From Candidatus Liptonbacteria bacterium (GTDB lineage: Bacteria > Patescibacteriota > Minisyncoccia > UBA6257 > 2-01-FULL-56-20): a DNA stretch of 64,000 nt. The stretch is taken from contig VGJV01000001.1 in the NCBI GenBank assembly GCA_016867315.1, positions 34,863-98,862 on the forward strand. Reading direction: 5' to 3'. A model generated the notes under the pieces. The model had not been told where the DNA came from. It searched no databases and worked only from the letters and a program-made list of their open reading frames with translations. Shown here in pieces: positions 1 through 64,000 of the stretch (positions are counted from its first letter, which is position 1; every line of letters begins with the position of its first letter). The translations under genes were made by a program, and so were the position numbers.

Positions 1-166
1 ACAATTCACAAAACCGCCTTTCGCCTGTATTGCGGCGAGGAGCGGCTCTTTAAGATTCCAGGGGGCAGTCATAGTCGCGGACACAAATTCTCACTATGAT
101 AGCAAATTCCCTTAGAGATACAACCCTGCTTCGAGCCCTCGTGCCTGCCTGCAGCAGGCAGTATTT

Positions 167-1240
167 CTAACGGGACAGGGTGTTTTCCTCCTCCGTTTTA
201 GGAATTAACCCCTTATTTATTTCTTTTATGAGGCCCGGGCCCTTATAAATAAAGCCCGTGTAGAGTTCTACGAGGTCAGCCCCCGCGCCCAGCATTTGCC
301 TGGCGTCTTCTGCGGAGAACACTCCCCCAGTGCCGATAATCGCGAACTTCGGCGCGCGGGCCCGGATGTGGCAGATGATCTCGCAGGCTTTCGTAAAAAG
401 AGGCTTGCCGCTCAATCCTCCGGCTTCCGGAGTGTAGCCTTTCAAATTTGGTCGAGTGGTCGAAGTATTCGCCGCGATAATTCCCGCAATGTTATGCGTC
501 CGGCACACTTCGAGAATCGCATCGATGGCCTTCATGTCGAGTTCGGGAGCCACTTTCACTAAAATAGGTTTTTGTTTGGCCTCCGTGGTTTGAAGCTCAT
601 TCGCTTCTCGACGAAGACGCGTAAGGATCTGATCCAAGTGTTTTTCACTCTGAAGCTCGCGAAGGCCTGGCGTATTCGGAGAACTCACATTCACCGCGAT
701 GTAGTCCGCGTAGAGATAGAGGGTACGGAAAGAGTAAGCGTAGTCTTCGGCGGCATCTTCCTGTGGCGTGATTTTGGATTTCCCAATACTTATGCCAAGC
801 GGGATTGGAAGTTTGCGCATTCGCCGCAAGCGCGCGGCCACCACATCCGCGCCTTCGTTGTTGAAGCCCATGCGATTTATGAGCGCTTGATCTTCGGGCA
901 ATCGGAACATTCGTGGACGAGGATTCCCCGGTTGCGCATGGCGTGTAATTGTGCCCAACTCTATAAATCCAAATCCAAGTGCAGCTAACCCTCGAAGCAC
1001 TTGGCCGTTTTTATCAAATCCCGCAGCCAAGCCCACGGGATTCGGAAATTCTACGCCGAATACTTTTCTCTTTAAGCGCGGGTCACGAGTCACATAACGC
1101 CTTTCTATCATGCGGCGAAGGAAGGTGCGCTGCCCCAAAAGACGCAGAGACTTGAGCGCCCACTCATGAGCGATCTCCGGATCACGCGAAGAAAGACGGA
1201 AGAGAAGAGGGCGAAGAATATTTTCGTATAAAGACCCCAT
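167..1240 (-). CDS. pyrD: dihydroorotate dehydrogenase, class 2 (quinone-dependent); start moved to internal MGSLYEN Met
   Basis: N-terminal helix region aligns to E. coli PyrD N-terminus; class-2 motifs NRMGFNNEG, VNVSSPNTPGLR (Ser base), GGLSGKPL, GTGGV. Confidence 0.85.
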   Translation of the reverse strand: MGSLYENILRPLLFRLSSRDPEIAHEWALKSLRLLGQRTFLRRMIERRYVTRDPRLKRKVFGVEFPNPVGLAAGFDKNGQVLRGLAALGFGFIELGTITRHAQPGNPRPRMFRLPEDQALINRMGFNNEGADVVAARLRRMRKLPIPLGISIGKSKITPQEDAAEDYAYSFRTLYLYADYIAVNVSSPNTPGLRELQSEKHLDQILTRLRREANELQTTEAKQKPILVKVAPELDMKAIDAILEVCRTHNIAGIIAANTSTTRPNLKGYTPEAGGLSGKPLFTKACEIICHIRARAPKFAIIGTGGVFSAEDARQMLGAGADLVELYTGFIYKGPGLIKEINKGLIPKTEEENTLSR

Positions 1241-1511
1241 TTCGCTATTACCTTTCGCCCGCGTTGCCTGCGGTTTTCTTCGTACCGCAAGGCGCGACGA
1301 GGAGATTAGTACTTTTAGGTACAGCTCCGAGGAGCAACGCTGCGGCATGAGAAAACCGCTGCAACCCGGAGGGATACGACCAATTTTCTATATCCCTGCG
1401 TCGCTGCAGCCTCATCGTACTCACCAAGTACGCCGTCGGCTTGGCTCCTTGGGTTCTATAAAATTGGCACATATCGCGGGTGAAAATAATAGTGAAATGG
1501 GGTCTGACTCA

Positions 1512-2309
1512 TTACCTATATTGATTGATACCGTCACGCAGTTCGCGAGCAGCTTTTGCAGGATCCTCGGCAAAAATAACGCCTCGAGAGGAGTTCACGA
1601 TCATCCCCTTCTTCGCCTTGTTCACGCCAGCCTGAACCGCCGATTCGAGCTCTCCGCCCTGCGCGCCGATACCTGGCACCAGAAATGTCATCTCTCCTGT
1701 AATCGCGCGAATGGTTTTCATTTCCTCCGGATAGGTGGCGCCTACGACAAGCATGCAGTTCTCATTCGCATTCCACTCGTCGCGCACTTTTTCCGCCACA
1801 ATCTGCCAGACGGGCTTCCCATCTACTTTCAAATCCTGCAGTTCTCCTGCTCCCGGATTAGAGGTACGACATAAAATGATTGCACCCTTGTCCGGCCGCG
1901 CGAGAAAAGGCTCGAGAGCTTCACGACCGAGGTAAGGATGCAAGGTCATTGCGTCGAACCCCAGCCAATCCAATATAGAAGTCACGTATCCCCTGTTTGT
2001 GTTCCCAATATCCGCGCGCTTCGCATCGCAGATCGTAAAAATGTCCGGATGAGAGCCCCGGAGGTAATCCATCGTCATTTTGAGTTCTTTCATGCCCTCT
2101 TCGCCGCGCGCTTCATAAAAAGCGATGTTTGCTTTGAAGGCGGCGGCGAATTCGTGAGTTACGTCAATGATGTACTTGTTAAATGAAAATTGCGGGAACT
2201 GCTCTTTTAAAGATTTTTCCGGCAGCTTTTCGAAATCCGCATCGAGTCCCACGCACGCAAGGGAATTCACTTTGTCGGCCCGGGAATTGTATTTGTCTAC
2301 GATGCTCAT
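1512..2309 (-). CDS. pyrF: orotidine 5'-phosphate decarboxylase (long/type 2 form)
   Basis: N-terminal LACVGLDAD motif; 265 aa length typical of type-2 OMPdecase; 4-nt overlap with pyrE. Confidence 0.8.
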   Translation of the reverse strand: MSIVDKYNSRADKVNSLACVGLDADFEKLPEKSLKEQFPQFSFNKYIIDVTHEFAAAFKANIAFYEARGEEGMKELKMTMDYLRGSHPDIFTICDAKRADIGNTNRGYVTSILDWLGFDAMTLHPYLGREALEPFLARPDKGAIILCRTSNPGAGELQDLKVDGKPVWQIVAEKVRDEWNANENCMLVVGATYPEEMKTIRAITGEMTFLVPGIGAQGGELESAVQAGVNKAKKGMIVNSSRGVIFAEDPAKAARELRDGINQYR

Positions 2310-2950
2310 TTTGCCGCTTGAGAAGTATTTTTCAGGCTCTCTAAAAACTTTTTCCCATGGCCGACTTCGGTATTTATAGGAATCTTTCTCTCACAAAGCG
2401 GGCATTTATCCGGATCATAGGAATAAGCCCGATATTCTCCGAGCGCAGAAAACTTCATTCCCACCGAATTTTCATTCACCAAATCAGGATCTCGGTTCAC
2501 CATCAGGCAAAGATCCACAATTTTTCCTCCCGCTTTTTTCACACTGTCGATCGTTTTCTTCACGGAACCCCCGGTAGTTACCGTGTCTTCAATCACTAAA
2601 ATGTTTTTACCGTTCACTACCTTGTCGTACCCACGCTTTAGCACCTGATCATTATTTTCTGTTTTTTCCGTAAACATGCTCAAAACTTCTTTTCCTTTGA
2701 ACTTCGAGAGGTGGTACGCCGTCCACGTTGAGAGAATGACTCCTCCCACGGCAGGAGCTACTACTGCATCTATAGGAACGTCTTTATATTTTTCCGCGAA
2801 CATTCTTCCCACTTCCGAGACCATTTCCGTATGCGGAAACAAGGCATCTTTCGTGATGTAGGTGTCCATATGCCTTCCCGAAGTGCCCACAAAATGACCC
2901 GTCAAGATCGCGCCCACTTCTTTTAACAGATCCACAATATTATTGGTCAT
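2306..2950 (-). CDS. pyrE: orotate phosphoribosyltransferase
   Basis: PRTase PRPP-binding loop ILVIEDTVTTGGS; 214 aa; operonic 4-nt overlaps on both sides. Confidence 0.85.
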   Translation of the reverse strand: MTNNIVDLLKEVGAILTGHFVGTSGRHMDTYITKDALFPHTEMVSEVGRMFAEKYKDVPIDAVVAPAVGGVILSTWTAYHLSKFKGKEVLSMFTEKTENNDQVLKRGYDKVVNGKNILVIEDTVTTGGSVKKTIDSVKKAGGKIVDLCLMVNRDPDLVNENSVGMKFSALGEYRAYSYDPDKCPLCERKIPINTEVGHGKKFLESLKNTSQAAK

Positions 2951-4008
2951 GCCACTTTATTTTTTATTTCCTGCGCTAAGTAAGGATTCCACATCGCACC
3001 GGTCGCGGCCATCACCGCATCTGCCCCCGCCGCGCGATATTCCTCATAATCCTCCGAGGAAGAAACTCCTCCTACCCCCACTATCGCATATTTCATCCCT
3101 AACTCGCTGCGGAGCGCGTGAAGCCGACGAGTCATCTCAAGACCTGCCCATTTGATTGCGTGCCCACATACGCCGCTGCGCAATCTTCCCTCGGAAGGCA
3201 AGGCCTGCTTGCCTACTTTATTTCGGATCTCCGCAGGAATGGTATTGATCGCCGCAATCGCCTGCACAAGAGGTCCAATCCCTTCCACTAATGCACGCAA
3301 TACAGAGTCCTTTTCGAAGTACGCGATCTTTATAATCAGCGGAGTGTCCCCTATTTCTCTTTTAATGGCTTCTACTGCCGCCTTGGCTCGTCGAGCATCA
3401 TAGCACAAGAGCGCCGAGGAACCTTCATTCGGACAGCTGAAATTCGCTTCGAGCACGGGTGCGCCCGTCTCCTTCGTGAGCCGCGCGGCGTTCGCAAAGT
3501 CCTGCATATACCCTTCCGGAGCGCCTCCCTGGGTCGCCTGAAAACTCCCGACCACCATCTGCCCCGGGCGCGCATATGCTACCGCCTCCGCTAAATCCCT
3601 TTGCCAGAATTCCGGGGCGGCGGAGGGTACCCCAAAAGAATTCGTGATCGAGAGCGGCCCTTCATATTTTTCATCTGCTACGAGCGGCATCTCCGCTTTT
3701 TCGAGCGTGAGATCTCCCTCCACATCCACCCGCAATACGTTCGGCCAGGGGTGCGAGGCGCGCTCCTCCGTGCGCACCGTTTTATACACCGCAATATCAA
3801 ACCCCTTATCAAGCGCCGCCTTTACGAATTTCCCGTTTACGAGAGGACCCGCCGGAATCCCAAAGGGAATGTGCACGGACTTTCCTAAAAATGTTTCTCG
3901 CGGCTCGCTTTTTTCTTCATACACTTTGCCATCCGCAAAGACTCCAAACGGCCCTTCGGAAAAATTTTCTTCATAGGATTTCCGCGGGTCGTAGAAGGGA
4001 GTATGCAT
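2947..4008 (-). CDS. dihydroorotate dehydrogenase-like protein, class-1 family (DHOD/DPD fold) with about 40-aa N-terminal extension; start moved to MHTPFYD
   Basis: Motifs GIPAGP, ANFSCPN, VGVGGV; long ORF start would overlap folA by about 85 nt, internal Met leaves a 6-nt gap. Confidence 0.6.
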   Translation of the reverse strand: MHTPFYDPRKSYEENFSEGPFGVFADGKVYEEKSEPRETFLGKSVHIPFGIPAGPLVNGKFVKAALDKGFDIAVYKTVRTEERASHPWPNVLRVDVEGDLTLEKAEMPLVADEKYEGPLSITNSFGVPSAAPEFWQRDLAEAVAYARPGQMVVGSFQATQGGAPEGYMQDFANAARLTKETGAPVLEANFSCPNEGSSALLCYDARRAKAAVEAIKREIGDTPLIIKIAYFEKDSVLRALVEGIGPLVQAIAAINTIPAEIRNKVGKQALPSEGRLRSGVCGHAIKWAGLEMTRRLHALRSELGMKYAIVGVGGVSSSEDYEEYRAAGADAVMAATGAMWNPYLAQEIKNKVA

Positions 4009-4013
4009 CACAA

Positions 4014-4496
4014 TTATTTTTTCACCCACTCCGTAAAACGGAGTTTGTATGCTGTTTCTTCGCCGGGCTCGACAATTCGCTCTGAAGCCTTTTCCCAACC
4101 GGAGAAATCCTGCAGCGGGAATTTCACATCTCCCGGAAATTCGCCGTCAATAAACGTGAGGTAGAGTTTATCTGCGTGAGGCAACAATTCTTTGAATATC
4201 ACTCCCCCGCCGATCACGAACACTTCTTCGGTTTGCGCAAGCGGGAGAATTTCTTCCGTAGAATGAAATATCTCGCAGCCTTCGGCTCGAAAATTCGCAT
4301 CGCGCGTAATAATTATATTTCGCCGATTCGGGAGCGGGCGGCCGATGGATTCAAACGTTTTTCTGCCCATTACTACTGTTTTTCCCTTCGTCGTCTCGCG
4401 GAAATGCTTCATATCCGCCGGAATGTGCGGCCACGGCAGGGCATTCGTGTGGCCAATCCCGAAGTTTTTATCCATTGCGGCAATCAAAGAGATCAT
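4014..4496 (-). CDS. folA: dihydrofolate reductase
   Basis: MISLIAAMDKNxGIG N-terminus, GRKTFESIG, VFVIGGG motifs. Confidence 0.85.
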   Translation of the reverse strand: MISLIAAMDKNFGIGHTNALPWPHIPADMKHFRETTKGKTVVMGRKTFESIGRPLPNRRNIIITRDANFRAEGCEIFHSTEEILPLAQTEEVFVIGGGVIFKELLPHADKLYLTFIDGEFPGDVKFPLQDFSGWEKASERIVEPGEETAYKLRFTEWVKK

Positions 4497-4533
4497 AGAA
4501 AGTAGCAATTAGAAAATAGAAAGTAGAAGAAAA

Positions 4534-5472
4534 TCAGACGGCGATGGGGGCGGAGATTGGCGGATGAGGATCATAATTCTCCAGTTTGAAATCTTCATAT
4601 TTGAAATCGAAGATGGATTTCACCGCGGGATTGATTTTCATCGTGGGAAGCGGGCGCGGCTCGCGGGAGAGTTGTTCCGAAACCTGGTCCAAATGATTCA
4701 AATAAATGTGAACATCCCCGAAAGTATGCACGAACTCCCCCACCTTCAACCCCGTTACTTGCGCGATCATCATCGTGAGCAAGGAATACGAGGCGATGTT
4801 GAAGGGCACCCCCAAGAACACGTCCGCGCTCCGCTGGTAAAGCTGACACGAGAGCGTGTCGCCCACCACGATAAATTGAAACAAGGTATGACAAGGGGGC
4901 GGCGCGTGATGGTGATTGCGAATGAGTTCCTGAATTTCTCCCACATTCCAGCCGCTCACGATAATACGGCGGGAGGTCGGGTCATTTGTAATCAAATCGA
5001 TCACATTTTGAATCTGGTCCACTTCTTCTCCCGAAGGAGCGGTCCAGCGGCGCCACTGCTTCCCATAAATAGGCCCCAATTCTCCCCACTGTTTCGCGAA
5101 TGCATTATCGGCTTTCACTTGGTCCACAAATTCGGCCAGTTTTTCTTTCCAGACATCAGAATAGCGCGGATATTTTTCCACCAGATTATTTTTCTCAAGA
5201 TATATTTGATACGCCCACTCGTTCCAAATCTTCACATCGTTTTGCGCGAGGAATTGAATGTTCGTATCTCCCCGAAGAAGCCAGAGGAGTTCGTAGATTA
5301 CGGCTTTCAGGTAGAGCTTCTTCGTCGTTACCGCCGGGAAGCCTTTTCTAAGATCAAACCGCATCTGCCTACCGAAGAGAGAAACCGTTCCCGTGCCCGT
5401 GCGGTCTTCCTTGCGCGTTCCGTTTTCTTTGATGTCTTTTAAGAGGTCGAGGTATTGCTTCATGGGAATCAA
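4534..5472 (-). CDS. thyA: thymidylate synthase (ThyA, long form)
   Basis: [19 protein letters not shown] (catalytic Cys), [16 protein letters not shown] motifs; 312 aa like L. casei-type TS. Confidence 0.9.
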
Positions 5473-5530
5473 AATGGACTCTCGTTATATTCACTAGAGA
5501 ATAGCAGAAACCTCTTTGCAAGAAAACAAG

Positions 5531-6157
5531 CTACTCAGTAAAACGGAACGAGGAGAGAATTCCTTCGAGCGCCGCACTGTGCTTTTCTATCGCATTTCTT
5601 TGTCCCGCCACCTCCTCAGGCGTGGCATCATTTTTCCCATTCTGAATGTAGCCGCCATACCCCACGAGATGCCAGTATAGTTCGGACCGTATCACGAAGC
5701 AGGAATCGGCGTGAACCGTACGATACTCCCCTATTTCTCCTCTTGCCCCTCCCATCGCGGCATCCCCTTGCTTTGCCCCATACCACGTGGCTCCATTCAG
5801 ATCCTTAGGAAGCAACCTCTCTCCATATTCTTTTTTCAAACAGGCACCCGAGCCGGACGGAGCATTATCTATGCTTACGGAGAAGGTTGCGGCATCGAGA
5901 TAGGTTTCTTCCGCGCTCAATTCCGCGATTTTGGTAAGCTCATAATTGTAAAAGAATTCCTTTTCCACATTAGTATTCAGCCGATAGTTCGAAGGGTACC
6001 TGAATTCGAATCCGAATTGCGTATTCTTGTACACGTTCCAACCACCTCTCGCCACCTCCTCCGCCGGGATTGAAGGCTGGCCGGAAAGATAGAGTATCGA
6101 GCCGGCTCCCAATATCACAAAGGCGAAAATTATTGATAGCGCTTCTTGCTTTTTCAT
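5531..6157 (-). CDS. hypothetical membrane-anchored/secreted protein (YxNxxYGFExxYP motif family)
   Basis: N-terminal hydrophobic segment; motif GWNVYKNTQFGFEFRYP shared with ORFs 6952-8109 and 8121-9101. Confidence 0.55.
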   Translation of the reverse strand: MKKQEALSIIFAFVILGAGSILYLSGQPSIPAEEVARGGWNVYKNTQFGFEFRYPSNYRLNTNVEKEFFYNYELTKIAELSAEETYLDAATFSVSIDNAPSGSGACLKKEYGERLLPKDLNGATWYGAKQGDAAMGGARGEIGEYRTVHADSCFVIRSELYWHLVGYGGYIQNGKNDATPEEVAGQRNAIEKHSAALEGILSSFRFTE

Positions 6158-6159
6158 AA

Positions 6160-6948
6160 TTATTGAATCGCGGTGAATGGAACAGGAGTAACCGATAGAG
6201 AGCGTAAATGCCTTACTATCATATCAAATACCATTTGAGCATCCTCTGTCCCCCCTTGCGGCCAGAGATTGCGCGCATTAGGTTCGCACTCTTTACTTTG
6301 ATCCATTAAATCCGAAAGTAGCTGGTCGTAGATTTGAAAACGGCCTGTCACGTAAATATGTTTTCCTTCCACCACTCCCGCCATTTCCACCCATATGTTT
6401 GGCCAGTAGCACGGAGATTGAGTACTGCCGGAACTCAATTTGGCAATCCCCGAAAGCACCCCGTCCGCACTCTCCACATACGCCGAATCCGGGTCGGTGA
6501 CGATTTTGGTTTTTCTTAACTCCATGAGCCCCTCAAATTCTGCGCGCGTTATAGACAATTCATACTTAGGAGAATCCAGGGCTTCAGTCACGTTATAGAA
6601 TTCCAGATAATTTTCGGGTTTGTAATCAGCCCCTTTTTCAACAGGGTTTCGCGGATAGGGCACGAATGAGAAAATTGCGAGTGTATCGTTGAAGGTGTCG
6701 AACACTATTTTGTCGGAAGGAGAAATAGTCGTTCTCCATTGAATTGGGGCGCTCAATCCAATCTCCAATTTCGGGCCGCCGTTTACAATAGGATGCGTGA
6801 TATGGATTATCTTTTCGACTTCTTCGGATTTTTGGGCAATTTCTTCTCCCGGGGCATAGGTATTCACAAGAATAATTCCCCCGCCCAGCATTACTACCGT
6901 AGCAAGGAAGACTCCTATAGCAATATTTTTAAAATTAGGTTCGGTCAT
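6160..6948 (-). CDS. hypothetical membrane-anchored protein
   Basis: Single N-terminal TM (IAIGVFLATVVMLGGGIILV); no recognisable domain; tightly packed with neighbours. Confidence 0.5.
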   Translation of the reverse strand: MTEPNFKNIAIGVFLATVVMLGGGIILVNTYAPGEEIAQKSEEVEKIIHITHPIVNGGPKLEIGLSAPIQWRTTISPSDKIVFDTFNDTLAIFSFVPYPRNPVEKGADYKPENYLEFYNVTEALDSPKYELSITRAEFEGLMELRKTKIVTDPDSAYVESADGVLSGIAKLSSGSTQSPCYWPNIWVEMAGVVEGKHIYVTGRFQIYDQLLSDLMDQSKECEPNARNLWPQGGTEDAQMVFDMIVRHLRSLSVTPVPFTAIQ

Positions 6949-6951
6949 GGT

Positions 6952-8109
6952 TTAAAAAAATTTTAGCGTTTGAAGCATTTGGCGCAGCGCTGCGTGCACC
7001 TTATCGTTCTCCTCGCTCAGCGTGGGATTGGTCCAGTCCATCCCCTGAGCAATCGAGTCGAACCGATATACGTACGGGGCGGCGATATGGTAGTAGGCGA
7101 ATCCCAAGGTGCCTTCGAACCGCGTCGTCCGTATCCAATGAAACTCTTTGCCGTTTACCTTTCTTTTTTTGAAATCCGAGAAAGAAGGACGCACGCCGCT
7201 CGGATCGAGATATGTATTCTCTATTATAACTCTTTCCGCTGAGGAATCGTGAGGGATAGGGAATCGGCTCACAATCAGCAGTTCGTCCGGAATATTCGCT
7301 CGAATAGTAAAGTTTTCAAGCGCCACAATCGTCGAGGTGCCGTTATAGCGGCTCCACGGCGCCGAGGGCGAGGCCTTCGTAAAACGAGCGAGGTATTCAA
7401 AAGCAATGCCCAATTCCTGATCTTCATATCTTCTCCTTCCCTCTTCCGTGCCGGTTTTTATTACCCGGAATGTTTGCACTATTTCTTCAAAAGCGCTTCG
7501 GAACGGAGCGGGGTCGTAGGCTTTTATGGTGGGGTTTTTTTCGCGCAGAACACTCAAGCTTTTACTGTGAGCAATAAGCGAGAGTAAAAAGCAGGTACCT
7601 TCCTTCACTGCCGCATACCGCGTAATATCATATAAATTTCCCGCGGCTCCTTCTCCTACCGTAGCCCGGCGGAAGATCATCTCACCCACCGTCACATCTT
7701 CATATTTTGCCTTCCCATTCCCATAATCCTCCACTTCGTTACCGAATATTTTCCAGCACGTGGATTCTTGGGAAACTTTTTTTGCTCCTGCATAGATTGT
7801 CGCAGCCGAAAGGTTTGTGCCTTTATGGTAACGCTCCGGGAAAGTGACCTTGAGCATCACGCTTGAAGGGAGCCCATCCAAATCTTCTGCCGCCAAATTT
7901 TGCGTAGGGCTGTCGTCGAAATCACTCGGGTACTGAATTTCAAATCCATATTGGGCATTTCGGTAGGTATTCAAGGTGGAAGAAGCTACGACTTCCAATT
8001 CCACGAGCGGGCCGCTGTCCTTGGCGCTTCGGAAGATTACAATTCCGATTACCGCTACGAGCAGCACTCCTATCGCTACTCCTATGCTTTTAGGAGAAAA
8101 TCGAAACAT
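6952..8109 (-). CDS. hypothetical secreted protein (YxNxxYGFExxYP motif family)
   Basis: N-terminal TM/signal; motif LNTYRNAQYGFEIQYP near N-terminus. Confidence 0.55.
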   Translation of the reverse strand: MFRFSPKSIGVAIGVLLVAVIGIVIFRSAKDSGPLVELEVVASSTLNTYRNAQYGFEIQYPSDFDDSPTQNLAAEDLDGLPSSVMLKVTFPERYHKGTNLSAATIYAGAKKVSQESTCWKIFGNEVEDYGNGKAKYEDVTVGEMIFRRATVGEGAAGNLYDITRYAAVKEGTCFLLSLIAHSKSLSVLREKNPTIKAYDPAPFRSAFEEIVQTFRVIKTGTEEGRRRYEDQELGIAFEYLARFTKASPSAPWSRYNGTSTIVALENFTIRANIPDELLIVSRFPIPHDSSAERVIIENTYLDPSGVRPSFSDFKKRKVNGKEFHWIRTTRFEGTLGFAYYHIAAPYVYRFDSIAQGMDWTNPTLSEENDKVHAALRQMLQTLKFF

Positions 8110-8120
8110 TTATCCGGCAG

Positions 8121-9101
8121 CTAGAAAAGCCTCAAAGTCTCGAGAATTTTTTTCGCGTCCCCCTCTGCGTTCGCATATCTCACCTCAAGCACCGTGTCTT
8201 TTAAAACAATATAATAATTCCCCCATGTGCCAACATCTCCCGTTCCGCTCCGGATAAATTGAATATTTCCTATTATTCCTTCTTCGAAGACGGAGTAGAG
8301 CCCCAACTTCAATACCCGTTCGTGTTCGGCTTTCAATGCTTCCGCCAAACGCGCGTATGAACCTCCATATTTTTTATAAGAGCTGTCGTCTATTACAAGG
8401 CTTATGGTCTTAGAGCCTTCGATCTCATTGTGGGGCTTCTCGATACACATCAGCGGAACTTCTCCTTCTTTGTATCTTTTATTAGGAAGACATTCTCCCC
8501 AGCCAGACTCATATTTTATTTCAAAGCCGTATTTCTCATTTTTATAGGTGCTCCATCCTTCCACCAACTTGTCGCCCACCAAGGTATAGGAGGTGGATTT
8601 AGGCATCGAAGGACAGCACATTCCGTCATTTGGCCCATGCGCTATCATATCAAGCTTTATCGTGCCGTGTTCGATTTTTAAAGAATTTACTTTTATCCTA
8701 TCCCCCAAGCTTATTTCGGTAAGGTATTTCGCTTCTCCAGCCTCGCTTACAAATACTCCGAGGCTCATGAATACCCCAGTGCCTCCCAAATATTTTGCGA
8801 GGATTACTGCACCATCAGAGACTCCGTCTCCATTCAAATCTCCAAACCCTACGGGCTCCCTTATGCCAAGCGATACCGCCGTATTTGGCTCTCCGTCTCC
8901 TTTACCGACATATTTCATGCCCTCATAACCACCATCCACGAGTTGCACTTTTTCATCCTCCCATGGCACTGCCGCGTTTTTTATTTGGGAGAGTGTTAAG
9001 GGAAATTCCGGCATAATTATTGCCATGTTCTCCCGTCGTTCCATATCTACAATAATAATTCCGCCGATCAGGAAGATAGCCGTGCATAACACGATCATCA
9101 A
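8121..9101 (-). CDS. hypothetical membrane-anchored protein (YxNxxYGFExxYP motif family, motif internal)
   Basis: N-terminal TM; motif GWSTYKNEKYGFEIKYE at about residue 190. Confidence 0.55.
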   Translation of the reverse strand: MMIVLCTAIFLIGGIIIVDMERRENMAIIMPEFPLTLSQIKNAAVPWEDEKVQLVDGGYEGMKYVGKGDGEPNTAVSLGIREPVGFGDLNGDGVSDGAVILAKYLGGTGVFMSLGVFVSEAGEAKYLTEISLGDRIKVNSLKIEHGTIKLDMIAHGPNDGMCCPSMPKSTSYTLVGDKLVEGWSTYKNEKYGFEIKYESGWGECLPNKRYKEGEVPLMCIEKPHNEIEGSKTISLVIDDSSYKKYGGSYARLAEALKAEHERVLKLGLYSVFEEGIIGNIQFIRSGTGDVGTWGNYYIVLKDTVLEVRYANAEGDAKKILETLRLF

Positions 9102-9196
9102 AATTCCATGTGCGAATCGCTCGTTCGATATTATGCTCTAAGTGTATACCAAAACTGCAGCAAGTAGAAAGTAGCATGTAGCGAGTAGTACACATC

Positions 9197-9229
9197 AAAA
9201 ATCCCTCCATTATATATGAAGGGATTTTT
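9197..9229. terminator. hairpin downstream of groEL (AAAAATCCCT...AGGGATTTTT), possible bidirectional intrinsic terminator
   Basis: Perfect 10-bp inverted repeat with 13-nt loop flanked by A/T runs, 27 nt after groEL stop. Confidence 0.45.
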
Positions 9230-9255
9230 GGTTCAGAAAAGCTCCTTACGCAATC

Positions 9256-11038
<1,783 letters not shown>

Positions 11039-11329
11039 TTACTCGATAATCGCGAGGATGTCCTCCTCGTCGCCCACGAGATACTTCTTCCCCTCGATTT
11101 CAATCTCGTCAGGACCATACTTCTTGAAGAGCACTACATCGCCGACCTTCACCGACATAGATACCCGCTCCCCTTTCTCATTCAACTTACCAGGACCCAC
11201 TGCCACTACTTTTCCCCGAATCGGCTTTTCCTTTTCTGCCGTCTCCGGAAGTACTATCCCTGACTTCGTCTTCTTCTCTTCCTCTAACCCTTCGAGAAAC
11301 AAATGATTAGATAATGGTTTGAGATTCAT
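11039..11329 (-). CDS. groS: co-chaperonin GroES (Cpn10)
   Basis: 96 aa; KPLxDRVLV-type N-terminus, GKVVAVGPG mobile-loop region. Confidence 0.9.
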   Translation of the reverse strand: MNLKPLSNHLFLEGLEEEKKTKSGIVLPETAEKEKPIRGKVVAVGPGKLNEKGERVSMSVKVGDVVLFKKYGPDEIEIEGKKYLVGDEEDILAIIE

Positions 11330-11421
11330 TGAACGTATGACCTATGACAAATAACCAATGACCAAGAAGGAACCCGAATCCCTCGTCACAAGCCATCTGT
11401 CATCAGTCATTTGTTAATGAC

Positions 11422-11447
11422 TGGCACTCCCGACTAAAGAGTGCTAA
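11422..11447 (-). promoter_or_regulatory. CIRCE operator (HrcA binding site) upstream of groES
   Basis: TGGCACTC-N9-GAGTGCTAA matches CIRCE consensus TTAGCACTC-N9-GAGTGCTAA (right half perfect, left half 7/9). Confidence 0.6.
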
Positions 11448-11455
11448 CAGGAGGT

Positions 11456-11483
11456 ATTTTAGTCGCACCTGAAGAGGTGTCAA
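11456..11483 (-). promoter_or_regulatory. sigmaA-type promoter for groESL (TTGACA-N16-TAAAAT on minus strand), TSS predicted at CIRCE edge
   Basis: Reverse complement reads TTGACAcctcttcaggtgcgacTAAAAT; -35 lies in a palindrome GTGTCAAcaccTTGACAC just after the NUDIX stop. Confidence 0.45.
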
Positions 11484-11506
11484 CACCTTGACACTCCTCT
11501 TTTCTA

Positions 11507-11941
11507 TTACGTTTCTAATATTTTCAGATATTTCCCCAGAAATACAGGCACTTGCGAGTGGAGCGGAGCGGGAGATTCCGTCAATTTAAACCACGCAAGC
11601 TCGTCGGCCATATCGGGTTCTAAATTCTTTACTTCCGCGGGACTCACAAGCACTTTGTAATCAAACATCATCCAGTGGGTAGGTTTCCCCTCGTGTTCGC
11701 GCCGGACTTCCCGAACTCCCATAAATTCGATTTGTAATGCTTCCGCGCCATATTCCTCTTTCGTTTCTCTACGAACGGTTTCTTCGAGGCTCTCCCCGAA
11801 TTCCACTCCCCCGCCAGGGAAACACCATGTCCCATGCTCGTCGCGACATTTATTGCTTCGTTTGGTCCATAAATAATTCCCTTTGCCGTCGTGACAGGCG
11901 AAGGCGATTCCCACGGCTATATAATCCACGCCCGATCTCAT
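11507..11941 (-). CDS. NUDIX hydrolase
   Basis: Nudix box GGGVEFGESLEETVRRETKEEYG. Confidence 0.8.
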   Translation of the reverse strand: MRSGVDYIAVGIAFACHDGKGNYLWTKRSNKCRDEHGTWCFPGGGVEFGESLEETVRRETKEEYGAEALQIEFMGVREVRREHEGKPTHWMMFDYKVLVSPAEVKNLEPDMADELAWFKLTESPAPLHSQVPVFLGKYLKILET

Positions 11942-11944
11942 TAT

Positions 11945-12862
11945 TTAATTTTTACCAAGCTCTTCGTAGATATTCAAAATTCCTTTCACCGCGTCACCCG
12001 CCGAGATATTATTCTGCTTGTAGAGCACATCCGAGACATCCCCTACCGCCCAGATGCGGGGATGAGAAGTCTTTTGGGTTTTGTGATCCACTACAATCTC
12101 GCCGAATTTATTCAGCTCCACTAAATGTTTCACAAAATCCGAGTTCGGCAACGCGCCAATTTCGATAAATACTCCCTCGAGCGCCAATTCTTTCGTCTCT
12201 CCGCTTTGGCGGTCTTTGTATTTCAGTCCTTTCACCAATTTGTCTCCTAGAATTTCCGAGGTTTGCGCGTTAAAAATCACCGCGAGCTTATCGCTTTTCT
12301 TAATCCGCTCGAATGTCACCGGGTCTCCTTTCACCGAATCGGAATATTCCAAGAGATAAATCTTCGACGCATAGGGCAGCAAATCCCCCACCGCCTCCAG
12401 CCCAGAGTTCCCTCCACCCACCACCGCCACTACTTTGTTTTTAAAAAGCGGCGCATCGCAAGTCGAACAATACGCCACCCCTTTTCCATCCAACTCGTGT
12501 TCACCTGGGACATTTAACTTTTTACGGCGGCTACCTGAAGCAATAAAAAGAAAGCGAGATTCCAGAGTTTTCCCGTTTTTGGTTTTCACGATGAACTTAT
12601 ATCCCTCATCTCCCACAGACTCTACGAGATCGCCGTCAATCACCTCCATATCTTCCTGTGCACGAAGGTGATCCTCAAGCATCTTGCCCAAATCAAAACC
12701 GGAGACGGATTTCGTTCCCACCCAATTTTGAATATCTGTCGAAACCAAGGATTGGCCGCCAAACGTGTCCGTGACGAGCACGGATTTAATTTTCTTTCGA
12801 GCCGCATAAATTCCAGCGGCGACACCGCCGGGTCCTCCCCCGATGATTAGCAAATCATACAT
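11945..12862 (-). CDS. trxB: thioredoxin-disulfide reductase (start placed at ATG MYDLLIIGGGPGG; ORF-track start at 12904 is a GTG)
   Basis: FAD motif GGGPGG, redox-active CSTCD, NADPH GGGNSG, VFAVGDV. Confidence 0.8.
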   Translation of the reverse strand: MYDLLIIGGGPGGVAAGIYAARKKIKSVLVTDTFGGQSLVSTDIQNWVGTKSVSGFDLGKMLEDHLRAQEDMEVIDGDLVESVGDEGYKFIVKTKNGKTLESRFLFIASGSRRKKLNVPGEHELDGKGVAYCSTCDAPLFKNKVVAVVGGGNSGLEAVGDLLPYASKIYLLEYSDSVKGDPVTFERIKKSDKLAVIFNAQTSEILGDKLVKGLKYKDRQSGETKELALEGVFIEIGALPNSDFVKHLVELNKFGEIVVDHKTQKTSHPRIWAVGDVSDVLYKQNNISAGDAVKGILNIYEELGKN

Positions 12863-12930
12863 TGGAATGAATTGGGAATTTTGAAGTGTGAGTGTGTCAT
12901 TCACAATTCCAAATTCACACTTCTCAATTC

Positions 12931-13167
12931 TTACTGTATTTTCAGCGCTTCTGACAAACCCGCGCGATCAAACCCCACAAAAATTTCTCCATCAATGTCG
13001 ATCACGGGCACACCCAGCTGATGCGATTTTTGGACCATTTCTTCCCGAGCCTTCTCATCTTCCGCCACATTCAATTCCTTATACGTCACCCCGTTCTTCT
13101 GGAAAAAATCCTTCGCCATTTTGCAATATACACACGAAGGAGTGGTGTAAATAGTTACGTTGGCCAT
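12931..13167 (-). CDS. glutaredoxin/NrdH-like small thiol oxidoreductase
   Basis: 78 aa; CVYC active site near N-terminus; thioredoxin fold pattern TxxGxPVIDIDG. Confidence 0.75.
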   Translation of the reverse strand: MANVTIYTTPSCVYCKMAKDFFQKNGVTYKELNVAEDEKAREEMVQKSHQLGVPVIDIDGEIFVGFDRAGLSEALKIQ

Positions 13168-13202
13168 GAAAATAATTACTAATCAATAATTATTGATTAT
13201 TT

Positions 13203-13910
13203 TTACTGACCTTTAAGCGCGGCTTCAATCGCCTCCACTACGCGAGTGTCTCCCGGCGCGAGTCCCCGAATTTTCGTTTCATTTACAAAGTTGGTCGGCG
13301 TGGCATCCACTCCTGCAGTACGACCACCATTAGTCTCTTCCTCGACGTGGTCAAGGTATTTCCCCGAATCCAAACAGGAAGTGAATTTTTTCTCATCCAG
13401 CTTTAACTCTTTCGCGAGCCTCAAGAAAAGGTCTTTGTTCAAATTACCATTATGCTCCTTACCATCTGCGATTTCCGCACGATACAAGGCATCATGGTAA
13501 CCCCAAAATTGCCCTTGCTCGCGAGCGCACTCCGCTGCAAGCCCCGCCGCGGCAGATTCCGGGCCTAAAAATTGGAAATTGCGGAAAATAATTTTCACCT
13601 TTCCTGCGCGTACGTATTCATCCCGAATTCCAGGTTCTATATCCGAGAAGAATCGGCCACAGAAGAGACATTGATAATCTCCATACTCGATGAGCGTTAC
13701 CGGAGCTTTTGCATCTCCCAACACCACATCTTCTGGAAGCACTTTTAATATCGCTGCGGCAGCATTTACTTCCCCGCCTTCGGATGGCGCGTTGTTTTTT
13801 GAACCCACCATGTACACAATCGAGCCCGAGATAAGCACACCCGCGATCAAAATACTTACCGGCAAAAGTAAGTCTCGCGAAGGTCCAGAAGAAGGAGGGG
13901 TTTCGGTCAT
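13203..13910 (-). CDS. DsbA-family thiol:disulfide oxidoreductase, membrane-anchored
   Basis: N-terminal TM, CLFC active site, thioredoxin-like fold length. Confidence 0.7.
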   Translation of the reverse strand: MTETPPSSGPSRDLLLPVSILIAGVLISGSIVYMVGSKNNAPSEGGEVNAAAAILKVLPEDVVLGDAKAPVTLIEYGDYQCLFCGRFFSDIEPGIRDEYVRAGKVKIIFRNFQFLGPESAAAGLAAECAREQGQFWGYHDALYRAEIADGKEHNGNLNKDLFLRLAKELKLDEKKFTSCLDSGKYLDHVEEETNGGRTAGVDATPTNFVNETKIRGLAPGDTRVVEAIEAALKGQ

Positions 13911-14017
13911 TGGAGGAATACTACCAAGCGAAAGCGGAAGGGGTCAACCCGGTAGTAGATCCGCGAGTGGGAATTCTCAGAGTGAACTCGCGGATTCACT
14001 ACCGGGTCAATCCTTGC

Positions 14018-14686
14018 TCAAGGACTGTACGCAAAACGGCCCGCGCCTATCAGTGCATGATCTCTTGGGAAGAGCTTTTCGCACATTCGGAAAATGGCGT
14101 AGGTGATGAACGGCGCAGAAAAAACATCAATGGAGTAATGCACGTGTGCGAAAAGAACCGAAAGTCCGAATACTACCGTCGATATAAGGAAAAACCATCT
14201 CCATCCCCGTTCTCGCCAAAATATAAGCGCCAAGAGAAAGGGCAGTCCCGTGTGCCCAGAGAAGAAATAGTTCCCCTGGAAGGTGAAAAGGCTGTAGAGG
14301 CGCGCTCCTACTCCTTCATCCAATGAAATCTGCTCGGGGTAGACGCCGATATGCGTAAGACTCACGAAAAATGATCGGAATATTACGAAGAGGGCAATCG
14401 CTTTGAGCCCAAACAAGAGATATTGCGGCCGAGCAGCTAAAAGAACACTCACCACCACCCAGAAGAGTAATGCTCCCTGCACCACTAAGAAATCGATATC
14501 GAGGGCGGGAAAGTTATCCAAAAATATATCACCTACGAAATTAGAAAGTTCCGCGGAACGGGCGGAGTAGTGGCCAGCCTGAATATGCAACACCAAGCTC
14601 AAACCGAGCAGCAATACCCCTAAATACAAGGAATGCCGCCGGTCCTTGTTCCAAAAACTCTTATGGAGCGAGAAAAGCTTCCTCAT
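14018..14686 (-). CDS. PAP2-superfamily integral membrane protein (phosphatase/sphingomyelin-synthase-like)
   Basis: Multiple TM; SGHTG and HVHYSIDV motifs resembling PAP2 PSGH / SRxxxxxHxxxD. Confidence 0.45.
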   Translation of the reverse strand: MRKLFSLHKSFWNKDRRHSLYLGVLLLGLSLVLHIQAGHYSARSAELSNFVGDIFLDNFPALDIDFLVVQGALLFWVVVSVLLAARPQYLLFGLKAIALFVIFRSFFVSLTHIGVYPEQISLDEGVGARLYSLFTFQGNYFFSGHTGLPFLLALIFWRERGWRWFFLISTVVFGLSVLFAHVHYSIDVFSAPFITYAIFRMCEKLFPRDHALIGAGRFAYSP

Positions 14687-14744
14687 CGCGCCTTTATACT
14701 ATCAAAATATAGTAAAAACGTCTACAATGGATTAGGAAATTCAC

Positions 14745-15359
14745 ATGGAACCAGGCAGTTTTAATGCAACTACAGAATGGGTACTTTCCCACGGGTATTT
14801 CCTGATGTTTATAGGCATGCTCGTGTGGGGGCCTCCCATCACCGCCGCCGGCGCTTTCGGCGCGGCGATCAATTATTTCAATATATGGATCGTATTTTTA
14901 TTGTCCCTCACGAGCAACCTTTTGGGAGACGTTATTTTTTATGCGATCGGATATTGGGGCCGGGAAGAATTTATCCTCAAATATGGCAAATATATCGGGA
15001 TCACCAAACCCCGACTTAAAGTTTCCCAAAAGCTCCTTACTGAAAACATAGGAAAAGCGATGACTATCTCAAAATTGGTGCCGCTCTTGGCGCTGCCGGG
15101 ACTTGTCATGGCGGGCCTCGTAAAGGTTCCGCTTCGGCCTTATGTATGGTGGGCAGTCGTGATCGCACTTCCAAGTACGTTGGTGTATTTGGTATTGGGT
15201 TATTATTTCGGCACCATCTATGACACCCTGGAGCGCTACCTCCATCTCGGCGGAGCTGTCGTAGCGGCACTCATTCTCCTCTTTGTCATCTTTGCACACT
15301 ATACCCGCCGAGTTTCGAAACATATGGAAAAGGAGCACGGGGGGCACGACGAGGATTAA
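14745..15359 (+). CDS. DedA/SNARE-associated family membrane protein
   Basis: About 200 aa polytopic membrane protein with DedA-like layout; divergent from PAP2-like gene. Confidence 0.55.
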   Translation: MEPGSFNATTEWVLSHGYFLMFIGMLVWGPPITAAGAFGAAINYFNIWIVFLLSLTSNLLGDVIFYAIGYWGREEFILKYGKYIGITKPRLKVSQKLLTENIGKAMTISKLVPLLALPGLVMAGLVKVPLRPYVWWAVVIALPSTLVYLVLGYYFGTIYDTLERYLHLGGAVVAALILLFVIFAHYTRRVSKHMEKEHGGHDED

Positions 15360-15360
15360 G

Positions 15361-16593
15361 ATGCGGATCGCTTTTTTTTCTGACAACTTTTATCCGGAAC
15401 TTTCAGGAGTAAGTGATTCGATTCTCACACTCGGGAAAGAACTTGCCCGACGAGGACATGACGTGCTTTTTTCGGTCCCCGCATATTCTTCCGCCGCCTT
15501 CCGGCGAGCAAAAGTGCCTCTTGAAGAACTCGAGTTAGGAGACCATATTTCTATCGAACGCCGGTTTTCTCTCCCCTTCCCCGGGAGTCCCACCGGACAA
15601 GGCAGAATCGCGATTCCTCTTCCTCGACTTACGGCTCAGGTAAAAAGCTTTGCTCCTGAAGTAATCCACACTCAATTCTTTTTTGGCATGGGACTCGCGG
15701 CGCTTTCCGCCTCGAAACGTTTAGGAGTGCCGCTCGTGGGCACCAGCCATACTGCTACTAAAGAGTTTCTCGCGTACGCTCCGATACGAGCAGCCTGGTC
15801 CGACCGGCTCGTCATCAAATATATGAACTGGTTTTACTCCCAATGCGATATAGTTACTGCTCCTTCTGCTTCCGTACTCGAAGAAATGCACGCCGATGGC
15901 TTTGCCAAAGAAGGCCGGGCACTTTCGAATCCCATCGACACTGACTTATTTTCGCCCCAAGCAGACAAGGAGGCGCTCAAACAAAAATTCGGATTCGGAC
16001 CTCACACGCTTTTTCATGCGGGGAGATTTTCTGAAGAGCGCCACATCGATGTTCTTATAGAAGCTTTGGCGGAGGTACGACGTACCGTGCATGATGCGGA
16101 GCTCGCCATCGCCGGGCGCGGTGCCTCAGAAGCCTTTCTCAAACAAAAAGCGGCTAATCTGGGACTCAATGGAGCAGTGAGGTTTTTGGGGCTTCTTGAT
16201 AAACCCACTCTTGCCGCGGCTTACAATGCGAGCGATATATTTCTTATCGCGAGCACCTGTGAAACCCAAAGCCTGGTTCTTATGCAAGCCTTTGCCTGTG
16301 GTCTCCCCGCGATCGGGGTGCGCGCTCGCGCACTGCCCGAATACATCAATTCGCAAAATGGGTTTCTCACGGAACCCGGGGACGCGCACGGGATGGGCGC
16401 TTATGCCGCACGACTTCTGCTCGATGCGACCCTCCGTCGCAAACTTGGAAAAGGAGCGAGGAGCTTCTCAGAGCAATTCAGCACTCCTTCTATTGCTGAC
16501 CAATGGGAGGCAATTTATGCCGAGGCCATTGCGCGCTACCATGCGAACAGCCTAGCGCAAATAGCAAAGGGCAAACAGTTATTACCTTCATGA
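15361..16593 (+). CDS. glycosyltransferase family 4 (start moved to MRIAFFS, GAGGA RBS upstream)
   Basis: GT-B fold; EAxACGLPAIG-like C-terminal motif (QAFACGLPAIGVRA). Confidence 0.8.
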   Translation: MRIAFFSDNFYPELSGVSDSILTLGKELARRGHDVLFSVPAYSSAAFRRAKVPLEELELGDHISIERRFSLPFPGSPTGQGRIAIPLPRLTAQVKSFAPEVIHTQFFFGMGLAALSASKRLGVPLVGTSHTATKEFLAYAPIRAAWSDRLVIKYMNWFYSQCDIVTAPSASVLEEMHADGFAKEGRALSNPIDTDLFSPQADKEALKQKFGFGPHTLFHAGRFSEERHIDVLIEALAEVRRTVHDAELAIAGRGASEAFLKQKAANLGLNGAVRFLGLLDKPTLAAAYNASDIFLIASTCETQSLVLMQAFACGLPAIGVRARALPEYINSQNGFLTEPGDAHGMGAYAARLLLDATLRRKLGKGARSFSEQFSTPSIADQWEAIYAEAIARYHANSLAQIAKGKQLLPS

Positions 16594-16715
16594 ATCCCGT
16601 TAGAGACAACTGGACAATGCTTATGGCAATTCTAATATTTTGGAAAAGAACGCCTATTATTTTAAATAAGTCGTTTTGTTACGGTTCCGCAAGCGGAACC
16701 TGCCTCTAACGGGAT
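16594..16715. repeat. MITE-like element copy A: 15-bp terminal inverted repeats ATCCCGTTAGAGACA / TGCCTCTAACGGGAT plus internal perfect palindrome GGTTCCGC-AA-GCGGAACC
   Basis: Fills the whole GT4-GT2 spacer; same TIRs and palindrome recur in opposite orientation at 51263-51381. Confidence 0.55.
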
Positions 16716-17427
16716 GAATATAAGCTTTATTGTGCCTGCATATAATGAAGAGAAATACATCGGGCCCTGTCTCGAGAGCATCTTTGCGCATACGGGAGAA
16801 GAAGTGCAAGAAATTCTCGTGATCAATAATGCTTCGACCGATCGCACCGCAGAAGTCGCCGGCAAATTCCCAAAGGTACGCGTCGTGCATGAACCTAAGA
16901 AGGGACTTACTTTTGCGCGCGAACGCGGGCTTCGGGAAGCTCAGGGAGAGTTTCTTGCCTACATTGATGCGGACACTCGTCTCCACGCAGGATGGCTTCC
17001 TATCGTAAAGGAAGAATTTTCCAAACGGAACGATCTCGTATGCCTCAGCGGGCCTTTCTCCTATTACGATCTCACGCCTTCTCAAAAATTCGCAGCCGAG
17101 ATGGGATGGAAAATCTTTGCTCCTCTTACTTATGCGATCGTAGGATATATGGTGCTCGGAGCCAATTTTATCGTGCGAAAAGACGCCCTTCTTCAAGCCG
17201 GGACATTCAATACTTCCGTCGCCTTCTATGGGGAAGATACGGATATCGCCCGCCGATTGAGCAAAGTAGGAACCGTGCTTTTCCGCATGAACTTCTTTAT
17301 CTTGGGGTCAGGACGCCGACTGCTTGCCGAAGGCTTGTTAAAAACATATGCCACCTATGCTGCTAACTTCATTTCGGAAGTCGCGTGGCACAAGCCCGTA
17401 ACAAAGCGTTATAAAGATATCCGATGA
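16714..17427 (+). CDS. glycosyltransferase family 2
   Basis: SFIVPAYNEE, DADT (DXD) motifs. Confidence 0.8.
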   Translation: MNISFIVPAYNEEKYIGPCLESIFAHTGEEVQEILVINNASTDRTAEVAGKFPKVRVVHEPKKGLTFARERGLREAQGEFLAYIDADTRLHAGWLPIVKEEFSKRNDLVCLSGPFSYYDLTPSQKFAAEMGWKIFAPLTYAIVGYMVLGANFIVRKDALLQAGTFNTSVAFYGEDTDIARRLSKVGTVLFRMNFFILGSGRRLLAEGLLKTYATYAANFISEVAWHKPVTKRYKDIR

Positions 17428-17975
17428 CTCCTCCAAAAAAAGCAGCACTTGCTACGACCATCTTTTCTCTCGCGGGAGTGGCTTCTATTCTCGCGACCGT
17501 AACCCATTGGGGAGCTTCGTCCCCCCTCATCATTTTTTATGCCTTGCTTATGGTCCACACGTTTTTTTCCGTACGCTGCTTTTCCGCTTTCACTCCCGAA
17601 GACAACAAAGCCCAAAATTTCATCGATGTAGTACTCGCGCTCGTATATTTCGGATTGGCTTTTACTCTTTCCACGCCTTCTTATTTTACCGTCGCTACAG
17701 GCCTTCTTTTCAGTATTTCCATACTCAAGTATTCGCATCTCATGGGGCTCACGAGAAATCCCGCTGCACTTATTCTCCTTTATAGAAAGATTCGAGCCCA
17801 AGCTTTGGGCACTACACTGGTACTTTTTGTGCTGCTTGGAATCCTCGCCGGATATTCTTCCCAAGCAATACTCGCCGGAGTCATCGCGTTCTGTCTTTTG
17901 AGTATCAATTATTTATTTCTTAATCCGCTTTACCCATACCACGGTAAAATTGACGCTTCGGGCAAACATTCGTAG
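17424..17975 (+). CDS. hypothetical polytopic membrane protein
   Basis: 4-5 predicted TM helices; ATGA overlap with upstream GT2; no recognisable domain. Confidence 0.5.
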   Translation: MTPPKKAALATTIFSLAGVASILATVTHWGASSPLIIFYALLMVHTFFSVRCFSAFTPEDNKAQNFIDVVLALVYFGLAFTLSTPSYFTVATGLLFSISILKYSHLMGLTRNPAALILLYRKIRAQALGTTLVLFVLLGILAGYSSQAILAGVIAFCLLSINYLFLNPLYPYHGKIDASGKHS

Positions 17976-17984
17976 GATTTCCCT

Positions 17985-19301
17985 ATGTTCCTTCTCCTCA
18001 TAGGAGACATCGCGACGCTCTATATAAGTCTCGTGGCCACGCTTCTTATTCGTCACGGGGCGGCTTTCGGGCCGGAACTCTACGACCGGCATTTGGCACC
18101 GTTTTCCATAATTTTTGCTCTTTGGATACTGGTCTTCTATACCGCGGGACTTTATGACATCCGGCGGCTACGCAACAGCCTGGAATTTTTCAAAACGTTA
18201 TCGCTCGCCCTCGCGACGAACGCTCTTCTTACGGTTACTCTTTTCTATCTCGTGCCTTTCTTTGGGATCGCTCCCAAAACGAATCTTTTTATCTTCCTTG
18301 GCATCTTTACGGTGCTCGAAGTGACGTGGCGCCGATTTTGGAATTTGTATGCAGCGAAGGGAGAAGCGCCAAATAAAGTGGTACTTATCGGAGAAGGACA
18401 AAGTGCTCGAGAAATCGAAGAGATTATTTCTCACAATCCCCAACTCGGCTACTCTCTCGTTAAACATTTGCCTCCCACTCTTCCCACGGGGGTAACCCCG
18501 GGATTCCTCCGAGAGTCGCTCGCTGCCTCGGGGGGAAATTTGGTGGTAATAGATAGAAAACTTAAAAGCATTCCGACGCTGAATCGAGAGCTCTATGCCC
18601 TGCTCCGCACCGGCGTAGAAGTTAAAGATATTCCTTCTTTTTACGAATCGCTTTTTAAAAAAGTCCCTCTTCAAGAAATCGAGGAAGGTTGGATTCTAGA
18701 GAATATTGCCGATCAAACCCGGTTTTATGATCCTTTGAAGCGGGGTTTCGAATTTTGTGCGGCCCTGTTTCTTTTCATAGCCCTTCTGCCGCTCGAAATT
18801 CTCTTAGGACTTTTGGTGATTCTTACTTCTCGCGGGCCCGCTATTTATAAACAAGTACGCGTAGGGAAATATGGGGAGGAATTCACCCTTTATAAATTCC
18901 GCACCATGCGGCGGGATGCAGAACGACATGGGCCTCAGTGGTCGGGGCCGCAGGATGCTCGCGTAACCTTGGTTGGCAAGATTCTCCGCCACACACATCT
19001 CGATGAACTGCCTCAACTTTGGAACATACTTCGCGGCGACCTTTCTTTTGTAGGGCCCCGGCCGGAACGACCGGAATTTGTACGAGACCTCAAAGAAAAG
19101 GTTGCGTATTACGAAATCCGGCTCCTCGTGAAACCAGGAGTGACCGGGTGGGCACAAATCAATTATCGAAGCGATATCACCACGGAGGACGTAGCGGAGA
19201 AAATTAAATACGATATCTACTACGTGAAGAACCGGTCGCCTATTTTGGATATCGCGATTGTATTTCGCACATTAAAGACCTTATTTGTGACGCCGAAATG
19301 A
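17985..19301 (+). CDS. undecaprenyl-phosphate sugar phosphotransferase (WbaP/bacterial sugar transferase family)
   Basis: N-terminal TM block; C-terminal FRTMRRDAE...DELPQLWNILRGDLSFVGPRPERPEF signature. Confidence 0.85.
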   Translation: MFLLLIGDIATLYISLVATLLIRHGAAFGPELYDRHLAPFSIIFALWILVFYTAGLYDIRRLRNSLEFFKTLSLALATNALLTVTLFYLVPFFGIAPKTNLFIFLGIFTVLEVTWRRFWNLYAAKGEAPNKVVLIGEGQSAREIEEIISHNPQLGYSLVKHLPPTLPTGVTPGFLRESLAASGGNLVVIDRKLKSIPTLNRELYALLRTGVEVKDIPSFYESLFKKVPLQEIEEGWILENIADQTRFYDPLKRGFEFCAALFLFIALLPLEILLGLLVILTSRGPAIYKQVRVGKYGEEFTLYKFRTMRRDAERHGPQWSGPQDARVTLVGKILRHTHLDELPQLWNILRGDLSFVGPRPERPEFVRDLKEKVAYYEIRLLVKPGVTGWAQINYRSDITTEDVAEKIKYDIYYVKNRSPILDIAIVFRTLKTLFVTPK

Positions 19302-19332
19302 GACAGAAAATAGAAAGTAGAAAATAGAATTT

Positions 19333-20244
19333 ATGAAAATTATTGTTACTGGGGGAGCTGGATTCATCGGCTCACATGTCGTGGACACTTATATTCGGGC
19401 GGGGCATAGGGTTTCGATCATCGACAATCTCTCTACGGGTTCACGGCGAAATATAAACCCCCGAGCGAAGTTTTATAAAGCAGATATTCGTGATCCACAG
19501 TCGATCGAGAAGATCTTGAAGAACGTGAAGCCTGACGTGGTGAATCATCATGCCGCACTTGCAAGCGTAATCGCTTCGATCAAAAATCCGAATGCCACGT
19601 TTGAGGTCAATGTGCTTGGGACCGTGAATCTTTTGCGCGCGTTCGGCACTATTAAAAATGCCGAAAAGTTTATTTTTATTTCTACGGGAGGGGCAATGTA
19701 CACCACCACGAAGCTCCCGGCTTCAGAAAAGATTCCCCCCTCCCCTCTTTCTCCTTATGGACTCTCCAAACTCCTAGGCGAGGAAACCGTGAAATTTTAT
19801 GCGCACACATTAGGATTTAATTTCTCTATCTTCCGATATGCGAATGTTTATGGCCCAAGACAGAACCCTCATGGAGAAGCGGGAGTGGTGGCTATATTTA
19901 AAGAGCAGATGAAACGGGGTGAGCGGCCTACTATTTTCGGCGATGGCACGAAAGCGCGGGATTATGTGTATGTGGAAGACTTGGCAAAAGCAAGCGTTGC
20001 GGCGCTCACGAAAGGTAATGGCGGATTATTCAATTTCGGCTTGGGAAAACTCGTAACAGACAAGCAAGTATTCGACACGGTGGCCGAAGCCGTAGGCTTC
20101 CGTAAAACTCCGCGATTCGCTCCCGTGAGGCCCGGAGAAGTGCAGAAAATTTCGCTTGATGCAGGACTCGCGCGGCGGGTGCTGGGATGGAAGCCAACCA
20201 CCTCCTTCGAAGAAGGAGTGAGGCAAGTAGCAAGTAGCAAGTAG
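19333..20244 (+). CDS. NAD-dependent epimerase/dehydratase (UDP-hexose 4-epimerase-like, SDR extended)
   Basis: TGGAGFIGSH Rossmann motif, YxxxK (YGLSK). Confidence 0.8.
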   Translation: MKIIVTGGAGFIGSHVVDTYIRAGHRVSIIDNLSTGSRRNINPRAKFYKADIRDPQSIEKILKNVKPDVVNHHAALASVIASIKNPNATFEVNVLGTVNLLRAFGTIKNAEKFIFISTGGAMYTTTKLPASEKIPPSPLSPYGLSKLLGEETVKFYAHTLGFNFSIFRYANVYGPRQNPHGEAGVVAIFKEQMKRGERPTIFGDGTKARDYVYVEDLAKASVAALTKGNGGLFNFGLGKLVTDKQVFDTVAEAVGFRKTPRFAPVRPGEVQKISLDAGLARRVLGWKPTTSFEEGVRQVASSK

Positions 20245-20258
20245 CAAGTAGCAGAATG

Positions 20259-20729
20259 CTACTTATTATCCTCCCTTTTTATAGCTTCGAGGTAGTTCTT
20301 TAAAAGCCAAGAGCTGGATTGCACTTTCCCACCATCGCCGATATTAAAGACCATCTTGCAGTGAATTTCCTCGCATACGGGCACCTCGGGAATATTCGAG
20401 TGCGTGCGGTCTCCACCATTTGCAAAAATATCAGGCCGGAGTTCGCGAAGTTCCTGACACACGCTCATATCTTCCGGATTTTCAGGATGTTTCGTGAGCA
20501 TCACGGCATCTACCACACGCAGAGCTTCGATCACTTCTTTGCGCTCGGCCTCCGGCATAAATATATGCCGCTTCTTTTTTCGGAGCCAGTTGTCGTTATT
20601 CAGAATTACCACAAGTTTATCTCCCAACTTTTTTGCCTCCTCGAATAAACGCACGTGTCCTACGTGTATTGGATCAAACCCGCCGCTTACCGCCACTACG
20701 ATAGGTTTTTTGCTTTCTTTATTAGCCAT
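20259..20729 (-). CDS. cytidylyltransferase-fold nucleotidyltransferase (HldC/RfaE domain II or TagD-like)
   Basis: SGGFDPIHVGH (HxGH) motif, 156 aa. Confidence 0.7.
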   Translation of the reverse strand: MANKESKKPIVVAVSGGFDPIHVGHVRLFEEAKKLGDKLVVILNNDNWLRKKKRHIFMPEAERKEVIEALRVVDAVMLTKHPENPEDMSVCQELRELRPDIFANGGDRTHSNIPEVPVCEEIHCKMVFNIGDGGKVQSSSWLLKNYLEAIKREDNK

Positions 20730-20759
20730 AGTCCCTGATTATGGGGTAATATACACCAC

Positions 20760-22232
20760 ATGTTTGGACGGGTAAAATCCTTTCTTTTTAAGAATACTTC
20801 CACGCGACAGACCGTGGCGAAGAACACCTTCTGGCTTGGATTTTCCAATTTTGCCGGGAGGTTGATTCGCGCAGTCATTATCGTGTATGCAGCGCGCGTA
20901 TTGGGAGCCGATGGCTGGGGAATCTTTTCTTATGGCGTGACACTCGCAGCATTTCTTACTCCCTTTACGGATGTGGGGCTCAGCCAAGTGCTTATACGCG
21001 AAACAGCAAAAAATACTGACCCTGACCACCGCGCTCGCATCCTCTCCACCACGCTTTTTTTAAAATTCCTACTTCTCGCTGCCGCAATTGTCATAGTTCT
21101 TCTTATCGCCCCTCCTCTCACTACCCTCGAAGAAGCCAAACCTCTTCTTCCTTTGATTGCATTCCTCCTCGCCTTCGATACGCTTCGGGAATTCGGCTTT
21201 GCGATTATCCGCGCCATTGAGCGGATGGAATGGGAAGCAGGTCTTTTTATATTGACCAATATCGCGATCGTGGCGTGTGGATTTGTCTTCCTCGCCCTCT
21301 CTCCTACTCCGCTTTCCTTTACCTATGCCTATACCATTGGAACCGCAGTAGGGGCATTCGCTACATTTTTTGCCCTTCGTAAGCATTTTCCCCCTCGCTT
21401 TCTTTCGCGCTTCACTCCTTCACTTGTAAAACCTATTTTTGCGGCTGCGTGGCCACTTTCGATTGCCGCGCTCCTTGGACTTCTCATGCTGAATACCGAT
21501 ATCCTTATCATCGGCTGGCTCGGCTCGGCCACAGATGTGGGTTACTACTCTGCGGGATATAGGATCGTGCAGCTTCTCTACCTCCTCCCCGCGATTCTCG
21601 CGATCAGCCTTTTCCCTACTCTTTCACGACTGGCGAACAAAGATCAGGCGCTTATGCGCACCACTATAGAAAAAGCGCTCACGGTCGTATTTCTGGCCTC
21701 GCTCCCGCTTGCCGTAGGAGGAATTCTCCTCGGCCCTCAGCTCATTTCGCTTCTCTTCGGAGAAAGTTTTTTGCCTGCCACGGACTCTTTCCGCATTCTC
21801 CTTGCCACGCTCCTTATCGATTTTCCTGTCGTGATTCTTTCGAATGCCCTCTTTGCGTTTAATCTCCCTCGGAAGCTTACGGTGTACGCGGCGCTCGGAG
21901 GATTTTTGAATGTCCTGTTGGATTTCCTGCTCATTCCGCCTTTCGGCATTGTAGGATCCGCATGGGCCACCCTCTTCGCACAATTCGTGAGCACTGCGTA
22001 TCTCTGGGGAGCCCTCAGAACCAAAACGCCTTTCCGAGTATTCCCTCATTTGAAAATTGCGCTGACTGCCACTGTCTGCATGGCAATCGGGACGGTTTTT
22101 CTTAACGCCATTGGGGTGCATGTTCTCGGTACCATTGCCATCAGCGCCCTTATCTATGGCCTCGTGTTGTATTTCCTTAAAGAACCGACGCTTAAAGAAG
22201 TGCGGCAGGCAGTACTTCACTCTACTACCTAG
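20760..22232 (+). CDS. polysaccharide flippase (Wzx/MOP superfamily)
   Basis: 490 aa, about 12-14 TM helices, polysaccharide-biosynthesis-protein N-terminal pattern. Confidence 0.7.
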   Translation: MFGRVKSFLFKNTSTRQTVAKNTFWLGFSNFAGRLIRAVIIVYAARVLGADGWGIFSYGVTLAAFLTPFTDVGLSQVLIRETAKNTDPDHRARILSTTLFLKFLLLAAAIVIVLLIAPPLTTLEEAKPLLPLIAFLLAFDTLREFGFAIIRAIERMEWEAGLFILTNIAIVACGFVFLALSPTPLSFTYAYTIGTAVGAFATFFALRKHFPPRFLSRFTPSLVKPIFAAAWPLSIAALLGLLMLNTDILIIGWLGSATDVGYYSAGYRIVQLLYLLPAILAISLFPTLSRLANKDQALMRTTIEKALTVVFLASLPLAVGGILLGPQLISLLFGESFLPATDSFRILLATLLIDFPVVILSNALFAFNLPRKLTVYAALGGFLNVLLDFLLIPPFGIVGSAWATLFAQFVSTAYLWGALRTKTPFRVFPHLKIALTATVCMAIGTVFLNAIGVHVLGTIAISALIYGLVLYFLKEPTLKEVRQAVLHSTT

Positions 22233-23046
22233 AAAACAAGGCTTTTTTGAGCCGCGAGAGCGGCGTGTTTAAAAATTTTTTGAGAGTGGTGGGAAGATGC
22301 GCATATATTGAGTAGAGGATCGCGAACGCGGTGCCTTTGAGATAGCCGGGATACTTTTCTTTATAGCGATACACGATCCGAAACGCGGCACGGGCGGATT
22401 CTTTCTGCTTCGCAAAGGAAGCACCCTTCTCCCACATGGTGTACGCCGTGAAATACTCCGGGAAGTTATAGAGCTTCCCCCGGAGGCCTAGCTTCAGCCA
22501 AAAATCCCAGTCCGCAAATTGGCGCAAGGAGGTATCGTAATTTCCTACCTGTGTCGCAACGCTCCGGCGAAACACGGTCGTCGAGTTTGCCATCGGGTTG
22601 GCATAAAGCGCCCTGCTTCGAATCGCCTCATCTGCTTCCGGCTTCAGGGTTTTAAATAATTCTTTTCCTTCCGGATTCATCGCCACAATTCCTCCGCCGC
22701 AGCCCACGTAGTCGCGATGCGCATCGAGGAACGCAAGCTGTTTCCCTAGTTTTTTTGAATCTATCCACCAGTCGTCATCGTCCAAGATTGCGACATATTC
22801 CCCCGTCGCTTTTGCCAAACCGAAATTCGAAGCGTTCGCAATCGAACCTTTGGTTTCACGATGGAAATATTTGATGCGCGAGTCGGTCGAGAATCTTTTT
22901 ACCGCTTCGGCCGTCTCGTTGCCCGCGCTGTCGTCCACAATAATAAGTTCCCAGTCCGTTACCGTCTGCGCGAGGAGTGACTCGATGGATTTCGTGAAAA
23001 TATCCCCTCTCTCGCACGTCACGAGGAGGCCTGAAACTTTTGGCAT
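22225..23046 (-). CDS. glycosyltransferase family 2
   Basis: IIVDDSAGNET, ILDDDD (DXD) motifs. Confidence 0.75.
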   Translation of the reverse strand: MPKVSGLLVTCERGDIFTKSIESLLAQTVTDWELIIVDDSAGNETAEAVKRFSTDSRIKYFHRETKGSIANASNFGLAKATGEYVAILDDDDWWIDSKKLGKQLAFLDAHRDYVGCGGGIVAMNPEGKELFKTLKPEADEAIRSRALYANPMANSTTVFRRSVATQVGNYDTSLRQFADWDFWLKLGLRGKLYNFPEYFTAYTMWEKGASFAKQKESARAAFRIVYRYKEKYPGYLKGTAFAILYSIYAHLPTTLKKFLNTPLSRLKKALFSR

Positions 23047-23075
23047 GCACTAAGCGTAGCAGAAATAAATTACCT

Positions 23076-23105
23076 TTGACAAATTGGGTTATTTTTGATT
23101 AATAT
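23076..23105 (+). promoter_or_regulatory. sigma70-like promoter TTGACA-N17-TTAATA upstream of IMPase-like gene
   Basis: Consensus -35, 17-bp spacer, AT-rich -10, about 30 nt before the ATG. Confidence 0.4.
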
Positions 23106-23135
23106 GGCACCAATCATTCCCCAACTTAATAATGA

Positions 23136-24167
23136 ATGACTACTGAACTACTAACTAACCGAAGGAGCAACATTAAAGCTATATCGAAGATACTGGAAGA
23201 AACAGGACATCAGCGGCGGCAGTTTTTGAGACATTTAAATCTGCGACACTTCCCCGACGAGCACTACCCTCTGATCAATGGGGTGGTCTCCGCGGGATTC
23301 GCGGCCGAGCCTTTTGCGGGGCTCGACACAGAAAAACAGGATGAGCGCGAAAGCCACCGAGCTGTTTCTGGCGAAGGCGACGCCATTGCCCAACAAGTGC
23401 TCCTCACTGAACTTTCGGCAGCGTATCCCGATGCCGAATTTCTCCTTGAGGAAGATACATCACCGCATGCGAAATGCTTACCTAAGCAAAATCCTGAGGG
23501 GATTCTCCAGGGTAGAAAGATCGTGGGCGATCCAATCGACAGTTCCACGCGCTTCGGCGGGGACATGAGCCAATGGTGCACTGCGGCGGGCATGCTTCAG
23601 GATGGTCACGTCGTGGGCGGGGCAATCTTTGCTCCCACGATGAATGGCGGCCTCCTGGTCACGAGCCACAAGGGCAAAGGAGTTGTTGTCGTTGAGAAAG
23701 GCGGGCAAAAAGTGTTGACGGATACGACCCCTATTCTTCCTCGAGAGGTGAAAAAGAGTGTCGTACTCCTCGGCGTGGACACCCTGCAGTATCCGGCAAT
23801 CTGCAACTTCATCCCTAAAGTCACAACTGCAGTGCGCGGGGTCTATACGAGTGGGTCCGGAATTCTGGGTCTTGCTTTGGTCGCCGCAGGACGAGCTCAA
23901 GCGATCTTCCAGACTCCGCAAAGGATCTGGGACATCATCCCGGGGATTTGCGCTCTGCGCGAAGCTGGACGCACGGTGCTCTTCTATCGTCGGGACCCAC
24001 AAACCGGATTGCCTACTGAAGTTGGGTTGGACTTCCAAGCATTCTGCTATGATCGCCCGAATCGATTGGGTATCATCGCAGGCGATATTATGCTCGTAGG
24101 TTATCTTGCTCAATTGCTTCAGGAAGCCGGGCCGCTACTCAAGGCAGACGAGAGTCTCAAAGATTAA
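23136..24167 (+). CDS. inositol monophosphatase/CysQ family phosphatase
   Basis: Metal site EEDxS (LLEEDTSPH), DPIDSS, WDIIPG motifs. Confidence 0.7.
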   Translation: MTTELLTNRRSNIKAISKILEETGHQRRQFLRHLNLRHFPDEHYPLINGVVSAGFAAEPFAGLDTEKQDERESHRAVSGEGDAIAQQVLLTELSAAYPDAEFLLEEDTSPHAKCLPKQNPEGILQGRKIVGDPIDSSTRFGGDMSQWCTAAGMLQDGHVVGGAIFAPTMNGGLLVTSHKGKGVVVVEKGGQKVLTDTTPILPREVKKSVVLLGVDTLQYPAICNFIPKVTTAVRGVYTSGSGILGLALVAAGRAQAIFQTPQRIWDIIPGICALREAGRTVLFYRRDPQTGLPTEVGLDFQAFCYDRPNRLGIIAGDIMLVGYLAQLLQEAGPLLKADESLKD

Positions 24168-24230
24168 TACCGAATTCCTAACTTAACCGATACAACGTGT
24201 CCGAGTGTCGTTTATTTTAAACAAAGAATC

Positions 24231-24260
24231 GAACCGACTTACCCTCGGTTCTTTTCTTTT
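24231..24260. terminator. bidirectional intrinsic terminator between convergent IMPase-like and hddC-like genes
   Basis: GAACCGA-cttaccc-TCGGTTC followed by TTTTCTTTTT. Confidence 0.5.
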
Positions 24261-25003
24261 TAAGCCTTCTCTTCCACTTGAAGCTTCTTTATGTTCTCCT
24301 CTACTTCTTTCCACTTCTCGAGCGTATCAATTCCCTTCGAGTAGTCGCCACATTCGTAGCTGTAGAATTTGAGGTTTTTTGCCACGATGTCCGGCAGAAG
24401 TTTTTTGCCGAGGTCATATTTAGTATTTTCCGGCACGTATTTTAAAATTTCTTTCCGCATAATAAATACGCCGCGCATGCGGTAGGCGTTCGGGTAGACT
24501 GCGCTGTGCGGCTTTGTGTGAATCGCGACGTACTTCCCGTCCGCATCGAGTTCGGCTACGTCCGCATCGGCGTAATTCTGGGTTTTTTTCATACGCTGCA
24601 TGCCTAGCGCATCCGCGGGTTTCTTCGCCCAGCTCTCCACCATCTTCGTGTAGTCTACAAGTGAGAAGGTGTCGCCGTAGATAAAAAAGAACTCGTCATT
24701 TAATTGACGCTCAAATGCCTTGATCCCTCCGGCGGAGCCGAGTGGTTCCTTCTCCACAAAATAATTAATTTTCACTCCCCACTTCGAGCCGTCACCGAAA
24801 TAACTCGTGGTTACATCAGGGAGATATTGGAGCGTGAAAAAAAATTCTTTGACGCCGTGTTTTTTGAACTGCTCCACGTGCCACTCGAGCATCGGTTTTC
24901 CCAGAATGGGGATCATCACTTTGGGAATCGTGTCGGTGGTAGGGCGCAACCGAGTCCCCATGCCCCCCGCGGCTATAACCGCCTGTGTAATTCGATTTTG
25001 CAT
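24260..25003 (-). CDS. sugar-1-phosphate nucleotidylyltransferase (HddC-like; start moved to MQNRITQAV)
   Basis: AAGGMGTRLRP (GxGTRxxP) motif; located with gmhA/gmhB/hddA. Confidence 0.75.
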   Translation of the reverse strand: MQNRITQAVIAAGGMGTRLRPTTDTIPKVMIPILGKPMLEWHVEQFKKHGVKEFFFTLQYLPDVTTSYFGDGSKWGVKINYFVEKEPLGSAGGIKAFERQLNDEFFFIYGDTFSLVDYTKMVESWAKKPADALGMQRMKKTQNYADADVAELDADGKYVAIHTKPHSAVYPNAYRMRGVFIMRKEILKYVPENTKYDLGKKLLPDIVAKNLKFYSYECGDYSKGIDTLEKWKEVEENIKKLQVEEKA

Positions 25004-25124
25004 GCAATAAGCGTACAGCATTTTGACTTTATAAGGAAATATTGTAAAACATGCCCAGCTCAATGAAACCACGATGCATATTGGAATTGTTGGGCATTAA
25101 CCTACTAACCCAAGGAAATTAGCT

Positions 25125-26138
25125 ATGAAAGAGGTTCCGTTAATTACGGACGGAGTGCAGCTTGAGGAATGGTTCCATGCGGATCCCAATGTCGTCGCTC
25201 GCACCATCCGGGCGGATGTCTATGACCAAAGTCTTATCATTCGACGATGGCCAGGCAATGTTCCCACAGTGGCGAGTCTTAAAGAGACCTTGCCTAAAAC
25301 TATCAACCGATGGTGGCAGATTGGCCGAGAAGATGATGCGGCAGTGTGTCCGATCAAAACCAAGCCCCAAACCGTGCTTCGCAACATGTTTGTTTACCAT
25401 GCTTATCACACGCAGACGCAACCAGTGAATAAGGAGCAGCAGGTTCTGACCGAAGCCAAGGTGGGTGGTATTGAAATTCAGCTTTATCCCAGCTTCTTCG
25501 CTCATGAAGGCCAGAATCACTTCCTCATTCTTCCTAAAGAATGTTGGTCTCGCGCCACCACTCAAATGGCGGGCGGCCCGGAGACTCTCGCGGGTATTAT
25601 CAAGCTCGCTCGGGAAACGATGCGCGAGAAGTGAAACGGGGATGGGGAGTTCAGTCTGCAGGTGGGCATCCATGCCGCGCAGAACCTGGTGCACGCGCAT
25701 TTTCACGTGTACCGCAATTTGGGCGGACTGGCGGACTTTGGACCAGCACGGATCGATCTCTACAAGTCTATTGTGAGTCCCTCCCTCCACATCTCTGAGC
25801 GCAATGATCTCATTCTCGCGGCAGGAGGGCTGAGAACTGGTCAAGTGCTATTTCTCCCCACAGACACACGCAACCGACCCGAATTCGATGATGCGTTCGC
25901 TCGTGAGCTTTATGGAGTGACTGATGTTTACACCCGAAAACTCATGAGCGTGCAGAACAATCCGGTGGACTTTGCCTTCGAAATTTCGGTGCGTCATGGG
26001 CGGGTAGCATTCGGTGGGGCATATCCGGTTGTCGGCCCACTCGGGACGATGGAGTTTTTCGCACCGCTCATGCCGGAAGCGAAATACTTCAATATTGGTT
26101 GGCCGGAGGAAGAAACTCTGAAACTCTGGTCCAATTAA
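25125..26138 (+). pseudogene. HIT-superfamily (GalT/Apa2-like two-domain) gene interrupted by an in-frame TGA at 25632-25634
   Basis: ORFs 25125-25634 and 25662-26138 are in one frame; HIT motif VHAHFHVY lies 18 codons after the TGA, preceded by the GIHAAQ(N) pattern typical of HIT proteins. Confidence 0.5.
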
Positions 26139-26179
26139 ACCAACAATTCAAAATTTTAAGAGAAAGGATTAAAAACTAC

Positions 26180-26211
26180 GGGGACTGTTCGCCATTTGGC
26201 AGACAGTCCCC
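26180..26211. terminator. bidirectional intrinsic terminator between convergent HIT-like and gmhB genes
   Basis: GGGGACTGT-N14-ACAGTCCCC, A-run before and T-rich after. Confidence 0.5.
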
Positions 26212-26231
26212 TTAGTCATTTTTGCGATTCA

Positions 26232-26783
26232 CTACTTCGTGAACTCGAGAATTTTCGCGGCGGCGGCTTGCATGTCGGAAACAGCGTAATCAGGTTTCGC
26301 ATTCGGGAAAAACTTTTCATCTTCTTTCCCCCCTTCCCCTCCTTCAATCAGGATGGTCTTCATCCCTCCGCGCTTGCCGGTTTCTACATCGCGAAGCGAA
26401 TCTCCCACCATCCAGCTTTGCGAAAGGTCGATGCCAAATTTTACCGCAGCTTCTTGCACCATTCCCTGATCGGGCTTCCGACACGTACAGTGCTGAGGCT
26501 CCCTGAAACGGTGCGGACAGATAAAGGCTGCGTTAATTGTTGCGCCTTCAGCGGCGAATTTTTCCATAAGTACGCGATTAATTTCGTCGCCTTGCTCCCG
26601 GGTGATCTTGCCTTTCTCGATGATTGGCTGATTGGTCAATATGACGCAGAGAAATCCTGCGTCGTTCAGCTTCTTTACTCCTTCTATTGCGCCCGGCAGA
26701 ATCTTCAGTTGCTCGGGACTCGTGAGTTCCAGTACATATTCGATAAGAGTTCCATCTCGGTCCAGAAAAACTGCTTTTTTCAT
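26232..26783 (-). CDS. gmhB: D-glycero-D-manno-heptose 1,7-bisphosphate phosphatase (HAD-IIIA)
   Basis: FLDRDGTL, Zn-binding CPHRFREPQHCTCRKP, MVGDS motifs. Confidence 0.85.
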   Translation of the reverse strand: MKKAVFLDRDGTLIEYVLELTSPEQLKILPGAIEGVKKLNDAGFLCVILTNQPIIEKGKITREQGDEINRVLMEKFAAEGATINAAFICPHRFREPQHCTCRKPDQGMVQEAAVKFGIDLSQSWMVGDSLRDVETGKRGGMKTILIEGGEGGKEDEKFFPNAKPDYAVSDMQAAAAKILEFTK

Positions 26784-26871
26784 TAAAAAATTTCTAATAT
26801 CTAATTACTAATTCCTAACTAAATCCCAATTTCCAGAAATGCCCCTTAGAAATTAGGAATTAGAAATTTCT
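26784..26871. repeat. AT-rich intercistronic repeat element, copy Y (gmhA-gmhB spacer); related to 10924-11038
   Basis: Inverted repeat TAATTCCTAA/TTAGGAATTA plus shared blocks with copy X; both copies lie between co-directional minus-strand genes in the same orientation. Confidence 0.5.
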
Positions 26872-27480
26872 CTAGGCTTTCTGCACGCTCTCCCACTTGC
26901 CATCAATCTGCTTGAAATTGGGGTGACTTACGATCAAGTGCCAGACCACCGCTTGGAAACTTTCCGTGTGCGGAGTTACCGTTTCGGGATTCACTACCGG
27001 GACCACCACGCAGGCATCAGAAACAGTTTTCGTGTATCCCCCGTCGCGGCCTACTACTCCCATTATTTTTGCTCCTTTGGACTTTGCATATTTCAACGCT
27101 TCCACAATGTTCACGCTCACTTTCTTTTCGGCATTCCCTCCTCCCACCGAAAACACCATCACTCCATCTTTTTGAGAAAGCTTGCTGCCTTCGAGCCACT
27201 TCGCGAACACCGAATCCCAGCCGTCGTCGTTTACGCGGGCGGAAAATTCCGCCACGTTGTCTACGGGAGTGTAGGACTCGATACCCGCGATTTTTCGAAA
27301 ATCATTTACCGCGTGGCTCGCATGCCCCGCTCCCCCTCCTACGCCCAAAATAAAAAGTCGGCCGTGATTCGCACGGATGTCTTTCAAAATATCGATCATA
27401 CTTCCAATCGCGGAGTGATCAATACCATCAATGATTTGTTTCGCTTCCGCGAAATAGGCTTCGATGTAGGGCTTATGCAT
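26872..27480 (-). CDS. gmhA: sedoheptulose-7-phosphate isomerase (SIS domain)
   Basis: SIS motifs LGVGGGAGHASH, VFSVGGG; 202 aa. Confidence 0.85.
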   Translation of the reverse strand: MHKPYIEAYFAEAKQIIDGIDHSAIGSMIDILKDIRANHGRLFILGVGGGAGHASHAVNDFRKIAGIESYTPVDNVAEFSARVNDDGWDSVFAKWLEGSKLSQKDGVMVFSVGGGNAEKKVSVNIVEALKYAKSKGAKIMGVVGRDGGYTKTVSDACVVVPVVNPETVTPHTESFQAVVWHLIVSHPNFKQIDGKWESVQKA

Positions 27481-27575
27481 ATAAATAATTGCAACTTATG
27501 ACTTGACCGATGACAAGAGAATACAAGAAAATCGTATTTCCGTCAATCGCTCGTCTAACTTCTAATGGTTAATAG

Positions 27576-28406
27576 TTAGACTTTCCGGCGCAAGGTATAC
27601 CGGTCGGTTTTCATAAGCTCTGCTATTTCTTTCGGACTCCACTTTTCATATTCATCCCAGACTGCGCTCAGAAATTTACCCGAGAGACCATTCGAAGCCT
27701 CGGAAGCGAGAAACACGCACATTGCGGCAGCTTTCTCTGGAGGGATACCCCCTTCGGTTTTTTGCTTTAATAATTTCTCGTAACGCTCCTTTCCCACTTT
27801 TTCTTCTCCCGCTTCTAGGGCTTCATCCAAGAACTTGGTATTTACCGCCCCAGGCGCAAAGCAATTTATTTCAATTCCAAATTCTTTCAGTTCCGCCGCC
27901 ATGGTTTCCGTGAGGCGCACGATTGCACCTTTCGAAGCATGGTATGCGCTAAAACGCGGCAAAGGACCATCCCCTCCTCCGGAGAAATTAATTATCTTCC
28001 CGAATTTTTGAGCTTTCATGTGGGGAATTACCTCCTGCATCATACGGAAGGTGCCGAAGACGTTGATTTCGAAGGTATCTTTCCATTTCTCAAAATCCAC
28101 CTCTTCCGAAGGCCCAATGGGGCCATAAATCCCGGCTGCATTCACCAGTACGTCTATTTTTCCGAAGGCCCGCAAGGTCGTTTCGACCAGCGTCTTTACA
28201 TCGCCTTCTCGGGAAACATCCGAGGGACAGCCTTCCACATCGGGAAATTTTTTCCGAAGCTCCTCACACGCATCCCGGATTTCCAGGCGGTTGCGGGCGG
28301 CTATCATTACCTTCGCTCCTTCTTTCAAATATGCTTCTGTAATCGCCAAGCCTATGCCGCGACTGCCGCCGGTCACGAGTGCTACCTTATTTTCCAGCTT
28401 GGGCAT
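27576..28406 (-). CDS. short-chain dehydrogenase/reductase (classical SDR)
   Basis: TGGSRGIG, NAAG, YxxxK (YHASK) motifs. Confidence 0.8.
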   Translation of the reverse strand: MPKLENKVALVTGGSRGIGLAITEAYLKEGAKVMIAARNRLEIRDACEELRKKFPDVEGCPSDVSREGDVKTLVETTLRAFGKIDVLVNAAGIYGPIGPSEEVDFEKWKDTFEINVFGTFRMMQEVIPHMKAQKFGKIINFSGGGDGPLPRFSAYHASKGAIVRLTETMAAELKEFGIEINCFAPGAVNTKFLDEALEAGEEKVGKERYEKLLKQKTEGGIPPEKAAAMCVFLASEASNGLSGKFLSAVWDEYEKWSPKEIAELMKTDRYTLRRKV

Positions 28407-29388
28407 AGACTTTTTCTACAATCTTTAAAACTTCCAATACATCTTCGCCTTTAGATTGGAGTTCCATCTCCCCCCCGATCACCGCGGCGAATTCTTCGAG
28501 CTCCCGCACAAACGAATCCTCCTTTTTTTCCTCCGGAAAAGGTGTCACGGTTTCCACTGGGAACTTGCCGGAGCGCGGATCCACTTTCCCTACCGTAAGC
28601 TTTTCGGGACCGCGATAGCGCTTATCCAAGCCGTCTACCGAAAGGTATCCTTTGTCGCCAAAAATCTCGAAGGAATGCACCCATTCCCAGTTTGTCCAGC
28701 TCACATGAATTTGCGCTACGCGTTTGTCCGCAGTGCGAAGCAGGAGAAATCCGTTATCTTCCACTTCTCCTCCCCAAAAGAGATTCTCTGCAAATCCCAG
28801 GGCATCGACAAAATCGCCCATAAACCACCGAGCCATGTCGATCATATGCATTCCTTGATCGATGAGTTCTCCGCCGCCGCTTATTTTCTTATCGAAGCGC
28901 CACTCTTTTTCATAACCGGCGCGGCCGCCGAAACCATATCTCGCGCGGACGCAGATCACTTTGCCAATTTCGCCTTTGTCTACGAGCTTCTTCGCTTCCA
29001 TGTATGCCGGGTGATACCGATGATTGAAACCGATCATATATATCCTTTTCGCGCTGGCCGCGAGTCTCAAATTCTCGGCCACTTCGGCACTCGAGATGCC
29101 CGTAGGCTTTTCGCAAAGCACATGCTTTCCGGCTTCAAGCGCAGATTTCGAAATGGGAGCTAAAAAGGCGTGTGGAGTGGCTATCACGACCGCTTCGAAA
29201 TCACCCTTCTCCAAGGCTTCTTTTATGTCGCCGTAGATCGCAGCCCCAGGGAATCCATCAGCAATGGTTTTCGCTTTGGCTGCATCTATATCTACTACCG
29301 CTTTCACCTCGAATTCTTTGGCTTGCTTCAAAGCATCCGCCCAAATTTTGCCGATACCTCCGGCTCCCACTAATGCGAGTTTTATCAT
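28387..29388 (-). CDS. Gfo/Idh/MocA-family NAD(P)-dependent sugar oxidoreductase
   Basis: N-terminal Rossmann LALVGAGGIG, EKP motif (LCEKP), C-terminal alpha/beta domain. Confidence 0.8.
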   Translation of the reverse strand: MIKLALVGAGGIGKIWADALKQAKEFEVKAVVDIDAAKAKTIADGFPGAAIYGDIKEALEKGDFEAVVIATPHAFLAPISKSALEAGKHVLCEKPTGISSAEVAENLRLAASAKRIYMIGFNHRYHPAYMEAKKLVDKGEIGKVICVRARYGFGGRAGYEKEWRFDKKISGGGELIDQGMHMIDMARWFMGDFVDALGFAENLFWGGEVEDNGFLLLRTADKRVAQIHVSWTNWEWVHSFEIFGDKGYLSVDGLDKRYRGPEKLTVGKVDPRSGKFPVETVTPFPEEKKEDSFVRELEEFAAVIGGEMELQSKGEDVLEVLKIVEKVYAQAGK

Positions 29389-30683
29389 CGTCCGATACTT
29401 ATATAGGTTATTCCCGCCCCTTTTATTTCTTTTTCCTTATCACACAAAATATTTTGCGCGTCGAAGAGCGCGGGCTGTTTCATGACTGACTGGAGTTTCG
29501 CAAAATCCAAGGTTTTAAAGTCTTTCGAGGGGGTTATAATAAGCACCGCATCCGCACCCTCGGCGGCCTCGTAGGCATCTTTAAAGAACGGGGAAGGGGT
29601 TACTGCTTTTACCTCTTCCGGATTTGCAAGCGGATCATAGAGTCGGAACGAGGCGCCAGCTTCCCGAAGCATTTTTTCCACTTCAAGCGCCTGCGAGCGC
29701 CGAAGCGTGGGAGTCCCGGCTTTGTACGTAACTCCCAAGAGCGCAATTGTTTTTCCCCTCACGTTTCCTCCCCACATTTCTTCTAACCTAGTTTTTACTA
29801 ATTCATTTCTTACACGATTCTTTTGGAGCACTCCTTGAATCACCGGCAAAGGAAGTTTTTCCCGTTCACCAGCATGTATTAGTGCTTTAAGGTCTCGTGC
29901 GAGCGTACCTCCGGAGAATCCAAGCCCTGCAAAGAGGTATGCCTTGGGTCCCACCCGAGGGTCGGACTTCAAGGCCCTGATCACATCTTCAATATCGCCG
30001 CCCATTTTCCCCGATACATCCGCGAGATCATTCGTGAAACTAATGCACGTCGCCAAAAACGCATTCAGGGCATGTTTCGCCATTTCGGCCGAAGGTACGG
30101 ACATCGATACTATTTCCACTTTGAGCGGAGCGAAAATCTCCGTTGCGCGCGCCAAGGCTTCCGAGGTATCCCCTCCCAGTACCACCCGACCGGGTTCGAG
30201 GAAACATTTTACCGCATCTCCTAGCCTCAGATTCTCCGGAGAATATACATATTCGAAGTGCAGTTCCGGACGAGCGGCGCGAATCAACTCACAAAGTTTT
30301 TTAGAGGTGCCTACGGGCAATTGGCTCGAAACTCCTACGAGCACATTGTCTCGAAGGAAAGGCGCGGCTTTCTCTACCGCTTCTACCACCACGGAGATAT
30401 CCACTTCATCTTGATCGTCTACCGGCGTGTCGAAAGTAATCCAAATTGCGTTGCAATCTTTCAAGGCCAGCCAGTCGGAAGAATATGCGAGCGTGCCTGC
30501 GGTGCGGTGCTTCTCGATAAGTTCCGTGAGGCGAGGCTCTGCAAGAGGAGGAATATTTTTATTAAAATTCGCGATGACTGCCTCGTCATCGCTTACACCC
30601 ACCACCGAATGCCCTGCTTCCGCAAAACCTGCCGAATACACTTCGCCCAAATGCCACAACCCTATCACCCCTATTTTCACCAT
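29385..30683 (-). CDS. nucleotide-sugar 6-dehydrogenase family protein (UGDH-like) lacking the catalytic cysteine; start moved to MVKIGVIG
   Basis: SDPRVGPKAYLFAGLGFSGGTLARD aligns to the UGDH GFGGSC(F/L)PKD active-site region with Cys->Thr, Lys->Arg; N-terminal glycine motif reads GVIGLWHLG. Confidence 0.65.
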   Translation of the reverse strand: MVKIGVIGLWHLGEVYSAGFAEAGHSVVGVSDDEAVIANFNKNIPPLAEPRLTELIEKHRTAGTLAYSSDWLALKDCNAIWITFDTPVDDQDEVDISVVVEAVEKAAPFLRDNVLVGVSSQLPVGTSKKLCELIRAARPELHFEYVYSPENLRLGDAVKCFLEPGRVVLGGDTSEALARATEIFAPLKVEIVSMSVPSAEMAKHALNAFLATCISFTNDLADVSGKMGGDIEDVIRALKSDPRVGPKAYLFAGLGFSGGTLARDLKALIHAGEREKLPLPVIQGVLQKNRVRNELVKTRLEEMWGGNVRGKTIALLGVTYKAGTPTLRRSQALEVEKMLREAGASFRLYDPLANPEEVKAVTPSPFFKDAYEAAEGADAVLIITPSKDFKTLDFAKLQSVMKQPALFDAQNILCDKEKEIKGAGITYISIGR

Positions 30684-30690
30684 AAGATAT

Positions 30691-31419
30691 TTAAGCTTCG
30701 TATAACTTGTAACCGACTTTCTCACCGTCCTCGTAGAACATCTTTACCGTTTCCTGCGAAAGTGTGTACAGATCATAATCCAACTTTTCTAATTTTTTCA
30801 AAATATCCGGAGTTACCGTTACGATGTGGCAACCCATTTTTTCAGCCTGGAGAATATTCAGAAGCTCCCGTGTGCTCGCCCAAAGAAGTTCCGCGACGGA
30901 ATTCGATGCTAGGATTTTTTTTGCCTCTTCCATATACGGCAACGGATCTCTTCCGGTATCCGCGATCCGGCCAGCAAACACCGAGACTATAGAGGGCACC
31001 TTCGGAGAAAGCACCGCGGCCACTTCTTTTACCTGCTCTACCGTAAGAATTGCGGTTACATTTACTTTCACTCCTTTCTCCACGAGTTTTTTAATCAACG
31101 GCGCAGAGGATTCTTTCTTGGTGTTCATCACTGGAATTTTCACGTAGACATTGTTCGCCCAGGAATTGATGAGCATAGCCTGCCGCTCCATCTCCACAAA
31201 ATCGTCGGAGAACACCTCAAAAGAAATGGATTTCCCGGTAATCGAGGCGAGTACGTCTTTCGCAAAAGCGGCGTAATCGGTTACTCCTGCTTTCCGCATG
31301 AGCGTGGGATTCGTGGTGAGCCCCTGGATATACGGCTTTGACGCAAGCTCCACCATACTTGCCTTCTCGGCGCCATCCGCAAAAATTTTTATGCGTAACT
31401 CTTCAATTTTCCTACTCAT
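30691..31419 (-). CDS. tal: transaldolase / fructose-6-phosphate aldolase family (short form)
   Basis: TTNPTL motif, Schiff-base lysine region VYVKIP; about 240 aa. Confidence 0.8.
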   Translation of the reverse strand: MSRKIEELRIKIFADGAEKASMVELASKPYIQGLTTNPTLMRKAGVTDYAAFAKDVLASITGKSISFEVFSDDFVEMERQAMLINSWANNVYVKIPVMNTKKESSAPLIKKLVEKGVKVNVTAILTVEQVKEVAAVLSPKVPSIVSVFAGRIADTGRDPLPYMEEAKKILASNSVAELLWASTRELLNILQAEKMGCHIVTVTPDILKKLEKLDYDLYTLSQETVKMFYEDGEKVGYKLYEA

Positions 31420-31427
31420 ATTTTAGT

Positions 31428-32414
31428 TTAGAGATCTACCAGCACCTTAGAGCCCTCAAAGTCGAACCGATAACTCATTTCTCGCAAACCAAATTGCTTC
31501 ATCGCTGCCCGAAATTCCCTGTGCTTCTCCGGTACATAGAAAGTGAAAAATCCTCCCCCTCCCGCACCAGAGATTTTCCCCCCCAGCGCTCCCGCAGCTT
31601 TCCCCGCGTCGTATATTTTATCGAATTCCGGATTTGAAACTTTGCTTGACGTGCGCTTTTTGTGCTGCCAGTGTGCATCAAAGAGCTTCCCCACTTCGTC
31701 TACATCGTCCGACTCCATAGCTTCCAGTATTTGCTGGCCAATTTCTTTTATATAATGCATGCTCTCAATCACATCCTTCGCTTCTTCCTTCATCCCCTTC
31801 GATTGCTCGGCAAGCACTACATCCGCACTGCGCTTCACTCCCGTGAAAAACATAAGCATGTTTCGATTCAATGTATCCGCGGTAATTCGCGAAACATTCG
31901 CCTTGCGCACTTTCACGCTGCCGTCTTTCGCAATATCTAATACTGTAAGTCCTCCGAATGCCGCCATATAGGGGTCCTGCTTTCCTATCGGCCGGCCCAT
32001 TACCTTATTCTCAATCGTAAAATCTTCTTCTGCGAGCGTTTCCTGAGGAACATACTCCCGCTTCAATGTGTGTAAGGCGTGGAGTACCGCCACCGCAAAA
32101 CAACTCGAGGAGCCAAGTCCCGTCCCCGCGGAGACATCCGCCACCGTCGAAATTTCGATCTGCTTTTCGATACCTATAAGTCGCAAAATTTCCCGGAAGA
32201 GGCCATGTTTCACTTCGTTTATGCTTGCGACGTATTCCGCCTCGCTGTATTTCAGCCGAATCAGATCATCTTCCATCGGGCGGTTTACGCTCGCGAACAT
32301 ATATTTGTCGATTCCCGCGGAGAAAATAAACCCGCCGTGTTTCTCATAGTATGACGGCAAGTCCGTTCCTCCTCCTCCTAAGGTTACCCGAAATGGGGTG
32401 CGTGTAATGATCAT
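31428..32414 (-). CDS. hddA: GHMP kinase, D-glycero-alpha-D-manno-heptose 7-phosphate kinase-like
   Basis: GHMP motif SAGTGLGSSS, N-terminal TPFRVTLGGGGTD. Confidence 0.7.
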   Translation of the reverse strand: MIITRTPFRVTLGGGGTDLPSYYEKHGGFIFSAGIDKYMFASVNRPMEDDLIRLKYSEAEYVASINEVKHGLFREILRLIGIEKQIEISTVADVSAGTGLGSSSCFAVAVLHALHTLKREYVPQETLAEEDFTIENKVMGRPIGKQDPYMAAFGGLTVLDIAKDGSVKVRKANVSRITADTLNRNMLMFFTGVKRSADVVLAEQSKGMKEEAKDVIESMHYIKEIGQQILEAMESDDVDEVGKLFDAHWQHKKRTSSKVSNPEFDKIYDAGKAAGALGGKISGAGGGGFFTFYVPEKHREFRAAMKQFGLREMSYRFDFEGSKVLVDL

Positions 32415-32420
32415 GTTGGT

Positions 32421-33347
32421 TTATTTAATATTACCTTTTTTGAATTCTGCCTTCATCCAATCCACCTGCGCTCGAAGCCCTTCTTCGAGGGATGTCTTCG
32501 GCGCCCATCCTAATTTTTTCGCCTCACTCCAGTCGGCGAGCGTGGCCACTGGAGGGTCCTCTGCTCCGCGAGGTTTCATTATTGGGTCTGGAGTTACACC
32601 CATAACTTTTACGATCGTGTCATACACTTCTTTTATAGAAGTGGATTCCCCACTTCCGAGGCGGAACATTTTGTTTTTCACTCGATCGTCCGAAAGGCAT
32701 AACATATGAAAATCATTTATATCATCCACATATACAAAATCTCTTTTGTTTTCGTCGTCTCCTTCAAAAATTACCGGTTGCTTCCCTTTCAAGAACGCAA
32801 TAATGAGCTTACTCATTACGGGCGGAGATTTCCGGCGATAATCTTGGCGCGGGCCATACAAATTGAAATAGCGGAGGCTCACAACGTCCATCTCAAAAGC
32901 CGCCCGGTATCCTTCCGCAATCCGAGCATCCGTGAGTTTGGAAATGGCATAAAACCCTTTGAGGCGCTCATCGCCCTCTTCCACTGCCGAAGATTCGGCA
33001 TACATCGTGCGGGGCACATTCGCCAGTCGCGCCGCTTCAAATACGTTTGCAGTACCCGTGACATTTATATCCATCGTCTCTACCGGATCCGCTTGGCAGT
33101 CGGGCAGGCAATTCTTTGCCGCGAGGTGAAACACCCGATCAATCCCCTTGAAAAGCGGATATATATCTTTCGAACGAATATCGGCTTTATGGAATTCCAC
33201 TCCGCCGGGCACCTGATCTTTGCGGCCGCACTCAAGATTGTCGATCCCTACTACGCGATGCTCTGCGGCAACCAAACGATCCGCCAGGTTACTCCCAATA
33301 AACCCTGCCACGCCGGTTATTAACACATTTAATTTCCCTTCGCGCAT
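32421..33347 (-). CDS. NAD-dependent nucleotide-sugar epimerase/dehydratase (SDR extended)
   Basis: ITGVAGFIGSNL, YAISK (YxxxK). Confidence 0.8.
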   Translation of the reverse strand: MREGKLNVLITGVAGFIGSNLADRLVAAEHRVVGIDNLECGRKDQVPGGVEFHKADIRSKDIYPLFKGIDRVFHLAAKNCLPDCQADPVETMDINVTGTANVFEAARLANVPRTMYAESSAVEEGDERLKGFYAISKLTDARIAEGYRAAFEMDVVSLRYFNLYGPRQDYRRKSPPVMSKLIIAFLKGKQPVIFEGDDENKRDFVYVDDINDFHMLCLSDDRVKNKMFRLGSGESTSIKEVYDTIVKVMGVTPDPIMKPRGAEDPPVATLADWSEAKKLGWAPKTSLEEGLRAQVDWMKAEFKKGNIK

Positions 33348-33365
33348 TCCGTTATCCTACTCTCC

Positions 33366-34325
33366 TCACCCCCTGCTGTCTACCGGAATGAAAAGGTTCT
33401 TTTTCTTAAGATTCCACGCCTTTTCCACTACAAATCTAGCGAGCTTAGAGGGAATTAGACTCCCTATTCCGCACCAGAAACTTCCTCGGCTCCCTGGGAG
33501 CGCTTTGCGGAGCATGGCACACCCCTCGGTTTTTCTTCCCATCGCTAAGTAAGCAATCGCTAAGCGTAGCCGCCGCTTTGCGAGAATACGTTCCATTCTG
33601 TATTTCTGCTTTTCTTCGGCAGACATATGTGCATGCAGGTTCTCAAAAATCTTCACCGCGGATTCCTGGATAGGTACTTGGTTTTTGAAATTCGTATTGT
33701 TGTCCCAGCGAAGCCTATAGCGCACAAGATCTTTCGGTAAAAACCCGATCTTATGTCCCGCGTGGGCCATGCGAAGGAAATAATCCCAGTCCTCCACCAT
33801 GCCCAGGGATTCATCATATCCACCTAATTCGCTAAACACCGATTTCCGAAACATGAGCGTCGTGTTCGTGATGAACATTCTCTTCAAGAGCTCCTCAAAA
33901 ATATCTCCCGAGTAAAACGTGTATTTATGGCGATACAACTTCTCCGGACGGCCGTCGAAGAAGTATCTCAAATCACAATAGACTGCGGCATATTCGGGGT
34001 TTTGATCCAAGAAGGCGGCTTCTTCAGCCACTTTTTCTGAGAGGTATACGTCGTCCGAATCAAGGAACGTCCAATACTCTCCCTTGGCCTCCTTAAAGAG
34101 CCTGTTTCTTCCCTCTTTGATCCCAAGGCGGACCCCTGGGAATATCGCCCGAATCCGCGCGTCCCGATGAGACTCTATTATTTCTTTGGTTTTATCCTTC
34201 GAACCACCATCTACAATCACCACTTCAAAATTAGGGTATGTTTGCGCAAGCGCCGAGCGCAGTGCTTCCTCAATGTAACGCTCGGAATTGAAGGTGGTTA
34301 TAAGAATGGAAACTAGGGGTCTCAT
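33366..34325 (-). CDS. glycosyltransferase family 2
   Basis: VSILITTFNSE, VVIVDGGSKD, FLDSDD motifs. Confidence 0.8.
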   Translation of the reverse strand: MRPLVSILITTFNSERYIEEALRSALAQTYPNFEVVIVDGGSKDKTKEIIESHRDARIRAIFPGVRLGIKEGRNRLFKEAKGEYWTFLDSDDVYLSEKVAEEAAFLDQNPEYAAVYCDLRYFFDGRPEKLYRHKYTFYSGDIFEELLKRMFITNTTLMFRKSVFSELGGYDESLGMVEDWDYFLRMAHAGHKIGFLPKDLVRYRLRWDNNTNFKNQVPIQESAVKIFENLHAHMSAEEKQKYRMERILAKRRLRLAIAYLAMGRKTEGCAMLRKALPGSRGSFWCGIGSLIPSKLARFVVEKAWNLKKKNLFIPVDSRG

Positions 34326-34359
34326 AGGAGTCCCGTAAGGGATGCTTTCACCTTACCTT

Positions 34360-35328
34360 TTAGGCACTTCGGAACACAAGAGCGCGGCGGGCGAGCCTTA
34401 TTTGGCGCAACAGCCTGCTTATAAGCCGCGCAGGAAGCAGCTCGAAAGGCGTCCAGGCCAGTACCGCGAGCAACTTCCCTTGGGGGCTTCCTCCAAACGC
34501 CTCCAGAAAATGAGCGCGGGCTTCCTTTTTTCGTCCTGCAAGCAAGTTCGCAAGCGCCACCTTGATGCGGAAACTCCAGAGTAAATATGAAATTCCATAA
34601 CGTTTTTGCTCTTCTTTCGAAATTTTTTCTTTGAGAAGTTCGAGGCCGCGAAGCGCCATGAGCTTCGCGAGAGGTTCATACGATATTCCCCTCGCACACT
34701 CCGCGCCGCATAGGCGAATTTTCACTAGCGGCATATTCAAAAATTCGATCTGCGCTCCCCCATAACTCGTCCGCAGCCAAAACTCCATATCCTCCGCCAA
34801 TGACAGCGCCTCATTAAATCCTCCCGCGCGCACTAGAAATTCTTTTCGAGCGAGGACTGTGGAAGGAGCGACAAAGAAATTACGCAAAAGGTTTGGAAAT
34901 ACTTCTTTACCGGAATAATACTTGTACTGGAGCCTGAAAAGCTCTTTCGGTTTATCTTCCGCGAAGTGGTAAGGAGCGCAATAGGACACATCCGCAGCGC
35001 TTTCTTCAAAATATTTCACTTGCTCCGATAGTTTTTCAGGGAGGAAAATATCCGTAGCTTCGAGGAATGCAACATATTTACCTTTCGCAGCCGCAATTCC
35101 TTTATTCCATGCGACGGCCCTACCCGCAGAGGAGGTGATGTAATGAATTTGTTTCGTTCGCAAGTAAGGAGTAAGGATTTCTTTCGCGTGCCCGCCTGCT
35201 TCTTCCTCTATTACGATTATTTCTTTATTCGGATAGGTCTGCAGAAGTGCAGAATCCACGGCCTCTCTGATAAATCCTCCCTGAGTCGAAGATGGAATAA
35301 GAATGGACACCAATTCTTTCATGCCCAC
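34360..35328 (-). CDS. glycosyltransferase family 2-like
   Basis: VSILIPSS, QTYPNKEIIVIEE, degenerate DXD (EATD). Confidence 0.65.
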   Translation of the reverse strand: MGMKELVSILIPSSTQGGFIREAVDSALLQTYPNKEIIVIEEEAGGHAKEILTPYLRTKQIHYITSSAGRAVAWNKGIAAAKGKYVAFLEATDIFLPEKLSEQVKYFEESAADVSYCAPYHFAEDKPKELFRLQYKYYSGKEVFPNLLRNFFVAPSTVLARKEFLVRAGGFNEALSLAEDMEFWLRTSYGGAQIEFLNMPLVKIRLCGAECARGISYEPLAKLMALRGLELLKEKISKEEQKRYGISYLLWSFRIKVALANLLAGRKKEARAHFLEAFGGSPQGKLLAVLAWTPFELLPARLISRLLRQIRLARRALVFRSA

Positions 35329-35363
35329 ATCTTACCATCCTCCCCCTTCAGGTGCGAGAATCG

Positions 35364-36413
35364 TTATCCCAACCCAATTTTTTTAAATATTTCTCTGAAG
35401 CGGGCTTCGTAGGTGTGCTCTTGTAAGGTGCGCGCATATCCAGCCTCCCTTATTCGCATTCTTTCTTCTGAATGTCCCAGGAAATACTTTATTTTTTCGA
35501 TGCATTCAGGGGGAGTTTTGAAAAAAACCATCTCCTTATCAGGTTCATAATACTTTTCTATGCCTTCTACGTAGCTCGAGAGCGTGAAGGCGCGTGAGCC
35601 GGCGAGCTCAAAGGGCCTGGCGTGAATGTGAGGAATTTTAAAATGCATCCAGCTCTTAAAATTGTCTCTGAAGTGAAAATCTGGAACCACTTCATTCAAA
35701 GATTTTTTCAGGAAAAGACGGGCGAGTACTTTTGGATGCGTGAGCGCCGGCCGATCCGCAATATTCAAATTTATCTTGCTGTGTGCAAATATTCGGAGAA
35801 GTTCCTCATGAGACACGCGTCCTCCGGGCCAGCCCACTCCAAATGCTCTCACCTCTATTCCCACCTCCGCGAGGATTTTAAACAATCTCGCGCGGGGAGG
35901 TTTATATTGCCCCACAAAACTTACGTCTATATCTTGGGGTAGATTTTCTATAGGATAAAAATCTCGCGTGTTACAGGCCCATTGAGAATGGAATACGTTT
36001 TCTAAACCGCTAGATTTATACCAACCTACCGCCTGCAACGAAGTGGTTACCGCGAGGGATAGCACCGGGGCATAGTGGCGAGAGTAGTTCCAAAAACGCC
36101 AATAATCATCCGCGAACCAGCCTACTATAGGAATATGGAGCTCATCTCTTACCCGGCGGAGCGTCTCGGGTAGGAGCTCATCAGTATGCATAAAGAGGAA
36201 TACGAGTGCGGGCTTTTCTTGCTGTACCGCTTTAAAAAAAGCAGCTTGAAAATGCTCTCGTCCCATCTCCAATATAGGGTCGAAAGGAAATTCGACCACT
36301 TCTATTCCCTCCATCCCTTGGAGCGCCCGGAAGAAGCTTTGATATTCAAAACTCATCCCCCGCCTTTTAGGATCGTATCTCTCTTTTTGCACTCCTCCAT
36401 ATAACACCTTCAT
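35364..36413 (-). CDS. glycosyltransferase, CgeB/DUF3880-like (GT-B C-terminal half)
   Basis: C-terminal ARPFELAGSRAFTLS pattern typical of GT4/CgeB-like transferases. Confidence 0.45.
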   Translation of the reverse strand: MKVLYGGVQKERYDPKRRGMSFEYQSFFRALQGMEGIEVVEFPFDPILEMGREHFQAAFFKAVQQEKPALVFLFMHTDELLPETLRRVRDELHIPIVGWFADDYWRFWNYSRHYAPVLSLAVTTSLQAVGWYKSSGLENVFHSQWACNTRDFYPIENLPQDIDVSFVGQYKPPRARLFKILAEVGIEVRAFGVGWPGGRVSHEELLRIFAHSKINLNIADRPALTHPKVLARLFLKKSLNEVVPDFHFRDNFKSWMHFKIPHIHARPFELAGSRAFTLSSYVEGIEKYYEPDKEMVFFKTPPECIEKIKYFLGHSEERMRIREAGYARTLQEHTYEARFREIFKKIGLG

Positions 36414-37492
36414 GTGTTTTTGAAATATTCGTTAAAAAGGCCGATCATATCCGCCGCAAACTGTTCTTGCGTAAAACGTGCAAATGCTTCGGAGGCCATA
36501 AAGGTATTAATGTTCCGAATATACCCATTGTAGGTTTCTTCGTCCATGGAACTCAAGAATCGCTCCAAGTCTTCCCAATTTTGAAACTTCCGAAAATCAA
36601 TAAAACAGCTTGAAGGGATGTAGTCCGTTATATCAGGAGCCCCCCAATACACGGGGATACAGCCCGCCGCCATGGAGTCAATAATTTTTTCAGTAACCCA
36701 CCCTCCGAAGATGCAGTTCTCGAAGCAGATTGAGAACTTATATTGCTGGAGTACCGGATACTTATCATCAATTGCTCCCCTCCACGCAATACCCACTGCC
36801 CGCCTCCACTCCCTTCCTCGGCGCCCCCACGAGAACCTGATCGGCATATCCCAGCCCACCCCGTAGAGATCGAAGCCTTCTCTTTTCGCAAAATGACGGA
36901 TCGCATCCAAACGATCAATGTAGAGTTCTCGATTTTCAAACGTGGGAAGGGGGTGAATCGCGTGTGCGATCGTTACATATGCTCTTCTCAGAGGATGCAC
37001 GCGCGCATTGCCGCTTATCATAGTGAGGAATTTTCTTTTTGAAAATCCGCCTGGAACTTCCGTGCCTTTCGCATACGGCTGAGGAGAGATAAAACTTCTA
37101 AATTTGGTTCGCGGAGAGGCGAAGGACTCCGCTCCCTTCGGCATCAATGTGTAATCGTAAGGAGCCGTAAGTTTTGCCAAATTCCAATAAAACCTGCAGG
37201 CATATAAAGGATGCTCGAATCCCATCAGAATTGCCGGATGAGCGCCAGCCGCAATTACCTGATCCGCACTGCTTCCCAACGTGGCATTCCGCCACAGAAT
37301 TGACCCAGGAAATTCAGTCGGCTGTGCAAGATAACGATCGGCGGTTATGAGGTCAATACCCTCCTTTTTGCACTCTTCGTAAAGATGGCACATCGCCCAA
37401 CCATGCCGATTGTTTCCAATGTTTTTCCTGTCAAAAAGTTTATTTTCCCGCCCGAGCGGCCCCGCCACATCGAGCACCACGACTTTCCTCAT
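36410..37492 (-). CDS. GT10-family alpha-1,3-fucosyltransferase-like glycosyltransferase
   Basis: YKFSICFENCIFGGWVTEKIIDSMAAGCIPVYWG matches the FucT signature YKFxLxFENSxxxxYxTEK; 4-nt overlaps with both neighbours. Confidence 0.6.
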   Translation of the reverse strand: MRKVVVLDVAGPLGRENKLFDRKNIGNNRHGWAMCHLYEECKKEGIDLITADRYLAQPTEFPGSILWRNATLGSSADQVIAAGAHPAILMGFEHPLYACRFYWNLAKLTAPYDYTLMPKGAESFASPRTKFRSFISPQPYAKGTEVPGGFSKRKFLTMISGNARVHPLRRAYVTIAHAIHPLPTFENRELYIDRLDAIRHFAKREGFDLYGVGWDMPIRFSWGRRGREWRRAVGIAWRGAIDDKYPVLQQYKFSICFENCIFGGWVTEKIIDSMAAGCIPVYWGAPDITDYIPSSCFIDFRKFQNWEDLERFLSSMDEETYNGYIRNINTFMASEAFARFTQEQFAADMIGLFNEYFKNT

Positions 37493-38493
37493 ACCAACGT
37501 ATGATTCACGATCTTCTTCGTCATGATCGGCTCCCCTTTCGGATTTCGAAAGATCACGGGACCTCCCGTGTGCAGCAGCTCCTCCCGCAATTTCATCACT
37601 CGATGCAGGTAGGTTTGATAACCTTCATGCATTTCTTTCCACGCGCGCTCCGTAGAATTCCCGGGATGCTGGCGCGCGAAGACCGCGTAAGAGGGAATAA
37701 AATACGGAAGATACCCCTCAGCACTAAATCTGTAAAAAAATTCCGGGAAATAGCCTATCACGCGACTCCCCTTTTTATATCGGGGCATGCATCGCAGGAA
37801 TACGTCCCTGTGCACAATAAGACTTTGATCGAGGAATGTAAGACCGGTATCCAACCAGTAGAGCAACCAATTTTCTTTTTGCGGAGGGGCCTTGGCTAGA
37901 TTTCTCTCTTTAAACAAGCGCCATTTGAGTTTCGCATGCCGGGAGAAAATGTTATCCAAAATGATTTTCCGCCTCCGCGCGCCTCCAAAAATAAAATCTT
38001 TTATAAGCTGCAGCGCTTTCTTCATAAGACTTCCCGTCATTGTGCCCTGCACCTTCCCTCCTATAAATTGACCATAGTAAAGATCATAGGCGCCAGGAAG
38101 GAGCGTGCCGTCTTCGGCTTTGGATTGGCCCAACCCCCACACGAGCGACACGTTGGGATCTTCCTCAAACACCTTCATGGCTTTTTCGAACCACTGCGGA
38201 TCGAGGAAACCGTCTTGGCCCATGATGTTACAAAGATATTCTCCCCGCATGAGATCAAACATTTTATCGAAGGCGTGCCAACTACATTCATCCGGTTCGG
38301 AATAGACGCGAATTCGAGAATCCCGGGCCGCATATCCTCGAAGAATCTCAAGCGTTCGATCTTTGGATTGGCCGTCCATGAAGATGAGCTCCCAATCCTG
38401 GTACGACTGCGCGAGTACCGACTCTATGGTCTCTGCAACATATTTCTCCACGTTTAATACGGGAGCGAGAATGGAAAGACGCGGGGAGTTCAT
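37489..38493 (-). CDS. glycosyltransferase family 2
   Basis: LSILAPVLNVEKYV, ELIFMDGQSKD motifs. Confidence 0.75.
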   Translation of the reverse strand: MNSPRLSILAPVLNVEKYVAETIESVLAQSYQDWELIFMDGQSKDRTLEILRGYAARDSRIRVYSEPDECSWHAFDKMFDLMRGEYLCNIMGQDGFLDPQWFEKAMKVFEEDPNVSLVWGLGQSKAEDGTLLPGAYDLYYGQFIGGKVQGTMTGSLMKKALQLIKDFIFGGARRRKIILDNIFSRHAKLKWRLFKERNLAKAPPQKENWLLYWLDTGLTFLDQSLIVHRDVFLRCMPRYKKGSRVIGYFPEFFYRFSAEGYLPYFIPSYAVFARQHPGNSTERAWKEMHEGYQTYLHRVMKLREELLHTGGPVIFRNPKGEPIMTKKIVNHTLV

Positions 38494-38496
38494 GGA

Positions 38497-39270
38497 TTAT
38501 TTTCGTTCCGCATATATTACGCTCGTACGCGCATCAAAATCAGTGGAATATCCCGCTTCATTTAAAAAACTTAAGAATTCTTCTATGCTCATTTTCCCAT
38601 GATGCCATTCAAGCGTGATGGTTTTGATCCTAGAGAAAATCTCTCGCGGAGCGTTCATAAGCAACGGAACTTCCGTTCCTTCGCAGTCTATTTTCAAATA
38701 CTCACACTCAAGAATATTGTTGGCCCTAAAGACATCTTCCAACGTAATACATTCCACTTGAAGAGATTTAGCTCCGTGCCCTTCGAGATCAGGAAGCAGG
38801 GTTCCACCTCCTCTATTTCTGTCGTCCCAATATAAGGAAGCGCTTCCCCGATGGTCGCTTACTGCCAATTTCCAGGGTTTTACCCTTTCCTCTAATCCAT
38901 TTTGTCGCACATTTTCTTCGAGCACCGCGAAGTTTGCCGGAAGCGGCTCATACGCATAGACGCGCACCGAAGGTGATACTTTCGCTACTTTTACCGAGAA
39001 CACTCCGATGTTCGCTCCGATGTCGATTACCACTCCCCCGTTTTGCAGTCGAGAGAGAAATCGATCATATACTTTCGTGTTCCAAATTTCGTTTACCGCG
39101 CGGGGATCGGTGGTATTCGTATTTACCGCATACCGAATCCCGTTCCAAAACCGAAGCACAATTTTTTTATCTCGCAGCCATCCAAACCGCTCAAAAAAAT
39201 ATACCCAGGCATTTTGATAGGTACAGAGGGCGAACCAAGCCTCATGGGCTAATCGCAGTATTTTCTCCAT
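38497..39270 (-). CDS. FkbM-family SAM-dependent methyltransferase (start moved to MEKILRL)
   Basis: VIDIGANIG SAM motif; FkbM-like C-terminal region; long ORF N-terminus has non-coding character. Confidence 0.7.
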   Translation of the reverse strand: MEKILRLAHEAWFALCTYQNAWVYFFERFGWLRDKKIVLRFWNGIRYAVNTNTTDPRAVNEIWNTKVYDRFLSRLQNGGVVIDIGANIGVFSVKVAKVSPSVRVYAYEPLPANFAVLEENVRQNGLEERVKPWKLAVSDHRGSASLYWDDRNRGGGTLLPDLEGHGAKSLQVECITLEDVFRANNILECEYLKIDCEGTEVPLLMNAPREIFSRIKTITLEWHHGKMSIEEFLSFLNEAGYSTDFDARTSVIYAERK

Positions 39271-39319
39271 AATGTTCTTTGAAAATCTAACGTATTCCGT
39301 GCTATTCTTCAACCGTTCT

Positions 39320-40189
39320 ATGCAGAAAAATGAAGTATGCGCAGTTATAGTCACCTGGAACTCAGCGGGAGTTGTCGAGCGCAGCCTTCCTGCAATTGCT
39401 CCCCAAGTAGCCGAGGTATTTGTAGTGGATAACGGCTCTGCGCCGGAACATTTTGCCTCCCTTCTCGAAGCGGTCAAAAATTATTCCAACGTGCATATTT
39501 CGAGAAATGAGGAGAATCGAGGAATTGCCGTGGCGTTGAATCGCGGCGCCGAGGAGGCAATAACGAAAGGTTACCAATGGATCGTGACCTTAGACGACAA
39601 CGGGAAAGCCGCGCCGGATATGGTGGAAAAACTTTTTACCGCGTATGAGGCACTCACCCCCGAAGACCAGTTTGGCATCGCGATTGTGGCACCGAACATA
39701 TCCAATCTCAAAGGCCCCACCTATCCATCGGGGTCCGCTTTTTTGGTGCCTACCACTCCTACCACCGGCCAACTCGTTAAATCCGAGGCGTGGCAGAAAA
39801 TAAAAGGTTATAAAGAGGACCTTTTTATAGCCTGCGCCGATCACGAATTTTGTTTTCGGATGCTTGCGCATGGATACCGCACCCTCCTCGTCCCTACCGC
39901 CCTACTCTTTGCTACTGCGGGACCTAAACCTGCAATACGCCAGTTGCTTTGGAAAAAATTTGTAGTCCCTCACTACACGCCGGACCGTTACTACTATATG
40001 TATAGGAACAGTGTGTATCTTTATCTCACTTATTGGCGCTATGTTCCGAAATGGATTTTTAAAAATATCGTTTCTAATATTTTGAGTTTTATCAAAATCC
40101 TGCTCTACGAAGAAAAACGCCTTCAAAAGATTTGGATGATCGCGCGCGGGAACTGGGACGGCCTCCGAGGGCGGCTTGGGAGGCTTTAG
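39320..40189 (+). CDS. glycosyltransferase family 2 (start moved to MQKNEV)
   Basis: CAVIVTWNS, VFVVDNGS, TLDDNG motifs; divergent from FkbM gene across a 49-bp AT-rich spacer. Confidence 0.75.
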   Translation: MQKNEVCAVIVTWNSAGVVERSLPAIAPQVAEVFVVDNGSAPEHFASLLEAVKNYSNVHISRNEENRGIAVALNRGAEEAITKGYQWIVTLDDNGKAAPDMVEKLFTAYEALTPEDQFGIAIVAPNISNLKGPTYPSGSAFLVPTTPTTGQLVKSEAWQKIKGYKEDLFIACADHEFCFRMLAHGYRTLLVPTALLFATAGPKPAIRQLLWKKFVVPHYTPDRYYYMYRNSVYLYLTYWRYVPKWIFKNIVSNILSFIKILLYEEKRLQKIWMIARGNWDGLRGRLGRL

Positions 40190-40237
40190 GAGGTTGCCAA
40201 CGTAAAAGCGCGACTCACCATCGCGCCTCGCCCATTT

Positions 40238-41113
40238 TTATAACTCCCTTACCATCTCTTCGAAGGAAGGGATACCCAGTTTTTTATTCATATCATGAAT
40301 CGTGCTCAATGTCCGATTTAATTTTCCCTCGGATTCAGGTACCAGCTCACAATCTACTTTAAATTTTGTCTTGAAGGCTTGGAGCATCTCGTATTTTGAA
40401 ACTTTCGTCGAAAAAATGTGGTAGAGGCCGGTTTCGGGAAAGGCTTCCGGGGCGGAGATCACTTTATCGCACACTTTTGCGAACTCTTTGGTGGTGAGCC
40501 CGTTCCAGAAGTGATTCGCGAATCCTTTTATCGTTCTGCCTTTTTGTGCCAAGAACCACTCGAGAAGCCCCGTGAAGCCCTCGAGTTCGCGGCCGATGAT
40601 TGAGGTGCGGAGCGTGAGGCACCGCGTAGGTTCTCCCAGACTCTTCGAAAGACCATAAAGGTCCACTGGAGATTTTGGTGCGTGTTCGTCATATGGGAAT
40701 CCTTCCATGCCGTTGTAGACACAGTCAGTCGTAACATGGATGAGCTTCGGCCCCAAACGCTCCGCGAGCATGTGCGGCAAGGCGCCGTTTACAAAGAGCG
40801 TAAGAGCCGGGTTTTCTTTAGAGAAAGGAATTGTTACTCCCACTGCGTTCACCACATAATCCACTTGAGCGAAGGGTAAAAGAAGGCGGTCAATTCCTTC
40901 TTCTCCTTTTTTGTTCAAAAAATCCTCGAAGAGCGGAGTCGCATCGAACTTTGCCGCCACGTGTTCCTTTGTGCCGCCATATGCTTTCTCGAGCAACTCA
41001 ATTTTCGAAACATCTCGGACTCCGAGGATGAGACTGTATTTATTTTTGAGCTCCATATAAAGAGCGCTCCCGAGCATGCCGGTCGCCCCCAAGATTGCAA
41101 CGGATTTTTTCAT
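40238..41113 (-). CDS. nucleotide-sugar 4-reductase (RmlD-like SDR)
   Basis: ILGATGMLGS Rossmann, YGLSK (YxxxK), about 290 aa RmlD-like architecture. Confidence 0.6.
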   Translation of the reverse strand: MKKSVAILGATGMLGSALYMELKNKYSLILGVRDVSKIELLEKAYGGTKEHVAAKFDATPLFEDFLNKKGEEGIDRLLLPFAQVDYVVNAVGVTIPFSKENPALTLFVNGALPHMLAERLGPKLIHVTTDCVYNGMEGFPYDEHAPKSPVDLYGLSKSLGEPTRCLTLRTSIIGRELEGFTGLLEWFLAQKGRTIKGFANHFWNGLTTKEFAKVCDKVISAPEAFPETGLYHIFSTKVSKYEMLQAFKTKFKVDCELVPESEGKLNRTLSTIHDMNKKLGIPSFEEMVREL

Positions 41114-41119
41114 GCGAGC

Positions 41120-41572
41120 TTATCTGGATTGTACGGTCCACACATCCCCCCACCCAAAAGGATCGAAACGCTTGTCGTCTGCCCGAGATTCGTTGGTCGT
41201 TGCATTCGAAGCGCAGATCAAAACCGTGTTCGGCTCGAGGGATACCCAGCCATTCGCAAAACCGGGAGGAATCACAATTACCTGATTTTTGCGTTCGGAA
41301 CTTATAAACGTAAATTTTTCTTCCGGGTTTTTAGGATTGACCGCCACGAATTTTGCAGCTCCCGCCACAATCCCGAAGATTTTCCACTCTTTTTCGTGAT
41401 AGTGAAACCCTCGCACCACATTCGCCGCATGATTGTATACATAATATACCCGCTTAATTCCTCCCATCGCTTTGAAAAGTTCCGGATTTTTCTCGGCATC
41501 CAAAAAAGGCGAGAATACGCCCCGATCATCGGCAAATACAGCTCCTTCGAAGGCCTGAGGTTTCTTTTCCAT
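41120..41572 (-). CDS. cupin-fold nucleotide-sugar isomerase/epimerase (FdtA/WxcM/RmlC-like)
   Basis: 150 aa; RGFHYHEK His pair as in sugar 3,4-ketoisomerases. Confidence 0.55.
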   Translation of the reverse strand: MEKKPQAFEGAVFADDRGVFSPFLDAEKNPELFKAMGGIKRVYYVYNHAANVVRGFHYHEKEWKIFGIVAGAAKFVAVNPKNPEEKFTFISSERKNQVIVIPPGFANGWVSLEPNTVLICASNATTNESRADDKRFDPFGWGDVWTVQSR

Positions 41573-42522
41573 TAGAACGAGTACTGCGAGAGATGTTTCG
41601 CGTTCGAGTACGCGCTGTGACCGATGTTTTTCATTCTTTTCTCTTTTACCAGCGTCACAAACTCCCGCACTCCATATTCTACATCCCGATCGGTGGGAAG
41701 CGTGAGTACTCCGTCTTTCAAAGCCTTCGCGAAACTCACTCGATAGTTTCTTTTGTCTTCCCGGAACTGTCCCGCGTACTGCAAATCACAACCCGTGATG
41801 GCCTGTACCTTTTTGGCAATTTCCTCCACACTGAAATTCTGCGTGGCTACGTTATAGACTCCCTTCAAGGGCGAGTCGAGGGTGGAGACGATCACTTTTG
41901 CAATATCGCGCACGTGAATATTCGGCCGCCACTGACTGCCTCCGAATACCATAATTTTCCCTTTCGCTGCGGCGTTTGTCGCAAAGGTGTTAATCATCAA
42001 ATCCGTCCGAGGCCGGCTGAATGTATCCGAGATTCCGAACGCGGTTCCCAAGCGCAAGATCACCGCGTTTTTCTTCAAAAGATATTTTTCCGCATCCACC
42101 TTAGTTACGCCATAGAGCGATACCGGGGCAGTGTCATGCTCCTCTGTTGCTTCTTCTTCGCGATGGCCGTAGACCGAACAGGTGGAGGTGAATATAATCC
42201 GACCGTCGAAATTTTCAGAGAGCCACTTGGGCGCAAGCTCATTGATCTCGACCGCGGCTTCGGGGTGAATCGAACAGGCTCCATCCCCCACAATCGCGGC
42301 GAGCCAAATCACGTGCGAATATTCGGGGAGAATTTTTTTTAAAAGTTCTTTATCCCGCACATCGCCGTACACAAAATCCACGGGCTTCAAATACCGTTCT
42401 TCGTATACCAAACTGTCGAACACCGTGAAGGGAATTTTTTTCTCGAGAAGTTCGTCGGTAACGGCACCGCCCACATAGCCTGCGCCACCCACTACGAGCA
42501 CCCGTTTTATATTCGAATTCAT
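41572..42522 (-). CDS. NAD-dependent epimerase/dehydratase (SDR extended; start moved to MNSNIKR)
   Basis: VVGGAGYVGG, YGVTK (YxxxK). Confidence 0.75.
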   Translation of the reverse strand: MNSNIKRVLVVGGAGYVGGAVTDELLEKKIPFTVFDSLVYEERYLKPVDFVYGDVRDKELLKKILPEYSHVIWLAAIVGDGACSIHPEAAVEINELAPKWLSENFDGRIIFTSTCSVYGHREEEATEEHDTAPVSLYGVTKVDAEKYLLKKNAVILRLGTAFGISDTFSRPRTDLMINTFATNAAAKGKIMVFGGSQWRPNIHVRDIAKVIVSTLDSPLKGVYNVATQNFSVEEIAKKVQAITGCDLQYAGQFREDKRNYRVSFAKALKDGVLTLPTDRDVEYGVREFVTLVKEKRMKNIGHSAYSNAKHLSQYSF

Positions 42523-42560
42523 AGGAATTTGTACGCGTAATAATAACAATAAAGTCTCTA

Positions 42561-43625
42561 CTACGTCAACGACTTGGCCCACTCAATTGTGCGCTCCAGG
42601 CCCTCGTCAAAAGAAGTGAGGGGGAACTTTCCCATTTCCTTTTGGATTTTCGAGAGGTCGAGTTTCACGACTTGCGGTTCCCTGCCAATGTGCCGCAGTG
42701 TGGACTTTTTCTTGGGTACCACTACGGAGGCACCACATTCTTTTCCAATTTTTTTCGCAAGTTCCCGAATGCTCAAACTGTCTTTTCCTCCTACGTTATA
42801 CACCATTTCCTTCCCGTGAAATCCCGCGTAGAGAATCATTGCGATCACGTCCGCGATGTAGCCGTAGGTTTTGACTGCCCGGCCCTCATCGAGGAGCGCG
42901 ATCTGTTTTCCTTCGAGCGCTTTTCGGATAAAGTCGCTCATCACGCGCGTGTCTGTCCGAGAAAGTCCTGGTCCGTAGACATGCGAGATGCGCACGATTT
43001 TGGCCGTAATCCCGAAATGGCTGGCATAGAACGCGGAGAGCGATTCTCCTAACCGCTTGGATTCTCCATAGATCGCGCGCGGGGTGTGGAGCGGCGGATT
43101 GCCGTTGTAGGTTTCTTTTACCGGAAGCTCCGCCGCAGGAATATCTCCATATACTTCCGCAGAGCTAAAAAAAATAAACCGGCCTCGGCTTTTCCGCGCA
43201 TGCTCAAGCAGACTTTGTGTCGCCGCTACATTCACCGCCACAGTGGAGCTGGGATTCTCCAAAAATTTAGCTGGCTGGCCGTACCCAGCGCCATGAAAAA
43301 TCACATCCCATCGGCCTTCTAGAGCAAACGGACGAGATAAATCTTTTTTTATGAAACGGATTTCTTTTTGGAGGAGAAGCTCTTTTAATACCGGCCCTGG
43401 GATTCCTCTGCCAATTCCCACAATCTCACAGGATACGTTTTGGGCCCGCTTTGCAGCTACCAGCGCTTGCACCACATACTGCCCCAGAAAACCAGAGGCT
43501 CCCGTTATCAAAATTTTTTTGCCTTTGAGATCACTCCCCTTTATCCATGGGAGGATCGCCTTACAGTCCTCTTCTATTATGGAAATTCCGCTATTCGCTG
43601 GACTCAATTTTCTTTTTTTTCGCAT
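42561..43625 (-). CDS. NAD-dependent epimerase/dehydratase (UDP-glucuronate decarboxylase-like; start at internal ATG, overlaps upstream gene about 35 nt)
   Basis: ITGASGFLG, YGESK (YxxxK). Confidence 0.7.
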   Translation of the reverse strand: MRKKRKLSPANSGISIIEEDCKAILPWIKGSDLKGKKILITGASGFLGQYVVQALVAAKRAQNVSCEIVGIGRGIPGPVLKELLLQKEIRFIKKDLSRPFALEGRWDVIFHGAGYGQPAKFLENPSSTVAVNVAATQSLLEHARKSRGRFIFFSSAEVYGDIPAAELPVKETYNGNPPLHTPRAIYGESKRLGESLSAFYASHFGITAKIVRISHVYGPGLSRTDTRVMSDFIRKALEGKQIALLDEGRAVKTYGYIADVIAMILYAGFHGKEMVYNVGGKDSLSIRELAKKIGKECGASVVVPKKKSTLRHIGREPQVVKLDLSKIQKEMGKFPLTSFDEGLERTIEWAKSLT

Positions 43626-45432
43626 GGGTTCCCGGCATCGCTGGATTTTCCCAGCCTTCGACCGGCTCGATAAACATATTCTTGCGGAATTCTTCCCGAG
43701 GAAGATAGGGGTACATATCCTCGATTGGAGTTTTCCATCCGAAGATGCGGGGTTCGTACTGGAACCATTCTCCGCAGTCCACATCACAGACCACCGATTC
43801 CTTACTCGCGAGGACTTTTTGGATTTTGGCTTTTATTTCTTTATTCGTTTTCACGGTTTCCGTACGTACTTTGTAGGCTTTGGCAATTGCCATAAAATCC
43901 GGCACTACATACCCGGATTGAGGCTCGGAAGCTTCGAATCTTCCATCCACATTCGTTTCTTGGAACGCTTTTATGATCCCATATGAATGGTTATTGATAA
44001 TGAACGTTTTCACATTTATTCCATAGGTGCGGAGCGTCTGTAATTCCTGAAGGTTCATGTTGAAGCCTCCATCTCCGATGATGCACACCACTTGCCGCTT
44101 CGGAGCCGCGAACCACGAACCCATAGCCCCCGCGAAAGAAAAACCCATGGGAGAGTTCCCATTATTCGTGAGGTAACGCTGTCCGTTTTGCGTCTCGAAC
44201 GCGTGATTACTCGTCACAATGTTGCCTCCGCAATCAGTTACGAATATGCCGTTACTTTTCATGAGTTCGGAAAGCGTACGAATGAAGACGTAGGGATTGA
44301 CGTGTTTTTTCTGCGTGTAAAATTCAGGCCTCACCGGATCATACTTTTCTTTCCACTCCATCACCTGTTTGGTCCACTTGGAGAAATCGGGAAGTTTTAC
44401 CCCTTTAAGCTTCATCTCGAGTCTTTCCAAAAATAATTTGGCGTCGCAGTAGATGCTTTCATCAAAAGGCACTTGCTGCCATTTTTTCTTCGTAAGGGCT
44501 TCATCCGCATCTACGAGGTATTTTTTCGCTCCTCGCGCAAAAGTCTTCACATTCCCCCCGGTAATGCGGCCGGAGATCCGGCTCGCGAGAGAAAGAAGCA
44601 GGTCCGAGTTTTGCAAACCGAAGTTTCGGCCTCGCCCCCCGTACGTACCAATCCTGCCGCCATAATACTCGTAGTCAGAAGGCACGAGGTCCAGCGCATT
44701 CCAGGTCGGAAACATGGGAATTTTGAGCTTCCTTCCTACTTTCTGCAGCAACTCCACTGCTCCCGCCCAAAAAATTCCGCCTCCCACGAGCATTACCGGC
44801 CTCTTCGCTTTGCGAAGGTCGCGGAGAAAGGCGTCGATGGTGGCATCCACCTGCGTCAGAGAGTAGGAAGGTCGAGCACTCTTTGCATCGAACCCTTGGA
44901 GGGCGGCGGGATCGATTTCCATCTTTTGCACATTCTGAGGAATGTCTAAAAGCACCGGGCCGGGCCTCCCCTCCTCGGCCATGAATAACGCTTTCTCCAA
45001 CTCATATTTGATGGTGGAGGGGTCCTTCACAAGGGCGGCGTATTTCGTAATAGGTTTTACGATGGAGACAATGTCAGTTTCTTGAAATCCCACCTGCCGG
45101 AGCGCCGGATCAGGACGTAAAAAATCCGAATTTACCTGGCCTGTTATAAAAAGTCCCGGCACTGAATCATAGAAGAAGTTGCCTATGGGGGTTACTAAGT
45201 TCATCCCTCCCGGACCGCTTGTCGCAATTGCTACCCCTGGAAGTTTTTTGATTTTAGCATAGCCCTCTGCAGCAAAGCCCGCGGCTTGCTCATGCATCAT
45301 CACTATATATTTGGTGCGTTTGGCGCGGGTAAACGCGTCAATAATATAGGCATTCGCAGCTCCGGAAACCACGAACATCCGATCAATCCCCCGATCGGCC
45401 AAGTATTGGATTAGAAAATCCGCGAGTTTCAT
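43591..45432 (-). CDS. thiamine-diphosphate-dependent enzyme, acetolactate-synthase-like three-domain architecture
   Basis: ThDP motif GDGGF-N27-NNHSYG, TSGPGGMN N-terminal Pyr-domain motif, 613 aa. Confidence 0.8.
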   Translation of the reverse strand: MKLADFLIQYLADRGIDRMFVVSGAANAYIIDAFTRAKRTKYIVMMHEQAAGFAAEGYAKIKKLPGVAIATSGPGGMNLVTPIGNFFYDSVPGLFITGQVNSDFLRPDPALRQVGFQETDIVSIVKPITKYAALVKDPSTIKYELEKALFMAEEGRPGPVLLDIPQNVQKMEIDPAALQGFDAKSARPSYSLTQVDATIDAFLRDLRKAKRPVMLVGGGIFWAGAVELLQKVGRKLKIPMFPTWNALDLVPSDYEYYGGRIGTYGGRGRNFGLQNSDLLLSLASRISGRITGGNVKTFARGAKKYLVDADEALTKKKWQQVPFDESIYCDAKLFLERLEMKLKGVKLPDFSKWTKQVMEWKEKYDPVRPEFYTQKKHVNPYVFIRTLSELMKSNGIFVTDCGGNIVTSNHAFETQNGQRYLTNNGNSPMGFSFAGAMGSWFAAPKRQVVCIIGDGGFNMNLQELQTLRTYGINVKTFIINNHSYGIIKAFQETNVDGRFEASEPQSGYVVPDFMAIAKAYKVRTETVKTNKEIKAKIQKVLASKESVVCDVDCGEWFQYEPRIFGWKTPIEDMYPYLPREEFRKNMFIEPVEGWENPAMPGTHAKKKKIESSE

Positions 45433-45478
45433 GGCCTCATTGTGGCAGACAAACCTCGAAAACTCAACTTTAAAGGGC

Positions 45479-46639
45479 TTAGTGACTCCCCAGTTCCTTT
45501 ACCGCTTTTTGAATTCTCCGACAGCCTTCACGAAGCTTCACGGCAGCATTTATGGCGTAACAAAGACGCACGTAGTTTTTCCCTGCTTCTCCAAATCCCG
45601 AGCCGGGGCAGACCACCACTCCCGTCGTTCGCAGAAGATGCGCGCTAAACTCATCGCCCGTCATTCCCGTGCGGGATACGTCGATCATGAGATAAAACGC
45701 CCCCTGAGGCTTTGCGAAGTCGAGCTCCGGAATCTTTTTAAGTTCCTCACAGACAATCTCCCGAAGTTTCGTGTATTCCTCCAGATAGACTTTGCTAAAT
45801 TTTTTTCTGCCCTCAAGGGCCGTTACACACGCATCCTGAAGGAACGGCGGCACACACGAAACGATTGTCTGGGAGAGAAGTCCTATTTTTTGAATCACCG
45901 CCTCGGGACCTACCCCATATCCCACTCGCCAGCCAGTCATTGCGAAAGGCTTCGAAAAACCGCTCGTCACAATCACCCGCTCGCGACATTTATCCAAGGT
46001 GCCCACAGAAAAATGCTTTCCCTCGTATACGAAAGGCGCATAAATTTCATCGCTAATAAGAAAACAGTTATGGCGCTTCGCTATGTTGTAAATCGCCACT
46101 AGGTCTTCTTTGGAATATACCGCACCCGTGGGATTCGACGGAGAATTTACTACAATCACCCGTGTTTTTTTAGTAAGCTTTTTTTCTATTTCCCCAGGGG
46201 AGAACCGGAAATTATTTTTATGCGTTACGGGCACGTAGACTCCCCTCAAATTCAGTGTGGCGATTGCTGCGCGATAGGTTACAAACGCCGGATCGGTAAG
46301 AATCACTTCTTCCCCGGGATTCGCGAGCACTGCAAGCAGATAATAGATCAGTGGGTTCGCCCCGGTGGTTACCACCACTTGCCCCAGCGCCGGCTCGAAT
46401 CCATAGTCCTCTCTAAAAACCTTTAGAACGGTCGTGCGTAAGTTATGCTCTCCGAAAGAATCGCCATAATGCGTCCGCCCCTTTTTCAGCGAAGCCACTG
46501 CGGCAGCTTTTACTTCCGAAGGCATTTCGAGGTGCGTATCTCCAATTTCAAAATGAATAATATCTTTTCCTTCCCGCTCGAGCGCTTTCGCTTCCCCCAA
46601 GAGCTTAAACATGGACTGACCCACGATGCGCTCCGCCAT
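45479..46639 (-). CDS. PLP-dependent aminotransferase, class I/II (AspAT fold); start at MAERIV
   Basis: SGFSKPFAMTGWRVGY PLP-lysine motif, NPTG motif. Confidence 0.8.
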   Translation of the reverse strand: MAERIVGQSMFKLLGEAKALEREGKDIIHFEIGDTHLEMPSEVKAAAVASLKKGRTHYGDSFGEHNLRTTVLKVFREDYGFEPALGQVVVTTGANPLIYYLLAVLANPGEEVILTDPAFVTYRAAIATLNLRGVYVPVTHKNNFRFSPGEIEKKLTKKTRVIVVNSPSNPTGAVYSKEDLVAIYNIAKRHNCFLISDEIYAPFVYEGKHFSVGTLDKCRERVIVTSGFSKPFAMTGWRVGYGVGPEAVIQKIGLLSQTIVSCVPPFLQDACVTALEGRKKFSKVYLEEYTKLREIVCEELKKIPELDFAKPQGAFYLMIDVSRTGMTGDEFSAHLLRTTGVVVCPGSGFGEAGKNYVRLCYAINAAVKLREGCRRIQKAVKELGSH

Positions 46640-46658
46640 CGTCGAAAGTGGAGGTGTA

Positions 46659-47852
46659 TTATTTCGTCGCATGGAGCAAAGATACGGATATTTCCGTGAA
46701 GAACTCCGCGACGAGCTCCTGGAGTTTTTGCAATCGATCTTCTCCCACGAACTGATTGTTTCCAATATAGAATCCGTGCTCATGCACAAACTCCGCATTC
46801 GGAAACTGCGAAGGATGCGCAAATTTTTTCAGGAACGGCTGCCGCATAAGATTTCCGCTAATCACGGGACGCGATTCGATCCCCGCTTTCCGAATCTTCG
46901 CCTGAAACGCTTCCTTATGCTCTTTTTTATGAAAGAGAAAAGGAAGTGAAAACGAAGAGGTGCCTTCGCGGAACGTGGAGAAATGCAAAAACTCTTTGTA
47001 GGGGGCGAGAATTTCAAGAAACTTCCGGTGATTCTCATTGCGGATTCGGATGTAGCGATCCAGGTGCTTCAATTGCTCGATTCCCAACACCGCATGCAGT
47101 TCCGTGTTTCGAACGTTATATCCTTCCGTCAAAAACAGGAACTGAAAATCGATATCCGGATGTTTTTCTTTATGCGCAGAGTGATACGACTCCGGCAATT
47201 CCCGGGCTAATCCATGCGACCGCTTCAAAACACAAAGTCTGTAGATATCCTCATCGTCCGTGCAAATCATTCCTCCCTCGACAGTTGTCATGTGATGCCC
47301 CCAATAGAAGCTGAAAGAGCCGCAAGAAGAAAGGCTCCCTACCTTTACTCCATCCACCGTGGCTCCATGTGCCTCGCAACAATCCTCCATGAGTTTTATG
47401 TCACGCGCTTCCGCAAGTTTACGGAGACGCTTCATATCTGCGGGGACTCCCAAAAGGTGGGTTATAAATATTGCCCGAGTCTTAGGGGTAATCACCCGTT
47501 CTATTTTTTCATAGTCGAAGGAGAGGTCGGTCAAATTCACGTCCACAAAAACGGGCGTAAGGCCGCATTGAAGCACGGGGGTGATATTCGTGATCCAGGT
47601 TACCGCGGGCACAATGATTTCATCTTTATCGTCCCATCCGTATTTTTCTTTCATCGCGCTCATCATAAGAAGATTCGCGGAGCTGCCGGAGTTCACGAAC
47701 ACGCTATATTTCGAGCCCTGCCAGGCAGACCATGCGCGCTCGAATTCCCGCACTTTTTCAAACTGCGTAAAGCGGGCGGTGGAACGAATAAAGTTCACGA
47801 GTACCTCGATATCTCCTCCTTCTAAAATATTTTCTTGTAGTTTCCAAAACAT
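46659..47852 (-). CDS. DegT/DnrJ/EryC1-family PMP-dependent nucleotide-sugar 3-dehydratase (ColD/E1 type; active-site Lys replaced by His)
   Basis: GSFSFYWGHHMTTVEGG aligns to the aminotransferase SFH..K..GEGG motif with K->H as in ColD/E1; 397 aa. Confidence 0.7.
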   Translation of the reverse strand: MFWKLQENILEGGDIEVLVNFIRSTARFTQFEKVREFERAWSAWQGSKYSVFVNSGSSANLLMMSAMKEKYGWDDKDEIIVPAVTWITNITPVLQCGLTPVFVDVNLTDLSFDYEKIERVITPKTRAIFITHLLGVPADMKRLRKLAEARDIKLMEDCCEAHGATVDGVKVGSLSSCGSFSFYWGHHMTTVEGGMICTDDEDIYRLCVLKRSHGLARELPESYHSAHKEKHPDIDFQFLFLTEGYNVRNTELHAVLGIEQLKHLDRYIRIRNENHRKFLEILAPYKEFLHFSTFREGTSSFSLPFLFHKKEHKEAFQAKIRKAGIESRPVISGNLMRQPFLKKFAHPSQFPNAEFVHEHGFYIGNNQFVGEDRLQKLQELVAEFFTEISVSLLHATK

Positions 47853-47864
47853 AAAAGTGTATAG

Positions 47865-48824
47865 CTATTTAATTCTTTCTCCCGTCACCCCATCGTAGTG
47901 CGCGGCGTACCACTCATACGCATCCTTCACTCCTTCTTCGAGTTCGATTGCGTGCTTCCATCCTAAGCTGCGCATGCGAGACATATCCATTAACTTTCGC
48001 CCCACCCCATCCGGCTTCGTAGTATCCCAGGTGAGGCGTCCTTCATAACCACTTACCTTACCAATAAGTTCGGCGAGGGCCTTAATGGAAATTTCGACGC
48101 CCGTGCCCAGATTAAAAAGATCTTCCTGCGTATCTGTGTTCATAAGAAACAGGCAGCCGGCGGCGATATCATCTACATGAATAAATTCCCGGTATGGACT
48201 TCCTGTTCCCCACAGCACTACCTCTTTTTTCCCTTGCGTCTTCGCTTCGAAAAATTTTCTAATAAATGCCGGGAGTACATGAGAGTTTTTGAGATCGTAA
48301 TGGTCATTAGGGCCGTAGGCGTTTGACGGCATCACCGAAATGAAATTGGTGCCATATTGCTTGTTGTATGACTGACAGGTCAACACTCCTGCGAGCTTCG
48401 CCACCGCGTAGGGCTTGTTCGTCGGCTCAAGCACCCCTGTTAAGAGATACTCTTCTTTCATGGGCTGCGGGCAATCTTTAGGGTAGGTGCAGGAGCTGCT
48501 CAAAAAAAGCAGTTTTTTCACTGTATGCTCGTAAGATGCATGAATGATATTGTTTTGGATCGCCAGATTCTCATAAATGAAGTCTGCGGGGAAAGTACTG
48601 TTTGCATAAATCCCCCCTACTTTTGCCGCTGCATCAAATACATATTCCGGTTTTTCTTTTTTAAAAAATTCCCCGACTGCTACGGTATTCGTGAGATCCA
48701 GTTCCTCATGGGAGCGCGCCACAATATTCGTATATCCTTCTTTTTGAAGCAGGCGCATGATCGCGGAGCCCACCAAGCCACGGTGTCCCGCCACATAAAT
48801 TTTTGCGCCTTTTCCCATTGCCAT
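47865..48824 (-). CDS. fcl: GDP-L-fucose synthase family (GDP-4-keto-6-deoxymannose 3,5-epimerase/4-reductase; Fcl or ColC-type)
   Basis: [28 protein letters not shown] motifs. Confidence 0.85.
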
Positions 48825-48854
48825 AGTGGCAATGGTACACCGAAGTAATGGGGA

Positions 48855-49331
48855 TTAAAAGCCTGCGGCGCGAAGGGCTTCTTGAATATATTTGAGGAAA
48901 TTTTTCTCAATTTTAGAAGCCCAGCGGAAATCAGAGCTCTGCGCATCGAGCGCCACGGCGGACTCCTTTTTGACTTCCACTAAACACGTGACTATCGGAG
49001 TATGAGTATTGGTTCCGCGGAAATATCCTCTTGGGGATATAAATTCATAAAAGCCGAGAGGTTCTATAAACTTCCCCGCGAGATTGGTTTCTTCCCTAAG
49101 CTTCCGCACCGCAGTTTGGGCAACTGTTTCATTTTTTAATACTCTCCCGCCGGGAAACCACCAGCTTCCCCGTAGTGGTGGTAGTTTGCGCCTCACCAAC
49201 AGAAATTCCCTTTTCCAATTAACCGCCACTACATCGACGCAAAATATCGGGAGTGTTTTATAAATCTTTCGGTAGAGGGCCGCAGGAATTTTCTCGGAAA
49301 CTATTTTCATAGTGCTTGTATTGTACTCCAA
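48855..49331 (-). CDS. NUDIX hydrolase (GDP-mannose mannosyl hydrolase-like)
   Basis: Nudix box GGRVLKNETVAQTAVRKLREETN; position between fcl and gmd as in gmd-fcl-gmm clusters. Confidence 0.65.
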   Translation of the reverse strand: MEYNTSTMKIVSEKIPAALYRKIYKTLPIFCVDVVAVNWKREFLLVRRKLPPLRGSWWFPGGRVLKNETVAQTAVRKLREETNLAGKFIEPLGFYEFISPRGYFRGTNTHTPIVTCLVEVKKESAVALDAQSSDFRWASKIEKNFLKYIQEALRAAGF

Positions 49332-49429
49332 AACGCAAAGAAGGCATTCCGGACTCTTGGATTTCCAAGAATCGAAATGCCTTCTTATTATTTTTATTTT
49401 CTTTCGTTCCTTTCGGTTGATTGTTGGCG

Positions 49430-50172
49430 TTATTTCATGAGTCCCAACTGGCGGGCGTACTTAAATGTCCCTTGCGTGAGTTCGTCGAGCTGACGCACCC
49501 TTTTAAGGATCATTTCCGGAGTACCTTCGGCTTGGGTCTGAGCCATAGGATGCCCATACGGTACGGGAACATCCATGACTCTGAGTCCCGCCGCGATACA
49601 AGCAATGACCGGGAAGTGAGTGGGATCCCAGGTATCGGGAGCTCCCAGCGCTTCCGGATTGTAGTCCAGGAAATACGGCAGCGCTCTTGGTCCAATCACC
49701 CGCGGGCCGAAGAACATGTCGAGCCACACTCCCGTAGCAAGTCGATAGGCTTCGTTTCCTGCTTGTTCTGTTAAGGTTTGGACTTCGGGTAGGTGACGAA
49801 TCCCTGCGGCATGCGCGAGGGAACGACAAGGTCTGCCTCGCCCGCGAGCACAGGAGCCGCTGCGGTTTCCACGCAGGTTACAAAGCCCACTTTCTCGGGC
49901 TCAAAAAAGACCACCGGATCGTTTTTTGCAAGCTCTCCAGCAACCTTCATTGCCTGCCGTCGACCTGGTCCCAGTTTTCCGGGCGGGTGAGAAATCTCTT
50001 CCACCACCTGCACATGCTGTAGCTTTTCGAATTTCTCCCGATACCACCCCGGAGAACCTCCATCAACCACTACCATTCGATATCCCAATACACTTGCCCG
50101 TTGCACCATCTCATACGCGAGTTGGGAGCGAATATTATTTTTAGGATCGGGGTAGAAAGTGGTGGTAGCCAA
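49430..50172 (-). pseudogene. frameshifted, GC-rich glycosyltransferase-like gene remnant (two ORFs 49771-50172 and 49430-49729 in different frames)
   Basis: The downstream ORF frame stays open far upstream of its GTG and overlaps the upstream ORF tail; VVVDGGSPG motif; local GC clearly above neighbours. Confidence 0.35.
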
Positions 50173-50265
50173 TTTGCTTTCCTTTCTCTCTCAAGAGCGT
50201 CGCTCTTGAGCGCCCAAACTATACCATATTCATATGGTAAATGCAAGGCTCTCTTAGATTTTTCT

Positions 50266-51264
50266 TTAGAGAGTAGCTCCTACCGCTTTACAGTCTGCTT
50301 CCACCATAATGCGTACGAGTTCCGGAAACTTTGTTGTTGCTTCCCACTTAAGTTTTTCTTTGGCCTTCTTCGTATCTGCAATAAGATCATCTACTTCCGT
50401 GGGACGGAGATAGCGAGGATCAAACTCCACGTACTTTTTCCAGTCTCCTAAGCCTGCTACCTTAAACGCTTCGGCTACAAATTCTTCTACGGAGTGAGAC
50501 TCCCCTGTCCCGATTACATAGTCTTCGGGCTTTTCCTGCTGGAGCATTTGCCACATCGCTTCGCAATATTCTGGCGCATATCCCCAATCTCGTTTCGCCT
50601 CGAGATTTCCCAAATAAAGTTTTTTCTCGAGGCCGGCTTTGATGCGCGCTACGCCGCGAGAAATTTTCCTCGTCACAAACGTTTCGCCTCGGCGGGGCGA
50701 TTCATGATTGAAGAGAATTCCATTCACTGCAAAAAGCCCATACGCCTCCCGATAATTCCGAGTCATGTGATAGGCGAACACCTTCGCGGCCGCATAAGGA
50801 CTCCGAGGATAAAAAGGGGTATTTTCGCTTTGAGGAGGAGGGGTGGCTCCAAACATTTCCGAGCTCGATGCCTGATAAAACCTCACTTTCTTTTTGGTCT
50901 CTTTCTCGTAATCCTTGATGGCTTCGAGTATCCGAAGCGCACCGAGGCCCACAATCTCCGCGGTATACTCCGGAATATCGAAGGATACGCGCACGTGCGA
51001 TTGTGCGCCCAAGTTATAAAATTCATCGGGAGCTACTTCATACAAGAGCTTCCGAACCGTGTTCGCATCCGACAAGTCTCCATAATGCAAAATAAAATTT
51101 TTATGCTCCACGTGCGGATCTTGATAAATATGATCTATCCGCGAGGTATTGAAGGTCGAAGCGCGCCGAATTACCCCGTGTACTTCATACCCTTTCTTTA
51201 ATAAAATTTCGGCCAAGTAACTTCCATCCTGACCCGTGACACCGGTAAGCAATGCTTTTTTCAT
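50266..51264 (-). CDS. gmd: GDP-mannose 4,6-dehydratase
   Basis: [19 protein letters not shown]-terminus, [22 protein letters not shown] motifs. Confidence 0.9.
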
Positions 51265-51381
51265 CCCGTTAGAGACAGGTTCCGCCCGCGGAACCGTAGT
51301 AATAAGGGTTTACTGTAAAAAAACATATTTTTACAAAACATTGTAATGACATGAAATTTGATCTGGTGTCTCTCACGGGAT
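51263..51381. repeat. MITE-like element copy B (inverted relative to copy A): ATCCCGTTAGAGACA + GGTTCCGC-CC-GCGGAACC ... TGTCTCTCACGGGAT
   Basis: Same 15-bp TIR (one mismatch in right TIR) and same 8-bp-arm palindrome as 16594-16715; abuts the gmd start codon. Confidence 0.55.
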
Positions 51382-51392
51382 TCATTACCTCT

Positions 51393-52043
51393 CTACTTCT
51401 TTTTTGTACTCGTCGCAGTCGAGGAAGTTATTACTCCTGCCTCAATGGCTTTTAAGAGCTCTGCTACTCGATTGTCGCTGGGCCATTGCGCATAAATTTG
51501 ATCGGCAAGAAGTTTGGATCGCTCCGCATCTCGCCTGATGAGGTACACGTCTAAAAGCCCATAGAGAAATTGCGGGCGGCGCGGACCCAATTCCAAACCT
51601 TTTAAGAAATACTTCTCTGCTGCGTCCAAGTGTCCCGCTTTCTTCGTATGATTAAAGAGAATCCGCCGCAGCGTGCTTAATATGTACAAATCCTGTTCGA
51701 AGCTCATTCCTTTCTCACGAGCTACGATGGGATTAAAATATTCTTCGACGAAATATACGAGCTCTTCTTCTATTTCTGCGGAGCTGCTTCCCTGACTGAT
51801 GAAACTCGCCACCTCAGAAGCCATATTCCGCACTAATTCTTCCTGTCCGATCGGAGAAGGAATATCAAGCGGCACACGGAATAAATCTTTAAATTCTTCC
51901 AAAGATCGTGCTCCGTTCATTCCCCGCACTGTTCGGATGAACGAGTGAGACTTTTCATAAGGCAAGTAGCTCCCGTAATACGCTATAAACGCAAGAAAAA
52001 GAACAGCGATTATCGATATTACTTTTTTGATAGTACTGCTCAT
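51393..52043 (-). CDS. hypothetical membrane-anchored protein (start placed at MSSTIKK)
   Basis: N-terminal TM helix, no recognisable domain; lies between gmd and Wzy_C-like gene. Confidence 0.45.
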   Translation of the reverse strand: MSSTIKKVISIIAVLFLAFIAYYGSYLPYEKSHSFIRTVRGMNGARSLEEFKDLFRVPLDIPSPIGQEELVRNMASEVASFISQGSSSAEIEEELVYFVEEYFNPIVAREKGMSFEQDLYILSTLRRILFNHTKKAGHLDAAEKYFLKGLELGPRRPQFLYGLLDVYLIRRDAERSKLLADQIYAQWPSDNRVAELLKAIEAGVITSSTATSTKKK

Positions 52044-52044
52044 A

Positions 52045-53433
52045 TTAGTGGGCGTGGGTATGGTTTTCTTCTTTTTTATGATGCATCCACCAAGCCGCAA
52101 AAGCTAAGAACAAGAAAAGGTTTATATAGATGGGCAACACATCAAAGAGCACTAAGCCCTGCACGAGATACCCGACGGGCAATGCAAAAAGGAGTCCCTG
52201 CATTATTGTGGATTCATCCCCATGTCTCACTCGACGGAAAAAGCCTACGAAAAACGTCACAAATATACCTAAGAACGTGAGAACTCCCAAGAGGCCCGTC
52301 TCTGCGAGATAATCGAAGAACAGGCTGTGCGCCCGATCAAACCATGTTTCTGTGGCTTTCCCCGGAGCGAAATGCCGAGGATCGAAATGTTTATCGAATA
52401 CCGCGGGGAAGTTTTCTGGCCCCCAACCAAGAAGAGGTCGTTCTTTGAATCCTTCCCAGGCAGATCCCCAAGTCCATACCCGAGTGGCAAAGCTTTCTAC
52501 GGAACTCACATCATAAAGCCTTCCGGCAAAAGGAATTCTCTTTACCGCATCGGAGTCGTGAAAAAAGAACATCCCCGCATTAAAGAGGAGGATAATGAGC
52601 AACACGATGAGGGAAAAGCGTTTTAACTTTCTCTCTCCTCTTAACGCAGCGTAAAGGAAGAATGTTATGACGGCAGCTCCGAGCCCCAAGAAAGCTCCTC
52701 TGGTTTGCGTAAGTATAAGAAAGACGAAAAAGAAAACTCCTAAGCCGATCCACCATCGGCGCTTTTGGCTTTTTATTGCTAGATAGAAGCAATAAAACAT
52801 GGTGAACATGAGATAGGGCGCCACGTATGCAGGATTACCCAGAGAGCCCTGGAACCTTACTACCGGCGAGAATAGACGACCCAAAAAGGAATCCGCCACA
52901 GGCTGACCCCCAGGACCCGCGTAGGCACTTACCAATCCAAACGGGTTCGTATAGACGCCGTTCGACTGTACTAGTACCGCAGAGCCAATCCCATAAAAAA
53001 CCACAACGAGGGCGGCAGCGATTGCAATTTTGAACACCCGCTCCCAATCTTCCCGCTTCGAAGCAAATAAAGTGAGGAGCATGAATAACCCGTAGTAGTG
53101 GAGCATCTGAAACCCTCCCTCCCCTCTTTCATAGTTAGACCAGAAAGCCCCATGCGGATTGTCTGCAAAAATGGAGGCGAGCAAAAAAGCCGCTACAAAG
53201 AAAGAAACTGCCACTACCAGAGGTCTATTCCAGGCCTCCTTAAATCTCCTCTTTGCTTCTCCGACTGGGGCTTCAAACGCCCACCAGAGGAATGCAAAGG
53301 CTATTCCTAATTCAATAGCGACACGAAACCAGTATGTTTTACCTCCAATAAAAGGGAAAAGCGCCCCCATCAGTACCACAATCACGCAGAAGAGTGAGGC
53401 GTAGGTAAAAAATTTAGAGAGCTTAAGAAGCAT
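52045..53433 (-). CDS. O-antigen ligase / O-antigen polymerase family (Wzy_C domain) membrane protein
   Basis: About 10-12 TM; TQTRGAFLGL and periplasmic-loop RxxxW...AHSLFFDYLAETG pattern typical of WaaL/Wzy_C. Confidence 0.6.
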   Translation of the reverse strand: MLLKLSKFFTYASLFCVIVVLMGALFPFIGGKTYWFRVAIELGIAFAFLWWAFEAPVGEAKRRFKEAWNRPLVVAVSFFVAAFLLASIFADNPHGAFWSNYERGEGGFQMLHYYGLFMLLTLFASKREDWERVFKIAIAAALVVVFYGIGSAVLVQSNGVYTNPFGLVSAYAGPGGQPVADSFLGRLFSPVVRFQGSLGNPAYVAPYLMFTMFYCFYLAIKSQKRRWWIGLGVFFFVFLILTQTRGAFLGLGAAVITFFLYAALRGERKLKRFSLIVLLIILLFNAGMFFFHDSDAVKRIPFAGRLYDVSSVESFATRVWTWGSAWEGFKERPLLGWGPENFPAVFDKHFDPRHFAPGKATETWFDRAHSLFFDYLAETGLLGVLTFLGIFVTFFVGFFRRVRHGDESTIMQGLLFALPVGYLVQGLVLFDVLPIYINLFLFLAFAAWWMHHKKEENHTHAH

Positions 53434-53437
53434 TTCT

Positions 53438-54961
53438 TTATCGAGCGTATTCTACTGCCCGCATTTCTCGAATCACGTTCACTTTAATTTCTCCTGGGTA
53501 TTTTAACTCCGATTGAATTTTATTCGCAATTCCTCGAGCGAGCTCCAAGGCCCGGAAGTCGTCTACCTTTTCGGGAATCACGAACACTCGAAGTTCCCGC
53601 CCCGCAGAAATCGCGTAGGCACTTTTCACGCCTGGGAACTGCATCGCGATCCGCTCCAAGTCTCCTAAGCGCTTGATGTATGCCTCGATCGTGCCTCGGC
53701 GCGCTCCTGGGCGAGCAGCGGAGAGTACATCTGCGGCGGTCACAATGTAGGCCTCAGGGATCGCATATGGATAATCTTCATGATGCGACTGCATGGCTTG
53801 AATCACGCGTTCGTCGATGCTGTATTTTCGCAGAACCTTAATTCCCAAATCCACATGCGTACCTTCGATCTCATGGTCCAGGGCTTTTCCAATGTCATGG
53901 AGTAATGCTCCCCGCTTCGCGATCTCCACATTTAATCCCAATTCTCCCGCCATCATAGTCGAAAGGTGCGCCATTTCGACAGAGTGCGTGAGTACGTTCT
54001 GACCATAACTCGTGCGGAAGTGGAGTCTTCCCAAGAGCTGCACGATTTCCTTCGGTAAATCGAATACGCCTACCTCCTCGGCAGCTTGTCCTCCAATTTC
54101 CTGCATCCGCTTCGCGAGTTCTTGCCGCGCTTCTTCTACTTTCTCTTCAATCTTCGCGGGCTGAATGCGACCGTCCTTAATAAGTTTTTGGAGCGCTAAC
54201 CTGGCCACCTCGCGGCGATACGGGTCGAAGGAAGAAATCACGATCGTATCCGGAGTTTCATCAATCACAAACTCCACCCCGGTCGCGCGTTCGAGGGCGC
54301 GAATGTTTCGACCCTCTCGGCCGATGATTTTTCCTTTGATGTCTTCATCACCCAGCGGAAACGCGCTCGTCGTGAGTTCGGAGACATGCGAACGACTCAT
54401 TCGCTGCAGGGCCACCGTGACGATATCCGTCGCGCGCTTCTCTACCTCTTCCCGATTTTCTTTTTCTACCTTCTGCACCAGTTGTACCAAGTCCGCTTTG
54501 CGTTCCTCGGTTACTTTCCGGAAAAGTTCTTCTTTCGCTTCCGCGGCAGAGAGGCCCGAAGCCTTTTCCAGGCGCACCTCGGCTTCCTTTCTTAATGTTT
54601 CGAGATTAGCCTCTTCTTTCTTCAGATGATCCGCTTTGGATTTTAAGGCCGCCTCATCGTTCCCGAGGGAAGCCAGCTTTTTATCCAAGAGCTCCTCCCG
54701 ACGAATAAGCCTTTGCTCCAAATTCACCACCTCCTGCTTCCGCTCTTTTTCTTCCTTCCTCGCTTCAGAGAGGACGTCCGCCGCTTTGTGTTCGGCTTCA
54801 AGTACTACCTTTTTCGCTTTTTCCTCGGCGGCGCCGAGGATTTCTTTAGTTTTTTCCTCCGCTTTCGCTGCCTGCTGGGTCGCAAAGGCAAGACGCACTA
54901 CATACCCAATGCACGCTCCAACGACAAGCACCCCGACGAGGGGTATCCACGATCCTTCCAT
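53438..54961 (-). CDS. rny: ribonuclease Y
   Basis: N-terminal TM, coiled-coil K/E-rich region, KH domain GKIIGREGRNIRALE, HD domain LLHDIGK. Confidence 0.9.
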   Translation of the reverse strand: MEGSWIPLVGVLVVGACIGYVVRLAFATQQAAKAEEKTKEILGAAEEKAKKVVLEAEHKAADVLSEARKEEKERKQEVVNLEQRLIRREELLDKKLASLGNDEAALKSKADHLKKEEANLETLRKEAEVRLEKASGLSAAEAKEELFRKVTEERKADLVQLVQKVEKENREEVEKRATDIVTVALQRMSRSHVSELTTSAFPLGDEDIKGKIIGREGRNIRALERATGVEFVIDETPDTIVISSFDPYRREVARLALQKLIKDGRIQPAKIEEKVEEARQELAKRMQEIGGQAAEEVGVFDLPKEIVQLLGRLHFRTSYGQNVLTHSVEMAHLSTMMAGELGLNVEIAKRGALLHDIGKALDHEIEGTHVDLGIKVLRKYSIDERVIQAMQSHHEDYPYAIPEAYIVTAADVLSAARPGARRGTIEAYIKRLGDLERIAMQFPGVKSAYAISAGRELRVFVIPEKVDDFRALELARGIANKIQSELKYPGEIKVNVIREMRAVEYAR

Positions 54962-55090
54962 GGTAATAATTTAGTAAATTCTTCATGATTGACTCTTTAG
55001 GAACGAAATACATGATTGGTTCTATTATCACTTAAATAAGGATTTTCGTCAACGAAGAAACTGTGTGCGGTACAATACAAGAATAGACGC

Positions 55091-56620
55091 ATGACGAAGA
55101 CTATTGTGCTCGCAATTTTGGACGGCTGGGGTATCGGCCGGAATGACGAATCGAATCCAATTTATGTGGCGCAGCCGCCCACCCTCACTGCGCTCACCCG
55201 GGAGTTTCCGATCACAAGCCTTCAAGCGTCGGGGATTGCGGTAGGACTTCCCTGGGGAGAAGTCGGGAACAGCGAAGTGGGGCACCTTACGCTCGGAGCA
55301 GGGAAAACGCTCTATCAATATTTCCCCAAGATCACCCTTGCTATCCAAGGAGGAATGTTTTTCGAGAATGAAGCGCTTCGAAGCGCATGTGCGCATGTGC
55401 GCAAAAATAATTCTACACTCCATCTCGCTGGCTTACTTTCGAACGCCAACGTGCATGCCTCGATGGAGCACATACAAGCTCTGCTCGCGCTGGCCGAGCG
55501 GGAAAAAATACCAAAGGTGAAATTGCATATCTGGACGGATGGGAAGGACGGCCCTCCTAAGACGGCCGCGAAGCTACTCGCCGAACTGCCCAAAGAAAAA
55601 ATCGCCTCTATGTGCGGCCGCTACTATGCGATGGACCGAAACCAAAACTGGCAGCTCACGAAGGCAACATACGACTTAATGACGGGTGGGGTAGGAATGC
55701 CCGCCGCGGATCCCCTCTCGGCACTCGAGGCCACCTATCAAAAAGGGCTCACGGAAGAATATCTCCCGCTCCTTCGCATCCAGCCCGAAGGCAAACTTCA
55801 GGACAACGACGCCTTAATCTTCTGGAATTTCCGGGAAGACTCCATGCGCCAACTCGGCGAAGCGTTCCTTAAGCCCGGCTTCAATGCGTTCCCCCGCGCC
55901 TCTCTTCAAAATCTTTATATCGTTACTATGACTCCGTATGCGAAATCCATCCCGGCACCGGCGGCGTTTCTACCGGATATCGTGCAAGAACCTCTTGGAA
56001 AAGTGCTTTCCGATCAGGGGAAAAATCAGCTGCGCGTCGCCGAAACGTATAAATACGCGCACGTTACGTATTTTTTCAACGGCTATATCGAACAACCTTT
56101 TAAAAATGAATACCGGGTGCTCGTCCCTTCCCTTTCGACGGCGAAGCCCGAGGAACATCCCGAGATGCGTGCCTCGGCCATCACCGATCGCGTCATCGAA
56201 GCGCTTTCTAATAACTCTTTCGACTTTATTCTCGTGAATTATGCGAATCCAGATACTATGGCGCATACTGCGCATTATGAAGCCTCGATTGCGGCCGTGC
56301 GCGTGATCGACCAGGAGATCGCGAGAATCGTGAAAGCTCTCCAGAGCGATCAAGTACTTATCCTCACTGGCGACCATGGCAATGTGGAACAGGTTTTGAA
56401 TCCCACTACGGGCATGCTCGAATCACAGCACGATCCGAATCCGGTGCCTTTTCACCTCGTGGGAAGCGCTTTCCGAGGCCGAGCATTTGCGAATGCAAAT
56501 AGACTGGCTACGGAGACCATGGGCACGCTCGCGGATGTAGCGCCCACGATCTTGGAACTTTTCGAAATTCCTAAACCGCCCGAAATGAATGGGACGGGTC
56601 TCCTCGAAGGACTGGTCTAA
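55091..56620 (+). CDS. gpmI: 2,3-bisphosphoglycerate-independent phosphoglycerate mutase
   Basis: ILDGWG, GNSEVGHLTLGAG, TGDHGN motifs; 509 aa. Confidence 0.9.
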   Translation: MTKTIVLAILDGWGIGRNDESNPIYVAQPPTLTALTREFPITSLQASGIAVGLPWGEVGNSEVGHLTLGAGKTLYQYFPKITLAIQGGMFFENEALRSACAHVRKNNSTLHLAGLLSNANVHASMEHIQALLALAEREKIPKVKLHIWTDGKDGPPKTAAKLLAELPKEKIASMCGRYYAMDRNQNWQLTKATYDLMTGGVGMPAADPLSALEATYQKGLTEEYLPLLRIQPEGKLQDNDALIFWNFREDSMRQLGEAFLKPGFNAFPRASLQNLYIVTMTPYAKSIPAPAAFLPDIVQEPLGKVLSDQGKNQLRVAETYKYAHVTYFFNGYIEQPFKNEYRVLVPSLSTAKPEEHPEMRASAITDRVIEALSNNSFDFILVNYANPDTMAHTAHYEASIAAVRVIDQEIARIVKALQSDQVLILTGDHGNVEQVLNPTTGMLESQHDPNPVPFHLVGSAFRGRAFANANRLATETMGTLADVAPTILELFEIPKPPEMNGTGLLEGLV

Positions 56621-56621
56621 C

Positions 56622-57593
56622 TTATGGGCGGGAGGGAGTATTATTCTCCGAACGATTCACTGCGGTTTCGATTTGTTGCCTAACGGATTGGGCCTCATTC
56701 GTCAAAGTTTCTATTCGGTCGGAAAGTACTTCCAGAGGAGAGGCATTATTGGGAGTGAGATCTACAAGATGAAGTGCATAGCGGTAATATCCCTCCCCCA
56801 CCCGCGGCGTAACATCGATCGAGCGATAGGGGCCATCCACCAGGAAAGAGGTGCGGCAATTACCATCTACATTTCTTCCCGCTACTGAAATAGTGGAACA
56901 TGGAACGGGAGTGCTTACTATAGTGTTTGACTCCCTATCGATGGTCAATTTTTCGATGGCGGCTTCCACGACTGCCAGGTGGGGTTTATTTGAAGCGCCA
57001 TTATATAGGAGCCTACTCCGTGAGCGTTCGGTAATAGAGAAATCTTCTATGTAGCCGGGTTTAAAAATTCCCTTAAATGTTCCTATGATGGTGTCTCTGG
57101 GAATATCCGGAGGGGCTTTAATTGCTGTTTCGTTGCCGGCCGGACCGGACGAGTAATAACATGACTCTTTATTTTTTCCGCCTGTTTCCGGACCGCTGCC
57201 GCTCATCATTGCAATGTGGTATGTCTCAGTGGTGATGCATTTGAGATTGTTATGGCGGGGTGATGCAATATTTATTCTTTCTTTGATAAAATCCTCATCA
57301 CCTGATTTCCCAGCAAAAGAGCGTGCCCGGAGGGAATTATGAGGCTTCAGTGTCCAAAGCGATTGAATTGAGTAGTTTTGAGTAAGCGTGAGACAACTCG
57401 TGTCGTTGGTGGGACGCGTTTCTTTTCCGGTAGTCGCGCAACTATAACTACCCGTCTGAGTTTTCGAATAAAAAACCTGATCAATTACTGCTTCTGGTAA
57501 TCCATTCTCGGAGTCGGCGCGCACCGGAGCTGCCCCAGCTGCTGCAATAACGGCGGAGGCGATAGTGACCCCTAAATACCCCATCCATTTCAT
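56622..57593 (-). CDS. hypothetical secreted cysteine-rich protein
   Basis: Signal peptide MKWMGYLGVTIASAVIAAAGAAPVRA; 8 Cys in mature part; no known domain. Confidence 0.5.
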   Translation of the reverse strand: MKWMGYLGVTIASAVIAAAGAAPVRADSENGLPEAVIDQVFYSKTQTGSYSCATTGKETRPTNDTSCLTLTQNYSIQSLWTLKPHNSLRARSFAGKSGDEDFIKERINIASPRHNNLKCITTETYHIAMMSGSGPETGGKNKESCYYSSGPAGNETAIKAPPDIPRDTIIGTFKGIFKPGYIEDFSITERSRSRLLYNGASNKPHLAVVEAAIEKLTIDRESNTIVSTPVPCSTISVAGRNVDGNCRTSFLVDGPYRSIDVTPRVGEGYYRYALHLVDLTPNNASPLEVLSDRIETLTNEAQSVRQQIETAVNRSENNTPSRP

Positions 57594-57665
57594 ATCTCGA
57601 ATTATATCAAACTGGAATCTTCGAGTTGAAGAATTCGAGCTAGTTCTTTATTCTTACTATATTCC

Positions 57666-58031
57666 ATGCGCTGGATCGCTCACTTACTCGTGCTCGCAAT
57701 CGTAAATTTTTTCGCGCTATTCGTAGCCGCGAGTTATATTTCGGGCTTCACGGTAAACGGGGGTGTCCGGGAAGTGCTCCTTATAGCCCTCTTGCTGACT
57801 CTCCTTAACGTACTTTTGAAGCCGGTTCTCACTCTCCTTTTCGGCCCGGTGATCGTACTCACCTTGGGAATCGGACTTATTCTCGTCAATGCACTCGTGC
57901 TCTTTATTCTTGACACACTCTCTAAAAACCTTACGATTGATTCCGTCTTAGCCCTACTCTATGGGACACTTCTCATAGGGATTATTAATTGGATCGCGCA
58001 TTTGGGACTCAAACCTCGCCCAGAAGTGTAA
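57666..58031 (+). CDS. small membrane protein, DUF360/phage-holin-4-like
   Basis: Repeated LxKPxLxLLxxPxxxLTLGxxxxxVNAxxL pattern across 4 TM. Confidence 0.5.
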   Translation: MRWIAHLLVLAIVNFFALFVAASYISGFTVNGGVREVLLIALLLTLLNVLLKPVLTLLFGPVIVLTLGIGLILVNALVLFILDTLSKNLTIDSVLALLYGTLLIGIINWIAHLGLKPRPEV

Positions 58032-58043
58032 TACATCACTTAT

Positions 58044-58259
58044 ATGAAAATTATTTCGCTCATACAGGTTCTTATTTCCTTAGCTATTATTGGCCTTATT
58101 CTTCTTCAAGAACGCTCGGGAGGAATGTCCGGCCTCATGGGCGGCGGGGAGGGGTCGGTCTACCAAACCCGGCGAGGGTTAGAGAAGGGGGCTTTTTACG
58201 CCACTATTGTCCTCTGTGTGCTTTTCGTCGGCCTCGCAGTATATCAGCTTCTTCGGTAA
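58044..58259 (+). CDS. secG: preprotein translocase subunit SecG
   Basis: 71 aa; ILLQ...G.GG..G......RRG..K.....T pattern of SecG. Confidence 0.75.
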   Translation: MKIISLIQVLISLAIIGLILLQERSGGMSGLMGGGEGSVYQTRRGLEKGAFYATIVLCVLFVGLAVYQLLR

Positions 58260-58280
58260 GGGTCGCGCACATTCGAAGGA

Positions 58281-59981
58281 ATGGCGGGATTTATTAAAAA
58301 AATAATTGGGTCGTTCTTCCCTCAAGAGCGGGCCCTTTTTTTTATGGCAATAGCCTGCTTTGGAATCAGCGCCGTAGCGCTTGCGGCTTTGAAATTGGAG
58401 CGGGCCACGACCGCAATCCCCACGCATGGCGGAGAATATGTGGAGGGGGTCGTGGGACAACCCGCCTATGCGAATCCGGTACTCGCTTTGACTGAAATTG
58501 ACAGGAGTCTCGTCCGACTCATATTTTCAAACGTACCTGCGCTCGCAGAGAAATTGGAGGCGGGAGATCGGCAACGCAGCTGGAACATACGTCTTCGAGA
58601 AAATCTCACGTGGCATGATGGGGCGAAACTCACCAGTGATGACGTCATCTTTACCATCCAAAAGATTCAAGACCCCGAGTCTCGCTCTCCCCTCGCTCTA
58701 TCGTGGCAAGGAATTACCGTGCGACGGGTGAGTGAGCTGGAGTTTATTATCCAGCTCCCCAGCCCCTATATCTTCTTTACCGAAAATTTAAATAATCTTT
58801 TTGTGCTTCCCAAGCATCTCTTTGCTGATATTCCGACCTCGAATTGGCGACTCTCTGCCTATAACCTTAAGCCTATCGGGAGCGGACCCTATCAGTTCGA
58901 TTCTTACCATCAGCAACCAGATGGATTTATTGATCGTTACGCCCTACGAGCGATAAGAACTCCCTCGAGCTTGCCTCCCGGACGGGCAGATACCCCCCAT
59001 GTCGCGGCGTTCACTATGGAATTTTTCCGGAATATGGACGAGGCTTTTAAAGCGTTCAATGCAGGGAAAATCGATGGCTTGGGCGGAGTGGATATGACTC
59101 TTTTAAACGCCATTCAGCGACCTTATACACTCCACGCGTTTACCACTCCCAGTTATTACGCAGTTTTCTTAAACGGGACTCATAATAACGCTCTTAAAGA
59201 GCCTGTCGTCCGGAGCGTACTTTCTCGTGCTGTAGATCGTGAGATGTTAGTCTCTCGCGCGCTCGAAGGATATGGATTGCCTCAAGCAGGCCCACTTTTA
59301 GAATCTTCCCCCCAAGCGACAAGTACTGAGGTGAGCACTTCTACTCCTCGCGCAAGTTCAAGCAGCCTCTCGAATGAAGCACAACTCATTCAAGAACTCG
59401 AAGCTGCCGGCTGGAAGATGACTACTTCGAGCGAAGCTCGCGTGAGGTTTGAAGGGAACGCGAGTACTACCCTTAAAGCCACACTCCTTGTTCCGCAAGT
59501 GCCTTTCCTTATTACTACCGCCGAAATGCTTCGAGACTCCTGGCAGCGATTGGGAGTGGCGGTGACTCTCCGACCCACTACCCCCGAAGAGATTCTCGCC
59601 TCCGCAATTCGCAATCGTGATTATGAAATGCTTCTTTTTGGAAATGTGCTGAATCCTGCCGAAGATCTTTTTCCTTTCTGGCATTCTTCCCAACGGTTCT
59701 ACCCGGGATTGAATATTGGCCTCTATAACAATAAAAAGGCGGATGCGCTTACGGAAGAAATCCGAGGAGAAAGCAACGAGGAGAATCGTGAGAACAAATT
59801 AGCCGCCCTAGCAACTCTCATCACCGCCGATGTGCCTGCAATTTTCCTCTACTCCCCCGAATATCTTTTTGTGACTGCGAAGAATGTAGGTGGAGTGCAA
59901 CCGCGGCGCATTGCGAACCCACCGGAGCGCTTTTTGAACGCTGCAGCATGGTATGTAAAGACAGCCAGAGTGCTTAAATAG
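58281..59981 (+). CDS. ABC-transporter substrate-binding protein family 5-like (OppA/DppA fold), membrane-anchored
   Basis: N-terminal TM, about 560 aa, SBP_bac_5-like segments (WHDGxxLTSDDVIFT). Confidence 0.55.
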   Translation: MAGFIKKIIGSFFPQERALFFMAIACFGISAVALAALKLERATTAIPTHGGEYVEGVVGQPAYANPVLALTEIDRSLVRLIFSNVPALAEKLEAGDRQRSWNIRLRENLTWHDGAKLTSDDVIFTIQKIQDPESRSPLALSWQGITVRRVSELEFIIQLPSPYIFFTENLNNLFVLPKHLFADIPTSNWRLSAYNLKPIGSGPYQFDSYHQQPDGFIDRYALRAIRTPSSLPPGRADTPHVAAFTMEFFRNMDEAFKAFNAGKIDGLGGVDMTLLNAIQRPYTLHAFTTPSYYAVFLNGTHNNALKEPVVRSVLSRAVDREMLVSRALEGYGLPQAGPLLESSPQATSTEVSTSTPRASSSSLSNEAQLIQELEAAGWKMTTSSEARVRFEGNASTTLKATLLVPQVPFLITTAEMLRDSWQRLGVAVTLRPTTPEEILASAIRNRDYEMLLFGNVLNPAEDLFPFWHSSQRFYPGLNIGLYNNKKADALTEEIRGESNEENRENKLAALATLITADVPAIFLYSPEYLFVTAKNVGGVQPRRIANPPERFLNAAAWYVKTARVLK

Positions 59982-60015
59982 CGCGTAGCGAGTAGCGTGT
60001 AGCAAGGAGCTACAT

Positions 60016-60044
60016 TTGACAGAAAGGAAATCACGGAGTATAAT
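60016..60044 (+). promoter_or_regulatory. perfect consensus sigma70 promoter TTGACA-N17-TATAAT
   Basis: TTGACAgaaaggaaatcacggagTATAAT read directly; 98 nt upstream of tRNA-Leu. Confidence 0.6.
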
Positions 60045-60095
60045 GAAGGCATATTTCGTAATTCCTCCTTCTTTCTTTTGTTCTGATTATTTTCC

Positions 60096-60122
60096 TGCGG
60101 ATGTGTCCGCACGTTTTTCTTT
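60096..60122 (+). terminator. intrinsic terminator-like hairpin TGCGGA-tgtg-TCCGCA followed by CGTTTTTCTTT, located between the promoter and tRNA-Leu
   Basis: GC-rich 6-bp stem, 4-nt loop, 9-nt T-rich tail. Confidence 0.5.
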
Positions 60123-60141
60123 GCGATAGTGTTATTTACAA

Positions 60142-60222
60142 GGGCAGGTGGTGGAATGGCAGACACGTACGGTTCAGGGCCGTATGCCGTAAGGCATGAG
60201 GGTTCAAGTCCCTCCCTGCCCA
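60142..60222 (+). tRNA. tRNA-Leu (anticodon CAG), type II with long variable arm
   Basis: Acceptor GGGCAGG/CCTGCCC, D-stem GTG/CAC, anticodon stem TACGG/CCGTA with loop TTCAGGG, variable hairpin TGCC-GTAA-GGCA, T-arm GAGGG-TTCAAGT-CCCTC, discriminator A; CCA not encoded. Confidence 0.85.
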
Positions 60223-60249
60223 CATTTCTTTAATTCATTATTCGATAGC

Positions 60250-60585
60250 ATGGCGACATACGAAGATTTTCAAAAAATAGACATTCGGGTTGGGAAGATT
60301 ATTAAGGTCGAAGATTTTCCTGAAGCTAAGAAACCCGCATATAAACTCACTATAGATTTTGGGCCCGAAGTCGGGACCAAAGTCTCGAGCGCCCAGCTCG
60401 TGAAACACTACACTAAAGAAGCACTTCTCGGGAAACAGGTGATGGGAGTGGTAAATTTTCCTCCACGGAAGATAGGGCCCTTTTCATCTGAAGTGCTCAC
60501 GCTCGGAGTTCCAGATAGTGAGGGGCTCTGCGTACTCCTTGTTCCCGACAAACCAGATGCCATTATTGGCGGACGGTTATATTAA
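60250..60585 (+). CDS. csaA: tRNA-binding protein (CsaA/Trbp111 EMAP-fold); ORF-track start at 60196 lies inside the tRNA, true start MATYEDF
   Basis: IDIRVGKIIKVEDFPEAKKPAYKLTIDFG pattern of CsaA/MetG C-terminal domain; 111 aa. Confidence 0.75.
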   Translation: MATYEDFQKIDIRVGKIIKVEDFPEAKKPAYKLTIDFGPEVGTKVSSAQLVKHYTKEALLGKQVMGVVNFPPRKIGPFSSEVLTLGVPDSEGLCVLLVPDKPDAIIGGRLY

Positions 60586-60609
60586 TCAGCAATCATTAAT
60601 CACTCATAT

Positions 60610-62472
60610 ATGACAGAAAAAAATACAGAAACCATGACAGAGAAACATACCCCTGCACATCGCGGACGGCCTTCGCGTATCTCTCGGCCCACGAGCGGAC
60701 GCACCTCGCGCCCGGCGTTGGCCACTCGTTCCCGCATTCATCACGCTCCTTCCCGAGGAGAGGCGAAACGCACACCTCACCCTAAATCAGTAACACCCGA
60801 CAACGGAGAAATTGTGCCGCTTCGGTTTGTGCCATTAGGAGGGTTGGGAGAGATCGGGCGGAATATGATGTTTTTCGAATACAAAAACGAAATTGTGGTA
60901 ATTGACGCCGGCCTTCAATTCCCCGAGGAAGCGACCCCAGGGGTGGACTATATTATTCCTAACACTACCTACCTTGAGGAGCGGCGCGGGAACGTGCAGG
61001 CCTTGATCATCACCCACGCCCACTACGATCATATCGGCGCGCTTCCCTATGTACTCGACCGCATCGGGAATCCCCCGGTCTACACCACTCCCCTTTCCCG
61101 CGGCATTATCGAGAAACGCCAAGACGATTTCCCGAACAAACCCAAGCCCGCCATGATCAACGTTAAAGCGGGAGATGTCGTGCAGCTTTCGAATTATTTC
61201 AAAGCGCATTTCTTCTCCGTGGATCACACGATCCCTGAATCTGTAGGGGTAGTTTTGGAAACTCCCGCGGGGAAAGTGACTAACCTCGGGGACTTCAAAA
61301 TCGAATACGACGAGCACGGCAACGCGTATCGTCTGGACGAGCTCGAACGGGTGGGCAAGATGGGCATTACCGCTTTTATGACCGACAGCACCGGGGCGGA
61401 CGTGCTCGAGCGCGCGCCTTCCGAACGGATTGTCGAGAAAAACCTCGAAGAGCTCTTCAAGAAAGCGGAAGGGCGTATTATTGTCGCGATGTTTGCTTCC
61501 GTGCTTACCCGCATCGGAGAAGTCATCAAAATTGCGGATACACTGGGCCGGCGCGTGGCGCTCTCGGGCTATTCTATGAAATCGAACGTGGCTATCGCGC
61601 AGAACCTCGGGTTGATTAAAGCCAAGGATGGAGTGCTCATTCCCCTCGAAGAGATCCACAAGTACCGCGACGACAAGCTCCTGATCCTTTCGACCGGCGC
61701 GCAAGGCGAATCGAACGCCTCGCTCATGAAAATCATCAACGGCGAACATCGGCAGGTAAAAATCAAACCCGGAGATACCGTAATGCTCTCTTCTTCCGTC
61801 ATCCCGGGAAACGAACGGAGCGTGCAGACTATTAAAGACGATTTAGCGCGGCAAGGGGCCATCATCTACCACTCGGATATTGTGGACATCCACTCTTCGG
61901 GGCACGCCACAAAGGGAGATCTGCAGCTCGCCATGAAGCTTATCAATCCGAAATTTCTCGTACCGGTGCACGGATATTATTACAAGCGATTTGTGAACGC
62001 GCAGAACGCCGTGGAAGTAGGTATCCCCCGCCAGAACGTCTTCCTTATGGACAACGGGCAGGTGGCGGAAATCACTTCGGATAGTTTTCGGATCACGCAG
62101 GAAACCGTACCCGCCACGTATGTCATGGTGGATGGATTGGGGGTGGGCGACGTCGAGGAAGTGGTGCTTCGCGACCGCCGCGCGCTTGCTCAGGAAGGCA
62201 TGGTGGTGGTAATTCTCACCATCGAGCGCGATAAAGCCCGCCTCGTAAAGAGTCCGGATATAATCTCCCGCGGGTTCATCTATCTCAAAGAAAGCCAAGG
62301 GCTCCTCGAAGAAATGCGGAAACGTATACGGTCTCTCATGAGTCGGCTCCCCACCCACCAGCCTCTCGAAGTGGACTATCTCAAAACTCTCGTGCGGGAT
62401 CAGCTCGGGCAATTCCTCTACAACAAGATCCGCCGCCGCCCCATGATTCTCCCGGTGGTTATCGAAATATAG
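60610..62472 (+). CDS. rnj: ribonuclease J (metallo-beta-lactamase/beta-CASP) with Arg/Ser/Pro-rich N-terminal extension
   Basis: ITHAHYDHIG (HxHxDH), beta-CASP and C-terminal domain; about 555-aa core plus about 75-aa low-complexity N-terminus. Confidence 0.9.
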   Translation: MTEKNTETMTEKHTPAHRGRPSRISRPTSGRTSRPALATRSRIHHAPSRGEAKRTPHPKSVTPDNGEIVPLRFVPLGGLGEIGRNMMFFEYKNEIVVIDAGLQFPEEATPGVDYIIPNTTYLEERRGNVQALIITHAHYDHIGALPYVLDRIGNPPVYTTPLSRGIIEKRQDDFPNKPKPAMINVKAGDVVQLSNYFKAHFFSVDHTIPESVGVVLETPAGKVTNLGDFKIEYDEHGNAYRLDELERVGKMGITAFMTDSTGADVLERAPSERIVEKNLEELFKKAEGRIIVAMFASVLTRIGEVIKIADTLGRRVALSGYSMKSNVAIAQNLGLIKAKDGVLIPLEEIHKYRDDKLLILSTGAQGESNASLMKIINGEHRQVKIKPGDTVMLSSSVIPGNERSVQTIKDDLARQGAIIYHSDIVDIHSSGHATKGDLQLAMKLINPKFLVPVHGYYYKRFVNAQNAVEVGIPRQNVFLMDNGQVAEITSDSFRITQETVPATYVMVDGLGVGDVEEVVLRDRRALAQEGMVVVILTIERDKARLVKSPDIISRGFIYLKESQGLLEEMRKRIRSLMSRLPTHQPLEVDYLKTLVRDQLGQFLYNKIRRRPMILPVVIEI

Positions 62473-62480
62473 AGATATAC

Positions 62481-62527
62481 CTTCCCGCGCCTCTGGTTGC
62501 GTGTAAGGGAAGTTTCCTTTTTATTTA
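62481..62527. terminator. hairpin plus T-run after rnj (possible bidirectional terminator)
   Basis: CTTCCC...GGGAAG stem followed by TTTCCTTTTTATTT. Confidence 0.35.
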
Positions 62528-63445
62528 ACGTCGCGCACGTTTTACGTCTTCAATTTGACCCTGTATCACTGCTAACCTCTGTCGCAAATCCCGTACTCGA
62601 GTGCGTAGGTCCTCTGCAACATTTTTTGGTACTTGTTTTCCCGTTGGCGACCACACGATATCTACCACATCGACCGAGTAGATATATCTTCCGGGCACAC
62701 TCGGAGTCACATCATATGTCCCGGGGGAGAGACTCAAAGAAATCTCGCAATTGGCATCGAGCGGAGAGCCTCTTAGGAGAATTACGGAGCACGGTATCGG
62801 CTTATCTATAAATTGTACTCCGATAGCGGTTAACACTGTCCCTAAGTGCCACTCCACTGCATTTGCTCGAAGCCGCACATTATACTTTTTATTTGACTCT
62901 CCAGTCACCGTAAGTTCTGTTCTCGCATCCGCAGTGTGCTTTACCGTTTCCATAACTCCCTTGTCTTCGTTGTGCCAGCCTGAATTTGTATGAGTGCCTT
63001 TCATACGATCGGGACCTCCGGCCATTTGACTGGGATCAAGCCACTGAATCTCCGTGGGGACGTTATAACTTTTTGAAGGTTCAGCTTTAGGTCCATATTG
63101 AGTATGTACGAGATTCCCTTTATTGGTTTTCGAGTTAATAAATCCGGTCCACGAAAAACCAGTCACGCCGTAGTCATCGGCCTACTCTGCCCAATATTGC
63201 ATGTAAAAAGAGGCTTTCATTACATCACCTGAAATCACGGTGGTAGCAGTGTCAAAATGATCAGTGCTATAAGGACTACATTTTGACTCGTCCGCGCACG
63301 AAAAAGTATTTATCTCTTCATGAGATTGATAGACATCTTTAATCACCGCCGAGGGCGTAGTTTCGGCGTGAACCGGGGCGACGGTTACTGCGCCGATTGC
63401 CACAATCGCCGCGACCCATAAAACTTCTCGCTTCATTACAACCAT
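62525..63445 (-). pseudogene. secreted-protein gene interrupted by in-frame TAG (63182-63184): signal-peptide ORF 63182-63445 and GTG-initiated ORF 62525-63166 share one frame
   Basis: Only 5 codons (ADDYG) separate the TAG from the downstream ORF; upstream part has signal peptide, downstream part has none. Confidence 0.4.
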
Positions 63446-63496
63446 CTTATCATATTGGAGAAATCCAGCGTTTTTCGTTATTCTTTAGATATTCAA

Positions 63497-64000
63497 ATGC
63501 GGAAACCAATTCTCCTCTCCGGCATCCAGCCTACAGGAAAGCTCCATATTGGGAATTATGTGGGGGCTCTAAGCAATTTTGTGAAACTTCAAAACTCCGG
63601 GAAGTACGAATGTATTTTTTTCATTGTTGATCTTCATTCTCTCACCCAAGAATTCGAGCCTAAAGAAAAGCGAAAGCACATTCTTGATCTTGTTGCAGAC
63701 TATCTTGCCGCAGGCATTGAGCCGAAGCAATCGATTGTGGCGCTCCAATCCCAGATTCCAGCCCATAGCGAACTTACTTGGATTTTGAGCACCATTACTC
63801 CTATAGGAGAACTGGAGCGGATGACGCAATTCAAAGACAAGTCAGCTCGCCAGGAAGAAAATATTAATGTCGGGCTTTTCACCTATCCCATTCTCATGGC
63901 GGCGGATATTATTCTTTACGATGCCGCCTTTGTTCCCGTGGGCGAAGATCAATTGCAACATTTAGAGCTTACCCGAACGCTCGTGCGCAAATTCAATTCG
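63497..64000 (+). CDS. trpS: tryptophanyl-tRNA synthetase (5' partial, runs off window)
   Basis: GIQPTGKLHIGNY (HIGH motif), class-I TrpRS N-terminal pattern. Confidence 0.85.
   Translation, partial: MRKPILLSGIQPTGKLHIGNYVGALSNFVKLQNSGKYECIFFIVDLHSLTQEFEPKEKRKHILDLVADYLAAGIEPKQSIVALQSQIPAHSELTWILSTITPIGELERMTQFKDKSARQEENINVGLFTYPILMAADIILYDAAFVPVGEDQLQHLELTRTLVRKFNS

Follow-up and report, generated by a model that had tools for sequence, protein, structure and literature searches.

A single gene of the HIT superfamily, broken by an in-frame TGA, underlies the two hypothetical proteins MBM3256776.1 and MBM3256777.1, and their annotation should be corrected to one disrupted gene. We consider it probable that the stop is a real nonsense mutation, that the gene has been inactivated by it and that it is now a young pseudogene. 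The coordinates of the gene and of the features around it in the window, which is the whole stretch of DNA that was analysed (64 kb), are presented in Table 1.

Table 1. Features of the HIT-like gene and of its surroundings; positions are those of the window unless a related locus is named.
Feature	Position	Strand	Remarks
WbaP-like transferase	17985-19301		followed by epimerase, Wzx flippase, GT2
IMPase-like protein	23136-24167		
HddC-like NTP_transferase	24260-25021	-	transcribed away from the HIT-like gene
Degraded sigma-70-type promoter of the HIT-like gene (putative)	25023..25050	+	TTGACT, 16 nt, TAAAAC
5'-UTR hairpin/block (predicted)	25058..25095	+	GCUCAAUGA..CC...GG..UUGUUGGGC; just downstream of the -10 box
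HIT-like gene, 5' part	25125..25631	+	codons 1-169; N-terminal extension, then the initial strands and the long helix of HIT repeat 1
Premature in-frame TGA	25632..25634	+	codon 170; TGA in every recovered copy of the locus
HIT-like gene, 3' part	25635..26138	+	codons 171-337 and TAA; remainder of HIT repeat 1 and entire repeat 2
GC-rich hairpin with T-run	26180..26211	.	GGGGACTGT...ACAGTCCCC; between the convergent HIT-like and HAD genes
GmhB-like HAD (HAD1)	26232-26783		convergent with the HIT-like gene
GmhA-like SIS	26872-27480		followed by SDR, GFO/IDH/MocA oxidoreductase, UDP-glucose-dehydrogenase-like protein, transaldolase
GHMP (HddA-like) kinase	31428-32414		with several further glycosyltransferases
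HAD2	L006 7565-8131; L001 4706-5266		absent from the window

The 5' ORF (25125-25634) starts with an ATG and its 169-aa product is identical to the database protein P0002 (MBM3256776.1). Past the TGA the frame stays open to the TAA at 26136-26138, and within it annotators have called a 158-aa ORF (25662-26138), which starts with the GTG at 25662, 27 nt past the stop, and whose product is identical to P0003 (MBM3256777.1). The spacer between TGA and GTG comprises nine sense codons (NGDGEFSLQ) and the read-through product has 337 aa. The arrangement of two ORFs in one frame, split by a TGA and nine codons, is thus confirmed from the sequence as it had been described in the original prediction; the lengths are 169 aa before and 167 aa after the stop (about 170 and 140 aa were given there). 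Also, the HIT signature had been placed 18 codons past the stop: GIHAAQNLVHAHFHVY lies at 11 codons (25665) and HAHFH at 20 (25692-25706). The 5' part carries the conserved Cys (CPIK), a conserved His (NHFLILP) and the CW motif. In the 1,014 nt of the gene there is only one disabling lesion. Across the 64 kb, the HIT-like gene is the only place where a TGA on the coding strand lies between two long ORFs of the same frame, the remaining TGA-separated same-frame pairs being antisense to real genes.

Homologues run through the position of the stop without interruption. Only one relative, P0001 (336 aa, 56% identity, 98% query coverage), emerged from 5.8 billion protein clusters searched by word index; it comes from the Logan assembly of SRR32573210. 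The BLASTP alignment of the two proteins is ungapped over query residues 103-248, stop included, and the TGA codon aligns with Phe171 (TTT) of P0001: the window reads ...TMREK*NGDGEFSLQVG where P0001 reads ...TIDEKFGGNGQVSWQVG, and the corresponding DNA is aag-TGA-aac-ggg in the window and aag-TTT-ggg-ggt in the locus of P0001 (L001). A small indel, with about 3 residues missing at REK*NGDG, had been suspected; at the level of both protein and DNA, the region of the stop is collinear with P0001/L001 and the missing residues are therefore unsupported, the length of this loop being variable across the family, and the indel reading was rejected. HMMER, run exhaustively over 1.84 billion representatives, returned 114 hits, P0002 and P0003 among them, and all full-length homologues (~270-340 aa) are continuous through the stop position. 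In the alignment of 47 family sequences the stop column falls in a loop which varies both in length and in sequence.

No homologue that is naturally two genes at this position was found among the 114 HMMER representatives and the short entries inspected. Three short entries begin close to the split: P0110 is truncated where its contig ends, the start of the intact gene P0041 has been miscalled, and P0087 is a separate nonsense lesion at another site. In the last of these (locus L009, Logan SRR22387835, a single contig only) an in-frame TAG at 2896-2898 splits a family member into ORFs of 93 aa and 170 aa; it stands where the CW motif has its near-invariant Trp, ~30 residues upstream of the site of the stop in the window, and a TGG-to-TAG change is its likeliest origin. 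The uninterrupted homologues bear out the view that one HIT-superfamily gene has been broken, by a TGA inside its first HIT repeat. Searches for related loci in metagenome and genome contig collections, which evidently do not hold this population, found none, and a pattern of the exact flanks with NNN at the stop had no match in those two collections, from which the window's own JGI contigs are absent too.

Concerning the protein family, HAHFHVY at 25692-25712 is an H-phi-H-phi-H-phi-phi triad motif, and its histidines (H191, H193 and H195) vary little or not at all across the 47-sequence alignment. On its own, the read-through protein of the window matches PF01230 with an E-value of 0.047 and 14.8 bits, below the cut-off of 21.5 bits, over residues 131-195, which span the stop; 31 of the 47 family members match this model (best E 5e-6). 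The profile of the family matches bacterial HIT proteins of the PDB with an E-value of 6.6e-9, from the conserved Cys through HxHxH. The AlphaFold2 model of P0001, based on the 47-sequence alignment, is confident, with a pLDDT of 88 and a pTM of 0.89, and contains the HIT alpha+beta fold, with two HIT-like repeats in one polypeptide. Its structural matches (the two values of each match in brackets) are Arabidopsis ADP-glucose phosphorylase 1z84 (19.8; 247), E. coli GalT 1gup (18.6; 253), DUF4931 4qvu (13.3; 192), Apa2 4i5t (10.7; 201) and single-domain HITs (about 10; about 95). Foldseek agrees, with an E-value of 8e-9 between the model and 1z84. A GalT/Apa2-like architecture of two halves had been proposed for the gene, and the matches of the model to 1z84, 1gup and Apa2 4i5t support it. 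In this model the stop falls at the end of a long helix (153-171), ahead of the strand (175-181) which leads into HxHxH.

By its modelled structure the family would belong to the GalT branch of the HIT superfamily. The Pfam models of the N- and C-terminal GalT domains match neither the window protein nor any of the 47 members (E <= 0.1), and the third position of the active-site motif is His in the window (HAHFH), in P0001 (HPHGH) and family-wide, HxHxQ being absent. Because of the HxHxH motif and the lack of GalT sequence matches, the family is a distinct, undescribed subfamily, so far seen in CPR bacteria. ADP-glucose phosphorylase (At5g18200; 1z84, 2h39) is ~14% identical and carries HxHxQ, whereas the window family has HxHxH, is found in CPR bacteria within a heptose-type glycan cluster and has no Pfam GalT-domain match. 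In GalT (E. coli 1gup, 1hxq; human 5in3) the third motif residue is Gln and not His, the second Cys of CxxC is not shared by all members, and there is no significant sequence match. HINT and Fhit (PF01230) share with the family the H-phi-H-phi-H-phi-phi motif and a profile match over the Cys...H-phi-H-phi-H region; unlike their homodimers, the window protein is about twice as long and has a degenerate second repeat fused in cis. DUF4931 (4qvu) and the Ap4A phosphorylase Apa2 (4i5t) show weaker similarity and are found in other genomic contexts. In the databases the members are labelled 'hypothetical protein' of Candidatus Liptonbacteria or Minisyncoccia, with one JGI entry as 'Ap4A HIT family hydrolase', and we found no literature on the HIT-like family, including a GDP-heptose/histidine-triad phosphorylase, or on pseudogenes of Liptonbacteria. 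The wider value of the locus is modest and lies in this family of ~110 representative GalT-fold, HxHxH-type enzymes of Liptonbacteria and Minisyncoccia, for which there is no Pfam model and whose genes adjoin that of a sugar-1-phosphate nucleotidyltransferase in surface-glycan clusters of the heptose type.

The HIT-like gene is located within a surface-glycan cluster of the GDP-heptose type (Table 1), in which GmhA-, GmhB-, HddA- and HddC-like genes are found, in agreement with the GDP-heptose neighbourhood originally described. The order GT2, NTP_transferase (-), HIT-like (+) and HAD (-) is common to the window, L001 and L006 (Liptonbacteria, GCA_016190325.1), and the last of these follows the window over a longer range, from Wzx through SIS, SDR, GFO, UDPG-DH, TAL and GHMP. 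The NTP_transferase also adjoins the family gene in L009 and L013, which makes it linked in all five loci with readable context. By analogy with ADP-glucose phosphorylase and GalT the enzyme would transfer the nucleotidyl group of a nucleotide-sugar, or phosphorolyse it, through a covalent His-NMP on the middle His of HxHxH. The GmhA-, HddA-, GmhB- and HddC-like genes nearby probably supply its substrate, either the GDP-heptose itself or a compound derived from it. The position of the IMPase/CysQ-like phosphatase of the cluster (343 aa) is conserved in L006; L001 has instead a 272-aa protein without a Pfam hit.

Several independent signs of decay, each of them weak individually, favour a recent pseudogene, which had been one of the options of the original prediction. 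A point mutation would have created the premature TGA at codon 170, and normal termination would leave a 169-aa fragment without the catalytic histidines and the whole second repeat, which would thus inactivate the enzyme. The TGA interrupts repeat 1 before HxHxH is reached, rather than falling at a domain boundary.

The first of the signs is found in the promoter. The orthologous promoters match 11 of 12 consensus positions (TTGACA-16-TACAAT in L001 and TTGACA-17-TAGAAT in L006), whereas the -10 box of the window has lost the T at position 6, which is invariant in the relatives, and the promoter scan does not call the site; the argument concerns one base and the consensus used is of the E. 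coli type. Downstream of the promoter, a block of ~40 nt (CAGCTCAATGAAACCA-N11-GGAATTGTTGGGC) hardly varies between the window (25056-25095), L001 (about 2937-2976) and L006 (about 5926-5965), though the encoded proteins are only 38-56% identical. RNAalifold gives 11 pairs on this block, all invariant and with no covariation, and the block may be a regulatory element of the 5'-UTR or an operator.

The second sign is the absence of HAD2, a second HAD-IIIA phosphatase of ~187 aa and ~40% identical to HAD1, which in both relatives lies between HAD1 and SIS. Only 88 bp separate HAD1 and SIS in the window (26784-26871), and no HAD2 is found anywhere in the 64 kb; HAD1 is kept, with 77% identity. 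HAD2 and the HIT-like gene may have been lost jointly, which hints at a shared role of the two in one dispensable branch of the pathway, a lead on the biosynthesis of cell-surface glycans in CPR bacteria.

Thirdly, sequence change in the gene has outpaced that in its neighbours. With L006 as outgroup, the flanking GT2, NTP_transferase and HAD1 genes have 32 unique substitutions in the window vs 54 in L001, and the HIT-like gene has 32 vs 22; the contrast of rates is modest (Fisher p = 0.015) and is based on a single outgroup. In a relative-rate test within the family alone, the window was faster than P0001 with nine of ten outgroups, significantly so for only some of them. Five residues conserved in the family are lost in the window alone, including the Gly of the S-x-Q-G motif. 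The fourth sign is the disruption in L009, an independent TAG in a homologue, by which the family is dispensable elsewhere. These four independent observations (promoter lesion, loss of HAD2, rise in rate and L009) would point to decay.

With neither a further stop nor a frameshift in the gene, the lesion is placed as young. The window protein retains every catalytic and putative metal-binding residue, and with a single disabling lesion and these key residues intact the loss of function is unproven. CPR genomes are compact and dead genes tend to be deleted from them; this purging, together with the fixation of the TGA allele in all samples, counts against a pseudogene. The stop itself is an ordinary event, a common kind of lesion in an accessory gene of a glycan cluster.

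The alternative which survives best, and which we still regard as unlikely, is that the gene functions by readthrough: a near-cognate tRNA (e.g. Trp) would decode the UGA and give the full 337-aa enzyme, either as a leak or as a device for low expression. UGA is the leakiest of the bacterial stops, and UGA followed by A, as in the window, is not a strong terminator. The codon falls in a variable surface loop, which should tolerate whatever residue is inserted, both halves are intact in other respects (HAHFH, the conserved Cys and His, the CW motif), and all samples carry the allele. Against this, the RNA past the stop (25620-25700 folded) is no more structured than shuffled sequences (z = -0.27) and thus offers no stimulatory structure, no RNA family is matched, no other gene in the window needs readthrough and TGA terminates 11 others; the damaged promoter, the missing HAD2 and the raised rate of change speak for relaxed selection, and no relevant literature report on readthrough in Parcubacteria was found. 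Programmed readthrough, as it had been put forward, is left with a small probability and no positive evidence. It is quite improbable that the UGA is read through at a useful rate, with the stop setting the dosage of an enzyme of an undescribed, CPR-specific, GalT-like HIT family whose substrates would be nucleotide sugars of the GDP-heptose type and whose gene is linked to the NTP_transferase in five loci.

A functional split enzyme, in which the 169-aa N-fragment associates non-covalently with a C-fragment re-initiated at the GTG at 25662 or nearby, seems highly doubtful. The short distance from the stop to this GTG makes termination and re-initiation conceivable, and HIT proteins are natural dimers of half-units while GalT-like proteins are fused dimers, which would fit an association of fragments. 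The break, however, lies within repeat 1 and not between the repeats, a product started at the GTG would be missing most of the strand ahead of the catalytic motif, and the inspected short homologues are accounted for by a contig end (P0110), a miscalled start (P0041) and another nonsense allele (P0087). Evidence from ribosome-binding sites is uninformative on re-initiation because the genome is poor in Shine-Dalgarno motifs.

That the TGA is an error of sequencing or assembly, with a sense codon in the true genome, had also been considered and is very unlikely because the same allele is found in several samples and by several assemblers. A difference of one or two bases would restore a sense codon. 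Contigs of the Logan assemblies SRR16108668 and SRR16108673 and of JGI 3300020198 are, however, 100% identical to the window over 4-5 kb, a contig of JGI 3300020220 has the TGA despite 2 SNPs relative to the window, and the deposited NCBI MAG contains the same two ORFs (FJY98_00385/00390). The exact 169-aa product is encoded by twelve contigs, and none of the 5.8 billion clusters searched contains a near-identical protein that is intact. The TGA allele is fixed in the sampled population, where the samples are near-clonal and maybe not independent populations, and where the SRA runs may share reads with the JGI metagenomes. The stop and its authenticity, the standard code, the fold and family of the protein and the conserved synteny are shown; the loss of function and the enzymatic activity are inferred.

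Recoding of the TGA, as selenocysteine or under an alternative genetic code (table 4 or 25), is extremely unlikely: some CPR lineages (Gracilibacteria, Absconditabacteria) decode UGA as Gly, which would suit the G-rich loop, but the source is labelled Candidatus Liptonbacteria and is neither of these, TGA terminates 11 of the 58 large ORFs of the window (five in ATGA stop/start overlaps, and the WbaP-like gene among the 11, as the original prediction of a genuine stop elsewhere had it), no further in-frame TGA occurs on any coding strand of the window, no SECIS-like hairpin and no Rfam hit at gathering or permissive thresholds was found at the locus, where the fold is as weak as given above, and the aligned residue of P0001 is Phe rather than Cys. 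The authentic allele, the standard code and the absence of a recoding signal thus make a sequencing error, selenocysteine and a reassigned code unlikely alike.

Other features of the window were also recorded. The GC-rich hairpin between the convergent HIT-like and HAD genes has equivalents in the same place in L006, where the scan calls it, and in L001; it is likely a bidirectional terminator, judging from its sequence, and the scan does not call it in the window because its loop exceeds 8 nt. SD-like motifs precede only 6 of the 52 crudely called gene starts and the upstream regions are mostly A/T-rich, which suggests largely SD-independent initiation in this Liptonbacteria genome. An intergenic element of ~120 nt, without an Rfam match, is present in two copies, 16594-16713 (+) and 51265-51381 (-), which share a 21-mer (2 hits vs 0 expected). 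The copies abut the ATG of the genes 16714-17427 and 50266-51264, respectively. The ends of the element (ATCCCGTkAGAGACA and TGyCTCTAACGGG) are mutual inverted repeats, and it contains an internal hairpin, GGTTCCGC..GCGGAACC.

Follow-up and report, generated by a model that had tools for sequence, protein, structure and literature searches.

A well-described system close to the locus considered here is the GDP-octose pathway of lincomycin biosynthesis, whose gene functions have been tabulated (PMC12945683 Table 1, PMC4351081), whose LmbR reaction has been described (PMC5854111), and in which LmbL is listed as a dehydrogenase (PMC4351081, PMC12945683), a label that may be annotation only. Our analysis indicates that the gene at 29385..30683 (minus strand) of the window, by which we mean the whole stretch of 64,000 nucleotides from a Candidatus Liptonbacteria bacterium that was analysed, is a conserved relative of LmbL within a large and ancient offshoot of the UDP-glucose/GDP-mannose dehydrogenases. 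The loss of the catalytic Cys in this offshoot belongs to a coordinated set of changes by which an oxidase that takes four electrons from a primary alcohol became what is likely to be a dehydrogenase of higher-carbon sugars, taking two electrons from a secondary alcohol.

The gene starts with an ATG 7 nt past the stop codon of a transaldolase gene. Its product, a UGDH-fold, cysteine-less LmbL-family protein of 432 residues identified from the ORF call, Pfam, TIGR03026 and an AlphaFold2 model, belongs to the UDP-glucose/GDP-mannose dehydrogenase superfamily by both its domains and its fold. All three UDP-glucose 6-dehydrogenase (UGDH) domains, PF03721, PF00984 and PF03720, are present, the score against TIGR03026 is 297 bits for a cut-off of 190, and the AlphaFold2 model (pLDDT 95.6) matches BceC and UgdG with TM scores of 0.90-0.93 (0.92 to the UGDH BceC), the identity to the top structural matches being 31-32% in the Foldseek alignment. 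The protein scores 241 bits against the canonical UGDH 4A7P and 175 bits against LmbL; of the equivalog models TuaD, AglM, Ugd, TviB and WecC, the best is TuaD, with 275 bits for a cut-off of 700, and the rest are lower.

A first-pass annotation of this DNA had claimed that Thr stands for the catalytic Cys and Arg for the neighbouring Lys, and that the NAD motif is degenerate, and our alignments agree on each point. In phmmer alignments to the solved UGDHs 4A7P, 3GG2 and 2Y0E, which are ungapped at the catalytic position, the catalytic Cys is matched by Thr260 (29904-29906), the Lys by Arg263 and the second Gly of GxGxxG by Trp10 (30654-30656), the motif here reading GVIGLWHLG at residues 5-13 (nt 30645-30671). 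The catalytic stretch, residues 240-264 (nt 29892-29966), is SDPRVGPKAYLFAGLGFSGGTLARD. The gap closest to Thr260 is one residue long and lies 13 positions upstream, and since the flanks G-x-G-[FY]-x-G-x-[CT]-x-x-[KR]-D fix the register, a Cys cannot be moved to the site by shifting gaps. We rejected a single sequencing error as the explanation, because the Thr260 codon is ACG and each of its three bases would have to change to give TGY, and we also rejected an alternative Cys nucleophile, none of the protein's five Cys (77, 131, 160, 213 and 414) being conserved as a substitute. Thus the Cys of GGxCFxKD, needed by four-electron UGDHs, is absent, and so is their GxGYxG loop, which reads GLWHLG with Gly replaced by Trp10 and Tyr by His11. 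Further changes that mark the family are PEFLREG to PENLRLG, which gives N151 and L154, and Thr to Gln (Q121) in the S-T-V-P loop, now S-Q-x-P; H204 also belongs to the signature. Through the changes at the Cys, the GxGY Tyr, PEFLREG and the S-T-V-P loop the family has lost what a UGDH needs for its second oxidation and for hydrolysis. By the known mechanism this protein can carry out neither the part of the UGDH reaction that passes through a thioester, as had been argued before, nor the complete four-electron oxidation to a uronic acid.

The catalytic residues K203, N207 and D264 are 98-100% conserved both in the Cys-less family and in canonical enzymes, and Glu150 and Arg328 are kept as well. 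The Rossmann scaffold is mostly conserved (G8, G13, the acidic D33/D34 after strand 2, T86-P87, S120-x-x-P123-V-G-T and R328), and the N-domain is modelled at pLDDT above 90. His11 corresponds to Tyr10 of BceC, the Tyr of GxGY, which is implicated in thioester hydrolysis, and the PDB titles of the Y10 mutants speak of the "final step of UGDs reaction". The cofactor site itself is altered at two places. Trp replaces the second Gly of the dinucleotide loop and Leu replaces the Glu of PEFLxEG, and NAD binding may be changed or lost: G10W and E154L replace residues that we take to be NAD contacts in canonical UGDHs, the Glu at the position of Leu154 presumably touching the nicotinamide ribose in the human enzyme. 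One could therefore imagine a subunit without productive NAD turnover that binds the nucleotide sugar and supplies acid-base chemistry (enolisation or elimination) through the retained K203 and D264, while all hydride transfers are left to a Gfo/Idh/MocA protein and an SDR, two bona fide oxidoreductases with whose genes its own is closely linked and in some cases fused. We regard this as improbable, given the largely intact Rossmann scaffold, the confident model of the N-domain, and the listing of LmbL as a dehydrogenase, for what that label is worth.

The substitutions are not peculiar to one genome. Among the 150 best representatives of 50%-identity clusters, 138 have in common a signature of 13 positions and the motifs GLWHLG, PENLRLG, KHAxN, GGTL[AG]RD and TYKxGTxTLRRS; across these 138, T260 occurs in 99%, R263 in 100%, H11 in 93% and W10 in 86%. 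The orthologous clade with Thr at the Cys site, which the first-pass annotation had raised, thus exists, and it is split from the Cys-containing UGDHs in 200/200 bootstraps of a neighbour-joining tree, which is distance-based only. LmbL nests within the Cys-less clade in the same tree. LmbL (P0347, so named by NCBI/UniRef) carries GLWHLG, PENLRLG, KHATN, GATLRRD and TYKPGTATLRDS, and the window protein is 34% identical to it over 361 residues (E 2e-48). We reached LmbL by using as query the protein of a Streptomyces locus (L008) that came from a genome scan with a DNA pattern of the family signature; S. lincolnensis is absent among the matches listed in that scan, and LmbL was not found among the cluster members of ten high-GC representatives, which have generic names only.

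Such coordinated conservation of a 13-residue signature argues against a decayed enzyme. The suggestion that the protein is a pseudoenzyme therefore does not hold up, the signature being conserved across phyla, with Lys203, Asn207, Asp264, Glu150 and Arg328 kept and the fold intact.

The neighbours point to the chemistry. Eight proteins of the window each have exactly one match among the Lmb proteins, and, apart from the UGDH-like protein itself, which pairs with LmbL, these are, all on the minus strand, a transaldolase of the TIGR02134 type with LmbR (30691..31419), a SIS-domain sugar-phosphate isomerase with LmbN (26872..27480), a GHMP kinase, related to HddA and proposed to act as an anomeric kinase, with LmbP (31428..32414), a GmhB-related HAD-IIIA phosphatase with LmbK (26232..26783), an HddC-related sugar-1-phosphate nucleotidyltransferase, whose start we place by inference at MQNRITQAVIAAGG, with LmbO (24260..25003), an extended-SDR NDP-sugar epimerase/dehydratase, weakly (23% identity), with LmbM (32421..33347), and a Gfo/Idh/MocA oxidoreductase with LmbZ (28387..29388). 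The transaldolase, isomerase, kinase, phosphatase and nucleotidyltransferase of the GDP-octose pathway are all represented, at identities of 24-37% only, and the lmb cluster (locus L128) has the same Pfam families for R, S, O, P, Z, N, M, L and K. The UGDH-like and Gfo genes share an ATGA in which the stop codon of the first and the start codon of the second overlap, and the Gfo gene overlaps by 20 nt a classical short-chain dehydrogenase gene (adh_short, 27576..28406, minus strand), our proposed 6-ketoreductase, whose motifs TGGSRGIG and IAARN suggest the use of NADP(H). Directly downstream lie two family-2 glycosyltransferases (33366..35328, minus strand), and a Wzx flippase is encoded at 20760-22232 on the plus strand; the two glycosyltransferases mark the module as belonging to a surface-glycan cluster. 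The module has no LmbS-like C6 aminotransferase, and the SDR stands in its place; the only aminotransferase gene seen in the window, of class I/II, is about 15 kb from the UGDH-like gene.

The adjacency of a Gfo/Idh/MocA gene and an SDR gene had been noticed correctly, and it had been taken as a WbpA-WbpB-like arrangement, which we do not find. WbpA, the UDP-GlcNAc 6-dehydrogenase, and WbpB (WlbA), the UDP-GlcNAcA 3-dehydrogenase, do present a UGDH-family gene beside a Gfo/Idh/MocA gene, as the window does, but WbpA keeps its catalytic Cys, and the pathway to UDP-2,3-diacetamido-uronic acids needs the aminotransferase WbpE, the acetyltransferase WbpD and the epimerase WbpI, of which no equivalents are adjacent. 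Moreover, the Gfo partner is 32% identical to LmbZ (E 2e-47) and scores 149.4 bits against it, the best other match among solved structures in the PDB giving 103.4 and 3Q2K/3Q2I about 65; we assume the latter to be WlbA/WbpB-type chains, the PDB naming them only "oxidoreductase" or "dehydrogenase". The conserved context is that of a higher-sugar activation pathway. Hence, in spite of the UGDH fold without Cys and the adjoining Gfo gene, a WbpA-type enzyme that acts on UDP-Glc, UDP-GlcNAc or GDP-Man and goes no further than the 6-aldehyde, or a pseudoenzyme, is very hard to credit. Part of that suggestion survives: a single two-electron oxidation at C6 remains the likeliest activity. The product, on the other hand, is probably not an aldehyde but the 6-ketone of an NDP-heptose or NDP-octose, since lincomycin-type neighbour genes make these the probable substrates, rather than UDP-Glc, UDP-GlcNAc or GDP-Man.

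Is the sugar a heptose or an octose? Heptose enzymes are the best specific NCBIfam matches of the activating proteins (GmhB 129 bits, HddA 164, HddC 88 and GmhA 50), and one may picture the transaldolase supplying sedoheptulose 7-phosphate, GmhA/HddA/GmhB/HddC-like enzymes converting it to GDP-D-glycero-D-manno-heptose, the Cys-less enzyme oxidising the secondary C6-OH, and the SDR and/or the Gfo protein reducing the ketone with inverted stereochemistry (6-epimerisation) or modifying it otherwise. The C6 of a heptose is a secondary alcohol too, so the loss of the Cys would be explained equally well, and a fused transaldolase-isomerase found at a related locus suits synthesis and isomerisation of sedoheptulose 7-phosphate as well as of octulose. 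The window transaldolase, only 28% identical to LmbR, falls in the subfamily (TIGR02134, 326 bits, above cut-off) that NCBI labels a housekeeping transaldolase. However, every one of the heptose-family scores is far below its equivalog cut-off, and the SIS protein is nearer to LmbN (54.8 bits) than to the best solved GmhA (33.5). The transaldolase scores 70.6 bits against LmbR and 62.3 against the best solved alternative. To our knowledge, GDP-heptose clusters have no transaldolase, which counts against a heptose, and the module keeps its own transaldolase even in Rhizobium and Acidobacteriota, where a complete pentose-phosphate pathway is expected. Finally, homologues of LmbL and LmbZ form a conserved pair, and what the two do jointly in lincomycin biosynthesis requires a C8. 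The sequence data do no more than lean to an octose, with an eight-carbon substrate and a 6-keto-8-deoxy product, and we consider the heptose unlikely, though less so than the non-redox subunit.

For the octose our proposal, to which we assign a probability of about 0.62, is that the LmbL-family enzyme carries out a two-electron oxidation of the secondary C6-OH of an NDP-octose (less likely an NDP-heptose), that the Gfo protein helps to dehydrate the sugar and that the SDR reduces the ketone. The higher sugar would be made by the neighbours in the lincomycin order, by transaldolase, SIS isomerase, GHMP kinase, HAD phosphatase and nucleotidyltransferase. The UGDH-like protein would then bind the NDP-activated sugar, most likely GDP-octose and less likely GDP-heptose, and oxidise C6 once with NAD+, using the retained Lys203, Asn207, Asp264 and Glu150 for hydride transfer and acid-base chemistry. 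In an octose or heptose C6 bears a secondary hydroxyl, so that the oxidation would end at a 6-ketone and could do without a thioester. Together with the translationally coupled LmbZ-like protein, an LmbL/LmbZ-type conversion would yield a 6-keto, C8-deoxygenated sugar; here we assume, by elimination from a review, how LmbL and LmbZ share the work, and likewise that "6,8-dehydration" is the term for it. The adjacent classical SDR, probably NADPH-dependent, would reduce the 6-ketone, and from the resulting NDP-8-deoxyoctose or related sugar the glycosyltransferases downstream would build a cell-surface glycan. The comparisons themselves show that the protein belongs to the family and has its signature, that the module is conserved, that some of its genes are fused, and that SDR and aminotransferase are distributed in a complementary way; the substrate, the C6 site, the cofactors, the order of steps and the product are in each case what we infer from these comparisons. 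We know of no report of 8-deoxyoctose from any bacterial glycan, and a literature search on 8-dehydration, Cys-less UGDHs and octose in glycans returned nothing relevant.

The module is widespread. The DNA pattern of the family signature led to at least 120 genome loci in many phyla, each taken as an 8-kb block only, which contain the UGDH-like gene in at least 119 cases, the SDR in at least 92, Gfo in at least 70, GHMP in at least 54, the transaldolase in at least 33, SIS in at least 29 and HAD in at least 27; one match, in Haloarcula (L092), has no protein-level match and was set aside as chance. The module occurs in other Patescibacteria, in Terriglobia and on a plasmid of Lawsonia intracellularis, and its carriers include Patescibacteria, Acidobacteriota, Planctomycetota, Verrucomicrobiota, Myxococcota, Chloroflexota, Alphaproteobacteria and this pig pathogen, possibly also DPANN archaea. 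Cultured carriers are L. intracellularis, Rhizobium jaguaris, Rhizobium tubonense, Gemmata algarum and Luteitalea pratensis. Among the matches listed, no more than 300 nt separate the SDR from the UGDH-like gene at 76 of the 92 SDR-bearing loci, and an LmbS-like aminotransferase occurs only in two LmbL-like actinobacterial loci, both without an adjacent SDR, so that the two have complementary distributions. Transaldolase and SIS are fused in one ORF at a related locus, and SDR and UGDH-like protein in three cluster representatives. The nine genes are those for the transaldolase, SIS, GHMP, HAD, nucleotidyltransferase, epimerase, Cys-less UGDH-like, Gfo and SDR proteins. Across the many phyla, we propose, the product of this module is probably a cell-surface sugar of an unusual kind, with seven or eight carbons. 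More tentatively, at somewhat less than even odds, it may be a widespread and hitherto unrecognised primary pathway to NDP-8-deoxyoctose or a related C8 sugar for surface glycans, of which the lincomycin octose pathway would be a specialised offshoot and not a peculiarity of actinomycetes.

These results have several consequences. A puzzling, dead-looking UGDH homologue is explained by kinship with LmbL, and the signature GLWHLG, PENLRLG, K-H-x-x-N, GGTL[AG]RD and TLRRS separates its family from true UGDHs. Many family members are named "UDPglucose 6-dehydrogenase" in public databases; if the module is such a primary pathway, the labels that its proteins now bear, among them UDP-glucose 6-dehydrogenase, galactokinase and transaldolase, would be wrong. 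Should the sugar be an octose, eight-carbon deoxysugars would be common in the envelopes of bacteria, among them ultra-small Patescibacteria and an animal pathogen, and the lincosamide sugar pathway would gain a clear evolutionary source. The module is also a source of testable enzymes for the chemoenzymatic synthesis of rare sugars.

How, then, does the window compare with the known systems? With canonical UDP-glucose 6-dehydrogenases (UgdG 4A7P, BceC 2Y0C-E and human UGDH) the protein shares the three-domain fold and the catalytic Lys, Asn, Asp and PE-motif Glu, but it differs at 13 discriminating positions, including Cys260 to Thr, Lys263 to Arg and GxGY to GxWH. The GDP-D-glycero-alpha-D-manno-heptose pathway uses the same four enzyme families (GmhA, HddA, GmhB, HddC) for isomerisation, anomeric phosphorylation, dephosphorylation and nucleotidyl transfer, whereas the window module also has a transaldolase of its own, which in some cases is fused to the isomerase, and three C6-modifying proteins of a kind that heptose pathways are not known to have. 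LmbL (with LmbZ/CcbZ, in the lincomycin and celesticetin pathways of Streptomyces lincolnensis and S. caelestis) has the UGDH fold and the same signature as the window protein, with Thr at the Cys site and the motifs K-H-x-x-N, G-[GA]-T-L-x-R-D and TYKxGTxTLRxS; it too is paired with a Gfo/Idh/MocA oxidoreductase and co-occurs with a transaldolase, SIS protein, GHMP kinase, HAD phosphatase, nucleotidyltransferase and epimerase. On the other hand, lincomycin uses the aminotransferase LmbS where the window module has a classical SDR, the window transaldolase is of another subfamily than LmbR, its epimerase has scarcely any kinship with LmbM, and the lmb genes belong to an antibiotic cluster while the window module is part of a Patescibacterial glycan cluster with glycosyltransferases and a flippase.

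The UGDH-like gene (29385-30683, minus strand) encodes 432 residues and starts with an ATG 7 nt beyond the stop of the transaldolase gene upstream; a longer GTG-start frame reaching 30725 was rejected, as it would overlap the transaldolase gene and homologues start where the shorter frame does. All three UGDH domains, N-terminal, central and C-terminal, are recognised by Pfam, and in NCBIfam the protein scores 297 bits for nucleotide sugar dehydrogenases (TIGR03026, cut-off 190) and lies far under every cut-off for the function-specific equivalogs TuaD, AglM, WecC, TviB and Ugd. Translation gives GVIGLWHLG at residues 5-13 and SDPRVGPKAYLFAGLGFSGGTLARD at residues 240-264, identical to the text of the first-pass annotation, which had read in them a Cys-to-Thr and a Lys-to-Arg change in the active site and an altered glycine motif. 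The phmmer alignment to the solved UGDHs 4A7P, 3GG2 and 2Y0E confirms all three, placing Thr260 at the catalytic Cys, Arg263 at the following Lys and Trp10 at the second Gly of GxGxxG. The active-site residue aligns gap-free, the nearest gap being one residue long and 13 positions upstream of Thr260, and gap adjustment brings no catalytic cysteine into place; the Thr260 codon, ACG, matches a Cys codon at none of its three positions. An AlphaFold2 model built from 95 input sequences has a mean pLDDT of 95.6 and TM scores of 0.90-0.93 against BceC, UgdG and human UGDH.

The protein is a member of a conserved clade and no decayed enzyme. It is 100% identical to a Candidatus Liptonbacteria (Patescibacteria) protein, and GLWHLG together with GFSGGTL[AG]RD occurs in nearly all of its best 120 homologues (49-83% identity). 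When the best 150 matches from an exhaustive HMMER search over 1.84 billion cluster representatives were aligned, 138 had Thr, or in one case Ser, in place of the Cys along with the same accompanying changes, so the Thr-bearing clade that had been suggested as a check does exist; in the 10 aligned representatives that carry Cys, the motifs are the canonical GxGYVG and PEFLREG. A neighbour-joining tree separates the Cys-containing from the Cys-less group in 200/200 bootstraps, and the two are told apart by 13 positions, each at least 86% conserved in the Cys-less group: G10W, Y11H, V12L, G92D, T121Q, F151N, E154L, Y204H, S259G, C260T, K263R, F320Y and D326T. Among these are the nucleophile, the GxGY Tyr and, in the S-T-V-P loop, a Thr that we take to be human Thr131, in contact with the catalytic water; PDB entries for BceC Y10 mutants bear the title 'the final step of UGDs reaction'. 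Both groups alike keep Lys203, Asn207, Asp264, Glu150 and Arg328. Because the thiohemiacetal and thioester machinery is gone while hydride-transfer and acid-base residues are kept, the substitution pattern looks like neofunctionalisation, and the earlier idea of a pseudoenzyme finds no support in so coordinated a signature with these residues retained. A substitute Cys nucleophile was also rejected, the Cys-less family having no other conserved Cys column; position 224 is frequently Cys in the family, is Ser in the UGDH-like protein, and has its Cys in common with canonical UGDHs (two solved enzymes inspected).

How would such a protein hold its cofactor? Trp10 and Leu154 replace residues at positions that, going by the human UGDH annotation, presumably contact NAD in canonical enzymes, and therefore the cofactor is perhaps bound differently or lost. 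Its loss would turn the protein into a sugar-binding acid-base subunit, as these two replacements might suggest, but we rank this low because the Rossmann scaffold is largely conserved. The cofactor may instead be held in another way, for instance tightly and without exchange as in dehydratases, and the acidic pair D33/D34 after strand 2 suggests NAD rather than NADP.

The closest functional link is to lincomycin biosynthesis. In Streptomyces cyaneofuscatus NPDC058568 (L008, 393-7863), genes for a DegT aminotransferase, nucleotidyltransferase, GHMP kinase, Gfo/Idh/MocA oxidoreductase, SIS isomerase, epimerase, UGDH-like protein and HAD phosphatase follow the order of the lmb operon, S-O-P-Z-N-M-L plus K (PMC12945683 Table 2), and form a sugar operon of lincosamide type. 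With the UGDH-like protein of this locus as query we retrieved P0347, named LmbL [Streptomyces lincolnensis] in NCBI/UniRef, to which it is only 41% identical. There are relatives in other Streptomyces, Allocatelliglobosispora scoriae, Brachybacterium and Rhodococcus, and a further locus, L058, likewise encodes an LmbS-like aminotransferase together with an LmbL-like protein; loci of these types may be uncharacterised amino-octose natural-product clusters. LmbL itself shares the signature of the UGDH-like protein, with GLWHLG, PENLRLG, KHATN, GATLRRD (with Thr in place of the Cys and Arg in place of the Lys) and TYKPGTATLRDS; it falls within the Cys-less group of the tree, and the two proteins are 34% identical over 361 residues (E 2e-48).

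The likeness extends to the neighbouring genes. Pfam assigns the proteins of the genuine lmb cluster (L128) to TAL_FSA (R), DegT (S), NTP_transferase (O), GHMP (P), Gfo/Idh/MocA (Z), SIS_2 (N), Epimerase (M), UGDH-like (L) and HAD (K), and in BLASTP eight window proteins each have a single match in it. With decreasing coordinate, all on the minus strand, the module runs from an extended-SDR epimerase (32421-33347; LmbM, 23% identity) through a HddA-like GHMP kinase (31428-32414; LmbP, 32%), a TIGR02134 transaldolase (30691-31419; LmbR, 28%), the UGDH-like gene (LmbL, 34%), the Gfo oxidoreductase directly downstream of it (28387-29388; LmbZ, 32%, E 2e-47), a classical SDR (27576-28406), a GmhA-like SIS isomerase (26872-27480; LmbN, 30%), which nevertheless scores 50 bits against the cut-off of 209, and a GmhB-like HAD-IIIA phosphatase (26232-26783; LmbK, 37%) to a sugar-1-phosphate nucleotidyltransferase (24260-25003; LmbO, 24%). 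Family-2 glycosyltransferases follow, with a Wzx flippase nearby. The adjacency to Gfo and SDR genes noted in the first-pass annotation stands, the UGDH-like stop overlapping the Gfo start as ATGA and the Gfo and SDR genes overlapping by 20 nt. The WbpA/WbpB-like arrangement drawn from it does not, since no WbpE/WbpD/WbpI-type aminotransferase, acetyltransferase or 2-epimerase adjoins the module in the window. Moreover, in phmmer the Gfo protein scores 149.4 bits to LmbZ, at most 103.4 to any solved family member and about 65 to the 3Q2K and 3Q2I chains, which we take to be of WlbA/WbpB type; the hexose 6-aldehyde proposed as product is likewise not supported.

Compared with gluco-octose, lincosamide has C4 inverted, an amino group at C6 and C8 deoxygenated. 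LmbR takes a C3 unit from fructose 6-P or sedoheptulose 7-P and adds it to ribose 5-P, giving octulose 8-phosphate (PMC5854111), which LmbN isomerises before the C8 phosphatase LmbK and the guanylyltransferase LmbO act (PMC4351081). GDP-octose is then converted to GDP-D-alpha-D-lincosamide by LmbM, LmbL, CcbZ (the LmbZ homologue) and CcbS, LmbM being an epimerase and LmbS a transaminase (PMC12945683). By elimination, the roles of M and S leave a 6-keto/8-deoxy intermediate to LmbL and LmbZ. Wang et al. reportedly termed the reaction of LmbL plus CcbZ, in 2020, a 6,8-dehydration.

For the window, an octose substrate is favoured over a heptose because homologues of LmbL and LmbZ are both kept as a pair, because the SIS protein resembles LmbN (54.8 bits) more than any solved GmhA (at most 33.5) and because the module transaldolase is kept in Rhizobium and Acidobacteriota, carriers that we expect to own a full pentose-phosphate pathway. 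The transaldolase scores 70.6 bits to LmbR and at most 62.3 to any solved transaldolase/FSA. It could instead supply sedoheptulose 7-P to a heptose version of the pathway, and the nearest named NCBIfam families are indeed heptose enzymes, but every heptose-family score is far under its cut-off.

With an octose, as with a heptose, C6 would carry a secondary hydroxyl, and passing one hydride to NAD+ would yield a ketone. The Cys, the Tyr of GxGY and associated residues would have been lost together because thiohemiacetal formation, second oxidation and hydrolysis would be neither possible nor needed. The Gfo partner, whose EKP motif is the usual one (LCEKP) and whose strand 2 ends in an Asp that suggests NAD (VVDID), would complete a redox-neutral removal of the C8 hydroxyl in the fashion of LmbL/LmbZ. 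The adjacent SDR, whose TGGSRGIG and IAARN motifs indicate NADP(H) by the standard classical-SDR coenzyme rules, would reduce the 6-ketone. This step is supported by the complementary distributions of SDR and LmbS-like aminotransferase: among 120 listed loci, the aminotransferase occurs only in L008 and L058, both LmbL-like, actinobacterial and without adjacent SDR, and 91/120 have the SDR and no aminotransferase (8-kb blocks). Reduction and transamination appear to be alternative fates of one keto intermediate. The product would be an NDP-8-deoxyoctose, its stereochemistry set by the variable epimerase, passed to the downstream glycosyltransferases.

When the genome collection was scanned for a DNA pattern that specifies K-H-x-x-N…G-[GA]-T-L-x-R-[DE], at least 120 loci matched, the matches listed including Actinomycetota, Acidobacteriota, Planctomycetota, Verrucomicrobiota, Myxococcota, Chloroflexota, Alphaproteobacteria, Saccharibacteria and a Micrarchaeota MAG. 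By tblastn with the window proteins on the 120 listed loci, each an 8-kb block only, matches (typically 40-65% identity) were found for the UGDH-like protein in 119, SDR in 92, Gfo in 70, epimerase in 69, GHMP kinase in 54, transaldolase in 33, SIS isomerase in 29 and HAD phosphatase in 27; Haloarcula sediminis (L092), without any module protein, is a chance pattern match, of which few are expected. Among the matches listed, SDR and UGDH-like genes lie within 300 nt in 76/92 SDR-bearing loci. In other Patescibacteria (L003-L006), too, homologues lie amid this gene set, the order of which varies, and a Terriglobia locus (L007) has it inside a Wza/Wzc exopolysaccharide cluster. Lawsonia intracellularis, an obligate intracellular pig pathogen, carries the complete module on plasmid 3 (NC_008014.1; L129, 6952-15303) under the generic RefSeq names SIS, HAD-IIIA, transaldolase, nucleotide sugar dehydrogenase, SDR, Gfo/Idh/MocA, 'galactokinase' and nucleotidyltransferase; a gene for a lysyl-phosphatidylglycerol-synthase-like membrane protein lies there between the transaldolase and UGDH-like genes. 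In the Micrarchaeota MAG, a DPANN archaeal bin (L097, 4380-7200), a family member sharing 43% identity with the UGDH-like protein adjoins an SDR and a transaldolase-like gene, reflecting either cross-domain transfer or a binning artefact.

Fusion proteins argue for functional coupling of the module. An uninterrupted 451-residue frame (L003, 5806-7161; also L004) joins transaldolase (residues 8-244, 61% identity to that of the window) to SIS isomerase (residues 254-449, 62%), which links these steps in the Rosetta-stone sense. Among the representatives P0122, P0187, P0224 and P0237, three are fusions of an adh_short SDR with the UGDH-like protein (both orders occur), and one has a GT2 fused to the Cys-less protein.

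Other genes of the region deserve mention. An inositol-monophosphatase-family gene, which could encode a second sugar-phosphate phosphatase, adjoins the module (23136-24167, plus strand; L005, 17302-18231; L006, 5616-6620), and it recurs there together with a HIT-like gene in three Patescibacteria loci. In the window the latter is a 339-codon frame (25125-26141, plus strand) with one in-frame TGA at 25632-25634; both halves match a single unbroken gene without Pfam hit (L006, 6985-7890), and the second half, which also matches L005 18233-19129, has a histidine-triad-like HAHFHVY aligned to HLHYHV / HLHWHV in the homologues. The interruption could mean a pseudogene, a sequencing error or read-through. 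Elsewhere in the same glycan cluster (43591-46822, minus strand), a thiamine-diphosphate enzyme (613 aa) adjoins a class I/II aminotransferase (447 aa), flanked by RmlD/cupin/epimerase genes and by lookalikes, judged from N-terminal sequences only, of GDP-fucose synthase and GDP-mannose 4,6-dehydratase; the pair may belong to a second pathway to an unusual (branched or amino) sugar.

In public annotations, proteins of the Cys-less family go by the names 'UDPglucose 6-dehydrogenase' or 'nucleotide sugar dehydrogenase'. In the open-access literature we found no description of the Cys-to-Thr/GLWHLG signature or of the SDR-containing module in surface-glycan clusters, and nothing on the size and phylogenetic breadth of the LmbL family. 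The UGDH-like protein belongs to a known and biochemically studied kind, that of LmbL. That a widespread primary pathway to eight-carbon deoxysugars was the source of the lincosamide sugar pathway is a tentative proposal, to which we give somewhat under even odds. Set beside lincomycin biosynthesis, the window has an SDR without lmb counterpart, while LmbS is without counterpart in the window.

Follow-up and report, generated by a model that had tools for sequence, protein, structure and literature searches.

A glycan operon of about 27 kb in a Candidatus Liptonbacteria genome houses genes for a class-I aminotransferase and a ThDP-dependent enzyme, placed between a ColD-type 3-dehydratase and a set of SDR and cupin genes. 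What does this pair contribute to the sugar made there? The carrier is a tiny groundwater-type bacterium, and the operon is of the surface-sugar type. The window (the whole 64,000-nucleotide stretch of DNA analysed) had previously been read as holding a 613-aa ThDP enzyme and an aminotransferase with an SGFSKPF motif in a sugar operon, and the coordinates, minus strand and domains of both are confirmed. The genes are listed here in the direction of transcription:

50266..51264, minus: Gmd, GDP-mannose 4,6-dehydratase (TIGR01472, 519 bits, above the cut-off of 415)
48855..49331, minus: Nudix hydrolase, weakly GDP-mannose mannosyl hydrolase-like (NUDIX, 61 bits; NF011963, 44 bits, below cut-off)
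47865..48824, minus: GDP-L-fucose synthase-like epimerase/reductase, Fcl- or ColC-like (NF047922, 462 bits against a cut-off of 500)
46659..47852, minus: ColD-type PLP/PMP-dependent NDP-4-keto-sugar 3-dehydratase (Pfam DegT family, 262 bits)
45479..46639, minus: class-I aminotransferase, AspAT Ib/ArAT-like, 386 aa from the ATG (Pfam Aminotran_1_2, 221 bits)
43591..45432, minus: ThDP-dependent enzyme with three TPP domains, YerE-like carboligase, proposed C4 acyl-branching enzyme, 613 aa
42561..43625, minus: SDRa, extended SDR, candidate YerF-like reductase of the branch (Pfam Epimerase family, 145 bits)
41572..42522, minus: SDRb, extended SDR, divergent relative of the PDB 6VO6 protein (124 bits)
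41120..41572, minus: cupin, RmlC-like epimerase or FdtA-like isomerase (PF00908, 44 bits; PF05523, 35 bits)
40238..41113, minus: RmlD-like 4-reductase (PF04321, 59 bits; TIGR01214, 57 bits, below cut-off)
36410..37492, minus: GT10-family, fucosyltransferase-like glycosyltransferase (PF00852, 57 bits)
24260..32414, minus: array of GDP-heptose supply and other sugar genes, made up of the following
31428-32414, minus: HddA-like GHMP kinase
30691-31419, minus: transaldolase
29385-30725, minus: NDP-sugar dehydrogenase
28387-29388, minus: Gfo/Idh/MocA
27576-28406, minus: SDR
26872-27480, minus: GmhA-like SIS
26232-26783, minus: GmhB-like HAD
24260-25072, minus: NTP-transferase

The neighbours named in the initial annotation are all in place, but it had put the ThDP gene before the aminotransferase, and transcription runs from ColD to the aminotransferase and then to the ThDP gene. 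The mechanical ORF of the aminotransferase reaches a TTG at 46822, beyond the ATG start. Most of the window ORFs of at least 150 aa were scanned (seven had no Pfam match), and no ilvC, ilvD, ilvH, ilvN, PEP mutase or E3 reductase gene was found among them, in line with the earlier remark that a BCAA or phosphonate context is missing.

Judged by its sequence, the ThDP enzyme is a YerE-like carboligase and not an acetolactate synthase. Three Pfam domains are recognized (TPP_enzyme_N, 105 bits; TPP_enzyme_M, 79 bits; TPP_enzyme_C, 125 bits), the catalytic Glu48 is present (MHEQ), and the GDG-N27-NN motif pointed out earlier is seen as G453-D454-G455 followed by N480-N481. Every NCBIfam AHAS cut-off is missed, the best score being 388 for TIGR00118 against 538. 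The best solved matches are JanthE (8RPH, 324 bits) and 5AHK (283 bits), with plant AHAS at 247 bits. In neighbour-joining trees built on few reference sequences, with Y. pseudotuberculosis YerE left out, the 613-aa family, JanthE and 5AHK form a clade with 100% bootstrap support, and IlvB, IlvI, AtAHAS and Gcl fall outside it. JanthE is a YerE-like enzyme that accepts ketones (PMC12188165). The C-terminal tail PRIFGWKTPIEDMYPYLPREEF is common to JanthE and other YerE-like enzymes, and the invariant R562 of the 613-aa family falls at the position of JanthE K567, a residue lining the active-site cleft. Against this assignment, raw identity to JanthE (33%) and 5AHK (31%) shows no excess over that to plant AHAS (32%), and of the AHAS motif RFDDR the family keeps the second Arg (RISGR). 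In AHAS, this second Arg binds the 2-keto-acid acceptor.

The family is strongly conserved (54-73% identity) and is carried by Patescibacteria, Nitrospira, Terriglobia, SAR11, Prochlorococcus, Rhodospirillales and DPANN archaea. All of its about 80 related loci, from many phyla, lie inside NDP-sugar clusters. Wherever a DegT protein is a neighbour, it has a His at the position of the Schiff-base Lys (59/59), and these proteins are therefore 3-dehydratases, which are the most consistent partners across the family. GHMP kinase and NTP-transferase homologues accompany it in 12/21 and 7/21 lineages, respectively. The core of the initial proposal, a YerE-like enzyme that branches a sugar supplied by a ColD-type dehydratase, rather than an IlvB/AlsS enzyme, is supported by the missed AHAS cut-offs, the bootstrap grouping with JanthE and 5AHK, the lack of ilv and phosphonate genes among the scanned ORFs, and the His-type neighbours; no IlvB orthology emerges.

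The DegT protein of the window is itself ColD-type by sequence. Among solved structures it matches E. coli ColD best (2GMS, 242 bits, as against 145 bits for E1, 3BCX), and its FSFYWGHH motif places a His opposite ColD His188, the position of H188N in 3B8X. It would thus be expected to share the chemistry of ColD and of the C. jejuni C3-dehydratase, in which Glu is consumed and 2-oxoglutarate released (PMC10680097).

The aminotransferase is a dedicated partner of the ThDP enzyme and not a housekeeping one. It stays below all NCBIfam cut-offs, and its best solved match is the P. horikoshii ArAT (1DJU, 252 bits). The PLP-lysine motif SGFSKPF is present, and the PLP Lys and the alpha-carboxylate Arg are kept, without an equivalent of T. 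thermophilus K109. Across the clade Lys, Asn, Asp, Tyr and the alpha-carboxylate Arg are invariant, and the substrate is therefore an alpha-amino or 2-oxo acid. The list of homologues shows a tight clade at 63-69% and then a drop to 47% or less. A YerE-like gene follows the orthologues directly, and the same holds for all six sampled homologues at 40-45%, in clusters that include CDP/E1(+E3) types and canonical CDP-dideoxyhexose ones. Among 21 dereplicated lineages the aminotransferase is directly upstream of the ThDP gene in 10. A PanB-like gene takes this position in five, never together with the aminotransferase, and a B12-radical-SAM gene does so in some other loci; one or another of the three is found in 17 of the 21 lineages. 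The strong co-conservation with YerE-like genes speaks against the housekeeping role that the initial annotation had raised as an objection.

This fixed place upstream of YerE-like genes, in CDP/E1-type clusters too, and the exclusivity with PanB point to supply of a 2-oxo-acid donor. PanB-like genes, too, have a 2-oxo acid as substrate. There is precedent in the YerE-type clusters described so far, where the 2-oxo-acid donor comes from an aldolase encoded next door, and amino-acid transamination gives donors accepted by ErwE/MyGE (PMC9306805). The transamination that forms the donor would then regenerate Glu as a side effect. It counts against donor supply that free-living carriers have their own routes to the common 2-oxo acids, which means that an aminotransferase reserved for this task would have to act on an unusual amino acid.

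With slightly better than even confidence, we read the pair as an aminotransferase-coupled module for sugar C-branching, which would be a variant of the YerE system behind yersiniose-type branched sugars. In this module, a 2-oxo acid supplied by the aminotransferase would be the source of an acyl group attached at C4 of a GDP-3-deoxy-4-keto sugar. Going by family membership, Gmd would convert GDP-mannose into GDP-4-keto-6-deoxymannose, the ColD substrate. Using PLP/PMP and L-glutamate, the ColD-type dehydratase would strip the 3-OH, giving the GDP-3-deoxy-4-keto sugar, 2-oxoglutarate and ammonia. The aminotransferase would move the amino group of some amino acid to 2-oxoglutarate, yielding the matching 2-oxo acid as well as glutamate for ColD. 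Clade membership and gene context suggest that the ThDP enzyme would then decarboxylate this 2-oxo acid and add the acyl carbanion to the C4 ketone, leaving a tertiary alcohol that bears a 4-C-acyl branch. Judged by position only, SDRa may act like YerF and reduce the carbonyl of the branch. The branched sugar would be placed in a surface glycan by a glycosyltransferase encoded at the locus, possibly the GT10 enzyme, a candidate transferase for a GDP-activated 6-deoxy sugar with homologues in related loci L001 and L007. If so, the pair fits a deoxy sugar with a carbon side chain whose likely source is an amino acid. The same pair occurs in many unrelated microbes. However, the Fcl-like gene adjoining ColD could draw off the ColD product towards colitose, which counts against branching.

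It is rather unlikely, though worth weighing, that branching holds while the aminotransferase merely recycles Glu from ColD's 2-oxoglutarate, or balances 2-oxoglutarate for a Cj1427-type dehydrogenase, with pyruvate from central metabolism as donor. The initial annotation leaned towards such a recycler, which finds no specific support. ColD-type dehydratases use Glu and release 2-oxoglutarate, Cj1427 uses 2-oxoglutarate (PMC10680097), and the aminotransferase gene sits between the ColD and ThDP genes. Pyruvate is preferred by YpYerE (PMC12247030), and the ThDP protein is equally conserved with an aminotransferase, PanB, rSAM or no partner, which fits a single common donor and could mean that the partners act elsewhere. 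Yet neither E. coli ColD nor the C. jejuni dehydratase needs a dedicated aminotransferase, and in several close Patescibacteria loci neither ColD nor Gmd was found within 10 kb of the aminotransferase, ThDP and SDRa genes. PanB, which excludes the aminotransferase from its position, is unconnected to Glu recycling. The two roles are hard to separate because transamination that regenerates Glu always yields a 2-oxo acid too.

The same compact trios without ColD also weigh against the preferred reading and speak for another acceptor. Unlikely, in our view, is a route in which SDRa is a UXS/ArnA-like decarboxylase that turns an NDP-uronic acid, formed via the dehydrogenase at 29385-30725, into an NDP-4-keto-pentose for branching by the ThDP enzyme, as proposed for eurekanate. 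The closest solved relatives of SDRa are indeed UDP-glucuronate decarboxylases (UXS1, 112 bits), which counts against a YerF-like role; a UDPG-dehydrogenase-like gene precedes the trio in L005/L006, and with EvdS6 there is an earlier example of branching on a released 4-keto-pentose (PMC10338323). However, SDRa (motifs FSSAEVYG and YGESK) does not conserve the equivalent of ArnA R619 and has SSA-E for the STS-E motif. Its start overlaps the ThDP stop, and it lies directly downstream of the ThDP gene in 15 loci. Its closest SDR in the CDP-type cluster L090, of the same family at 32% identity, follows a YerE-like gene where E1 already provides the acceptor, and the preference of the ThDP family for His-type 3-dehydratases also argues for a ColD product.

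A shade more doubtful is action of the aminotransferase after carboligation, turning the branch carbonyl into an amine so that an amino-branched sugar results. Reaction order is not fixed by gene order, and acetyl branches in secondary metabolism can be modified by reductases, transaminases or oxygenases (PMC9306805). Yet this is a class-I AspAT/ArAT-type enzyme whose alpha-amino-acid residues, Arg358 for the alpha-carboxylate among them, are invariant, and the product of carboligation, an alpha-hydroxy ketone, has no alpha-carboxylate. The sugar aminotransferases known so far are DegT-family proteins, and an SDR at the YerF position suggests that the carbonyl is reduced. The amino sugar offered initially as an alternative finds no support.

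An ordinary acetolactate synthase or 2-oxo-acid decarboxylase, forming with the aminotransferase an Ehrlich- or BCAA-type route and present by accident or for a small acyl or aldehyde substituent, is highly improbable and largely refuted: AHAS large subunits give the top-scoring NCBIfam models, JGI annotators name relatives "acetolactate synthase" and raw identity is similar, but the cut-offs are missed, the tree excludes AHAS, no small subunit, ilvC or ilvD is found among the scanned window ORFs, and the family, which reaches CPR bacteria and DPANN archaea, keeps to NDP-sugar clusters with 3-dehydratases in unrelated phyla.

In the preferred C-branching reading, the acceptor may alternatively be a GDP-3-deoxy-4-keto-heptose, which the locus's heptose genes would supply together with an SDRb-type C4-dehydrogenase and ColD. 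SDRb is a possible NDP-heptose C4-dehydrogenase or reductase. The cupin described earlier as a ketoisomerase fits the RmlC-type epimerase profile (44 bits) better than the FdtA ketoisomerase one (35 bits); its solved matches are weak, to RmlC proteins and a GDP-4-keto-heptose 3-epimerase. SDRb, the cupin and the RmlD-like gene may form a separate GDP-heptose module and not part of the branched-sugar pathway. For SDRb the next best match after 6VO6 has 65 bits, and a Nitrospira member of its family matches 6VO6 at 385 bits; the window copy has STCSVYG where the rest of the family has TNSGYG.

All genes of interest lie in a near gap-free array on the minus strand of the window, which runs from ~51264 down to ~24260. 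The part of the array that concerns us reads as follows.

Genes from gmd to the RmlD-like reductase, in order of transcription
50266-51264, minus strand: Gmd (TIGR01472, 519 bits; cut-off 415), first gene of the operon
48855-49331, minus strand: Nudix hydrolase
47865-48824, minus strand: Fcl/ColC-like SDR (462 bits; cut-off 500)
46659-47852, minus strand: DegT-family ColD-like protein, 397 aa
45479-46639, minus strand: class-I aminotransferase
43591-45432, minus strand: ThDP enzyme, 613 aa
42561-43625, minus strand: SDRa, an extended SDR
41572-42522, minus strand: SDRb, an extended SDR
41120-41572, minus strand: cupin
40238-41113, minus strand: RmlD-like reductase

Downstream of the RmlD-like gene come an FkbM methyltransferase and then five minus-strand glycosyltransferases, including a GT10. 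Also downstream, within 24260-32414 (minus strand), is a GDP-heptose supply set (HddA-like kinase, transaldolase, and GmhA-, GmhB- and HddC-like proteins), and the array includes an NDP-sugar dehydrogenase and further oxidoreductases. The ColD-like and aminotransferase genes are 19 bp apart, the aminotransferase and ThDP genes 46 bp, and the start of SDRa overlaps the end of the ThDP gene by 35 nt, a spacing consistent with one operon. The initial annotation had both the ThDP and the aminotransferase genes right, but the order is ColD-like, aminotransferase, ThDP, and its assignment of the cupin is corrected. A transaldolase within a glycan operon is unusual, and may be the source of sedoheptulose-7-P in a metabolically reduced CPR bacterium. 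The remaining genes of the window include pyrimidine genes, GroEL, thioredoxin reductase, RNase Y and RNase J. As the initial annotation had stated for the branched-chain amino acid and phosphonate contexts, no ilvC, ilvD, ilvH/N or PEP mutase is found among the window ORFs scanned (most of those of at least 150 aa), nor is a ferredoxin-NADP-type E3 reductase.

The ThDP enzyme has the Pfam TPP N, M and C domains, and its catalytic Glu (E48), G453-D454-G455 and N480-N481 are invariant across 20 family members. It shares fold, domain order, ThDP motif and catalytic Glu with IlvB, IlvI and IlvG. Unlike them, it has no regulatory subunit or ilv neighbours and falls below the curated cut-off of every NCBIfam model for AHAS, Gcl, Xsc and IolD; its best scores are to AHAS models, though sub-threshold (TIGR00118, 388 bits against 538). 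It also differs at the AHAS RFDDR stretch, which reads RISGRITGGN (residues 285-294, nine of the ten invariant in the family and Ile286 nearly so), and in an extra conserved C-terminal tail. The second Arg of the RFDDR-equivalent is kept, which is also the case in 5AHK but not in JanthE; in AHAS this residue presumably contacts the 2-keto-acid acceptor. When the enzyme is compared with all solved structures using HMMER, 8RPH (324 bits) and 5AHK (283 bits, which we take to be PpYerE) come out on top, with plant AHAS at 247 bits. 8RPH is JanthE from Janthinobacterium sp. HH01, a YerE-like enzyme that accepts ketones (PMC12188165). The ThDP family, JanthE and 5AHK form a clade at 100% bootstrap, with E. 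coli IlvB, IlvI and Gcl and Arabidopsis AHAS outside, in neighbour-joining trees of 19 and 22 sequences (200 bootstraps) that hold few references, YpYerE, ErwE and MMAR_2332 not being among them. JanthE is sister to the family at 99% and 88% in the two trees. In raw identity it is no closer than AHAS (33% and 32%, respectively). Its alignment (residues 2-585) extends through the C-terminal tail that is absent from AHAS. The conserved tail of the ThDP family comprises R562 and PIEDMYPYLPREEF; it shares P-L/I-E-D-x-x-P-x-x-P-R with JanthE, and the family-invariant R562 aligns to JanthE K567, which lines the active-site cleft (PMC12188165). JanthE differs in having CDG for GDG, and its physiological substrates are not known (PMC12188165).

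Judged from its sequence, the ThDP enzyme is YerE-like, as the initial annotation had proposed, and not an acetolactate synthase. By analogy, it would add a decarboxylated 2-oxo acid to a ketone, giving a tertiary alcohol. A role in branched-chain amino acid synthesis was rejected on the sub-cut-off scores, the phylogeny and the gene context. A phosphonate role (phosphonopyruvate decarboxylase with an AEP transaminase) is rejected on the absence of PEP mutase from the window and on the full three-domain ALS-type architecture. An identical protein has been deposited from a Candidatus Liptonbacteria MAG.

Relatives of this enzyme are widespread. At 62-73% identity the protein database yields more than 120 clusters, and a scan with one genome per species gives 80 loci at 54-73% identity. 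Their carriers are Patescibacteria, Nitrospira (including the complete N. defluvii genome), Terriglobia, SAR11, Prochlorococcus, Rhodospirillales and Oligoflexia, together with Woese-, Pace- and Nanoarchaeota among the archaea. Because Nitrospira dominates the raw locus set, the ThDP proteins were dereplicated at 80% identity to 29 lineages, 21 of which have at least 4 kb on either side. ORFs were called and clustered in all loci, each covering ±10 kb, by a home-made procedure that missed a few ColD genes. A nucleotide-sugar cluster surrounds the ThDP gene at every locus with enough flanking sequence. The distribution of the 613-aa subfamily, over CPR, DPANN, nitrifiers and marine picoplankton, is unusual. 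Identities of 54-73% between CPR, Nitrospira, SAR11, Prochlorococcus and DPANN archaea are well above what vertical descent would lead one to expect, which implies a probable horizontal spread of the cassette, between domains too.

The nature of the acceptor is indicated by the ColD-type gene, 1.2 kb upstream of the ThDP gene in the window. Replacement of the Schiff-base Lys by His is the mark of PMP-dependent 3-dehydratases. This His is present in the window protein, aligned to His188 of E. coli ColD, and at all 59 loci where a DegT neighbour is found; a DegT-family 3-dehydratase occurs in at least 13 of the 21 dereplicated lineages. The window protein scores 242 bits to ColD against 145 bits to the CDP-type E1, and no Fer2/FNR-type gene is found in the window. 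It is best classed, on these alignments, as a ColD-type, E3-independent 3-dehydratase. As in colitose clusters, it adjoins Gmd and an Fcl/ColC-like reductase. The product of PMP-dependent 3-dehydratases is a 3-deoxy-4-keto NDP-sugar, the acceptor type of YerE (PMC9306805, PMC12247030).

Three ways of making an acceptor would fit the window. In the one favoured for it, which we place a little below an even chance, Gmd and the ColD-type enzyme would yield GDP-4-keto-3,6-dideoxymannose, the intermediate put forward in the initial annotation. A bona fide Gmd heads the operon, and the two loci nearest in architecture (L001, from Terriglobia, and L007) also have Gmd, an Fcl-like protein, SDRa, SDRb and GT10. 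After it comes a heptose route, possible but rather doubtful, in which the heptose genes, an SDRb-type C4-dehydrogenase and the ColD-type enzyme would give GDP-3-deoxy-4-keto-heptose. HddA-, HddC-, GmhA- and GmhB-like genes are present in the window locus, and in many carriers, Nitrospira included, the ThDP gene is accompanied by HddA- and HddC-like genes and an SDR nearly orthologous to 6VO6 (385 bits, motif TNSGYG), presumably Cj1427. The window SDRb is divergent (124 bits to 6VO6, motif STCSVYG). Together with the cupin and the RmlD-like reductase, it may instead form a heptose epimerisation module like Cj1427/Cj1430/Cj1428. The C. jejuni HS:5 C3-dehydratase accepts the Cj1427 product in vitro and shows that such dehydratases take GDP-4-keto-heptoses as well (PMC10680097). 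Finally, a UXS-like SDRa might release a 4-keto-pentose, as proposed for eurekanate (PMC10338323), but this route is weakly supported. The best solved relatives of SDRa are UXS decarboxylases, in a comparison set without a YerF sequence. SDRa and the SDR found just behind the YerE-like gene of a CDP cluster (L090), i.e., in the YerF position, are members of one family. Aligned to E. coli ArnA, SDRa keeps the Ser, Glu, Tyr and Lys, but the R619 equivalent is not conserved, which reduces an ArnA/UXS-type decarboxylase to a minor rival.

The second element of the system is the aminotransferase. N169, D197, Y200, S229-K230, R238 and R358 are invariant across 22 clade members. Aligned to 1DJU, 1J32 and 1GC3, the protein shows the full residue set of an alpha-amino-acid aminotransferase: the PLP Lys, the Asn/Asp/Tyr triad at the cofactor and the alpha-carboxylate-binding Arg. 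The protein resembles the broad-specificity ArAT of P. horikoshii (252 bits). At the position of T. thermophilus AspAT K109 it reads GAN, not GGK, and lacks the Lys109-type determinant for acidic substrates; beside this ArAT-like GAN stands a clade-specific motif, SCVPPFxQ. Its database homologues form a tight clade at 63-69% identity, with the next at or below 47%, and the records suggest that at least 14 of the close homologues share contigs with ThDP homologues. Compared with the window protein, the copies of Patescibacteria are 62-68% identical, those of DPANN archaea 40-45% and those of Nitrospira about 30%. The Nitrospira protein ('AT1') was rejected as an orthologue, being no nearer than generic AspATs, and kept as an analogous class-I partner; with such low identity, the Nitrospira copies appear to be an independently recruited subfamily.

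A class-I aminotransferase gene lies directly upstream of the ThDP gene in 10 of the 21 lineages, and where it is present it always comes immediately before it. The association was examined from both ends, with ThDP-centred and aminotransferase-centred loci. Starting from the aminotransferase, the next gene downstream of all six sampled homologues (40-45% identity) encodes a ThDP enzyme, the complete ones being 591-601 aa long; those of L089 and L091 are cut off by the contig end and were identified via BLAST and N-terminal sequence. These ThDP enzymes are 34-36% identical to that of the window (those compared by BLAST), and the three placed in a tree all fall within the YerE-like clade. Two of the sampled loci, L088 and L090, are canonical CDP-dideoxyhexose clusters with an RfbF-like transferase, an RfbG-like dehydratase and a 437-aa E1-like protein, to which L088 adds a Fer2/FAD/NAD E3 reductase. 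Since the pair occurs both in these CDP/E1 loci and in the GDP/ColD window, the aminotransferase/YerE-like module spans both contexts. The possibility that the aminotransferase is a housekeeping AspC without co-conservation, raised in the initial annotation, does not fit the neighbourhoods: orthologues and all six sampled homologues precede YerE-like genes. With a best NCBIfam equivalog score of 310 against a cut-off of 550, GAN for GGK, and its fixed place upstream of YerE-like genes, a class Ib AspAT was rejected.

What this partner does is suggested by the other genes that occur beside the ThDP gene. The published "unifying scheme" has the functionalised 2-oxo acid used by ErwE, MMAR_2332 and MyGE come from an aldolase encoded in the cluster; amino acid transamination is given as an alternative biocatalytic route to accepted donors, and transaminases are otherwise mentioned only as later modifiers of the branch (PMC9306805). 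In five lineages without the aminotransferase, a gene for a PanB-like 3-methyl-2-oxobutanoate hydroxymethyltransferase takes its slot before the ThDP gene, at a distance of 0-1 bp or with an overlap, and the two never co-occur. The substrate of PanB is a 2-oxo acid. The carriers are Prochlorococcus, Oligoflexia, DPANN archaea and Harrisonbacteria, and the Prochlorococcus protein exceeds the NCBIfam PanB cut-offs.

PanB-like genes, in the coordinates of each locus
L068:9170-9991, directly upstream of the ThDP gene
L056:8991-10001, directly upstream of the ThDP gene
L075:8767-9699, directly upstream of the ThDP gene
L054:7176-8039
L060:16250-17107
L067:12999-14021

Genes for B12-binding radical-SAM enzymes stand beside the ThDP gene in Nitrospira (L002:8471-9982; L030:8365-9972 and 11910-13535; other loci too) and occur in 9 of the 21 lineages. 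In Synechococcus (L087), the aminotransferase-ThDP pair lies between two rSAM-SPASM genes. Such radical-SAM enzymes might methylate the donor or the branch. At least one of the aminotransferase, the PanB-like gene and the B12-radical-SAM gene is present in 17 of the 21 lineages.

Because the residues that handle alpha-amino and 2-oxo acids are kept, the slot before the ThDP gene is fixed and PanB occupies the same slot elsewhere, supply of the donor is the best-supported role for the aminotransferase, one to which we give an even chance. An amino acid and 2-oxoglutarate would be transaminated to the 2-oxo-acid donor, and the glutamate for the ColD-type enzyme would be regenerated together with it. 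ColD-type dehydratases do use up glutamate and give off 2-oxoglutarate (PMC10680097). The recycling of glutamate for ColD put forward in the initial annotation survives as an accompaniment of this donor-making transamination; taken alone, it is a weaker explanation. Amination after ligation, the kind of step for which transaminases appear in the published scheme, is also weaker than donor supply.

In mechanism and phylogeny the locus is a YerE-type system, all of its chemical steps being predicted. The YerE/YerF cluster of Yersinia pseudotuberculosis (CDP-yersiniose A) likewise places an ALS-like ThDP enzyme beside a PMP-dependent 3-dehydratase in an O-antigen-type cluster, followed by an SDR reductase, for which SDRa is the candidate in the window. 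The same reaction is proposed here, in which a 2-oxo acid is decarboxylated and joined to a C4 ketone (PMC9306805, PMC12247030). The window differs in using Gmd and a 397-aa E3-independent dehydratase in place of CDP-glucose/E1/E3, in the dedicated class-I aminotransferase before the ThDP gene, and in an enzyme from a separate 613-aa subfamily, ~31-33% identical to characterised YerE-like proteins (YpYerE not among them). Like ErwE/ErwI, MMAR_2332/MMAR_2331 and MyGE/MygI, it would have a special 2-oxo-acid donor made by the cluster and then a reductase acting on the branch (PMC9306805), but the donor maker, a pyruvate aldolase in those systems, would be the aminotransferase, and in sister loci the PanB-like hydroxymethyltransferase and/or B12-radical-SAM enzymes. 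The pathways to colitose and 3,6-dideoxyheptose do no more than epimerise and reduce the 3-deoxy-4-keto product, whereas the window adds a ThDP carboligase. What is new relative to described systems is the predicted E3-independent GDP/ColD acceptor, the proposed aminotransferase donor maker and the separate subfamily. A cluster-encoded aminotransferase as donor supplier is not described in PMC9306805 or in the 2025 review PMC12247030, and in the latter the words "aminotransferase" and "transaminase" do not occur. For a GDP-linked YerE-type pathway, a search of the accessible literature gave no relevant result.

C-branched higher sugars are rare, difficult to detect and linked to pathogen LPS (Yersinia, Pectobacterium, mycobacteria). 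To our knowledge, those of LPS are always made via CDP-3,6-dideoxy-4-keto-glucose and aldolase-made donors; the window locus points to a second design, with a GDP/ColD-type acceptor and an aminotransferase-made donor. We tentatively suggest, at well under an even chance, that CPR, DPANN, Nitrospira, SAR11, Prochlorococcus and Synechococcus make widespread, unrecognised surface sugars, the fixed aminotransferase/YerE-like pair joining a carbon chain of amino acid origin by a C-C bond to C4 of a GDP-3-deoxy sugar (6-deoxyhexose or heptose), with PanB and B12-radical-SAM enzymes as alternative donor tailors. If so, some microbes that rank among the most abundant and the hardest to culture carry higher-carbon branched sugars of unknown structure, and a near-identical enzyme (54-73%) in bacteria and archaea marks a horizontally traded glycan cassette. 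If confirmed, unusual surface sugars of uncultivable organisms, which bear on phage/host recognition in episymbionts, could be predicted from sequence alone, and more ketone-accepting ThDP carboligases, possibly with new donor ranges, would become available for chiral tertiary alcohol biocatalysis.

Several minor features were also seen. The ~930-bp interval between gmd and the Nudix gene (49332-50265) has no recognisable gene; its sole sizeable ORF (49771-50172, 133 aa, TTG start) matches nothing in Pfam, and the interval may hold a short gene of unknown kind or have a regulatory function. A GT2 glycosyltransferase (39272-40189) lies on the plus strand inside the otherwise minus-strand array and overlaps the mechanically extended N-terminus of the FkbM methyltransferase ORF (38497-39477), whose real start is probably further downstream than called. 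No Pfam family is assigned to seven ORFs of 183-385 aa, of which four stand in a row at 5531-9101 (minus strand) and the others lie at 25140-25844 (minus), 56622-57593 (minus) and 17424-17975 (plus). Among the relatives, two DPANN loci (L078:9527-11554 and L060, family f52) encode a single 675-aa protein that joins an NTP-transferase, a CBS domain and a GHMP kinase, the counterparts of which elsewhere are separate HddC-like and HddA-like genes. In two Patescibacteria loci without ColD within 10 kb (L005:7814-8779 and L006, family f85), the aminotransferase-ThDP-SDRa trio is immediately preceded by a truncated gene resembling UDP-glucose/GDP-mannose dehydrogenases (321 aa, weak Pfam matches). 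In a Sungbacteria locus (L004:12832-17199), the genes next downstream of the trio encode a 4'-phosphopantetheinyl transferase, an SDR/KR-type reductase and an MBOAT acyltransferase, which hints at glycan acylation.
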